64,000 nt of DNA from Auanema rhodensis (GCA_964057225.1 OZ059895.1:18352001-18416000); one strand, 5' to 3'; shown: positions 1 to 64,000, counted from the first letter of the stretch. The notes: generated by a model from the letters alone, not told the origin. Made by a program: numbers and translations.

Positions 1-175
1 ACACATATCCGTGTCTCAATTTCTTTATTCAAACCTACAGTACTTCGAGACTATAAACGAAAGATTGGAGGTGAAACCAAGTGCTGTCTACGTTGTTTCA
101 AATAGAAAATAATAGAATAATCTCTGTATTATGACGCTTGAGGCATTTTCCAATGTCATTATCTTCTACATTTTC

Positions 176-185
176 AAAACAAAAA
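176..185 (-). terminator. RNA polymerase III oligo-T terminator, repeated in every unit
   Basis: Minus strand reads TCCA-GAAATCC-TTTTT-G-TTTT, with T5 starting 8 nt after A73; invariant in all units inspected. Confidence 0.9.
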
Positions 186-192
186 GGATTTC

Positions 193-264
193 TGGAGATA
201 TGGGGAATTGAACCCCAGCCCTCTCCCATGCTAAGGGAGCGCTCTACCACTGAGCTATATCCCC
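193..264 (-). tRNA. tRNA-Ala(AGC), leftmost of 75 copies (about 57 have this exact sequence)
   Basis: Reverse complement GGGGATATAGCTCAGTGGTAGAGCGCTCCCTTAGCATGGGAGAGGGCTGGGGTTCAATTCCCCATATCTCCA folds as a cloverleaf: acceptor stem with G3:U70, A73 discriminator, anticodon loop TT-AGC-AT, A box TAGCTCAGTGG, B box GGTTCAATTCC. Confidence 0.98.
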
Positions 265-3200
265 ACACATATCCGTGTCTCAATTTCTTTATTCAAACCT
301 ACAGTACTTCGAGACTATAAACGAAAGATTGGAGGTGAAACCAAGTGCTGTCTACGTTGTTTCAATTGAAAATCAATGGGATACTCTCTGTATTATGACT
401 CTTAAAGCATTTCTTAATGTCATTATCTTCTACATTTTCAAAACAAAAAGGATTTCTGGAGATATGGGGAATTGAACCCCAGCCCTCTCCCATGCTAAGG
501 GAGCGTTCTACCACTGAGCTATATCCCCACACATGTCCGTGTTTCAAGTTCTTTATTCAAACCTACAGTACTTCGAGACTATAAACGAAAGATTGGACGT
601 GAAAACAAGTGCTGTCTACGTTGTTTCAAATAGAAATTAATAGAATACTCTCTGTATTATGACGCTTGAAGCATTTTCCAATGTCATTATCTTCTACATT
701 TTCAAAACAAAAAGGATTTCTGGAGATATGGGGAATTGAACCCCAGCCCTCTCCCATGCTAAGGGAGCGCTCTACCACTGAGCTATATCCCCACATATAT
801 CCGTGTCTCAAGTTCTTTATTCAAACCTACAGTACTTCGAGACTATAAACGAAAGATTGGACGTGAAAACAAGTGCTGTCTACGTTGTTTCAAATAGAAA
901 TTAATAGAATACTCTCTGTATTATGACGCTTGAAGCATTTTCCAATGTCATTATCTTCTACATTTTCAAAACAAAAAGGATTTCTGGAGATATGGGGAAT
1001 TGAACCCCAGCCCTCTCCCATGCTAAGGGAGCGCTCTACCACTGAGCTATATCCCCACACATATCCGTATCTCAAGTTCTTTATTCAAACCTACAGTACT
1101 TCGAGACTATAAACGAAAGATTGGACGTGAAACCAAGTACTGTCTACGTTGTTTCAAATAGAAAATAATAGAATAATCTCTGTATTATGACGCTTGAGGC
1201 ATTTTCCAATGTCATTATCTTCTACATTTTCAAAACAAAAAGGATTTCTGGAGATATGGGGAATTGAACCCCAGCCCTCTCCCATGCTAAGGGAGCGCTC
1301 TACCACTGAGCTATATCCCCACACATATCCGTGTTTCAAGTTCTTTATTCAAACCTACAGTACTTCGAGACTATAAACGAAAGATTGGAGGTGAAACCAA
1401 GTGCTGTCTACGTTGTTTCAAATAGAAATTAATAGAATACTCTCAGTATTATGACGCTTGAAGCATTTTCCAATGTCATTATCTTCTACATTTTCAAAAC
1501 AAAAAGGATTTCTGGAGATATGGGGAATTGAACCCCAGCACTCTCCCATGCTAAGGGATCGCTCTACCACTGAGCTATATCCCCACACATATCCGTGTTT
1601 CAAGTTCTTTATTCAAACCTACAGTACTTCGAGACTATAAACGAAAGATTGGAGGTGAAACCAAGTGCTGTCTACGTTGTTTCAAATAGAAATTAATAGA
1701 ATACTCTCAGTATTATGACGCTTGAAGCATTTTCCAATGTCATTATCTTCTACATTTTCAAAACAAAAAGGATTTCTGGAGATATGGGGAATTGAACCCC
1801 AGCCCTCTCCCATGCTAAGGGAGCGCTCTACCACTGAGCTATATCCCCACACATGTCCGTGTTTCAAGTTCTTTATTCAAATCTACAGTACTTCGAGACT
1901 ATAAACGAAAGATTGGAGGTGAAACCAAGTGCTGTCTACGTTGTTTCAAATAGAAATTAATAGAATACTCTCTGTATTATGACGCTTGAAGCATTTTCCA
2001 ATGTCATTATCTTCTACATTTTCAAAACAAAAAGGATTTCTGGAGATATGGGGAATTGAACCCCAGCCCTCTCCCATGCTAAGGGAGCGCTCTACCACTG
2101 AGCTATATCCCCACACATATCCGTGTCTCAATTTCTTTATTCAAACCTACAGTACTTCGAGACTATAAACGAAAGATTGGAGGTGAAACCAAGTGCTGTC
2201 TACGTTATTTCAAAAAGAAATTAATAGAATACTCTCTGTATTATGACGCTTGAAGCATTTTCCAATGTCATTATCTTCTACATTTTCAAAACAAAAAGGA
2301 TTTCTGGAGATATGGGGAATTGAACCCCAGCCCTCTCCCATGCTAAGGGAGCGCTCTACCACTGAGCTATATCCCCACACATATCCGTGTCTCAATTTCT
2401 TTATTCAAACCTACAGTACTTCGAGACTATAAACGAAAGATTGGAGGTGAAACCAAGTGCTGTCTACGTTATTTCAAAAAGAAATTAATAGAATACTCTC
2501 TGTATTATGACGCTTGAAGCATTTTCCAATGTCATTATCTTCTACATTTTCAAAACAAAAAGGATTTCTGGAGATATGGGGAATTGAACCCCAGCCCTCT
2601 CCCATGCTAAGGGAGCGCTCTACCACTGAGCTATATCCCCACACATGTCCGTGTTTCAAGTTCTTTATTCAAACCTACAGTACTTCGAGACTATAAACGA
2701 AAGATTGGAGGTGAAACCAAGTGCTGTCTACGTTATTTCAAAAAGAAATTAATAGAATACTCTCTGTATTATGACGCTTGAAGCATTTTCCAATGTCATT
2801 ATCTTCTACATTTTCAAAACAAAAAGGATTTCTGGAGATATGGGGAATTGAACCCCAGCCCTCTCCCATGCTAAGGGAGCGCTCTACCACTGAGCTATAT
2901 CCCCACACATATCCGTGTCTCAATTTCTTTATTCAAACCTACAGTACTTCGAGACTATAAACGAAAGATTGGAGGTGAAACCAAGTGCTGTCTACGTTGT
3001 TTCAAATAGAAAATAATAGAATAATCTCTGTATTATGACGCTTGAGGCATTTTCCAATGTCATTATCTTCTACATTTTCAAAACAAAAAGGATTTCTGGA
3101 GATATGGGGAATTGAACCCCAGCCCTCTCCCATGCTAAGGGAGCGCTCTACCACTGAGCTATATCCCCACACATATCCGTGTCTCAATTTCTTTATTCAA

Positions 3201-6200
3201 ACCTACAGTACTTCGAGACTATAAACGAAAGATTGGAGGTGAAACCAAGTGCTGTCTACGTTGTTTCAATTGAAAATCAATGGGATACTCTCTGTATTAT
3301 GACTCTTAAAGCATTTCTTAATGTCATTATCTTCTACATTTTCAAAACAAAAAGGATTTCTGGAGATATGGGGAATTGAACCCCAGCCCTCTCCCATGCT
3401 AAGGGAGCGTTCTACCACTGAGCTATATCCCCACACATGTCCGTGTTTCAAGTTCTTTATTCAAACCTACAGTACTTCGAGACTATAAACGAAAGATTGG
3501 ACGTGAAAACAAGTGCTGTCTACGTTGTTTCAAATAGAAATTAATAGAATACTCTCTGTATTATGACGCTTGAAGCATTTTCCAATGTCATTATCTTCTA
3601 CATTTTCAAAACAAAAAGGATTTCTGGAGATATGGGGAATTGAACCCCAGCCCTCTCCCATGCTAAGGGAGCGCTCTACCACTGAGCTATATCCCCACAT
3701 ATATCCGTGTCTCAAGTTCTTTATTCAAACCTACAGTACTTCGAGACTATAAACGAAAGATTGGACGTGAAAACAAGTGCTGTCTACGTTGTTTCAAATA
3801 GAAATTAATAGAATACTCTCTGTATTATGACGCTTGAAGCATTTTCCAATGTCATTATCTTCTACATTTTCAAAACAAAAAGGATTTCTGGAGATATGGG
3901 GAATTGAACCCCAGCCCTCTCCCATGCTAAGGGAGCGCTCTACCACTGAGCTATATCCCCACACATATCCGTGTCTCAAGTTCTTTATTCAAACCTACAG
4001 TACTTCGAGACTATAAACGAAAGATTGGACGTGAAACCAAGTACTGTCTACGTTGTTTCAAATAGAAAATAATAGAATAATCTCTGTATTATGACGCTTG
4101 AGGCATTTTCCAATGTCATTATCTTCTACATTTTCAAAACAAAAAGGATTTCTGGAGATATGGGGAATTGAACCCCAGCCCTCTCCCATGCTAAGGGAGC
4201 GCTCTACCACTGAGCTATATCCCCACACATATCCGTGTTTCAAGTTCTTTATTCAAACCTACAGTACTTCGAGACTATAAACGAAAGATTGGAGGTGAAA
4301 CCAAGTGCTGTCTACGTTGTTTCAAATAGAAATTAATAGAATACTCTCAGTATTATGACGCTTGAAGCATTTTCCAATGTCATTATCTTCTACATTTTCA
4401 AAACAAAAAGGATTTCTGGAGATATGGGGAATTGAACCCCAGCACTCTCCCATGCTAAGGGATCGCTCTACCACTGAGCTATATCCCCACACATATCCGT
4501 GTTTCAAGTTCTTTATTCAAACCTACAGTACTTCGAGACTATAAACGAAAGATTGGAGGTGAAACCAAGTGCTGTCTACGTTGTTTCAAATAGAAATTAA
4601 TAGAATACTCTCAGTATTATGACGCTTGAAGCATTTTCCAATGTCATTATCTTCTACATTTTCAAAACAAAAAGGATTTCTGGAGATATGGGGAATTGAA
4701 CCCCAGCCCTCTCCCATGCTAAGGGAGCGTTCTACCACTGAGCTATATCCCCACACATGTCCGTGTTTCAAGTTCTTTATTCAAACCTACAGTACTTCGA
4801 GACTATAAACGAAAGATTGGACGTGAAAACAAGTGCTGTCTACGTTGTTTCAAATAGAAATTAATAGAATACTCTCTGTATTATGACGCTTGAAGCATTT
4901 TCCAATGTCATTATCTTCTACATTTTCAAAACAAAAAGGATTTCTGGAGATATGGGGAATTGAACCCCAGCCCTCTCCCATGCTAAGGGAGCGCTCTACC
5001 ACTGAGCTATATCCCCACATATATCCGTGTCTCAAGTTCTTTATTCAAACCTACAGTACTTCGAGACTATAAACGAAAGATTGGACGTGAAAACAAGTGC
5101 TGTCTACGTTGTTTCAAATAGAAATTAATAGAATACTCTCTGTATTATGACGCTTGAAGCATTTTCCAATGTCATTATCTTCTACATTTTCAAAACAAAA
5201 AGGATTTCTGGAGATATGGGGAATTGAACCCCAGCCCTCTCCCATGCTAAGGGAGCGCTCTACCACTGAGCTATATCCCCACACATATCCGTGTCTCAAG
5301 TTCTTTATTCAAACCTACAGTACTTCGAGACTATAAACGAAAGATTGGACGTGAAACCAAGTACTGTCTACGTTGTTTCAAATAGAAAATAATAGAATAA
5401 TCTCTGTATTATGACGCTTGAGGCATTTTCCAATGTCATTATCTTCTACATTTTCAAAACAAAAAGGATTTCTGGAGATATGGGGAATTGAACCCCAGCC
5501 CTCTCCCATGCTAAGGGAGCGCTCTACCACTGAGCTATATCCCCACACATATCCGTGTTTCAAGTTCTTTATTCAAACCTACAGTACTTCGAGACTATAA
5601 ACGAAAGATTGGAGGTGAAACCAAGTGCTGTCTACGTTGTTTCAAATAGAAATTAATAGAATACTCTCAGTATTATGACGCTTGAAGCATTTTCCAATGT
5701 CATTATCTTCTACATTTTCAAAACAAAAAGGATTTCTGGAGATATGGGGAATTGAACCCCAGCACTCTCCCATGCTAAGGGATCGCTCTACCACTGAGCT
5801 ATATCCCCACACATATCCGTGTTTCAAGTTCTTTATTCAAACCTACAGTACTTCGAGACTATAAACGAAAGATTGGAGGTGAAACCAAGTGCTGTCTACG
5901 TTGTTTCAAATAGAAATTAATAGAATACTCTCAGTATTATGACGCTTGAAGCATTTTCCAATGTCATTATCTTCTACATTTTCAAAACAAAAAGGATTTC
6001 TGGAGATATGGGGAATTGAACCCCAGCCCTCTCCCATGCTAAGGGAGCGCTCTACCACTGAGCTATATCCCCACACATATCCGTGTCTCAATTTCTTTAT
6101 TCAAACCTACAGTACTTCGAGACTATAAACGAAAGATTGGAGGTGAAACCAAGTGCTGTCTACGTTATTTCAAAAAGAAATTAATAGAATACTCTCTGTA

Positions 6201-9200
6201 TTATGACGCTTGAAGCATTTTCCAATGTCATTATCTTCTACATTTTCAAAACAAAAAGGATTTCTGGAGATATGGGGAATTGAACCCCAGCCCTCTCCCA
6301 TGCTAAGGGAGCGCTCTACCACTGAGCTATATCCCCACACATATCCGTGTCTCAATTTCTTTATTCAAACCTACAGTACTTCGAGACTATAAACGAAAGA
6401 TTGGAGGTGAAACCAAGTGCTGTCTACGTTGTTTCAAATAGAAAATAATAGAATAATCTCTGTATTATGACGCTTGAGGCATTTTCCAATGTCATTATCT
6501 TCTACATTTTCAAAACAAAAAGGATTTCTGGAGATATGGGGAATTGAACCCCAGCCCTCTCCCATGCTAAGGGAGCGCTCTACCACTGAGCTATATCCCC
6601 ACACATATCCGTGTCTCAATTTCTTTATTCAAACCTACAGTACTTCGAGACTATAAACGAAAGATTGGAGGTGAAACCAAGTGCTGTCTACGTTGTTTCA
6701 ATTGAAAATCAATGGGATACTCTCTGTATTATGACTCTTAAAGCATTTCTTAATGTCATTATCTTCTACATTTTCAAAACAAAAAGGATTTCTGGAGATA
6801 TGGGGAATTGAACCCCAGCCCTCTCCCATGCTAAGGGAGCGTTCTACCACTGAGCTATATCCCCACACATGTCCGTGTTTCAAGTTCTTTATTCAAACCT
6901 ACAGTACTTCGAGACTATAAACGAAAGATTGGACGTGAAAACAAGTGCTGTCTACGTTGTTTCAAATAGAAATTAATAGAATACTCTCTGTATTATGACG
7001 CTTGAAGCATTTTCCAATGTCATTATCTTCTACATTTTCAAAACAAAAAGGATTTCTGGAGATATGGGGAATTGAACCCCAGCCCTCTCCCATGCTAAGG
7101 GAGCGCTCTACCACTGAGCTATATCCCCACATATATCCGTGTCTCAAGTTCTTTATTCAAACCTACAGTACTTCGAGACTATAAACGAAAGATTGGACGT
7201 GAAAACAAGTGCTGTCTACGTTGTTTCAAATAGAAATTAATAGAATACTCTCTGTATTATGACGCTTGAAGCATTTTCCAATGTCATTATCTTCTACATT
7301 TTCAAAACAAAAAGGATTTCTGGAGATATGGGGAATTGAACCCCAGCCCTCTCCCATGCTAAGGGAGCGCTCTACCACTGAGCTATATCCCCACACATAT
7401 CCGTGTCTCAAGTTCTTTATTCAAACCTACAGTACTTCGAGACTATAAACGAAAGATTGGACGTGAAACCAAGTACTGTCTACGTTGTTTCAAATAGAAA
7501 ATAATAGAATAATCTCTGTATTATGACGCTTGAGGCATTTTCCAATGTCATTATCTTCTACATTTTCAAAACAAAAAGGATTTCTGGAGATATGGGGAAT
7601 TGAACCCCAGCCCTCTCCCATGCTAAGGGAGCGCTCTACCACTGAGCTATATCCCCACACATATCCGTGTTTCAAGTTCTTTATTCAAACCTACAGTACT
7701 TCGAGACTATAAACGAAAGATTGGAGGTGAAACCAAGTGCTGTCTACGTTGTTTCAAATAGAAATTAATAGAATACTCTCAGTATTATGACGCTTGAAGC
7801 ATTTTCCAATGTCATTATCTTCTACATTTTCAAAACAAAAAGGATTTCTGGAGATATGGGGAATTGAACCCCAGCACTCTCCCATGCTAAGGGATCGCTC
7901 TACCACTGAGCTATATCCCCACACATATCCGTGTTTCAAGTTCTTTATTCAAACCTACAGTACTTCGAGACTATAAACGAAAGATTGGAGGTGAAACCAA
8001 GTGCTGTCTACGTTGTTTCAAATAGAAATTAATAGAATACTCTCAGTATTATGACGCTTGAAGCATTTTCCAATGTCATTATCTTCTACATTTTCAAAAC
8101 AAAAAGGATTTCTGGAGATATGGGGAATTGAACCCTAGCCCTCTCCCATGCTAAGGGAGCGCTCTACCACTGAGCTATATCCCCACACATGTCCGTGTTT
8201 CAAGTTCTTTATTCAAACCTACAGTACTTCGAGACTATAAACGAAAGATTGGAGGTGAAACCAAGTGCTGTCTACGTTATTTCAGATAGAAATTAATAGA
8301 ATACTCTCAGTATTATGACGCTTGAGGCATTTCCCATTGTCATTATCTTCTACATTTTCAAAACAAAAAGGATTTCTGGAGATATGGGGAATTGAACCCC
8401 AGCCCTCTCCCATGCTAAGGGAGCGCTCTACCACTGAGCTATATCCCCACACATATCCGTGTCTCAATTTCTTTATTCAAACCTACAGTACTTCGAGACT
8501 ATAAATGAGATATTGGAGGTGAAAACAAGTGCTGTCTACGTTGTTTCAAATAGAAAATAATAGAATAATCTCTGTATTATGACGCTTGAGGCATTTTCCA
8601 ATGTCATTATCTTCTACATTTTCAAAACAAAAAGGATTTCTGGAGATATGGGGAATTGAACCCCAGCCCTCTCCCATGCTAAGGGAGCGCTCTACCACTG
8701 AGCTATATCCCCACAGATATCCGTGTCTCAATTTCTTTATTCAAACCTACAGTACTTCGAGACTATAAATGAAATATTGGAGGTGAAAACAAGTGCTGTC
8801 TACGTTGTTTCAAATAGAAAATAATAGAATAATCTCTGTATTATGACGCTTGAGGCATTTTCCAATGTCATTATCTTCTACATTTTCAAAACAAAAAGGA
8901 TTTCTGGAGATATGGGGAATTGAACCCCAGCCCTCTCCCATGCTAAGGGAGCGCTCTACCACTGAGCTATATCCCCACACTTATCCGTGTCTCAATTTCT
9001 TTATTCAAACCTACAGTACTTCGAGACTATAAATGAAATATTGGAGGTGAAAACAAGTGCTGTCTACGTTGTTTCAAATAGAAAATAATAGAATACTCTC
9101 AGTATTATGACGCTTGAGGCATTTCCCATTGTCATTATCTTCTACATTTTCAAAACAAAAAGGATTTCTGGAGATATGGGGAATTGAACCCCAGCCCTCT

Positions 9201-12200
9201 CCCATGCTAAGGGAGCGCTCTACCACTGAGCTATATCCCCACAGATATCCGTGTCTCAATTTCTTTATTCAAACCTACAGTACTTCGAGACTATAAACGA
9301 AAGATTGGAGGTGAAACCAAGTGCTGTCTACGTTATTTCGGATAGAAATTAATAGAATACTCTCAGTATTATGACGCTTGAGGCATTTCCCATTGTCATT
9401 ATCTTCTACATTTTCAAAACAAAAAGGATTTCTGGAGATATGGGGAATTGAACCCCAGCCCTCTCCCATGCTAAGGGAGCGCTCTACCACTGAGCTATAT
9501 CCCCACACTTATCCGTGTCTCAATTTCTTTATTCAAACCTACAGTACTTCGAGACTATAAATGAAATATTGGAGGTGAAAACAAGTGCTGTCTACGTTGT
9601 TTCAAATAGAAAATAATAGAATACTCTCAGTATTATGACGCTTGAGGCATTTCCCATTGTCATTATCTTCTACATTTTCAAAACAAAAAGGATTTCTGGA
9701 GATATGGGGAATTGAACCCCAGCACTCTCCCATGCTAAGGGATCGCTCTACCACTGAGCTATATCCCCACACATATCCGTGTCTCAATTTCTTTATTCAA
9801 ACCTACAGTACTTCGAGACTATAAACGAAAGATTGAAGGTGAAACCAAGTGCTGTCTACGTTATTTCAGATAGAAATTAATAGAATACTCTCAGTATTAT
9901 GACGCTTGAGGCATTTCCCATTGTCATTATCTTCTACATTTTCAAAACAAAAAGGATTTCTGGAGATATGGGGAATTGAACCCCAGCCCTCTCCCATGCT
10001 AAGGGAGCGCTCTACCACTGAGCTATATCCCCACACATATCCGTGTCTCAATTTCTTTATTCAAACCTACAGTACTTCGAGCCTATAAATGAAATATTGG
10101 AGGTGAAAACAAGTGCTGTCTACGTTGTTTCAAATAGAAAATAATAGAATACTCTCTGTATTATGACGCTTGAGGCATTTTCCAATGTCATTATCTTCTA
10201 CATTTTCAAAACAAAAAGGATTTCTGGAGATATGGGGAATTGAACCCCAGCCCTCTCCCATGCTAAGGGAGCGCTCTACCACTGAGCTATATCCCCACAC
10301 ATATCCGTGTCTCAATTTCTTTATTCAAACCTACAGTACTTCGAGCCTATAAATGAAATATTGGAGGTGAAACCAAGTGCTGTCTACGTTATTTCAGATA
10401 GAAAATAATAGAATACTCTCTGTATTATGACGCTTGAGGCATTTTCCAATGTCATTATCTTCTACATTTTCAAAACAAAAAGGATTTCTGGAGATATGGG
10501 GAATTGAACCCCAGCCCTCTCCCATGCTAAGGGAGCGCTCTACCACTGAGCTATATCCCCACACATATCCGTGTCTCAATTTCTTTATTCAAACCTACAG
10601 TACTTCGAGACTATAAATGAAATATTGGAGGTGAAACCAAGTGCTGTCTACGTTATTTCGGATAGAAATTAATAGAATACTCTCAGTATTATGACGCTTG
10701 AGGCATTTTCCAATGTCATTATCTTCTACATTTTCAAAACAAAAAGGATTTCTGGAGATATGGGGAATTGAACCCCAGCCCTCTCCCATGCTAAGGGAGC
10801 GCTCTACCACTGAGCTATATCCCCACAGATATCCGTGTCTCAATTTCTTTATTCAAACCTACAGTACTTCGAGACTATAAATGAAATATTGGAGGTGAAA
10901 ACAAGTGCTGTCTACGTTATTTCGGATAGAAAATAATAGAATAATCTCTGTATTATGACGCTTGAGGCATTTTCCAATGTCATTATCTTCTACATTTTCA
11001 AAACAAAAAGGATTTCTGGAGATATGGGGAATTGAACCCCAGCCCTCTCCCATGCTAAGGGAGCGCTCTACCACTGAGCTATATCCCCACACATATCCGT
11101 GTCTCAATTTCTTTATTCAAACCTACAGTACTTCGAGACTATAAATGAAATATTGGAGGTGAAAACAAGTGCTGTCTACGTTGTTTCAAATAGAAAATAA
11201 TAGAATAATCTCTGTATTATGACGCTTGAGGCATTTTCCAATGTCATTATCTTCTACATTTTCAAAACAAAAAGGATTTCTGGAGATATGGGGAATTGAA
11301 CCCCAGCCCTCTCCCATGCTAAGGGAGCGCTCTACCACTGAGCTATATCCCCACACATATCCGTGTCTCAATTTCTTTATTCAAACCTACAGTACTTCGA
11401 GACTATAAATGAAATATTGGAGGTGAAAACAAGTGCTGTCTACGTTGTTTCAAATAGAAAATAATAGAATAATCTCTGTATTATGACGCTTGAAGCATTT
11501 TCCAATGTCATTATCTTCTACATTTTCAAAACAAAAAGGATTTCTGGAGATATGGGGAATTGAACCCCAGCCCTCTCCCATGCTAAGGGAGCGCTCTACC
11601 ACTGAGCTATATCCCCACACATATCCGTGTCTCAATTTCTTTATTCAAACCTACAGTACTTCGAGACTATAAATGAAATATTGGAGGTGAAAACAAGTGC
11701 TGTCTACGTTGTTTCAGATAGAAATTAATAGAATACTCTCAGTATTATGACGCTTGAGGCATTTTCCAATGTCATTATCTTCTACATTTTCAAAACAAAA
11801 AGGATTTCTGGAGATATGGGGAATTGAACCCCAGCCCTCTCCCATGCTAAGGGAGCGCTCTACCACTGAGCTATATCCCCACACATATCCGTGTCTCAAT
11901 TTCTTTATTCAAACCTACAGTACTTCGAGCCTATAAATGAAATATTGGAGGTGAAACCAAGTGCTGTCTACGTTGTTTCAAATAGAAAATAATAGAATAC
12001 TCTCTGTATTATGACGCTTGAGGCATTTTCCAATGTCATTATCTTCTACATTTTCAAAACAAAAAGGATTTCTGGAGATATGGGGAATTGAACCCCAGCC
12101 CTCTCCCATGCTAAGGGAGCGCTCTACCACTGAGCTATATCCCCACACATATCCGTGTCTCAATTTCTTTATTCAAACCTACAGTACTTCGAGACTATAA

Positions 12201-13656
12201 ATGAAATATTGGAGGTGAAAACAAGTGCTGTCTACGTTGTTTCAAATAGAAAATAATAGAATAATCTCTGTATTATGACGCTTGAGGCATTTTCCAATGT
12301 CATTATCTTCTACATTTTCAAAACAAAAAGGATTTCTGGAGATATGGGGAATTGAACCCCAGCCCTCTCCCATGCTAAGGGAGCGCTCTACCACTGAGCT
12401 ATATCCCCACACATATCCGTGTCTCAATTTCTTTATTCAAACCTACAGTACTTCGAGACTATAAATGAAATATTGGAGGTGAAAACAAGTGCTGTCTACG
12501 TTGTTTCAAATAGAAAATAATAGAATATTCTCTGTATTATGACGCTTGAAGCATTTTCCAATGTCATTATCTTCTACATTTTCAAAACAAAAAGGATTTC
12601 TGGAGATATGGGGAATTGAACCCCAGCCCTCTCCCATGCTAAGGGAGCGCTCTACCACTGAGCTATATCCCCACACATATCCGTGTCTCAATTTCTTTAT
12701 TCAAACCTACAGTACTTCGAGACTATAAATGAAATATTGGAGGTGAAAACAAGTGCTGTCTACGTTGTTTCAAATAGAAAATAATAGAATAATCTCTGTA
12801 TTATGACGCTTGAGGCATTTTCCAATGTCATTATCTTCTACATTTTCAAAACAAAAAGGATTTCTGGAGATATGGGGAATTGAACCCCAGCCCTCTCCCA
12901 TGCTAAGGGAGCGCTCTACCACTGAGCTATATCCCCACACATATACGTGTCTCAATTTCTTTATTCAAACCTACAGTACTTCGAGCCTATAAATGAAATA
13001 TTGGAGGTGAAACCAAGTGCTGTCTACGTTGTTTCAAATAGAAAATAATAGAATACTCTCTGTATTATGACGCTTGAGGCATTTTCCAATGTCATTATCT
13101 TCTACATTTTCAAAACAAAAAGGATTTCTGGAGATATGGGGAATTGAACCCCAGCCCTCTCCCATGCTAAGGGAGCGCTCTACCACTGAGCTATATCCCC
13201 ACACATATCCGTGTCTCAATTTCTTTATTCAAACCTACAGTACTTCGAGACTATAAATGAAATATTGGAGGTGAAAACAAGTGCTGTCTACGTTGTTTCA
13301 AATAGAAAATAATAGAATAATCTCTGTATTATGACGCTTGAGGCATTTTCCAATGTCATTATCTTCTACATTTTCAAAACAAAAAGGATTTCTGGAGATA
13401 TGGGGAATTGAACCCCAGCCCTCTCCCATGCTAAGGGAGCGCTCTACCACTGAGCTATATCCCCACACATATCCGTGTCTCAATTTCTTTATTCAAACCT
13501 ACAGTACTTCGAGCCTATAAATAAAATATTGGAGGTGAAACCAAGTGCTGTCTACGTTGTTTCAAATAGAAAATAATAGAATACTCTCTGTATTATGACG
13601 CTTGAGGCATTTCCCATTGTCATTATCTTCTACATTTTCAAAACAAAAAGGATTTC

Positions 13657-14520
13657 TGGAGATATGGGGAATTTAACCCCAGCCCTCTCCCATGCTAAGG
13701 GAGCGCTCTACCACTGAGCTATATCCCCACACATATCCGTGTCTCAATTTCTTTATTCAAACCTACAGTACTTCGAGCCTATAAATGAAATATTGGAGGT
13801 GAAAACAAGTGCTGTCTACGTTGTTTCAAATAGAAAATAATAGAATAATCTCTGTATTATGACGCTTGAGGCATTTTCCAATGTCATTATCTTCTACATT
13901 TTCAAAACAAAAAGGATTTCTGGAGATATGGGGAATTGAACACCAGCCCTCTCCCATGCTAAGGGAGCGCTCTACCACTGAGCTATATCCCCACACATGT
14001 CCGTGTCTCAATTTCTTTATTCAAACCTACAGTACTTCGAGACTATAAATGAAATATTGGAGGTGAAAACAAGTGCTGTCTACGTTGTTTCAAATAGAAA
14101 ATAATAGAATAATCTCTGTATTATGACGCTTGAGGCATTTTCCAATGTCATTATCTTCTACATTTTCAAAACAAAAAGGATTTCTGGAGATATGGGGAAT
14201 TGAACCCCAGCCCTCTCCCATGCTAAGGGAGCGCTCTACCACTGAGCTATATCACCACACATATCCGTGTCTCAATTTCTTTATTCAAACCTACAGTACT
14301 TCGAGACTATAAATGAAATATTGGAGGTGAAAACAAGTGCTGTCTACGTTGTTTCAAATAGAAAATAATAGAATAATCTCTGTATTATGACGCTTGAGGC
14401 ATTTTCCAATGTCATTATCTTCTACATTTTCAAAACAAAAAGGATTTCTGGAGATATGGGGAATTGAACACCAGCCCTCTCCCATGCTAAGGGAGCGCTC
14501 TACCACTGAGCTATATCCCC
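13657..14520 (-). pseudogene. Four consecutive mutant tRNA-Ala copies: C56A, G52U, G3U, G52U
   Basis: Plus-strand variants atttaacccc (13657-13728), gaacaccagc (13921-13992 and 14449-14520), atatcacc (14185-14256). They hit the invariant B-box C56, a T-stem pair and the G3:U70 identity pair. Confidence 0.7.
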
Positions 14521-16296
14521 ACACATATCCGTGTCTCAATTTCTTTATTCAAACCTACAGTACTTCGAGCCTATAAATGAAATATTGGAGGTGAAACCAA
14601 GTGCTGTCTACGTTATTTCAGATAGAAATTAATAGAATACTCTCAGTATTATGACGCTTGAGGCATTTCCCATTGTCATTATCTTCTACATTTTCAAAAC
14701 AAAAAGGATTTCTGGAGATATGGGGAATTGAACCCCAGCCCTCTCCCATGCTAAGGGAGCGCTCTACCACTGAGCTATATCCCCACAGATATCCGTGTCT
14801 CAATTTCTTTATTCAAACCTACAGTACTTCGAGCCTATAAATGAAATATTGGAGGTGAAACCAAGTGCTGTCTACGTTGTTTCAAATAGAAAATAATAGA
14901 ATACTCTCTGTATTATGACGCTTGAGGCATTTTCCAATGTCATTATCTTCTACATTTTCAAAACAAAAAGGATTTCTGGAGATATGGGGAATTGAACCCC
15001 AGCCCTCTCCCATGCTAAGGGAGCGCTCTACCACTGAGCTATATCCCCACACATATCCGTGTCTCAATTTCTTTATTCAAACCTACAGTACTTCGAGACT
15101 ATAAATGAAATATTGGAGGTGAAAACAAGTGCTGTCTACGTTGTTTCAAATAGAAAATAATAGAATATTCTCTGTATTATGACGCTTGAAGCATTTTCCA
15201 ATGTCATTATCTTCTACATTTTCAAAACAAAAAGGATTTCTGGAGATATGGGGAATTGAACCCCAGCCCTCTCCCATGCTAAGGGAGCGCTCTACCACTG
15301 AGCTATATCCCCACACATATCCGTGTCTCAATTTCTTTATTCAAACCTACAGTACTTCGAGACTATAAATGAAATATTGGAGGTGAAAACAAGTGCTGTC
15401 TACGTTGTTTCAAATAGAAAATAATAGAATAATCTCTGTATTATGACGCTTGAGGCATTTTCCAATGTCATTATCTTCTACATTTTCAAAACAAAAAGGA
15501 TTTCTGGAGATATGGGGAATTGAACCCCAGCCCTCTCCCATGCTAAGGGAGCGCTCTACCACTGAGCTATATCCCCACACATATCCGTGTCTCAATTTCT
15601 TTATTCAAACCTACAGTACTTCGAGCCTATAAATGAAATATTGGAGGTGAAACCAAGTGCTGTCTACGTTGTTTCAAATAGAAAATAATAGAATACTCTC
15701 TGTATTATGACGCTTGAGGCATTTTCCAATGTCATTATCTTCTACATTTTCAAAACAAAAAGGATTTCTGGAGATATGGGGAATTGAACCCCAGCCCTCT
15801 CCCATGCTAAGGGAGCGCTCTACCACTGAGCTATATCCCCACACATATCCGTGTCTCAATTTCTTTATTCAAACCTACAGTACTTCGAGACTATAAATGA
15901 AATATTGGAGGTGAAAACAAGTGCTGTCTACGTTGTTTCAAATAGAAAATAATAGAATAATCTCTGTATTATGACGCTTGAGGCATTTTCCAATGTCATT
16001 ATCTTCTACATTTTCAAAACAAAAAGGATTTCTGGAGATATGGGGAATTGAACCCCAGCCCTCTCCCATGCTAAGGGAGCGCTCTACCACTGAGCTATAT
16101 CCCCACACATATCCGTGTCTCAATTTCTTTATTCAAACCTACAGTACTTCGAGCCTATAAATAAAATATTGGAGGTGAAACCAAGTGCTGTCTACGTTGT
16201 TTCAAATAGAAAATAATAGAATACTCTCTGTATTATGACGCTTGAGGCATTTCCCATTGTCATTATCTTCTACATTTTCAAAACAAAAAGGATTTC

Positions 16297-17160
16297 TGGA
16301 GATATGGGGAATTTAACCCCAGCCCTCTCCCATGCTAAGGGAGCGCTCTACCACTGAGCTATATCCCCACACATATCCGTGTCTCAATTTCTTTATTCAA
16401 ACCTACAGTACTTCGAGCCTATAAATGAAATATTGGAGGTGAAAACAAGTGCTGTCTACGTTGTTTCAAATAGAAAATAATAGAATAATCTCTGTATTAT
16501 GACGCTTGAGGCATTTTCCAATGTCATTATCTTCTACATTTTCAAAACAAAAAGGATTTCTGGAGATATGGGGAATTGAACACCAGCCCTCTCCCATGCT
16601 AAGGGAGCGCTCTACCACTGAGCTATATCCCCACACATGTCCGTGTCTCAATTTCTTTATTCAAACCTACAGTACTTCGAGACTATAAATGAAATATTGG
16701 AGGTGAAAACAAGTGCTGTCTACGTTGTTTCAAATAGAAAATAATAGAATAATCTCTGTATTATGACGCTTGAGGCATTTTCCAATGTCATTATCTTCTA
16801 CATTTTCAAAACAAAAAGGATTTCTGGAGATATGGGGAATTGAACCCCAGCCCTCTCCCATGCTAAGGGAGCGCTCTACCACTGAGCTATATCACCACAC
16901 ATATCCGTGTCTCAATTTCTTTATTCAAACCTACAGTACTTCGAGACTATAAATGAAATATTGGAGGTGAAAACAAGTGCTGTCTACGTTGTTTCAAATA
17001 GAAAATAATAGAATAATCTCTGTATTATGACGCTTGAGGCATTTTCCAATGTCATTATCTTCTACATTTTCAAAACAAAAAGGATTTCTGGAGATATGGG
17101 GAATTGAACACCAGCCCTCTCCCATGCTAAGGGAGCGCTCTACCACTGAGCTATATCCCC
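16297..17160 (-). pseudogene. Duplicate block of four mutant tRNA-Ala copies (C56A, G52U, G3U, G52U)
   Basis: Same variants in the same order exactly 2640 bp (10 units) to the right. Confidence 0.7.
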
Positions 17161-19728
17161 ACACATATCCGTGTCTCAATTTCTTTATTCAAACCTACAG
17201 TACTTCGAGCCTATAAATGAAATATTGGAGGTGAAACCAAGTGCTGTCTACGTTATTTCAGATAGAAATTAATAGAATACTCTCAGTATTATGACGCTTG
17301 AGGCATTTCCCATTGTCATTATCTTCTACATTTTCAAAACAAAAAGGATTTCTGGAGATATGGGGAATTGAACCCCAGCCCTCTCCCATGCTAAGGGAGC
17401 GCTCTACCACTGAGCTATATCCCCACAGATATCCGTGTCTCAATTTCTTTATTCAAACCTACAGTACTTCGAGACTATAAATGAAATATTGGAGGTGAAA
17501 ACAAGTGCTGTCTACGTTGTTTCAAATAGAAAATAATAGAATACTCTCTGTATTATGACGCTTGAGGCATTTTCCAATGTCATTATCTTCTACATTTTCA
17601 AAACAAAAAGGATTTCTGGAGATATGGGGAATTGAACCCCAGCCCTCTCCCATGCTAAGGGAGCGCTCTACCACTGAGCTATATCCCCACACATATCCGT
17701 GTCTCAATTTCTTTATTCAAACCTACAGTACTTCGAGCCTATAAATGAAATATTGGAGGTGAAACCAAGTGCTGTCTACGTTATTTCAGATAGAAATTAA
17801 TAGAATACTCTCAGTATTATGACGCTTGAGGCATTTCCCATTGTCATTATCTTCTACATTTTCAAAACAAAAAGGATTTCTGGAGATATGGGGAATTGAA
17901 CCCCAGCCCTCTCCCATGCTAAGGGAGCGCTCTACCACTGAGCTATATCCCCACAGATATCCGTGTCTCAATTTCTTTATTCAAACCTACAGTACTTCGA
18001 GACTATAAATGAAATATTGGAGGTGAAAACAAGTGCTGTCTACGTTGTTTCAAATAGAAATTAATAGAATAATCTCTGTATTATGACGCTTGAGGCATTT
18101 TCCAATGTCATTATCTTCTACATTTTCAAAACAAAAAGGATTTCTGGAGATATGGGGAATTGAACCCCAGCCCTCTCCCATGCTAAGGGAGCGCTCTACC
18201 ACTGAGCTATATCCCCATACATGTACGTGTTTCAATTTCTTTATTCAAACCTACAGTACTTCGAGACTATAAATGAAATATTGGAGGTGAAAACAAGTGC
18301 TGTCTACGTTGTTTAAAATAGAAATTAATAGAATACTCTCTGTATTATGACGCTTGAAGCATTTTCCAATGTCATTATCTTCTACATTTTCAAAACAAAA
18401 AGGATTTCTGGAGATATGGGGAATTGAACCCCAGCCCTCTCCCATGCTAAGGGAGCGCTCTACCACTGAGCTATATCCCCACACATGTACGTGTCTCAAT
18501 TTCTTTATTCAAACCTACAGTACTTCGAGACTATAAATGAAATATTGGAGGTGAAAACAAGTGCTGTCTACGTTGTTTAAAATAGAAATTAATAGAATAC
18601 TCTCTGTATTATGACGCTTGAAGCATTTTCCAATGTCATTATCTTCTACATTTTCAAAACAAAAAGGATTTCTGGAGATATGGGGAATTGAACCCCAGCC
18701 CTCTCCCATGCTAAGGGAGCGCTCTACCACTGAGCTATATCCCCATACATGTACGTGTTTCAATTTCTTTATTCAAACCTACAGTACTTCGAGACTATAA
18801 ATGAAATATTGGAGGTGAAAACAAGTGCTGTCTACGTTGTTTAAAATAGAAATTAATAGAATACTCTCTGTATTATGACGCTTGAAGCATTTTCCAATGT
18901 CATTATCTTCTACATTTTCAAAACAAAAAGGATTTCTGGAGATATGGGGAATTGAACCCCAGCCCTCTCCCATGCTAAGGGAGCGCTCTACCACTGAGCT
19001 ATATCCCCACACATGTACGTGTCTCAATTTCTTTATTCAAACCTACAGTACTTCGAGACTATAAATGAAATATTGGAGGTGAAAACAAGTGCTGTCTACG
19101 TTGTTTAAAATAGAAATTAATAGAATACTCTCTGTATTATGACGCTTGAAGCATTTTCCAATGTCATTATCTTCTACATTTTCAAAACAAAAAGGATTTC
19201 TGGAGATATGGGGAATTGAACCCCAGCCCTCTCCCATGCTAAGGGAGCGCTCTACCACTGAGCTATATCCCCATACATGTACGTGTTTCAATTTCTTTAT
19301 TCAAACCTACAGTACTTCGAGACTATAAATGAAATATTGGAGGTGAAAACAAGTGCTGCCTACGTTGTTTCAAATAGAAATTAATAGAATACTCTCTGTA
19401 TTATGACGCTTGAAGCATTTTCCAATGTCATTATCTTCTACATTTTCAAAACAAAAAGGATTTCTGGAGATATGGGGAATTGAACCCCAGCCCTCTCCCA
19501 TGCTAAGGGAGCGCTCTACCACTGAGCTATATCCCCACACATGTACGTGTCTCAATTTCTTTATTCAAACCTACAGTACTTCGAGACTATAAATGAAATA
19601 TTGGAGGTGAAAACAAGTGCTGTCTACGTTGTTTCAAATAGAAAATAATAGAATAATCTCTGTATTATGACGCTTGAAGCATTTTCCAAAGTCATTATCT
19701 TCTACATTTTCAAAACAAAAAGGATTTC

Positions 19729-19800
19729 TGGAGATATGGGGAATTGAACCCCAGCCCTCTCCCATGCTAAGGGAGCGCTCTACCACTGAGCTATATCCCC
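19729..19800 (-). tRNA. tRNA-Ala(AGC), terminal copy nearest the acr-3 exon
   Basis: Identical to the canonical copy; G1 lies 57 nt after the end of the acr-3 exon. Confidence 0.98.
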
Positions 19801-19857
19801 ACACATGTACGTGTTTCAAGTTCTTTATTCCTTTTATACTTAAGTTTTCGGTCTTAC

Positions 19858-20219
19858 CATTGTTGGCCAAACATTTGTGTGCATTATTTGATTTTTTTCA
19901 TCAATATTTATCAGTAATACCAAAGCTAAGCTAAAGGCAACCTGTAACTTAATATCAATTTTGCTCAGAGTGTATTTAAAGTAAACCTGTATTGGCGGTG
20001 ATGAACAGTTTTGCACTGGTCTTATGAGAGAGTTATAACCATAAAAAAGGTCAGAAGTGAGGCGATGCTCATCTTGTGAACTAATAATGATATTTAAGTG
20101 GCTCACAAAATAAGCTGAAATATGATTTCTAGTATTTTTAATCTTTTTTTATTTCTTTTTTTTTTAATCTTTTTTTATTCGCTGTATACCAAAGTTTCGC
20201 TTAGATAAAATAGGGTCAT
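19858..20219 (-). CDS. acr-3: Non-alpha nicotinic acetylcholine receptor subunit ACR-3, 5' exons only; rest presumably beyond the array; start unresolved or frameshifted
   Basis: Exons 20114-19987 (..[31 protein letters not shown]) and 19941-19858 (VAFSLALVLLINIDEKNQIMHTNVWPTM), then donor GTAAGA. The FSLAxVLLIN and NVWPTM motifs match recalled C. elegans ACR-3, and the position directly behind acr-2 agrees. Candidate first exon 20219-20190. Confidence 0.85.
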
Positions 20220-20367
20220 CTACAAGTATGCTTATTTATTATGAGAATTGAGAATCGTTTCGTTAGTTTTACACGTACTTTGCGTTGAAAATATATATCA
20301 TCGGATACATTGTTGTTTATACTAAATAATATATTATACCGATACTTTCACTAATTTTTGTTTTGTT

Positions 20368-21966
20368 TTAATCAGTAATATTGAGATATTTCGAATTAAG
20401 TTTCTTGATAATTTGTTCTTGATCTACAAAGTCAAAAACATGTGGAGCTGACAATATGATTCCAACAGTACCACCTGAAATATGAAAATTATGTTTTATT
20501 TTATTTGTATTATGTGTCTCGCCCAATGTTATTCCAAAAAATACTAGTAACAATAAACGATCTATGACCATTGCAACATATTTCCAATCGTCCCGAATCT
20601 AAATTTTTTTAATGTTTGTCACCGTATAGTAATGAATAGTTGCCGTGTCTGTAACTTACTTTTTTTCGACTCATTTGAGTTTTCATGTGCTCAGCTATAT
20701 ATGCAATTGATTCAACTGTTGTTTTCATCTGAAATATAATTGTAACAAGTTAATAGATGCAGAAAACATAACCAATTATATCGTACCTCACGACTAATAC
20801 GTTCTTGTTCTGTTCGTGGTGCTTCATTAATAGGTTCCATGCAAGTCGCTTCTGGTATTGCTCCCTACATTTTTCGAAATATATTAAATCTTCTGGTTGT
20901 TATACCTCATTTTTCTTTTTTCGAGAAAATCGTCTACTTAATCGCTTTTTCCATTTCGAACAGTTCTCATGATGTTCTTCAGAATTAGGAGGCTTGGCAA
21001 TTTTTGTTTGTGTCATTTGCAAGAACGGCACTATTGTAGCCGTCATTGAAGGCATAACCAGACCTAAATTATTAGGTTACTGAAGGAATCAAGTTCGAAA
21101 AACTGCTTGCTTGTGAGTGAGTGAAAATCACATGTTAGATCTTAATAATCGGTCATTTAATTCACATTATATATAGTTAATGTTAACTGTGCACAACAAC
21201 CAAGGAAAATATATGTGTATTAAGTTAATATAAAGGAAAGTAAAAGAGAAAATATGTTAAGCTATAGATACTATAGTAAAGAATTCACATCAAACATTTT
21301 CAATAATTTTCGATCAACTTGATTATTGCAGAAAGAAAGACAGAAACAATGAAAAATTGAAAAGTGTAAACTATGTGCAAACTTGACTTAAATCATATAG
21401 ACAGATGTGAATATGATTTATGTATTGAATCTTACTTGGCTCTCCGCTTTCAAAATCTGTATCAGTATCAGTTCGTTCTGTGATTGTATCTTCACAGCTA
21501 CCTAATATATACTTAGATCTAACATATATGTATGTGAGATTTAGTATATAATATATACTATATACAAATGTATATAATGTATATTATTATCAAATATAAT
21601 TTATCCAAATAGTATTTGTAACATACTTGCATCAATAATTTCAGCAGCACAATATTCTTCCACGAAATATCCATTATAAATAGGAATACGTTCTGGACGT
21701 CTCATCATTAAAAATTTTGGCAGAAATTCCAAGAAAATCTGCCGAACCCAATTGGGCATCTCGTGTGATAAAGCACTTCGAAAATAAACATTGACAATGA
21801 TGACTGTGACCTGAAAATTAAAATAAAATAATTCACTGATGCATACAATTATAAAATAAATAAAAAACTAACAACAACAGTTATAATGTTGAGAACAAAT
21901 GCTAATAACAGATATTTTCCCATTAAAGGAATATTTGAAGTTGGTGGTAAGATCTATAAACAAATA

Positions 21967-22012
<46 letters not shown>

Positions 22013-25000
22013 TCTTTTTTTTTTTGAATATCAGTTGAAATTTAACAATATTAATAAAATTATAAAAATTTGACATTTATAGTTTCAAAATTGAGTAGAA
22101 ATAACCTTTGATACAAGAAGGAGAAACACAACCAAAGCCAATAATAAACTTATTGTCAATGATATTTTCTCTCCTGAATCAGCTGGTAAATAAAATGCCA
22201 TCATTGACAAAAATGCCATGAGTACAGTTGGAATAATCAAGATGACTGTATAAAACAATGTTTTCCTGAAATAAGATACATTATATGAATATTTTTTATT
22301 ATGTAAACAGTTAAGAAATAGTTAACCTTCGTATTACAAGATTGAAGACAATTCTGCTTTCCTTGGCATCTCGTTTGGTAACCAAATATCCCGGTACATC
22401 TACGATATGATATAATAAGTTAGCATGAATAAGTTTTTCAACTACCTATTACATCCCAAATTCCACTGAATTGATAATCAGTTAACTGAACAGCTTGTAT
22501 ATTGTTATACCAATTGAGTAAAACCTGTAAAATTAAATTTGGAATTGTTTCTGTTTTTTGATTTGTCTGTTCTACCTCATCCGAATTATAAGTCCATGAT
22601 CCAAATACTAATGTACAGCTTTGCTCATCAAATGGAAACCTGAATAATTATTTTTGTATCCATTAATTTAATGTTTATTATACATACCATTCAACATCTA
22701 TCCGACAACTACTTTTGAACATTGCCGGAGGCACCCAAATCACATCACCTCGATGATCAACAAATGCATTTGACTTGAACGATACCTCATAATTGCCATC
22801 AGCACTGAAAATAAAAATGAAACAAAAATTTATTTATAACTAATATAATAAAAATAAAATATTATAATTATATACAACCGCATTATGATGTATTTGCACG
22901 TAAAATGAACCATAAGCGTGGCTCATTTTTCACGTAATAGGGTGATTGGAATTCATGGAATACATGCATTTATGCTAATTCCCTTATATATATTCTTGAA
23001 AAGAAGATTCGACACACTTTGTGTGATTACTCAATTTGCTTTGTAAGACAAATGTAAAACTATAATTAGGAGAGGAAGTCTTCCGAAACAAATAAGGAAA
23101 GCTTTAGCATGTCGATCTCGCCCACTCATCAGATCTAATTGCACATATAGATCAATTGAATTGCGTTCCGAAACACTGAACTCTTTAAAGCAATCTATGG
23201 TAACTACTCATTATGCATACAATGCGTAATGAAATACTTATAGAATTTGCTTTCACCACATCTTCACCAAATCTTTAGCACGAATGCATGTACTTGACCC
23301 ATTCTCGTTCTCCCTATCTCTCTCAGTCATTACTGATTCTTTAACTTACTTTTTCTTTCTTTTCTTTTTACACCCATCTCTCTTTTTCTCATTCTTCGCT
23401 TATTATTGTTCGAACCAGAAAATGAATATGTTGATATATCTGAAGCTTAATGCCAAAGATTTCAGTGTCTTAATCAAAACATTTTAATGTACAATATCAA
23501 CATTTTAAATCCCTTTTCTTGTTTTTTTTATTTTTCACATCAAATTTTTATTTGAATCGCAATTTGTTTAACGATTATCTGAACTATTGTTTTGTGTGAG
23601 CACATTCGATATGCTCATTTGTGAGCAGCTTTATCTAATTTACAGATGTGCAACTAACAATTCAGATATTTTGGAAATACGTGAAGACACATACGCGATT
23701 GATAAAGAAGCAGAAAAGATAAATATATTGACTAAATTAGTCTACTATTTCACAAAGATATATAATAATTATAAAAACATATAAAAAGACTAAAATCATT
23801 TTTTATTTTACAAAAAATGAAAAAGTTTTTTTATTTTTTGATAAAAAAAAACCAAAAATAGTTTGAACATACTTGTTGAATAGTACAATATCTGGTAACC
23901 ATACACGATCAGAAGGAACATGAATAGTTGAAATGTTACCTGAAAATTAAAGATTTTTATTTTTATAAACTAAAACCAACCATAATCATCAGGATTCCAT
24001 CGTAATTGGAAATCATTCCATTTCATTGTTAGCCATACATTTGTATGCAAGATTTGATTTTTTTCATCCTAAAACGATATGAAAATTGATAAATATTAGA
24101 AAATTAAGCTTAAGCTGAACTTACAACGTTAATTAGAAGAATCATAGCAACTCCAAAATCAACAATAACTGGTGGGCTGCAAAAACATAAAAGTTTTCAA
24201 GAAAAACTGTATACGCTTTGCTTCATAAGCTTAAGGCTTTTCAACTTCAAGCTGATAAACTATTTTACCTGCTCACATTCTGGACTGGCCGAATCAAACT
24301 ATTATATTCTCGAAATAAATCGATTAGAAGTCTCTCCTCATCTTCACCAACTTCATCTAAAAATATATTTTAGAAACACCATTAAAAAAATAAAATAAAA
24401 ATATGATAAGAATATGAATACTTGGTTATTCGATGTATTGAGAACCAATTTTTTTTTTCTTTCATTCTATTTTTTTTATTTTTCATTAATAAAACATAAA
24501 GAAATAGAAGAAGAAATAATTTTGATTTACTAAATTATTTTACTCAGATTGATGAATTAATTGTCAAGCTGTATTAAATATTCATGAATAATAAAAGAAT
24601 ATTATGTATCCTTTTTAGTTCCATTTTTTGCAAAAATAAGAGAAATAAAACATTTTTAATATACATATATATATATATGTATATTATCGATTTCATTTCA
24701 TTTCATAACACCAGAAAGGATTTAAGTTTTTTTCTGTTTATTAAGATGATTGTTGCATGTCAAAAGTTTTAAACAATTTCTTGATTGTTCATGAAATTGT
24801 GTATTGGCTAAAAAGCAATTTGACAATTTTCTCATTCTTTAATGGTCCCAAAACGACTTTCAAAATTTGAAGAACAAAGCATTGCAACTACTTGACAAAT
24901 TTAACCAGTTTTCGGCCACAATAAAAAGTTTCCTCAGATAATTAGAAGAAAATGTAAAAGAGTGAAATGCACAGACTATGGTTTTAGTCTTTGTTGATTA

Positions 25001-27824
25001 TTTCAAACTTCCAACTTTTTAATGACTTTAATACTCTAAACTTAATTATATGGCATAATTTATATTGAAAACTTTGTTGTAATTAACTAAAATCATCAGT
25101 GTGAGCCAACCATTGGTGCTTAAGAATTATCTAATGTTCTTCTTCGTTCATCGTTCATCTATCAAGCTTTCGTTTGTTGTTCAAAGTGGAAGTTTAATTT
25201 AAAAACAAACATACATACATATTATGATGTATGAGGAGATGCAGCTGAGCCAGAAATATACGTTGGAACCTAAGGTTTTACGTTGTTTATTGTTTTGGAG
25301 AAAAACAATCCAATGAATATGAATTGACTGCTGGTTTTGTAGAACTGATTTATAATATCAGTTTAAGAGATAGAATGTGAAAGAAAGAAAGATAGGGAGA
25401 ATAGAGGTAAAAAACAAAAAACGAAAAAGACAGGATCATATTGGAGATAGTTATAGTATAGAGAGTGGGGAGAGAAAGTGAAAAAAAATAGTTGTAGCCA
25501 GAGAGTGTTTAGATACCCATTGTTCTAAAATGATAGACGAATAGAGAACTCCACACAAGGAATAAATAACTTTAATCTTATTTTCCCTTCTGCCCTGTTA
25601 GCTTTCTTTTAAAAAAATGGACGTCTAGCAAGATTTCAGAATCATGTGCTAATATATAGAAATTCGTATGATATTGTGAAATGCTAAAGTTATTGTTTAG
25701 CAGTTTGAGTTTATGTAAATTAACAACTAGAAGATCATTTCAAGAAACAGCATATTGAATGATGAAAAGGGCTAATATCGATAATGCAATTAACTACACT
25801 GCATGATATTGAAGAATAAATGAATTACTCGTACTGATGTTGTTAATTTCCATCTCTTTATGTTAATTTTTACTTTTTTCTTATTAATTAAATTTCACTG
25901 TTACGGATAAGACAATACAATTATAGAATTTTTCAATAAACCAACATCACCAGAAAAATTAGATGCTTCGATTTGTCAGTTGGAAGGTTTTCCTTTAAAT
26001 CCGAAGCAGTCTTGTCATATATTTATCCAAAAATGGTTTGTATTTGGCTTGCATGTCATGGACTAGTTCAAGTAAATACTAAACTTTCATATATACATAT
26101 ATTTAGCTCTATGTACATGAAGGATAGAATAGGTAGCGAGAAAATAAAATAAATATAATTTAGATGAAAATTATATTTTTCATTTGTATGTTATAACATG
26201 AAACAATCATTAGAAATTGAAAATCAATCATGTTTTGTTTCTATCTGCTCTTCACTCAAGTTTCATTGAAATTCTTTTCTTCGTCCGCAACTTAAACTAC
26301 TTTTCTTCATTTTTCTGAGAAAAGTAAAGTGTCTAACCTACTAGACTTTTCACATCAGATTGTATTCAGACGTAAAGACGAAAGATGCTTACATCTCCCA
26401 CCCATCAAGCTCATGCTGCCCTCAGGCTAATAAAACGTTTCTGATCAAGAACACTCAAGCTGCCCACAATATATATATTAGACATAAGAATTTTCGTCAA
26501 GTATTACTTTTCATGAAGATTGCAACTTTTCATATCGGCCGACCACATTGTATATACTATGTGGTTAACAAAGAAGCAGAAATCATCACACAAATGCTCC
26601 ATGACATAAAAGATTATAAAGATGTGTGGTCGCTCACGCTGGGCTTCTCTCTACCATGCTGACCTCGTGGTCATCGTTCTACGCATTTTAGATGACGAAG
26701 ATGAAGTACGAGAATGAAGAGCAAACGGCCATAATGTGGTCGATGGAATAATGTTTGTTGACCTGCATACTGACTCCTTCATTTTGCTTTTTGTTAATAT
26801 TTGCAGCATCAGTGGTAGCTAAGTATGTTTCATAATCAAGCACATGAAACATCTAAATTTTAAAACCTATATATGTTTTGCTTGAAGAATATCATGTGGA
26901 TCAGAAACACATGGTGCTGCCATTAAACCGACAAAGGATGGGTCGTCGGAGGGGGGACTGAAAAAGTGGCTTGAAGCCTTATGTAGGGCTGATCATCAGA
27001 ATGGAGTAGAAGAGCAACAAACCAGAGGCGTTGAATTAGAACAGATTTTCGAATGAGTGACTACGAGAGAGAGAGAGCAACCAAGGGATAAGGGAAACAA
27101 TAAGGAAAAGGAATTGAATCAAATAGATACAAATAGACATACAATGGATGCTAAAGGAATAACAAATGAAAAATCGATGTTTATTTCATTTTTCCCTCTG
27201 ATACGCTCAAAGAGATAAAGATAAAGAGAGAGAGATAAAAATAAAGTGGGTAGGCAATAGAGAGAAAAAGAAGCAAGGGCGATGAGAGAAACCAAGAAAG
27301 AAAGAGAAACAGAGAAAGTATATATAGAATCCCAAAGCATTTTTTATTATTATTTTTATCTTCTTGTTTTAGTCATTGGAGACAATTGAAAGAAGGTAAT
27401 CAATGTGAGACACATTCTCTACCCTTCTTCTGAGTGCCACTGCAAGCGTGCACATCAGATATGAAAAGATCAAAATGTCTTCCATTTCTATACAAGATGA
27501 CAAAGCACAAACTGACGAAGAGTGTAAATCTATGGTGGTGGTAGTTAGCAGGTACGGAAATGTAGCAAATAAAATGGAAAATTGAAAAAAAAATTAAAAA
27601 TATGACGTACCTCGTTCTTCAGATGATGTCGGTGGATGACTAGTTTTCGGATTATCCGATGTAACATCAGTTGATGCTGTTGAAGTTACATGATCCGCGA
27701 ATGAAGATTTTGAACTGCTTGTTGGAAATGTCAAATCTTGAATATCTTGAAGATCCAATACACATATAGTTTGAGTAATAGCTTGACTAAGAATACTAAG
27801 CTGAATAATAGTAAAGAATGCCAT
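20368..27824 (-). CDS. acr-2: Non-alpha nicotinic acetylcholine receptor subunit ACR-2 (584 aa; 606 aa with optional exon)
   Basis: Exons 27824-27611, 24356-24269, 24176-24125, 24068-23981, 23939-23873, 22804-22688, 22639-22576, 22524-22446, 22399-22327, 22265-22106, 21953-21873, 21810-21627, [21501-21436], 21063-20906, 20864-20787, 20728-20660, 20598-20523, 20474-20368 join in frame. Cys loop [17 protein letters not shown], no vicinal loop-C cysteines, four TM segments, ACR-2-like [32 protein letters not shown] and [12 protein letters not shown]. Confidence 0.95.
21969..22007. repeat. (TA)n microsatellite in an acr-2 intron
   Basis: Directly visible. Confidence 0.95.
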
Positions 27825-28105
27825 GATGAATCAGAATATCAGTATCAGGCGAACAAGCTTGTAAATCATTCAAGCCGTAGCATAGTTAGTAATCAGAATA
27901 AAATAAATTAGATGGAGAAATAGTCTAGAGGTGCTAGCCAATTCAGATCGTGGCAGAATATTATGCAACAAGACTATGTTGATGATGATTATGATGCCAA
28001 CGACGACGACGAAGTGAAAAATTAAAGAGTAATAACTGCGTTTAAAAAATTGCAGAACTATACAAAATAATTATAAAAATATTAATATATATATATATTT
28101 ATATA

Positions 28106-28143
<38 letters not shown>

Positions 28144-28251
28144 ATAGTTAGCAGTTCTTCTTCCTTTGTATATGTGTGTGAGAGACAGAGTTATACGTGT
28201 TTTTGCTTGAGAATTTAGATATATTATCTATAGAAATAGGAAGAATATATA

Positions 28252-28253
<2 letters not shown>

Positions 28254-28289
<36 letters not shown>
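28254..28289. repeat. (TA)n microsatellite
   Basis: Directly visible; a second tract lies near 28109-28137. Confidence 0.95.
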
Positions 28290-28291
<2 letters not shown>

Positions 28292-28507
28292 CGTACGTAT
28301 GATTATTAAGCAAAAATTCACAAAGCTTGTGAATTTGGAAAATCCAGTAGAACAAGAACAAGATGAAAACGAAGAAACAGCTTCAGCTTATTCACTTGTC
28401 TCAAAATCTACACACACACACACATGCACATACACATATACCACACATACACACACCCTCTCTTTCTCTTTCTGTTATCTCTTTTTCTATACCTCACTCT
28501 CAAGCTA

Positions 28508-28517
28508 TCTCGTGGGA
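28508..28517 (-). promoter_or_regulatory. Candidate COE (UNC-3/EBF) site TCCCACGAGA upstream of acr-2
   Basis: Matches TCCCNNG(G/A)GA about 0.7 kb upstream of the acr-2 ATG; acr-2 is a known UNC-3 target in C. elegans. Confidence 0.45.
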
Positions 28518-29653
28518 ATCTCTATTCTATCGTTCGTTCTCTTTTTCTCTTTTTCTCTGCCTCTCTTCTATTCTTTTTCTTTTTGAGTAAAATATTACTA
28601 TGATTTCTCTTATTCTTGGGCGTTTTCTTCGTTTTCTAACAAAACCTCTTGCTCAAACTATTCGGGCTCTGTCTCTCGCACTCTCACTATGAATATGTAT
28701 CTGTGAGTTGACTTGCCAAAAGATCGACACTTTCAGTCGCTCCAATGACATCCCCCTCGAGGCTCCGCCTCCTCCGACTCATATATGGTCCCAAAGGGAA
28801 TTGGCGCCGCTCCGTTTTAACTGAAAGACCAGCAGTTGCTGTTCCATTTGTCGAGATAACTTGACATATTGCCTTCGACGACGACGACGTGTGAATTCAT
28901 TGAATTCAGACGGGTGACCAATGCTCGTCGTCTCATTTGTCTGTTAGCTTGCCTCCAATAGCATTAAAGCGGCTCTTGATATATGCTGTGACTTATCTTT
29001 CCCCTTATTCTTGATATTCTCGACACATACATATAATCGAAAAAAATCCTTCATATTCTACCCATTCTTCTCTCATCTGAAATTTTCCTGATGGCACAAA
29101 ATGAACAAAATACTATAACGCCGTGATAATTCAAAATTCAAAATAAATATGCAAATACAAATAATAAAATACAAATAAGTACATAGAATACACATAATAC
29201 ATACATAATATCCAGCGTAAACTTTGGTATACATCAACTTTTTTTTATTTTTGAATCTTCAAAATGGGTTTTAATTACCCCATCACTTGCTTCTCATTTA
29301 ATTTTTAAAATAAGAATTCACTAACCTGCCTGCACAAGTAGAATTTTCATATTGAATGAATCAATATTCAATAAAATTATACACCAAGCTGAATCTGTTA
29401 AATACAATAAAATTAAAATTATTTTAAAAAATATGAAATGAGTACTATTAAAACGTAATATCAGAATTAATATACAAATTTTCTTGAATTAAAAACAACG
29501 AGCATGATATATCATAGAGTAAATTGTTTGAGCGGTGAATACGTTGGTGTAAGTTCCATCTATAGCTTAAATAGAAGGAAAGAAGGATGAGCTAATAGAA
29601 ATTCGAGTGATTGTATTTTACCTTCTGCTCGGATTCTACTTCAAGTTCAATTA

Positions 29654-29663
29654 TCTCGAGGGA
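29654..29663 (-). promoter_or_regulatory. Second candidate COE site TCCCTCGAGA upstream of acr-2
   Basis: Same motif about 1.8 kb upstream of the ATG. Confidence 0.4.
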
Positions 29664-30362
29664 CACTCGAAGCAATTGACTTCGGTGTAAGCTATTTCGA
29701 CTATAACCTGATGTTGGTTTGAAAAATATTTCGCTTTTTTCTTTTTCTAATTGATATGTTTTAAAAGTTTTACGTATGTTTCGATTTGAATATCATATCT
29801 GATACTTCACAGCTTTAAACCATTGTTACACCTTAAATCATCTACTTGTTAATCTCGGTTAGAGACTCAACTATCCGATAAAACAAAGTTTCATTTCACT
29901 TAAAACTTTGAAATTGCTGAGCACTATGACTAAGTTTCTATTCTTTCAGCAAAGTCGTTTCTGTTTCAAAGACAGAATTTTCCATCTTACTCAGTTCTAC
30001 TTATTTATGCAAAATCTACGTTTAGCATTTTTTAATGAAGCCAAGCCTAACTTTCCTTTTTTGTAATTTCTCTATCAGTTTATTGGATTTATACATTCAT
30101 TTTGTTTATGTTTCCTATTGTTTCTTAAATAAATAAATAAAACATATAATTATTACATGTATTTGATATATTTTTAATGGTTTTGAATCACAATATATAT
30201 GTGAAGAGACAAGAAAATATTATAAAAAGATCTTCTGGACAATAATGTCCATAATAAAGATAGATAAAAAAGAAAAAAAGAATACAAAAATACAAAAAAA
30301 GAACAAATTGAAGATGTTAAATGGAGACAGGGAGAGATAAAGAGAGAGAAAGAGAAAAAAAA

Positions 30363-30365
<3 letters not shown>

Positions 30366-30417
<52 letters not shown>
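30366..30417. repeat. (GA)n microsatellite
   Basis: Directly visible. Confidence 0.95.
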
Positions 30418-30421
<4 letters not shown>

Positions 30422-31864
30422 TAGGGAGGGAAATGAGAACCAAAAACGTGCGATATGAAGTTCACTACGGGTCCTAAATATAACAAAAAAATATATAATA
30501 TAAATATATATAAATTCTCTTCAGATCTATAAAAATATATATAATTAATAATATAATTGAACTAAATTATATTCTAATGAAAAAACAAAACAAAAGATTC
30601 TATTTAAGTTTAGAAGAAAAATAATATATTTATAATACAGCTCATAACAAAATGATCGGTACATTTGATCTAACAGGCCTTATAATTATAAAAAAAATTG
30701 AGATAGAGAAGTAATAAAGCGTGTGTTTTAATAAAATTATTTTATTATTGTGTTGAATTGAATGAAGAAGCGGGAATTTACTTGTAATAATTTCACATTG
30801 ATCAATGAAATTGGTTGAAGAACAGTAGATCAGCTTACCAAACTTTTCATACAATTGCTTTTCGAAATGAAATCATCTAGTCCAATCACAATATTCAAAA
30901 CATAATGATTAGGATGATAACATTGTTCATGGAGAACATGGAAGAATGGTGAAAATTAAAGATGATCCGTAAAGAAGAGAGTAATCTGTGCACACGAACT
31001 TGGTTAAGGAAGGATGGAACAGGGAAAAGAGAGTAGAAGAAATAGAAGGGAAGAGAGATGAAAAAAATAATTGAGAATGAAGAAATAAAAATATTTGAGC
31101 AAATTAATGTTATTTGTTGAAATTCAACTTCTAACGCTGTGCAGAGTTAGAAAGCCATGTGAGCTGTAAAAACGGCAGTTTAACTAGTTTGGTGATAGCT
31201 CTCTGATATGTGATGAGATGACGAACATTCTTTGAATTTTTTATCAAAAAAAATTAATTTGTTTATGGGCTGACAATGTATTCAGAAAAAAATGTGATTT
31301 ATGCTCAATGAAGCTTATCATCTGATCACAGATACCGTACGCCGGTGCTTTATGAGGATATACAGTAAACAATGGGGGCGGAGCTTATTACAGTATGCCT
31401 GCGCAGGTGAGGGGGGGGTTAATCTTAGTAGGTGAATGGTATTGTTTATGGCAAGGAAATGTGAAGATCAGTATAAATTTCTGATAACAAGCGAATATGT
31501 GTTAAAACAGCAGAATATTATACCATATACACTATTCGCTCAGATCATAAACGTTCTCACTAATTTAGGATCAAAAATGTTTCATCTTATGTTTTTCATC
31601 AAAAACAAAAACTAAAAATTTTGGGAGATAATGAAAAATAATACACACGCTTGAAGTATTGTCGTAAAATGACGTTATATATGGTAGATAATTCCGGAAG
31701 ACCCGCTCGGATTACCCTTAATAGAATGTGTTAAAGGAGAAGAAGAAGAAAAATTGAAATATTTGGCTGATAAACCACAAAAACGAAGATGTGGTTTTGA
31801 AGGTATGAAAGGATAAAAAGCAAAGGAAAGAACGAGAGATATCTTCTTGATCAGGTAGATGGCT

Positions 31865-32340
31865 TCATGCTAATGGCTTTGTCGTGTCATAGATTGATGG
31901 AGCTCGGCATATGATTACGATTGTTCCAAGAGCACAAGCGCAGGTGAAAAGTAGTAGAAATATCCTATCCATTACTACCGATATGTATTTCCAGTCTTCC
32001 ACAACCTGTAAGAAAAAAGCATGAGTCAAGTCTGCTTCATTAGCTTTTCAGCTTATTTTCAAAAAGATTGTTTCAGAAGTATTCACATAAAAGATACATA
32101 CCTGCTTCTCTTCTTCCTCGTTTTTCAGATGATCAGCTATATATGCTACACTTTCTACAGCTGACCTCACCGGAGAAACATCTCTGCAAGCAGAAATATT
32201 AATTGAGTTTACTATTGTCAAAACTTAAAAAGGAAAAAAGAAAAAAAGAACTTTACTTCTGTTGTTATTCCCGCAATTTGTTTTGCAGAAAGGCGAAGAA
32301 ATTGCAAGAATAAGACTTGGAAAAAGCAAGAGAGAGAGAG

Positions 32341-32383
<43 letters not shown>

Positions 32384-35300
32384 GCTTTGAACTTACCGTT
32401 GACCAGATGTAAACGACGTCTCTTCTGCAGAACCACCAGCAGCAAATGATGTGCAGTACGTCGGAGAGAGTAAATCCATATTCTGACATGAGAAAAACAA
32501 CATTATGAAAATGAACTGCGATTTATCACCTGATCCAGTAGGGGAGAAGCAAAATTATTAGTTGGCGGAAGTGAAAAAGCCGCCGTTCGTTGGTCCATTT
32601 TAGCCTGTAAATTAAAAAAAGATGACTTGTATGAATAAAATAATTTGGTTAAGTTATATTGTTAACTTAATAATAACTGGAAAAACAGTAAATTTTACCT
32701 TTTGAGATGGTGGGGTAGGCCTCTGCATCATCAGATATTTTGGAAGAAAATCTATAAATAGCTTTCGTATCCATTGCGGCATTGTGTGTGTTGTCGGTGA
32801 ACGATAATGCACATTCTATAAGAAAATAACATTTTATTTTCATTTTTTAATTGAAAACTGAAGCAGAAAAAGAAAAAAAATATATTAAAACTCACTAATG
32901 TCACTACTGTTACCACCACACTTAATGTGACAAGAACCATGGTGAAGAGAAGATATTTGCCTATTAATGGTATGACCAGCGAAGTAGACGGAATGATCTC
33001 GACTGAATAATATCAAGCAAGTTTCAGCTATGTTTTAAAGTTTAAATTTACCTAACAACAAGAAGAAGACGGTAAGCGAAATAAGAATGGAAATACATAA
33101 AGAAATCTTTTCACCACCGTCTGATGGTAAATAGAAGACAAGAGCAGTCAAAAAACTGAAATCATATGAAATGAATGATATATGATAGAAGACTAAGTAT
33201 TGAGTCTGGTAACATGAAAATGATCGTCAAGTCATACCTAATGCCCACAGAAGGGAAGATGAGATTGACAGTGTAGAAGAGCGTTTTTCGTCGCAGATGA
33301 ATCTCATATGTGATGTCAATAAACGGACTTTCACAACACGGATACCTAAAAAGTGAGTTGAATTTCAAATTTTATAATGTTGTAAGTATATTTTATTATT
33401 TTTGGTAGTTTTTTTATGTTTTAGCAAATCACATCCCCAAACTTTTGCCATTTGTGAGACCGTCATTGCAAAGGCAATTGCAATTCGTGTTTCAACTCAT
33501 TTCCAATCGTTTGTCTTTTGTGACATGTTCGTTTTACTTGAAAAGTCTCCAAAAAAAAATTCATTGTCTGTCTGTCTCTGTCATCTCATTTCTCTTTTTG
33601 AGCTAAGAAAATATTCCTCTTCAACTGACTTTCAGAGATTTACAAGAGAACGATTGTGCAGCCGACTAGCTATGCTCGCGGTTGTGAGATAAGCCGAGAG
33701 CAGCTAGACGGCAGCTCATCGAGTTGGCAAAGACACACGATGTTAAGAAGGAAAATTCATTTTTCGTCCATAAAAAACTGCAAAGGAACAGAATAGAATA
33801 GGATGTAAGCCTCCAAGGAAAAGCTTGTCCGTAAGGTCTATTCTTCCTCCCTCGCTTCCATTTTTCTCATTCTGTTCTTCCGTCTCTCTCCCTCTCTCTC
33901 TGTTGGATATTCATATTTCAGAACACCAATTGAAAGCAATAGAAGAGGCAAATGAAAAAAAATCATTTAGACATCCCAGTTGTCGTTCCAACTAAATCCC
34001 AAAGGATTCAGTCAACATCAGAGCATCAGAAGAATGCCTAACATGAATGAATGAAAATTGTAAACTTAACAGCTTTCTCTACATTTGAAATGAATATTGG
34101 AAACGATCAAAATGAAAATACATACAATACAACTATTCATTAAATTTAAAATTTTACCTTTTTGAATGACGTTTTCCGGGTACTTGTAATATGTCCCATT
34201 CAACACTTGGATAGTAATCACTCAGATCTATGCCTGAAAGATAAAAAATAAAAATAGCAATATGATTGATGAAATGGCTTTAAACTCCCAACTGTTTTTG
34301 AAGAAAATAGTAAACAATTGCCATTTCATTTAGTAAATATATAGAAATAACTAATTACCTTCGTCAACAATCCATACAGATTCTTGAATAGGGCCATCAA
34401 CCCCTTCAACTTCCTCTTCTACAATCCGTTGTTTGTGCTCATCTTTATGTATTAAATCAACTTCCAGACCTCCATATGTCCATGACCCTACAAACAGTTT
34501 CAATGTGCTCAAATCTGAGAAAAGCTAAAAAATACCAAATTTCATTTCGCATTGTTGAAGATCGAATGGGAAAAATTCGACATCTATTTGGCACATGCTG
34601 AAATATTATGAAGTTATAGTCAACCTTATATGAAATAAAAATTCATTCAATGATTGTTATAATGATAGTTATGCTCATGTTTTACATAATCAAAATATTT
34701 CTGATATCATACAAACCTTTTGTATATAGCTGGTGGAGCCCATTCTACTGTACCGTTATATGAAAGCTTTGCTTTCGTCATGATTGTCACTTGATAATTA
34801 CCGTCAGCACTATAATAAATGTATTATTATACAATAATTATTATTGTTTCTCAATCTTCTTTTCTTATTTATGAAAAAATAAATAAAGTTATATTCAAAA
34901 ATGAGGCACATGTACACTTGGCAGTCTAATTCAAAAGCTTCAGACCCTTTGTGTTTGTGTTCGTGTCACGGCCAGCTTTAATCATTTTTTTTCAGCTTCA
35001 AAAAGTATTTATAAGAATATCGATGAATACTATGACTGAAGAGAAGTATGAACGAACTTATTATATAAGACTATATCTGGTAACCAGATGGTATCAGAAG
35101 GTACATACAACACATCTACACCTCCGTAATCATCTGGATTCCACCGCAGTTTGTAATCAGTCCAACTCTGTAACATACATATTAGGGTTTTCATTTGTTC
35201 TCAACTAATTGTTTAATTTTAATTTAATTTATCTCCATCTCTTTCCCTTCATCTCTCTTCATATCTCAACTGAGTGCAGAACATGCTCAGAACACAGAAG

Positions 35301-38300
35301 ATCTTAACGTGATATGTTTCTTACTAAATTGACTTATTCTACTTTCTCGACGCTTCGCATCCATTCACGTCATTAGTCGATGTCCTTTACAAATTGGAAA
35401 ATTAAATTCTTCGAAATAAAAAAAGAACAAGCAGAAGAATAAAAGCAGAATGCTCGGAATGATTTTTGTTGATTGTGATGTAACTGTGTATTGTGCTCTT
35501 TGATACAATTGTCGTCGTGACAATAAAGCTTCTTCTGAATCTCTAGAATAGAAAATCATCCTACGTCTATATCTGTGCGTGTAAATCCATCAGTGTATGT
35601 CTGTATTTGTGTATGTGTGTATGTGTGTGTGTTCGCAGCCGTGCAACCTATTAGCCAAATAGGATTTAGTGTGTCCGGAAATTCCATTTTCGTCACCCCC
35701 CACTCTTCTAAGTCTTCCGACCAATAGCTCATCATCCGGATTCCAGCTGCTGCCTGTCTGCATGAACACACACATACAACCATATACACCCTGACGTATT
35801 CAGTTGTTTAGCTTGCATACTCTTTTCTGTTTTTTTTCTAAAGTTCGATACAGCGATATATACAGCTCGAACATGAAGATTCAACTATTAATAACCAGTT
35901 CCAATTTATCGAAATACAAAAAAAAGCTTCTTTACAGCTTCATCAATGTACCATAGTGCTAATGGCACAACTACTCGAGTCAAAAAGGCGTCCAAATAGA
36001 TCTTGGCTATGACGTTGATGTGAGAACAACTCTGAGAACGACACAACGACGGCAGATATCGGCATCAACGTCAAGCATAAATGCCATCACGAATCTCATG
36101 ACGTATTGATTATATCCGAAATGAAACGATGTTAGTACACCGGAAATTCTGGATAGCACAATACTATCTGCAGTACTGGCAGTGTTGTCGGCTGATTAAG
36201 TGACAAGTGAGACAGCTAACTAAACATGATTCAATCGGAACAATGCTGCAAGCCGATTCAAGAGTTTCAGCCGTTCAGCAATTGCTCTTCAGCCGAACAT
36301 ACTGCTGGTAAAAGGCAGCAACATAGAAGATACTAACAATGTTTCTTATAAGGTCATATCATGCTTCTTTCCTCCTCACTCCCTCTCCCCTTCTTTTTCT
36401 TTCAAAATACACGTTATAGAAAATATGTAAAGATTCTATTGTGTCTAAAGCTGATATACTAATACCACATCTACCAAATGTATATCCTCAATATTCTTTG
36501 TCCATGCGTATCAGATCTTTCAACAAACAATTCAATTTGACAACAAGCCATCACACCCACACAAACACATGAAATGAAATAGAAGAAGAGTGTATGCATT
36601 CCCAATACTGATATGCTAAAAACTAAAAACATCCGAGAATGTGGAAACTATACGTTTAACTTGTGAAACTGGGACAGGTTAACCATATCTTTCGACTTCA
36701 TGAAATAACAATGAACATGTGAACCTTTGCAACAATTCCAAGTTCTGATCTATATATAGGCTATGTTAAGTTCAATTTTCTGTATTATTCTCAAGAGCCG
36801 GAACTTGAGCTTCGTGAAACAACTTAAGCTTTTTCAGCAATAAATTGTCGTCAAATGACTTGTTCCAGAGGTCAACGTGAACGGCTTTTCGTTTTTCTTT
36901 ACACTGACACAACGACACATTCTTCGCGAATGCTACGAGAGCGAACTCAGCTTATAACACAGACAAACAGCCTCATGGGATGATGCCACAAGGCTACATA
37001 TCATGCCCTCAGGGCATTTTGATATATGATTGTCCGCATATCCTTTTTTGAACCCACCACCATATTCCTTGTATAAGCGTCGTAGTTCCGACTTTCTTTC
37101 TCATTTTCGTTTTTTTCTGCTAAACAAACGAAATAAAACATCAGAGGAATATCATTCCATTAAAGTTAAAAATGAGATGGCGGAATCAAGTTCATCAGTA
37201 ATATCATAGAAAATTAGGATAAACACATGTTGTTCGTTACGAGTGTTCATATTGATTTTAGTGCTTTCTAAAGCGAAAAACTGTTCCAAGGAACAACCAT
37301 GAAAGTATTTAATTTTTTCGAAACATTCAGAAATCGTGTGCAAATCTATTGCGTATTAGCCACATTTTGTATATAGTTTGCTAGATTTATCTAGCATATT
37401 CAAATAGTATAAATAATTTAAAATTATTGTTATTACAATTGTATCAATACATGTTTAAAGAAATATAATCTCACTTCAATTTAACATGTCTGAGCCCGAT
37501 TCACTGATTCAGATGAAGAGAAGGATTATAATGGAGAAGAAGAGAAAAGAAAATATGGAAGAGAAGGAGAGAATAGCACAGGGCTGTTAGACGAAATGGA
37601 TACGCTCTGGCCAATTAGACATCAGTGCCAGACGAAAGGAAAGAAGAAGTAGAAATGAAAGGAAGTTCATTTCATCTGTATATTTTTCTAAATCTCAAAC
37701 TTTCTCACAACTTTATCCACCTCACTCAAAAAATCATTATTTCGTATAAAAAGTTATTTCATTCAAATCAATAGTAATAACGGAATGTAAAAATTATAGA
37801 AAAAACTAATAAATAGGAAATAAAACATACGTGTTGCAACCATACGTTTGTTGTCATGATTTGATTCTTCTCGTGCTGAAAAATATAAATTTGTAAATTA
37901 ATTTGGTTTTTAATTTTGTTCCAGCTTATCAGGCAACCTAAGTTTTCTTGTTCTCATCAGTAGTTATGGCTCATTTCTGGATCACTCCACCCCCCCCCCT
38001 TTCATCAAATTTATTTATTATTATATTCAATAAAAACTTTTGAAGTGTTCTTATGCTCTTCTGATAATAGAAAGTATCTCATATAGCATGTGTCAAAGGA
38101 ATATAATCGGTGTCTCAGTCTAATGAGTTCATCTCAATGATGCCTTTCATATGATAATCGTCGTCATCATTGTCATCCTCATCATCTTCTTCTCTAATTT
38201 CTGTCATTGAAAACGTATAATATGATCAAATGAGCCTATTTCTCTCGGACAGAAAATGAGCTAGAGAGAGATTGCCATTCACTATGAAGAACAAGAGAAT

Positions 38301-39687
38301 TCAGACATCGAGAGATGACAGATCAACGTGAGACAGCCAGCCTGTTCAGAGAAGTCACAGTTGAGGTTATAATGCATTTAAGCTCAGCATATTCAACTTT
38401 TTATCACTGCATAACCGCAAAATATATAAGTGAGCATATGAACTAGCCACAGATCAACGACTTGACGATGACAAACGGATGATTGACACGTGCAGTTATT
38501 GCTGCATCCGTGAATACATTGTTCGTGCTATTAGGATTTTCAGCATTTGCATCACATCCACTACGAAACTGATTGTTGGTGTTTTCGTTGATAGAAAAGA
38601 AAAACCATTAATTCATTTTTTAAAATACAGAAATAATGCAATTATTTCTCCCTTAACTTACAGCATTATTTGATATTTTAAAATATATATCTTATTTCCG
38701 TTCCATCATATTCTCAAATAAGCAAAAAAAAGAGAACAAACTCAAGATATGAATCTTCCGATCATCAAATTCTGAATCAAGAGCTTCAGTCATTGAAAAT
38801 ATCTCTATCTTATCGTCATTTGGATATATAACAAAAGAAATACGGCAATATCATTCACACATCCATCTATGAAAGAAAGAAGAGAAATAGATTGATGCAC
38901 AGAAAGAGAAGATACTTTCTTCAATCTTGTAAGCCCAAAAAAATTTGATCCGGATTGCAAAATAAACGCAAATATATAAGATTTGGTGTGACAAAAACCA
39001 ATTAAGCCATTTGATTCTTATAAAAAATAGAAAAAGAACAAGTAAAATGGCCAAAAGTTATAGATTCATCATTCTTTACTCCATCCTCATACCCAAATTG
39101 CAGCTTCATCTCAATGAGCATGTTGCTCAGATTGTATAAACTATTTGGAGGGAGATGCAAACATGAAATTACTGGGAACATGGAAATGAGCAATGAAAAT
39201 AAAACTTTTTTTGTTGTTAAAATCGTGTAAATTGATCTAAATTTAATTCAAAAAACAGTGAATGAAAAAATAATAACATGAAAACATACCACGTCAAGAA
39301 GTTGACTGAGCTTAAGCTTGAATCGTACTACAAGTGTATCGCTGTTGTTATCAACTGGTCGAACCAACTTATTATAGTCAGCTAACAAATCCTTAAATGG
39401 AATATAATTATTATGATGAAAAAGAATTTTCATAATTCTATTGGGTCAAAAGTGAAAAGCTTATGTTGAGCAAGTTTTATGTTGTTGGACATAAACAAAC
39501 AGAATGAAACGCATGACAGTTCAACCAAATTAAATGTTTCATATATCGTTGAAATGAAGAAAAGATGATTTTTTCAATAAAAAAACTTTAATAATTCAAA
39601 AATTACTTCGAATAATCGATTAGCGTCGCGATTTGCACGCGCGAGCAGGGTGGCCCACGCTATTAGTAGACACACTACTCGGAGCAT
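31865..39687 (-). CDS. unc-63: Alpha nicotinic acetylcholine receptor subunit UNC-63 (505 aa, 16 coding exons)
   Basis: Exons 39687-39607, 39391-39290, 37875-37831, 35167-35058, 34809-34717, 34597-34536, 34487-34359, 34233-34158, 33345-33238, 33155-33052, 33002-32896, 32815-32699, 32604-32530, 32482-32397, 32183-32102, 32005-31865 total 1518 nt in frame. Signal peptide [18 protein letters not shown], then [22 protein letters not shown]; loop [29 protein letters not shown]; C terminus [13 protein letters not shown]. Confidence 0.96.
32330..32381. repeat. Interrupted (GA)n microsatellite in an unc-63 intron
   Basis: Directly visible. Confidence 0.9.
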
Positions 39688-39805
39688 TCGGCCCCATCAA
39701 CCTGTAAAAAGAAAAAACTATTTTTGTATTCTTGTAAAATAGATAATAAAAGATTTTAATGAGAAGTTAATAAAGACATGATATGAACATTGAGAAACAA
39801 CTTAC

Positions 39806-39862
39806 CTTAAGTATGAACGGCTTCGTTGCCGTTTCGCACGGCCATCAACCGAATAGCAATGG
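39806..39862 (-). other. Probable 5' UTR exon of unc-63 containing a 12-codon uORF
   Basis: Flanked by TTTCAG acceptor and AG|GTAAGT donor; next acceptor TTTACAG at 39702; uORF ATG 39845 to TAA 39807. Confidence 0.6.
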
Positions 39863-42800
39863 CTGAAACATACAACGAGTATAAGAGTTGTGTGACGAAA
39901 GCACAAAACAACAAGTTAAAGAGATTTGGAAAGATTTTGAAAAAAATATTTCAGGAAACGACAATATGAGATTAAAATCGGAATGAGCGACGAATGGTAG
40001 CTGAAAACCCTTTCAGCGAGTTGGATATATAGAAAAAACATAGATGTAGACAGTAAAAAAAAGGAAAAAGAAGAGAAATTGTTTTAAAAAAAGGTGAAAA
40101 CAAAGAAAAACAGAAGAAGAGAAAGGTAAAACGACAGAATAGGATTTAGAGTTATAAGCTGTGCATAAGCAAATTTAACAAATAAGGAAAGTGATAAGTA
40201 CATAGAAAACAATAAAAACAATAAAATTGTGATTGGTATACATGAGAAAGAAAAAAAAGAAAATAATGATGAACTCAGATCTTATTCTTGCTCTCTGGAT
40301 ACAAATGGAGAATGGGGAGGCAAGAGTGTATGGAGAATGAGAACGATGAGAAGTAGGAGGAGGAGAGAAGAGTTTGAAAGCTGAAGAAAGGAAAAGGAAG
40401 AAGAGCAGGGCAAGAGATAATGCTAATAGTAAAGCTAAAAGTTGCTGTCAACGAACGAAAGTGTGCGATGGCCTTAGATGGAATGATGTCTAGTGTGTAT
40501 GTGTATGTGTGTGTGTGTGTATGTGTGAGTTTGTGTGGAATAAGTGTGAGCTGGTATGAGAGAGTAGAATAAGAAAGATAAAGAGAGAGAGAGGAAAGAA
40601 GGGTGTGAAGTAAACAGAAATAACAACAGAGAGTAAAGAGTTTTGATAGTTGAGGGTGGATAATGTTGGTGTGGTCTGACTTGTAAGAAAAGAGATTGTA
40701 AGAAAAGCAGTAATACATAGGGTATAAGAAATGAGATGACAGATATGAAAAGAAATAGGAATGAATGAAAGATTGCTCATAGTTTGGATACGATACAGAG
40801 GGATAGTGAAAGAAAGAAAGAGAGACTTTTGAGAGAACAAGTAAGAGATAGAGAGAGATAGTGACGAAAAATGTATGAGAGGTGAAGCTGACCCGAGAGC
40901 TGGCTGAAGTATGGAACAGCAAAGGGAGAACAACAGAGAAGCAGAGAAGAGGATATGCAACTAGCAAACCAAGCCATCTGCTCTCTCTTTCCCTCTCTTC
41001 CTCAACGCTACCAGAGCCGTCGGAGATTGTCGATTTGCTTGAAATATTGCCCCGATGGATGAGAGCTAGAGTAAGAGAAGTAGATATTGAAATTGAGAAA
41101 GAAAGATGAAGGAAATGTATAGAATTAAATAGACGAAGAGAATCAGAGTAAAACTGAGAAAGAACTTCAAAGAGAGAAAGTGAGAGAGATGGAGAAAGAG
41201 AGAGAGATGGAGAAAGAGAGAGAGAGAGAGACAGAGATAGAGAGAGAGAGAGAGATAGAAAACGATTGAAAGAGAGAGAAAGGAAGAGGAAGACAAATTG
41301 AGAGAGAGAGAGAAATAAAGAAAAGCAAGCAAAGTGGGGATAAGGTATGAACTAAAGTCGGGAGATAGAGGATAAAATATCATTAAAACCATACAGAAAA
41401 ATGAAAAAAAAAGAAGAATGACCTTGTCATTATCTTGATCTTTGCATAAGATTTGAACATTTTGAAAATATTATGAAAAAATAAGAAAAGATTAAAGAAA
41501 TTAATATGAACAAATTTAAAGAGGAAAAAAGAATAACGAGATAACTATGCAAATTCGTCATCCATATATTCGCATAGTAAATCATATAATTATTAGAAAT
41601 TCAAATGATTATCAGGAACACATAGCTGGTTGTTTCAAAAATGTTAATGAAAGAAGAACTCTTCACATATTCTATTTCAAGAGCGAAACCTAGAAGTAAA
41701 AGATTTTTTTTTTTGAAAAGAAATGAACAGTAGATGACACATTAAGATTGCTCAGTACTCATCATCATCGTCTTCTTCAGAGATAATGGCTTGAAAATAG
41801 GTGTATGCTACATGTTATATGTGATAGAAATAGCTTCACTATTAGCAAAAAGCTTTTTTTTGTTTTTTTTCTTCTATGGAATAGAAGAGAGGAGGATGAA
41901 CTGCGATATGAGGACGAGGCGAGGAAACAGAAAAAATGGAAGCAAAGGACAAAAAAAGCAGTGTAGACATACAAACAGTGAAGTTTGAAGAAGAAGAAAA
42001 AAAGAAATTTTAGATATATATTTTTTGAAAAATAACGCCCATCGGTTCAGATGTTGGGAGAAAACGTGATGAGAGAGGAGTAGAGGGAGAGGAGAGAGAG
42101 AGAGAAAGAGAAAGAGAGAGAAAAAAACAAGAGAGAGAGAGAGAATCAAAGAGGCAAGAAGAAACAGGAAGCAAGAGAGATGAAACGAGAGAAAAAGAGA
42201 AAGGTTAAATTGAAAATTAAAATTTGATTAAAGGTGAACATGGTATTAAAACGAATATGATATTCAAATAAATCAATTCTTACAAGTGAATTAACAAAAC
42301 ATGACTCACAGGTAAAAATATAAATAAATATAGTTAAATAAATAATAACAAACTATAGATAAAGAGAAAGAGTCTTGAACTGCTCTCAAGTTTTTTAACA
42401 AAAACTAAATGTCATGTGCATTACAAAAACGAAGAACAAGAGGGCAAAAGCAATAGATGGTTGGGGGAGGAGGAGGAGGAGCAGCACAAAGAGAAGAAGA
42501 TGCAAAATATGAAAAGCATAAGAGAAGAAAAAGGAAATGCCAGGCTTTAGTCTTTAAGGTCGAAATAGCATGAGAGAATATAACCGTACTGGAGGGTGCA
42601 AAGACAGGAAAATGCATATTGATACAAGAGACAGACATATAAAGCAGAGACGACGGACTGCTGGTCGTTTGGCTTGTGCATGGACGTCCAGACCACTACG
42701 ACACAGCTAAGCCCTAAGTGTGGCTCGTAATACGCCGGGATTACCGAAAAATAAGACGGATGAACGATGATGTAGCCGGACGCGCTATGACCAAAAGCTC

Positions 42801-44285
42801 GGTAGATGGAACAAACGGCATGGACACATGAAATGATGTCTAAAGAGCTTTATGGCTGATGGCAACGAGAACGATAGAAGAACAAAGTTTTGAAATTGTT
42901 GAGATAGGAAATGCAGGAACTTGCTCATATAAGATAGAAATCGGCTAGTCAGAAAGGCGTTCATAAAGAATCTGCTGGTAGAAGTAGAAAATCTAGAAAT
43001 CAGAATCAATGGATGAGAATACCGAAATAGATAGAAATGGTCATCAAGGAGAGGAATTTTAATAAAAAATCTGAAAGGATTCTTTATAAATTACTCAAAT
43101 AAGAGGACAAGCTGGTGAATATGGCAACCCTACAATAACTCAAACAGTATAGTTTTGTGAAAAATTAAAAAACTTATACTTCATCACTGTTAAACTATAA
43201 AAGGTTTTTATTAAAATTTGAAATATACATACATATAATTTTTAAAATGAGAAAAGAAAGTTGCAGAGCTACGATACGATCCTTATGGATGTCGGATGAT
43301 AGATTTGGAGTAGCAATTCATGAAACTATCGAACATAATAAGTCGGATAAGTCATATTATTCACTATTCGGATCAAATAAATCTTTGTACAACAGAAAAT
43401 TAAACGATAATAATATGCCAAAAAATTGAAAAAAAAGTAGAAAAGAAGATAGATGATGAGAGGGTGGAGAGCAAAATTGGAGTGTGGTATTGAAAGCAAA
43501 GAGAGAGCCAAAGGGTGGAGAGTAGAAGAACGTGATGGCAATGGTGTTGGTGATGGTGTTGGAAGACAAGAAATAGTGGGAGAGTGTTAAGAAAAAAAAA
43601 AAAAGGATAAGAGAGAGAATGAGAGATTGAGAGAGATAGCGATAGATAAAAAGAAAAAGTAGAGGAAGAAAAGGGGGATGGAGCAGAAAAAAAGCGAAAA
43701 AAGCTTATTTATTCTTTTTGGCTTTTTTTCAGTCAATGTTTTCAAATATGAAAATACGGGGAAGCAAGGACTAGCAAGATAGCTTCAAGTAGTTGAACCG
43801 CAAAAATCAGTGGCAAACTTCTGTTTCGTTTTAAGTTATCTAATAACCAGAGACATATCCCTATTCTCAAAAATATTAATGATATGATATAGAAGATGAT
43901 TCATTTGTTTTGTTAAATATATATACTTTAAAACATAATCAATGAAATAAAGAAAGTGCACACCGTTTAAGACCGTCAAGCATAACAAAATGATTTTGTA
44001 TTTCACGTGAGACACGTGAAACTTCCGTGTTGACGGTATTTTTATAAAAATACTTTATACTACTGGACACACGTTCCACTTTCCTTTTTATATATGATTT
44101 TCTTAAATTTTAGTATAAATGCTGTTCTAATGTTCCTGAAAGCGAAGTGCCAATGGCCCCAGGATGAAGAACCCAAAAGTGGCAAAAAGTGTTTTTTGTG
44201 AATATGCCTTGGGTCTAGTGATGAGTTGTTGGAAGAAAAGCTGCAAACATTATTTACGTGCTTTTTTTCCTCTCTCTGTATTACT

Positions 44286-44289
<4 letters not shown>

Positions 44290-44360
<71 letters not shown>
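44290..44360. repeat. (CT)n microsatellite
   Basis: Directly visible, about 35 units. Confidence 0.95.
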
Positions 44361-44368
<8 letters not shown>

Positions 44369-44731
44369 CTCTCACTCTTTTCCTATTTCGCTTCAGATTT
44401 GCTTTTACGTTCACGTGTCTTTTTCGAAACCAGACTTGTTGCAAAAAGCGACTTTAGTTCGTTTTTTTTTCAAAAAAAACATTATAATGATTAAAATTGA
44501 GCACAGCATATGATAAATTTCAATAAAACTAAACAAAAGAACAGAATAAATAACAAAGTTACAACTTTAAAAGCATTGTAAACATAAGTTTGAGTTATGT
44601 TGAAGTACAGCAGAATAACCCTGTAATCAATGGTAATGTATATTTTAATCTAATTTGAATTATATTTTAAAAATGAAATTAAGTAAAAATTAATGAATTT
44701 ATGTACAAGTGCGATGATAGGCCTGATTCAG

Positions 44732-44741
44732 TCTCTAGGGA
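44732..44741 (-). promoter_or_regulatory. Candidate COE site TCCCTAGAGA upstream of unc-63
   Basis: Motif match only, about 5 kb upstream of the ATG. Confidence 0.3.
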
Positions 44742-47700
44742 GAATTAAGATAAAGTGAATGCGAGGGAGGGTTGTTGAGTTCATTAAAACATTCCAAAGA
44801 CGAGAATGTAATGCATTACTTTGAATTTGTAATGTATGTACTTGTGTAGTCAAGATCAGAAAATGGAAGGAAGGAAGGAAGAAGAGACGAAGAAGAAGAG
44901 AAAGAAGAGGACAAAGTTTGAAAAGAAATTTGAAATATGTTAAGAGAATATACTTGTAGTATATAAAACAGAAGTTTAACATGTATAAAAGATGTGTTAT
45001 TGACTATTTTTTTATAATTATATATATAGTTAATTGATAATTATATATTATAATATATTTATATGTATGTATATATACACATACACAGATGTATTTTTCT
45101 AAGATAAATAGATGAATATAATCATGTGATTGAGAAGAATAATAAATAGAAAACAGGGAGAATTCTTGGATAATAATATGTTCTAAGATAATTGAAAATC
45201 TGTGTCTATAAGGCATTTTATTCGAAATTTGTTTGGTTCTCGCTGCTTGTGAACAAACAAAAACAACAAGTTTTAAGCTGGAAATAGGAAGAAAAAAAGT
45301 TTAATTATTTCATTTCTTTTTTTCTCTCTTTCTATATATATATATATATATATTATGTCAAAGAAAAAAAAAGAAAAAAAAAGTTAAAAAATCAGTTAAA
45401 AAACGACTCTAAATGGAATCTCTAGTGACGCATATTAGTCATATGTAGTGACACACATTGGAGAAGAGCCATTGACTTCTAGCAACTATTGTTTTAGTTT
45501 AAAAAAGAAATGAAAATATTCTTGTTTACTTAAAATACATAATTAAAAAAATATTTTTTACAATTATCATATTATATACTATATGTATATATAGGTAAAT
45601 TTAGTATTTTAACAATTAATTCATAAACACAACTGATATACAAGTTTGCCAGGTTTATCAATAATCTTTTGAATAGTTTCATGATGAAAAATTTATTTTT
45701 TATGAATATTAGATAGATAATTTGATAATAAATAATATTTTAAAAAATAAAAGAAAAAGCGTGAGATAGATGATGACACATTTACGTGTACCATTCGTGG
45801 TGTGTGGACATTCTTCTGTATGTCCAACTGTTACTCGAATGCCGTTGTCCAGAATTCACTCTAACATTTCAGTTTTGTGAGAAAAAAATTATATGTAAGG
45901 AAGATTGTTTATTGGCCAGCTGCATTGCTGCAGCTGCAGTAGCAGCAGAAGAAAAAGAAGAAGAAGAAGGAAAAGAAGCAACAGCAATCTCACAGAAATT
46001 CATTCATTTTTCGTGGCAGGACATTATGATGTGTTGTTGCTAGCTGATAGACAATTGCTTAATGCAACAATAGAGTTCACGTATTAACTATAATGTGATA
46101 AAAAGAAAGATATAGTTAGTGAGTTGGACATATATGCACCTGGATTGATGCCATATGAATATACCTATTTCGGTTTGAAAATTGTTTTAAAGTATATTCT
46201 TAATTCAGATATGAGATGAAGAATTGCGATAAGAACTGAGATAAGATGATAATCTTGAACAACTTTTCTTTATTTAGCTATTAACAATATTAAATAGATG
46301 AATTAAAACAAGAAAATTTGTTTTTTTTTTGCAAATTAAAGCTGTTCAGAGCAAAGCTTTTCTAAGTTATATTAGTCAATTTCAGTGGATGAGAAAAGAA
46401 GGATGGTTTAGGATGTAGATGGAGAATGAGAAGGAGAAGAAGTTAAATGAGATTTATCTTCAAACTTGAAAAAGACAAAAAAAAAGAAGATGAAGAAGAA
46501 GCTGGAGAAGGAGCAGAAAAAGAAGAAGAAAAGAAAAGAATTACGGAGGACTCACGGACACATATACACGGACCAACGGACGGACGGCCGGCCGGACGGA
46601 TGGACGGCTGGACAGAGAGAAAGGCTTTCTTCCGACAAACCAGAGCCACATCGATTGTAGGAAGCGGCTGTCTGGACTCTCTGTTAGTTGTCCGATGTCT
46701 TGCCAATCGTCTGACCTCGCTCTCGGGACGATGCCTCAGGGCTTTTCATCCTCATAGAATGGGCCTAGAGTGAGAAGAAGGAAGAGAAGAAAAAGAAAAG
46801 TAGTATAAGACGGAGACGAAGAAGAGTAGGAAAGAGTAAGGGAGTAAAAGAGCGTAAGATTGGGATAGAAGAGAAAAGAAATAGAAAATTGTGAAAGGAG
46901 AAGAGAAGAATCTAACAGACTCAGCAGTAGCCGCAGTAGTAGCAGCAGCCAGCTTTGAGGACACGGAGCAGAGCGCCAGGAGGAAAAGAGAATTTTGAGG
47001 AGAGAGAGAAAAGGATAAGAAGAAAAATAAAAGCTAGGTTGCAAGCTTTTGCATAGATGCCATGGTTCAGTTGAACTGAATAAAAGGAATAGTGCTTCTC
47101 GAGGTTACAAAGATAGAGGTATAACTGAACGACAGGAAGGTATAACAAGTGAAGAAGCGAAAAGTATATCTTAAGGCATAGAGATTGATCAAGAAAGAAA
47201 AATTCAATAAAGAGTTAGAGAGAGAGAGATATAAAGAGAGAAAAGAGAGAGAGAGAGAGAGAGAAAATTAAGAGAGAAATTCAAAAAAACAGGAAGTAAA
47301 TATAGAAAACAATTATGTAGATGAAAACAATAAAGATAATTAATTGGAGAACTTTTAACTATACTAATTTCATACCGTATAAATAGAAATGCAATTAACA
47401 ATTAACTGAATATCACGTATTTCTTTCAAATTTAAGAATTCAAAACATATTCTTCCATCATATATTCTCATTTAGAACACTCATTGTATTAGAAATTGTT
47501 TGGTGACGTATAAGGAAGATCTGATGTCAATGACGTTGCAGTTCTGATCGTCATCATTGTCCTTCTCTGTCATCTCCACCCACCTCTCTCATTCTCTCTC
47601 AATCTCTTTCTCTCTCTTCTTCCCTTTTTCTTTTTCTTTTATTCACATTCGAGCCTAAATTACTTTACTCAATATGATGATAGAGTCGTAGGGAGTTCAT

Positions 47701-50218
47701 CTCATGATTCTTCTATCATTTTAAGTTTATCCTGACTTCCCTCGCCGATGTAGAGTTACTCTAATACTCAAGCTTTAACGCATCTTGAATCCTAAAATGT
47801 CCACCTTTCACATGTCATTGGGAAAACAAGTAAAAACTTCTACCCAGTTTTATTTTTCTATCTCTCTTCTTCCTCCTTTTTTTACATTCAAATATAGAAA
47901 AATAGGAAATTAAAGAAAAACTCTTATTGAAGAAAAGAAGAATATTATTAAATTCTTTTTCATATATTAACTATACATATAAAGTATATTAAATGATTAT
48001 AATATACATATATGTTGGGTTATATCAAACAGGTGATATGGTGAAGAATCTGAGTGAAACACTTCATCTAAGTATTTCTTGTATCTCTAATCTAGAGGGC
48101 AATTTATCGTTCATTTAGCTATCCGTTCGATCGTTTTAATACTTTCGAGGATCATTTATAAACAATAAAGAAACTATCAATATATCCCAATGATTCAATG
48201 GTTTATAAGTTTTTTTCATATCCAGCTTTTCAAGTTACAACACCTAGATACCTATGAAACGGAGCTTTATGAAGCTCAGTTATCGAATGTTAGAAATGTT
48301 TTGAAAGTCGTCTTTGCTCAAGAAACGATGTTTAAACAGCTTAGCTTTTTTGTTTCATGTTAAAGTTGGATCGGCCATCTATCATGATTCAGATGAAATC
48401 TTATATGATTATCAGTGTTTAGAACAATCTGTAAAGCATCACTTTGCAAGCCTTTTAGAACCACAAGCACATCAGTTCATTTGCTTCTCTACTGAAAAAA
48501 TTCTCTCGTTTCAGAGATTTAAGCTAGAACGTTGAAATTGTTTTTTTTCCAAAGCACAATTTATGTATGTAGTATGATCTATATAACTTTAAACCAAGTT
48601 AGTACTTAAACTCGAAGAATAGGTTCAAGCTTCAAGCATACATCTCTGCTCTGAAGTCAGTAACCTTATTTGATGTTAGTGTTGTTACTTTTATCCATAT
48701 TCATGTATTCAACTTCAAATGTATTTTCAGAATTGTTAGCTCTGAACTTGCGTTTTCTTTCTTTTTTTAGAAACTAAATCGTTTGTTCATCGTTTCTTTT
48801 TTTGGTTTTTTTTTTGAAAATAGATTACATGAATATGGATTGCCATCGTCATCAATCTCATGTGCTTATTGTTGATCAACGAGACATAAACGAATTTCTG
48901 ACAAGTTGCAACAGTTAAAATATGTTTTTTGTCTTCATTCTTCGCAATTTTCAATTCTTTTTTCTCTTTTTTGTCAAAACTAAATTGGATCATTATGAGC
49001 TTTTTATGGTTGAATTTAGATAGATACATATGTATAGAGAAATGTGTTTTTTAAATTCAATTTATTTCACAAATGTATCTATCTATATGTATATTTAGAA
49101 TAATATTATATTATAAACTATCAAAGAATACATTTTAAAAAATATTAGAGCATTATCAGATTGTAAGTTTGAAGTCAAGCTGTAAAATAAAAACATAAAT
49201 GTTTGCTACCGAGGTATAAAAAGGAAAGAAAAGAGAGAAAGAGATTTAGAAAATAGGTGAACTATCATGATGAGTTGAAGGTAATAAAAGAAAGAAGTAA
49301 TTTTGTATTGAATATTGCTTAACTATATACATAATATATTATTTCAGGATTTATAGGATATACAGGAATTCACGTAAAGTAAAGAGTAATTTATCAAAAA
49401 TGCTTAAAAGAATATGTCAGATTAGCACGTAGTTTAATACAAATGTTTATCTTATTAAAAAGATCAAATCTTATATATTACATAGTTATAAATGAGAGAA
49501 TATATAAAGTATATGTATAGAGAGAAAGAGAGATAAAGATGGAGGGGGTGGAGAGAAAGCGGAGGGAGAGGAATTGGTAACTCACCAGAGTTAATGTTTT
49601 AAACTTATAACTATGTGTGAGTTTAACACGAAAAGTGAGTATGGTATGGGATAAGGAAACATTATCTGAAAAAAGAAAAAGCTTGGAGTTGATATGCAAG
49701 AGGTAACTTAAGTAAAGTTTAGTGATGACCGATATAATGACATGAGAATGGGTATAACGAGAGATATGAGGTAAATGTGGAGAAACTGGAATAAGGTTAG
49801 AAAAAATTATAAAGAGAAGAAAAAAGAGAAAGATAAGGGAATGGAGAGTGAAAGAAAAGACAAACAAAAGTGAGAGAGAAGGTCCGAGGCAGAACTAAAG
49901 AAGAAGAGAAATAGAGAAGAAAGAAAGAAAGGAGGGACTCAGTTCTGTTGTAATGCGTAAATGCTCTTCGGAAGTTTTAGCCATAAGGTGGCGTTACGTA
50001 TTGGTTTGATTAGATAGCATTAAGTGGACTGAGAATAGATGTAGAAGAACAATTTTTATTCGCAGCAATCGTATCCTCTTCTCTTCGATTTTGGTTCCTG
50101 GCACATCAAGTCTCCTGTTCAAACTAAGAGAATTGAAACAACCTGAGAAATTTGGGTAGAAATAGAGAAAGAAAAGTTTAGAGGAGTGCACATGATTAAA
50201 GGATAGAGAGAATAATAC

Positions 50219-50285
<67 letters not shown>
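50219..50285. repeat. (AG)n microsatellite
   Basis: Directly visible, one interruption. Confidence 0.95.
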
Positions 50286-50288
<3 letters not shown>

Positions 50289-51472
50289 AAGCGAAGAGTG
50301 AGAAAGAGAGGAAAAGAGAATGAAGATGTTAGACATCATTATCATAGAAAAGAGATAAGAATTGAATAGAAAACAGCTGTGTCAAATAAAATTACAAGAT
50401 TTTTCAAATATTCTCTATTAAAGGTTTTGTGATTTCAAGAGAAATGAGTAAAAAAACACAGATATGAAGTTTAAAAGAATACATCAAAGCTCACAATAGC
50501 TATAGCATACAAGCTTGATGGAAATAGTGATTATGCACATCATTATTTCTCCTTATTTCATATTCATTACAGAAGAAGAGGAACATTCACAATTACGTAA
50601 TATGATGATGCTGATGATGATGATGAGCATGTACAGCATACATATGCACACATCTGGCTACTCAACTCATCCAGCTAGTAGCACATCTGAAGCTTCTGAT
50701 TCATGCCTAATTCAAGTTCTTGTATTATTTGAAAAATCGTTTGATACAAGTTTCATCTATGACACTGATGCACATCAAAGATGAACCTTGTTGTCAGTAT
50801 AGCCTAGAACGGTGTTATGTAACAAAAATAGATTAGAAAAAGCACGCTGATATCCGATGTCAGTCAGCTTAGAAAAAAAATATTCTGACTAATGTGAACA
50901 GAAGTTTATCTAGGAGGAATTTCAAAAAAAAATTGTTTCACTCAAACATGCTGTTGGGCTGGGCTCTCTGCTTTCAGTGTCTCAACTCAACAGCCAAAAA
51001 AGATGTTTTTTCTTCCGAAATTTTGAAAAAGCTTAGAAAGAATGTAGATCAAGTGGAGGTGTGAGCAGAAACAATGGTTATAAAAGGTTTGAACTGGGCC
51101 GGAAAAACGCGAACACGGGATGGCTAAACTTGTTGGCGCAGTTGATACACGTCAATATTCTACTTGGAAGGAAGTGTTGACGAGGTTGAAGATCAGTGAG
51201 AAAACTTTTTTAAAAATAATCTTGACACGAAGCAGTTGGGAGCATTTTTTTAAAGTTTTGAAGTTTGATACGATGATAGCCAAGGTGTCAGAGCTAGCCT
51301 TTCTTGATATATTCAATGAACGAAAAACATGTTCTAGCTGTTATTCTGTAAGTAATCTGAGACGTTAGCAGTTAGCCTTTAATACTAACTTAATGCTTTA
51401 TGATGGAAAGCAACCAAACCAAGAAGATTAATCAAGTTGCAAGAAAAAAATAAATTGAAACAAAAGCTTAGT

Positions 51473-51475
<3 letters not shown>

Positions 51476-51518
<43 letters not shown>
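51476..51518. repeat. (CT)n microsatellite
   Basis: Directly visible. Confidence 0.95.
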
Positions 51519-51521
<3 letters not shown>

Positions 51522-53404
51522 TTTCTGCCGTTCTCTCTCTCTTCCTCTCTCTCTCTCCTTCTCTCACTTTTTCTATTTCTCTCTCTATTATTTCTTTTTA
51601 CCATTGTCTTATATTGTTTCTTGTTCTTTAAACTTTCGTATAAGGTGAGATTGAAAACTAACAGAACAATAAGGAATAGAAGCATATGTATATAAAGAAT
51701 CATTCAGAAATTGATTTATAAAGGTTTCTAAAACGAATAGAAAATGAGAAATACCTTTTTATAATTCGAAAGAAAGGAAAATCTTCCGAAATATATTTTT
51801 TTACTAAATGTCATCAGACAGGTGACAAGACATGAATTTTGCAACAAGAAGGGATTGATAGCAAAATATTTTAAACAATTGTGGTAAAAATGCTGAACAT
51901 GAGCTCTTTTTTTTAATTTGAAGAAGATAAAACTAATCTGGGTTGGTGAAAAAACGGAACGAGATGACGGATTATTCGAAAACACTTGAAAGTACTGCGA
52001 TTTTGCCAAAAAAAATATTTGTGGTCAGGAAATACTTTTTATGATAATGCTGTATTCCGCCATTTTCTTATAAACTATTATAACTTTGTTAGACAAATAA
52101 AATAATAAAATATATAGTTTCAATCGAACAATTTAAATCAAAAATGGTCTCAAATTGAGTTTTTGGTTATTTTTTCAATGAAAGATAAATGATTTGAGTT
52201 TATTGATATTTTAGACATAAATGATACGAAGCTCACACACACATACATACACACATTCACACACAGATACACACCTGTTGATGTCGCCAATAGGCTACGG
52301 ACAAGACGGCTGTTGCATCAGGAGCATACCAAGAGGAAGAAGTTGAGAATGGAGAAGGGAAGGAAATATTCCCCTACACAAAATAATTGAAAAGAATTAG
52401 TGTGTCGATCAATATATTTTTAAATAAAATAATTATTTTCATTATTTAAATTAAATAGTTATTGTGGTAAAAATTATAATTATAATAATTTGGTATAGTT
52501 ATACATTTAGTTAATTTATCAAAACAAATACATCGAAACATTGCTGTCATTGATTTAACAGTTGAGATTGTAGATTCAACTCAAATGATAAAGCTTTATC
52601 TTCAATATGATTTCATGAATATTTTTTTGTTTCAAGTTTTATAGTTTCACATTGAATATCTCTAAGTTCCCTATAATAATCTTAGTATTTTCCATATTTA
52701 CATCTAAGATTATAGAAAATACTAGAATTTAACCTTTTTCAACTATAAAGAAAAGTTATAATTAAATAGGGTTTGCAACATTCACCGTCTGTGATAACAA
52801 TTTGCCAAAAAAGTTCCCGATTTCCGAATATTTTGCAATTTTTCTTGAACGTTTCATTTCAAGTTAACATTTCGATTTATTATTTTAAGAGAGGTGTAAA
52901 GAAAGAGAGAAACATGAAGAAAGAGAAAGAGAGAGGGAGAGAGAGAGAGAGAAAGAGAGATGAAACTTGTTTGTAAACTGGAAATGATATATAATCTTAA
53001 AAGTAAAAAAAAAACATTTTTGTTCTGATCTTCGCAAAGAATTTTCCTATTTTGTGATCATATATGATGTAAATGTTATAAAGATCAGTGTATTTTGTAC
53101 CAAGTTTGGTAAAGTTTCAAGTTCAAGTTGTGTTCTTTAACAACAAAATCTGGAACTTTGATATTGTGAGAAGTTAGTTATATCAGTGGTGAACCCCATG
53201 TTATTGTAAATCATTATGGTTATCGTTTATTTTTCTGAAGTCATTGATATTGGAAAGAAAACAGTTTATTTCTTATCTAGATCCTTTCGAAGAATCACAA
53301 AAATTTAATATTTACAAAAGAACATGAATTTTACTCTGTTTAGAAAATATAAATTCTTTTGATTATATCATAAATTTATATAATAACACTAGACGTTGCA
53401 CTAT

Positions 53405-53916
53405 TTACTTTCCTGGGACGACGTAAGAGTTTCCAGCTGGTGGTGGTGGTGGTGGGGCGACGTATCCTCCGGCTGGAGCAGCGTATTGTGGACTGAAATG
53501 ATAAAGCATGTGAAATATGATATGGTAAGTAAAATCATTGTATCAGTTAAGAGTATGCCAAAACTGAAAATAGCTAATAGAACTTACGCTGGAGCAATTC
53601 CTCCTCCGCATCCTCCTCCGCATGGGACTGGTGGTGGTGGAGCGGCTCCACATCCTCCTCCACATCCTCCTCCGAGTCCTGGAAGAAGTCCTCCTCCGAG
53701 GCAAGCGAAGGCTGGGGAAGCAAGAAGGGAAAGGAAGAAAAGAAGTTTCTGAAATATTTTTCATTAGATTGATGCATGAATGTATGATTAGATAGCCATC
53801 TGATAAATTTTGGAATTTCTAGAATTTCTGAGAATCTCAATAGTTGAATGAGATTCAGAAAGTAGTCGGATATATTGAATATAAAGTTATAACTTTAATA
53901 TAAGCTGACTTACCAT
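53405..53916 (-). CDS. Small secreted Gly/Pro/Cys-rich protein (83 aa), probably cuticle or apical extracellular matrix
   Basis: Exons 53916-53914 (ATG|GTAAGT), 53748-53588, 53492-53405 with consensus TTTCAG/GTAAGT sites give MKLLFFLSLLASPAFACLGGGLLPGLGGGCGGGCGAAPPPPVPCGGGCGGGIAPAPQYAAPAGGYVAPPPPPPAGNSYVVPGK. Strong GGA/CCA codon bias. Confidence 0.88.
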
Positions 53917-53960
53917 GATCGAAAGACGAAAGAAGAGAAGACGAGCTTGATCGCTGTGCC

Positions 53961-53988
53961 GAATGACGAGAAGGCTCATCCTTATATG
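53961..53988 (-). promoter_or_regulatory. TATA-like box and initiator of the Gly/Pro-rich gene
   Basis: CATATAAG at 53988-53981 followed by Inr-like TCATTC at 53966-53961. Confidence 0.45.
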
Positions 53989-56900
53989 GAGGCCTCACCT
54001 GCTAGCTCCGCCCATACCTGGTCAGCTACAGAAGAAGTGTGAGAAGCCCCACCCGTAATACAAAACTGCAGCTGGTGCATTAGGCAAACGGTTCCAGACG
54101 GACCGGCTTTTCTCTTGTCATCATGTCCTCCGTGAATCTATTATCGACGAGATAGAGAGAAAAAGAGGGAGAGAGAAATAGTTGGGGAGGAGATGAATAA
54201 AAAAGACCGATAGAGGGAGAGAGAAAGTAAGTGGAAAAGAAACAAAAAAGTTTTATAGGTGTTTCGAGGGCTGATACGGTGGGTCCAATTAAAAGAGCAA
54301 CGACAATGTTCTTTTTCGTTGTCTCTATCCTTTTCAAGCATCATTCAGCTGTCTCTTTCTACATTGCGTCTTCATCACCCTCTATCGGCTACATTCTCTT
54401 TTATGGCTATTGTCCTGAAATTCTGCATAATCTTGAGAATCTTGTAGCATTGCCTTTGTAAAAAGTCATTTTCTTATCCACATGTACATCCACATACACG
54501 GTCGTATGTTCCCGGATGGCAAAGCTACGACGGCTAGTTTCTATCGTTATGAACGTGGTTGTATTAACAATCAGAGACAACGCGTATTCTTCTTCTTCTT
54601 CTTTTTTCTTCTTCTTCTTCTTCCTCGTGTCCAAGACTTCTAACCTGATGAGACACCGTTGAAAATACGCAAATGTTAAAAAAAAAGAACAGCTGAATCT
54701 ATGATTCGGCTTTAAGATACAAGCTGCTTCTAAATAAAAATCCTGGAGTAATTGAGACGATGTTAACAACTATGAACATGACTACTTCACAAACTGTTCG
54801 AAGGTCACTCCGGTATTTACGGATCTTCTTACGACCAGAATGATCTTCTACTTCGTCAGATAATTTGAGTATTCGTTTCCTTAGCCTATACAACTAAACC
54901 ATTAGCCGACATGAAGATCTTCGAGCTACGATCTCAACGATTACATCGAATTAGTACAATTGAAACTGTATTAGCTCGATATATACATAGCTGACAAACC
55001 TTCTCCTCATGGCCATATGTAAGCTAGATTCTACATAGCTACTTTACCGAATTTTCGGCTTATACAACTAAAGGATTTGCAATGCATCATAGATGGAACG
55101 ATGCCAAATCGCTTTGAGAGGATAAATCTCAATCAGGATGGAAGTCTTTGCTATGCTAACAATCGTAGTTTTACATGTGTCCATGTATTTCAGTAAAGGA
55201 ATAAAAGAAAAAAAAATATTTTCCCCATCTCTCCAACCATCCATTTCCTCAAGTAGCACTATCATCAGATTGTAAATATACAATTTGTTTACTGTACCAT
55301 CATCTATTCATCCATTGAAAATCTCTCGTATGAAATTTAGATAATTTTTTCAAAATAAATTGTTCTAATAGACCATTTCTATTTTCGTCGGAAAAAGAAA
55401 CAGTTGTTGAAAACTTCGATTGCTATATGCATCAAGTAATAGTTCTTTCCGAAAAAAAGAGCAATTTTGGTCATTTTGTCTCACAAAATGAAAGTTGGAC
55501 TTTGTTAAACTTAGTTGTTACAACCATTTTATATGCGGTTTCACTTCTTTTGCTTCGCACCTTTGTTTGGTGAATTAAAAAAAAGCAGTTCAGTCTACAA
55601 CTTTATGAGATCAAAAAAAAAACAGTTCAAGTGAAAATATGTGATTTTAAATTTTAATGCAGAAATCTTGGGTTGGATCTGTTTCTAAAAAATGTAGACA
55701 AAGTTTGCAGTTTCACGTATCATCTACGTATATCATGCACTATTTGTGTACTTTATTTCTATTTCTCACTTCCTATCCCCCCCTCTCTTTCTCTCTCTCT
55801 CTCTTACTCACTCTCACTATTAATGATACTGTCGCTAATTTAGTGGAACCTCTATCAAAAAATGCTAAGTGAAATGAAAACATTTGAAAAATTATCATTG
55901 AAAAGTGATTATACGAGGAAGTATATGTATGTATACATCTTATACTTATCAACACATTCATCAACATCAAATTCATGAACTTGAATGTTGATAAAGCTTA
56001 AAAGAGAAAAAACTATTAGAATGCTACAATCATTCCGTAACAATTTTATTATTTTTTACTATTTGTAATAATTATAAAACTAATATGTAAAAATTAATAA
56101 TTTCAGTCATCTGAGTAAAAAGTTCACCTTTCTCAACTCATATTATTCTTGTTAGAGATCAAAAGATTTTTGGAATCAAAATGTCAGTTTTTTTTTTATT
56201 TTATTTCTCATATCTTTTTATTGTTTTTCTTTAAACCTTGTATAATGAAGCATATCTTTTTTTTTTAATAATTATATTTATAGAAAACTGGAAATACAAT
56301 ATTCATTGATATATTTAATAACATCCGGTTGAAAAAAGTAGCTCAGATTAATGTTTCCGTATAGTCCGACCAGTTTGTATCACAAATTTTCTTAAAAACA
56401 AGAGCGAATCCAGGAAGAAATTTCATTAAAATTCAGTTTATTCGTTTCTGTTTGTTAAAACCAGAAACTTCTGATTAAAGCGGATATTCTAATACTTCTT
56501 TTTTTTAATTTGTAACACCTATATATTAAAGTTTACAAAACATTCATCTATATATACATATATGAATGTTGAAACATACTGATTAGCACACTGTCCTTGA
56601 CAGAGTGAAATTCAAATTGCAGATGTATACGTGAGGAAACTGGATGACAAGATGTAGCAAGCGTGCTGATGAAAGTAGCAAGGCTAAGCAATCTGGAATC
56701 AAGGATGAGGACATTTCTGGAGAATCTCAAGTCAAAATGTGCTTTCATCACTTGACCAGTCTCTCTTTCTCTCTTATGCAGCCTTGTTATTTCTCTCTCA
56801 TTGTGCTGTACCTGTTGTACCTTACACCCATATCCCATTTCAATGCATCATCATCCAGGCGGCAAACTGTTTTATCTCAGATTCTTGTTCATTTCAATTT

Positions 56901-58250
56901 CTTTTTATTCTGAATGATTTTCAAACACAATCATCGGGCTGTTTCTTTTTTTGTCAGTCAAAGTTTCAACAAGCCAAGCATCAACGACGTTTGTCAGTGT
57001 TGTACCTTGTCTCTTCCTACTTTGCTTCTTCTCGTCGTCTCGCCCCTCCTCTTCCTTATAGGTATTCATCATATTTATCCGATCTTTTCTCGCGCTACTC
57101 GTTTCATACCAATAACACAGTCAAATCCTCTTCAACCATTGAATGAGGAATGGGACAGGTAGTTTAGCATTCATCTTTTATTTCCATATATGTTATATCC
57201 CTTTCCTCACCTAGCCTTCCAGCCTTTTCATCTGTCTACGCAATAGATCAAGCTATACCTTTCTCAGCTACAACAGCAACATCAGTAGCAACAGCATTCA
57301 CATTGTCATCATTCTTTATGCGTATTGTCTGATGGCTCTTCTAGCTGTCTTTCGGCCGTCTATCCAGCCGGATCATTCAAATCATGCAATTTGTCCTTTG
57401 ACAGTTAAGAAATTCAAATAGAATACGATGGGAAAGTATACTAGAACGTAGGCAGGGGTTGACGAAATTGAAACAAGTTGCGCCGGAGACAAGAACGAGG
57501 GAAATGTCTAGAGTGATTCATTGATTTGCAAAAACATTTAATTCAAATAAGTTTTGAATAAAACTGAGGCAGATCGACACAACTCAAAACTTTAAAGTTT
57601 TCAGTAGGTTTCGCATATTTATTTGAAGAATGATACTTTCATCATCAATATTTTACAAAAAAAATTGTAAATGAACAAAGAACAAAGAACCGGAAAGTGT
57701 TTTTTACCGAACGGTCAACATTAAATTCGAACAATCCAAAGATTTCTTATTATTCTTTATGTATTATACAAATTTTCATCGTTTTTTCCAAAATCAGAAT
57801 TTCTCGACATTTAAAATTTAAAAAATTTATGATATACTCTTAAAAATTATTTTTTCTTTGGTTTTATCTAAAAGTCTTTCCTGCTGAAATAATATTTATT
57901 GTTTCATTGTACATAAAGATTAGATTTATAATTTAAATTATTTATTTAAAAAATTAAAATAAAAGAATTTCAATAAAATATGAAAAGAAGTATTTTGCGA
58001 ATCATTGTTCATGAGCAGTAATTGAGTTATAATAGTTAATTATGAATGCCTAAAAAAATATTTTTGAGAAGAAATAAAGAAAAATATAATATAATTGAAA
58101 GAAATTGAAAGAAATTTCTTAATGAAAGCTTTTACTTTAAAAACAAAACTGCTATTGAGATATGAAGGTATAAATCATTTTTCAATATATAATATATTTC
58201 TTTATATATGATATATAATAAAAAATATATAATGATTAAAATAAAAACAT

Positions 58251-58525
58251 CTAAAACGATATTAATAAAGCTGTTGATATGAATAGACCCAGTAAACTGA
58301 TCCAAAAGAGATTCTCCTCATCACCCGTATATTTAAGTTTGAATAAATTCCTATTTCGAAGTTTACGACCATTTCTGGCAGTCCATCTGAGTAAAATATT
58401 TAATAAACAATAATTATGCGTATGGAATACCTTAACCAGAAATTTTGATCATTAGAATGCAATGTTCTATAGTATTTAAGCATTGAAGCTAATTGCGTTG
58501 ATCTACTCCAATATCTATAATAATA

Positions 58526-58558
<33 letters not shown>

Positions 58559-61500
58559 TATATTATTTTTTTTACCTATTCAAATTGTTTTCCATCTTCA
58601 ACATTGCTATCTCCAAGTCTCCATGTGATAATCTACTGGTAGGTACAACTTCAGCTGCACCTAGATCAGCTAATCGTCTTAAATTGGATCCTTGATCTCC
58701 CTAAACAGTATATAGAATTTCAAAATAATATATCTAAGTAGTTTACCTGTAACGGAACTCCTATAACAGGAACTCCAAATAGCAGCAGTTCATTGATGGT
58801 GTTGATGCCTCCATGGCAGATGATGTATTGAAGGTTTGGATGAGCTGAAATGAAGAAAAACTTAATCGGAAGTTTTAGAAATATTTAAAAAAATTCTTCA
58901 AATAAGAGTGATCGAAGATAAGCAACCGCATTTCGTGATAATCTTCAATACAATGAAAAATCACGTGAGAGTACACGTACGCTAAAGATGACGTGAACGT
59001 AAGGATATTTAATATTCAAATTGGAATATGTATATATAGATATATATATATATATTTCAAGTAATTCTTATAATTATATTAAATATTAGATATATGTTTT
59101 ATAAATCTTACATAATAATTCCTTGATTGGAGCCCAGTGTATCAATATCATGTTATCTGGCTTACTAATATTCTGCTGCACCAGAATTTCTTCAATAGCA
59201 GAGTTAGTTTGCCATATAATAGTTTTTGATGATTTGCCAAATGTGGCCAATAACTGTTTTAACAACGGTATTGGCATATTTTCAACCTATATTTTATATA
59301 AATATGATTGGAAGAAAGATAAAACAATACTAACCATGGCGACACTTCCAAAGCTGACTAGAACAAATGGTGAAGTATTGATCATATTCCAATCTATATT
59401 AGGAAATTGACTTGAAACATGTTGAAATCTCTTCTCAATAACAGAAGATGATAGTCCTTCGTATAGATGATTTCTAAAATATTTTAAAAATTTATCTAAT
59501 AATATATTCTATATAACTAACTAACCGATATGCTAATGTATTAACTATACGTCTTGAGGGAATACTATAAGTTTTTCCACAGTTGGTCAGACAATTCTGA
59601 GACATAGAAACATTATTAGAAATGCATGGGATAGTAGGAATTGTAGAATATGAAAGTGTGGGATAATCAGAATGATTATCATATGTATGATTATGTTGAT
59701 GTGTTCCTTCTTCCGACGACGATGGTAACCAGATGACAAATTCTTGAGGATCCCTGAAACAATCAATCATTAGTTAAAATAAATAAATAATTTTTCTTAC
59801 TTGCAATTTGATCCACCAAAATGTTTTACACGATTATTAATTGGTCTAATGACATCAAATAGAAATTCTGAACGGCCAGCATAGATGATGCGTTGAGCTT
59901 CTGATTCAATGACTCGAACCTGAACAGAGTTTCAACAATACGTGAGGAAGTGTATATAAAACCTCAGGGTATCCTTCTCGAACAAATAATTGATTCAACA
60001 CATAAATCTGGATATATCTAGTGATGACAATAAGATAATGAAAGATGACATTGCCAACTCTGGTGAGGAATGACATTTCCAATCCACTAAATGGAGTTCC
60101 TAAAATCAAATATTATTACTTGACAAAGTTGTTGAAAGTTTTGGTTGATTATTAAAACAAAAGTTCACTTATATCTATATTGATGTACCTGTTTTAGGTA
60201 TAACTGTTGGATTAGCTGGCACATTCAATGATGTGATATAGCCATCGGCAATTGGCCAATTTGAAAACTGAACAACTGAAGCATTCAACATGTGACTCAA
60301 ACATCCAATACATTCCTAAGCCGTATACTTTAGTAATTTGTCTTCAAATTTGAATTTACCTGAAGAAAATGATCCAATACAACAACATCTGCTTTCACCG
60401 TCTTAATATATTCCAAAAATTTTGGATTTTTCAGCATAGCTTCACAGAATGTTTGGTGTCTTTCCAACATCCTGAAATAATATTTTATTATAAAAAACAA
60501 ATAAAACGTTTATATTTAATTATAAACTATATACTAACTTATAAAAGATGAAAGTTCCACGAGTATCCAGCAGATTATCAAAATCAGTTGGCACATTCAT
60601 CTGCCACAACAATGAGCCTGCAGCTTTCATAATCCATCGTCCTATAATATAATTTATTAAATATATATATATATATATTAATAAAAATCTTCATTTTTTT
60701 CAATAATTAACTTTGGTATTTGACTTGGAAAAGTAATCATTTTAATGGAAAACAAGAAACACTTAGATGAGAACATGACTGAACTAATCGAATTAACAAA
60801 CTTTCAGTTAAAAGTTTTTTTTTCAAATTGCTTTAAAAGAGCTGCCAAATTACTTGCACAGACTATTATATATTTTTTTTTATTATTTTACAATTCGAAA
60901 TTTTATAAAAATAATTTAAACACGCAATTATTTCAAAGAGAAAGAGATAAAGAGAGAGAGAACGAGAGAGAGAATAGTTGAATGAAAAATTTGAACCGAA
61001 AAAAACAGTTTTTTACGATTCATATCATTTAAGTTTATAAAGATATAGTATAAGTTGGTTTCATCAATAGCTTTTTTAAATTTTTCTGCAAATTTTACGA
61101 ACGAGTTCCAAACTAGATTCGGAACTTTATTTTAAATAAAAGTATTATTCTAACCAGTAAAGTACGAAAAGATTGAGAGTATATTTTTATTTTTAATACT
61201 TCTTAGAAATATTATTCTCCTCATCTTGTTCTCTCTCTCTCTCTCCCTCTCTCTCTACGCTTAGAACAATTGTTCAAATTAGAACAAATTTGTTCTTTTT
61301 GTCTTGTTCCAATCATGTGTTTCGTACCTACTTGAAACATCCAAGGCCTTCTCGTTCATACACACGGACGTACAGTCTTTATCTCGTTATTTCTGATTCT
61401 CTATCACTTTCTCTCTTTTTCTTTTGATCTGTTTTCTATTTCTTCTCCCTCGCATTCTTTCAATTTCTCTTTCTCTTGATTGTTTCAATGAACGGAAAAA

Positions 61501-62211
61501 AGAGCTATAGGTTAAAGATCAGAAAACTATATTAGAGAATAATCATTTCTTATAGAATGCAAATCCAAAATGATTAACTAGAATACAGTTTGGACTGATA
61601 TTTCAGACCTTACAACTTGTTGAAATATAAGAATAAAGACTACTGAGTGATAATCAATTGGTAGTAGTGATAGAAAGAAGTTTCAAAAATGTTTTTGACA
61701 TTGAAAATGCTTTAGTTCTATCATGAACAATGCCAAAAAGCTTTCGTGAATATTGATTAAAGAACATTTTAACTAAAAGTGAAAAAGACAATATCAGAGT
61801 TAGAAAAATGAACAGCAATAGAGAAATCACGTCTGATCAGAAAAATATCAAAACTGATGAAGTACGACAGTTATATGAGTAGAAGTGAAAATATGCGAAG
61901 CTTTTTGATTGTAAAAACAACAAAACTATTAATATATGTATTCTCATACCTTCATCATTAACACCATCTAATGAGATACGGTTCCAAGCTGGAGGTAGTT
62001 GTATTTCACCAAATCCAAAATCATATAGAAATGTTTGAATCCATGTAATATTGTCAGAACTATCTGCAAAATCTTCTCCAATCTGCTTCATCATAGCATC
62101 GTGACTGTAGCATCCGCTAGATGGAAATAGAGCTATTTCCAAACTGCTAGCATATGTACATATGAACGTCAGCAGGCAGAATAGTCTTGAGCATGGCCCC
62201 GAGCTGACCAT
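58251..62211 (-). CDS. UDP-glucuronosyl/glucosyltransferase family protein (614 aa, 13 exons), divergent
   Basis: Exons 62211-61950, 60641-60539, 60471-60360, 60315-60189, 60099-59963, 59919-59801, 59753-59526, 59473-59335, 59286-59112, 58844-58747, 58700-58576, 58514-58431, 58386-58251 total 1845 nt. Signal peptide, YSH catalytic-His motif, MSFLTRVGN, LVSFGSV, signature WAPIKELLSHPNLQYIICHGGINTINELLLFGVPVIGVPLQGDQ, C-terminal TM helix. Confidence 0.92.
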
Positions 62212-63461
62212 GATTCAGTCTAGCTCAAGCCAATTTGTGACTATTCTATATGTGAAATCAGTTGATAGAACCCAAGAGCACTATCTCGAGTACGTCTATC
62301 AAACTTGTAGCCGAATGTCTATAAGATGAGCGTTATTCAACATGTTTGAAGTAAAGTAAATTGGCCCTTAAATATAAAGAAAAACAACTATTGCACTTAA
62401 AGTCTAATAATGGTAATGAAATATTATAGTGGTACAATTATTTTTTTTTAGAAATTATGAAGAAAACGAGAAAATTCTGTTATAAGTCATGTGCTTAAGA
62501 TATTGTGAGATGGAATATAACAGTTAAAATTAAATTTAAAAAAAAACACTTCAGATTTACATGATGGTTCTTTCTGAAAACAGGAATCAGATGAAGAAAA
62601 GTAGCCAGTAGGTAGAAAGATTCTTTAGGTAAGGTAAGAGGAGGGGGAGATGTTTAGAAAAAGTTGAACGTGAGAACTGGGCAAAATGATAGAAGTAGTA
62701 GTCGAATATAATGAAGTATGAAGTATGGCAGCATAGTAAACAGAATAGCAAAAATAGAAAAGTGTATGTACGTTCCTTCTGAAAATGATTGGAGATCTTA
62801 TAGTGCTTGATGCAACAGTAGGTAGACTTCATTGATTTCAAATGAAAAGCGTTAGAAAGTTTGTAAGAATGATAAGAAGACCTGTGGCTAAAAAAAAAGA
62901 AAAAGAGGGAGACCGTAAGAGAAGTGGACGAGGTATAGAACACCAGGTCTTCTCGTGGGTGTTGAGTGGGTGGAAAAGTAGACGAATGATGGCAGCAGCA
63001 TAGCATAGCTGTATGAGGTCAAAATGGCGACAAAGAGTACAAGAAGTTATCGTTCCCGTGTCCCACAAAATGACATCGAAAAACGACTGAAAACGTTAAA
63101 CCGACCTTGGCTATGAAAACGGTAAGAAGAGAAGACAATTACAAGAATACAATGAGAAGCATGGTGTACTAAACCAAAATTCAAAGAAGAAAGAATATAT
63201 TACTCAAAAGTATCTATATGAACTGAAGTAAGGTTGATGGTACATCAAGTACGAAGAAAAAATGATTCTCAGAAAAGAAGTTATATTTCAATGTCAAATG
63301 AACGTTAGAGCAAAGGTTCAGTTGAAACTTTGGACGTGACTTTGTGAATGAATAATCAGTTTTTTTTTTGTAAAATAAGAAACAAAGTACAGAGGTAAAG
63401 TTAAGCAAGATCAGTAACATAAATCAAGGAAGTAGAGGAAAGAAAGATCAAAGAAAGGGAG

Positions 63462-63466
<5 letters not shown>

Positions 63467-63521
<55 letters not shown>

Positions 63522-63531
63522 AAGAGAGAGA
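63467..63531. repeat. Interrupted (AG)n microsatellite
   Basis: Directly visible. Confidence 0.95.
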
Positions 63532-64000
63532 TGGTAAGTTTAAAATACAACATTCTTCTGAATTTAAATGACCTTTCTATATTTAATTATACATTATTTT
63601 CACATAATTATCAATATATAGAAATCTGATAAATCTTCTTCATTAATAATTCCATTCGATACATTACGGTTTTACTTTTTTTGAAGAGAGTAGAGCACAA
63701 AGGCATGCATTGGTCTTCTGGTCACAACATGATTGATGACGTAATCAGTTGGTAAGATACCTGAAATGGGCGTCTGAAAGATGTACGATATTGCTAGCTG
63801 ATGATGACGTAGCTACTTGTCGCTAAAAAAATGATTTCACATCGTTGATTTCAGTTTTCTGTTTGTAAATCTAAATTGATCATTAACGTATTGTGAGTTT
63901 ATTGGCATTTTTTTTATTTCTTTATCAATATAATTAATACAGAATATATTAAAAGGTCATTTAAAGGGTGTGGAATACTTTTTCCACCCATCGCTTCCCT

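Follow-up and report, generated by a model that had tools for sequence, protein, structure and literature searches.

Among the tandem arrays of transfer RNA (tRNA) genes that have been described, those of Entamoeba histolytica come closest to the locus reported here. Hundreds of intact tRNA genes are arranged there head to tail, in units a few hundred bases long, and the genome contains several such arrays. The Entamoeba units often combine several isotypes with short tandem repeats, and they are thought to be located at chromosome ends. In a survey published in 2010, these arrays were the only tRNA tandem repeat reported until then (PMC2888827). The array described below differs from them in carrying a single isotype per unit, in belonging to an animal, and in lying within a protein-coding gene. 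Tandem tRNA units of variable copy number, with growth by unequal exchange, are also documented in plant and vertebrate clusters, including those of Cys and other tRNA genes in Arabidopsis, the human 1q23.3 cluster, and clusters in Xenopus and zebrafish (PMC10701932, PMC4041453). The Arabidopsis Cys cluster comprises four genes and the human 1q23.3 repeat 9-43 units of 7.3 kb, both far fewer copies than here. Unlike the array in acr-3, none of these clusters is reported to lie within an intron of a conserved gene.

The tRNA genes of nematodes are a textbook case of dispersed, partly syntenic genes, and they are often found singly in introns; the 5S rDNA/SL1 genes of Caenorhabditis elegans form 1-kb tandem arrays of about 100 copies. 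A dispersed and largely syntenic arrangement is described for the tRNA genes of Caenorhabditis (PMC2888827). No published tRNA gene array or satellite in a nematode was found in the literature searched, including that on Heterorhabditis. Ordinary introns hugely expanded by tandem repeats are a feature of the Y-linked fertility genes of Drosophila, which resemble the present case in that a conserved gene contains a repeat-swollen intron and the same question of transcription and splicing arises. The Drosophila repeats are simple satellites, whereas each unit in acr-3 is a potential polymerase roadblock and a potential site for RNase P and RNase Z, placed on the sense strand.

Here we describe a real tRNA gene satellite in a nematode, located in what appears to be an intron of the acetylcholine receptor gene acr-3 and, we infer, amplified in place. 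What is new is a single-isotype tRNA satellite in a nematode that probably arose inside a conserved intron; tandem tRNA arrays themselves were already known. The reading that we favor, at a probability of roughly 0.6, is that the satellite was produced by in-place amplification in a small acr-3 intron, that it is a working source of tRNA-Ala, and that its location in acr-3 is incidental. With an intron that is small in relatives, where the empty state is still visible, the origin of this array is datable. The locus would bear on the setting of tRNA supply, on the uniformity of arrays and on how such arrays arise, and it poses the question of how a conserved receptor gene could be transcribed and spliced through many Pol III genes.

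The window, by which we mean the whole 64-kb stretch of DNA that was analyzed, contains the following features at and around the array, given in the direction in which acr-3 is read, each with the evidence on which it was placed:

20368-24369, minus strand: upstream acr-2-like nAChR gene (TNVWLTM type), with the TM4 exon last and a TAA stop at 20370-20368; homology.
19987-20114, minus strand: acr-3 exon, preceded by a consensus TTTCAG acceptor at 20120-20115; homology and sequence.
19942-19986, minus strand: 45-nt intron, GTTTAC...TTACAG, in frame by chance; sequence and a gap in the orthologue alignments.
19858-19941, minus strand: acr-3 exon of 84 nt, or 28 codons, with NVWPTM at its end; homology and sequence.
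19831-19857, minus strand: unique intron sequence of 27 nt, beginning with the donor GTAAGA at 19857-19852; sequence.
19801-19830, minus strand: last partial unit of the array, which is the 30-nt 5' flank of the first tRNA gene and includes AATAAA; sequence and unit comparison.
19729-19800, minus strand: tRNA-Ala(AGC) gene closest to the exon, 72 nt; Rfam tRNA model (69.5 bits) and sequence.
1-19830, minus strand: tandem array of 264-bp units with one tRNA-Ala(AGC) gene each; Tandem Repeats Finder, ARAGORN and unit statistics.

Tandem Repeats Finder resolved positions 1-19830 as a single tandem array with a period of 264, 75.1 copies, 97% matches and 0% indels, of which the copy number and the length of 19830 bases are lower bounds because the 264-bp array continues past the left edge of the window. 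Applied to the 64-kb window, ARAGORN identified 75 tRNA-Ala(AGC) genes, every one of them on the minus strand and with the anticodon AGC, at a spacing of exactly 264 bp. It detected no further tRNA genes in the window beyond the 264-bp array, and no copies resembling the 264-bp unit were present in the other 44 kb, on which ground a dispersed repeat was rejected. The two programs thus agree with the first-pass annotation of this DNA, which had claimed at least 75 tandem tRNA-Ala(AGC) genes in an array that does not end within the window; the sense orientation that it had assigned to these genes relative to acr-3 was likewise correct, as both are on the minus strand. The head-to-tail arrangement, the 97% matches and the recurrence of identical multi-unit blocks are those of a satellite or tandem gene array.

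Read in the sense of the tRNA, the 264-bp unit has its 72-nt tRNA flanked by 30 nt on the 5' side and 162 nt on the 3' side. Each gene reaches 69.5 bits with the Rfam tRNA model (RF00005), for which the gathering score is 29, and is thereby identified as a tRNA cloverleaf. The consensus unit has the alanine identity pair G3:U70 (G3 with T70 in the DNA), A and B boxes where they are expected, and, beginning 8 nt past the tRNA 3' end, a T5 run that constitutes an oligo-T terminator. An AATAAA at -28 of the tRNA, found in the 5' flank of each unit, could be a TATA-like element. Read in the acr-3 sense, AATAAA is also the poly(A)-signal hexamer. No Rfam family scored above chance in the unit spacer.

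The identity of the host gene was established from protein matches, a diagnostic motif and gene order. In an exhaustive representative search, the top protein matches were nematode ACR-3 proteins, namely those of Ancylostoma ceylanicum (84%) and Angiostrongylus cantonensis (75%), and the protein encoded by the 28-codon exon is identical to the matching stretch of the A. ceylanicum protein. Only proteins named ACR-3 and close matches of these carry the motif TNVWPTM, among them those of C. briggsae (CBR-ACR-3), Toxocara and Aphelenchus, while TNVWLT[LM] takes its place in proteins named ACR-2, UNC-29 and LEV-1. With its start at 20114, the acr-3 exon comes directly after the end of the acr-2-like gene (20368) on the same strand. 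The same order of acr-2 followed by acr-3 is found in C. briggsae, in which 460 nt separate the two genes; in A. ceylanicum, acr-3 is preceded by a TM4 exon of acr-2 type; and acr-2 and acr-3 are fused in the gene models of several other nematodes. Taken together, the ACR-3 matches, the TNVWPTM motif and the conserved gene order indicate, by sequence comparison, that the gene flanking the array is an acr-3 orthologue.

Neither of the two visible acr-3 exons contains a stop codon or a frameshift; the 45-nt intron retains its two splice sites, and the N-glycosylation motif is likewise preserved. No in-frame ATG was found for the exon at 20114-19987; one would be possible only if a putative exon of 32 nt, at 20310-20279, were joined to a weak acceptor. 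An ATG at 20072, which opens a 16-codon frame resembling a signal peptide, is out of the conserved coding frame and was rejected as a coincidence. Searches of protein collections, together with tblastn to the window, returned no protein identical to the acr-3 exons of the window. Among named relatives the nearest is a UNC-63/ACR-2 fusion model of Heterorhabditis bacteriophora, with 73-97% identity per exon. Judged by its closest named matches, the nematode belongs to clade V, in the vicinity of Heterorhabditis and the strongylids, and is a species other than H. bacteriophora.

All ACR-3 alignments to the window stop exactly at 19858, and GTAAGA comes directly after that position in the acr-3 sense. 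Reading through 19858 yields no similarity to the KW.DYQ... sequence that continues all orthologues, and no ACR-3 match is present left of 19858 within the window. An acceptor closing the intron, and further acr-3 exons for the rest of the ligand-binding domain and TM1-TM4, would lie beyond the left edge. Both A. ceylanicum and another relative, represented by a Logan contig, have GTAAGT after the equivalent methionine codon; the intron at that codon boundary is approximately 0.2-0.4 kb long, and no tRNA gene is found in the acr-3 locus of either. In C. briggsae, coding is continuous at the equivalent boundary of acr-3, and the gene, which is 2.5 kb in its entirety, has neither the array-bearing intron nor a tRNA gene. 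The presence of an intron at the equivalent codon boundary in two relatives argues that the donor at 19857 is genuine, and as far as these orthologous sequences tell, the acr-3 intron is a genuine, lineage-specific one that was small and empty ancestrally.

The first tRNA gene begins 57 nt past the donor, following the 27 unique bases and the 30-nt 5' flank that is common to all units. Such a junction, in which unique intron sequence passes directly into a standard 5' flank, is as in-place amplification of one segment predicts. Much of what the first-pass annotation had proposed for this side of the array is borne out. It had named the gene acr-3, an assignment now backed by the best matches, the motif and the position downstream of acr-2; it had placed a donor at 19857 (ATG followed by GTAAGA), where homology indeed ends and relatives share the intron boundary, and had counted 27 nt of unique sequence between donor and array, which are read at 19857-19831. 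The comparison that it had suggested with the orthologous intron gave a tRNA-free intron in A. ceylanicum and the Logan relative, and none at that place in C. briggsae. Its proposal that a single intronic tRNA gene was amplified in place draws support from the fit of the junction structure to amplification of one 264-bp segment. Its intron sizes, mostly 41-60 nt with a longest of about 3.3 kb, fit in a rough way only, the gaps between coding matches in the two neighboring receptor genes being some tens of bases at the shortest and about 2.6 kb at the longest.

Among the 75 units, 42 distinct sequences were found. The tRNA itself is identical in 57 copies and carries one or two substitutions in the other 18; among the positions affected are G3, C56 in the B box, and bases of the stems, with G3 lost in two of the 75 copies and C56 lost in two. 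About one quarter of the copies are substituted at important positions, and the protection of individual copies is accordingly not strong. The tRNA variants reappear 10-13 units apart, and runs of up to six units recur in identical form, which is the pattern expected of repeated unequal exchange of blocks.

Variation is unevenly spread along the unit. Mean heterozygosity amounts to 0.008 for the tRNA and 0.006 for the 40 nt of 3' flank next to it, compared with 0.049 in the remaining 3' flank and 0.056 in the 5' flank, and the tRNA together with 38 nt of 3' flank has a level of polymorphism 6-7 times below that of the other parts. The tRNA has segregating sites at 7 of 72 positions and the distal spacer at 39 of 152 (Fisher p=0.007); for common variants the counts are 1 of 112 versus 16 of 152 (p=0.0015). 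Because a unit is amplified as a whole, the contrast in heterozygosity points to constraint on the tRNA core, and the lower polymorphism of the tRNA, measured among the copies at hand, speaks for functioning tRNA genes rather than a satellite of purely structural character. Invariance continues for about 38 nt beyond the tRNA, more than the terminator accounts for.

In the reading that we favor, a small phase-0 intron of acr-3, common to strongylid-type relatives, would have gained a tRNA-Ala(AGC) gene, by duplication or by insertion, and one 264-bp segment would then have expanded in place into a satellite through unequal exchange. Each unit appears to have retained the features that Pol III needs, namely the A box, the B box, the T5 at +8 and an A/T-rich element at -28, and also the alanine identity pair; it is these intact promoter and terminator elements, with the protected tRNA core, that lead us to read the array as working Pol III genes. 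As such, the array would form a bulk supply of tRNA-Ala, with Pol III presumably active on it, and its upkeep and resizing would proceed by unequal exchange, much as in the nematode 5S and spliced-leader gene arrays. Its position within acr-3 would be an accident of location, one that would put at least 19.8 kb of Pol III genes, in sense orientation, between the parts of acr-3.

A satellite of this kind might instead be selfish or structural and merely contain a tRNA gene, its copies being silenced and serving, if anything, as a chromatin landmark, or it might be germline-restricted DNA; a landmark bound by TFIIIC and condensin and germline restriction were, beside a bulk tRNA source, the functions that the first-pass annotation had considered. 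The damaging substitutions in one quarter of the copies would be in keeping with this, and the large tRNA clusters of Arabidopsis are reported to be largely silent, so that an intact tRNA sequence is no proof of use. A pure satellite, however, does not predict the markedly lower polymorphism of the tRNA core, and the unit boundary retains exactly the -30 region and the terminator; we consider this explanation improbable. A different challenge concerns acr-3 itself, whose gene may be dead: growth of the satellite could have put the intron beyond splicing or deleted the remainder of the gene, in which case the window would contain a recently orphaned 5' fragment with transcripts ending at AATAAA or at Pol III complexes on the first units. 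The disparity between neighboring introns of at most about 2.6 kb and one of at least 19.8 kb would suit this account, as would an AATAAA that occurs 27 nt past the donor and again in every unit on the sense strand, the many places in the pre-mRNA where Pol III could form a roadblock or RNase P/Z could act, and an exon at 20114-19987 for which no in-frame ATG was found. That the databases searched returned no ACR-3 protein from the organism itself says little either way. Loss of the gene is harder to reconcile with two visible exons free of stops and frameshifts, with a 28-codon exon whose protein is identical to that of a hookworm, and with an intact N-glycosylation motif and intact splice sites of the 45-nt intron; moreover, satellite-filled giant introns do get spliced in the Y-linked genes of Drosophila. 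We regard a dead acr-3 as rather unlikely.

With the array taken as a working source of tRNA-Ala that lies in acr-3 by accident, we put the odds that acr-3 is still productively spliced at about even, leaning slightly toward yes at a low level. The bolder proposition, in which acr-3 is expressed, Pol II crosses the sense-oriented Pol III genes and the exons are joined, and in which this is the first animal genome known with most tRNA genes organized as isotype-specific satellites, seems doubtful to us. If acr-3 is still expressed, the locus would offer a natural test of interference between Pol II and Pol III, and of the delay imposed by intron length, in a neuronal gene. Long arrays at 97% identity are difficult to assemble, and the array might have been wrongly joined to the acr-3 exon or its length inflated. 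Yet the junction sets a partial unit against unique sequence, 27 nt from a conserved donor, and does not fall within the repeat, and the ordered variants and block structure are typical of a real array. Furthermore, five DNA sequencing runs, several of them a possible source of the assembly itself, contain all sampled 31-mers of 19802-25800, a segment that spans the junction, and 87% of these words occur in a run labeled as another organism. An assembly artefact is, on this evidence, very improbable. In four small RNA runs about one fifth of the sampled words of 19802-25800 were present, a share that would fit the exons of the acr-2-like gene.

Across the 75 copies of the 264-bp array unit, each carrying one tRNA-Ala(AGC) gene, there are no variants at sense positions 56-110, a stretch that takes in the tRNA from its T loop onward and all of the first 38 nt of 3' flank. 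The variant-free stretch extends well beyond the T5 terminator, and the trailer thus seems constrained over more than the terminator accounts for.

The intron that follows the acr-3 exon ending NVWPTM is found both in the window and in strongylid-type relatives (contig L001 and the Ancylostoma ceylanicum locus L002), and is missing from the acr-3 locus of C. briggsae (L003), and so represents a gain or loss marking a lineage. The deposited 170-aa A. ceylanicum model omits the exon after NVWPTM and reads the next one in the wrong frame. ACR-3 residues ~134-175 have two matches in the same hookworm locus (12212-12491 and 13918-14104), 1.7 kb apart, which look like duplicated or alternative exons.

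Closer to the start of the gene, a consensus acceptor, TTTCAG, lies directly 5' of the first visible acr-3 exon (20114-19987, minus strand), and this exon contains no in-frame ATG. Features in this region and further along the window are:

20072-20022, minus strand: signal-peptide-like frame of 16 codons, opened by the ATG at 20072
20310-20279, minus strand: putative 32-nt start exon of acr-3, with donor GTACGT
31886-39696, minus strand: unc-63-like gene, upstream of the acr-2-like gene
44284-44378: (CT)48 microsatellite

The ATG at 20072 was rejected as the acr-3 start because its frame differs from the conserved one used for coding. For translation to begin in frame, the putative exon at 20310-20279, located upstream of the AATAAA (~20235) of the acr-2-like gene, would have to be spliced to a weak acceptor at 20129.

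The Heterorhabditis bacteriophora model A0A1I7W8U1 fuses unc-63 to the start of acr-2, so the three-gene cluster is common to the window and Heterorhabditis.

An A-rich, low-complexity segment (20135-20180, minus strand) lies between the acr-2-like gene and acr-3. At positions 40001-44400 purines and pyrimidines are strongly skewed between the strands (GC skew 0.34-0.46, AT skew 0.30-0.33), and this stretch contains the (CT)48 microsatellite as well as long low-complexity reading frames.
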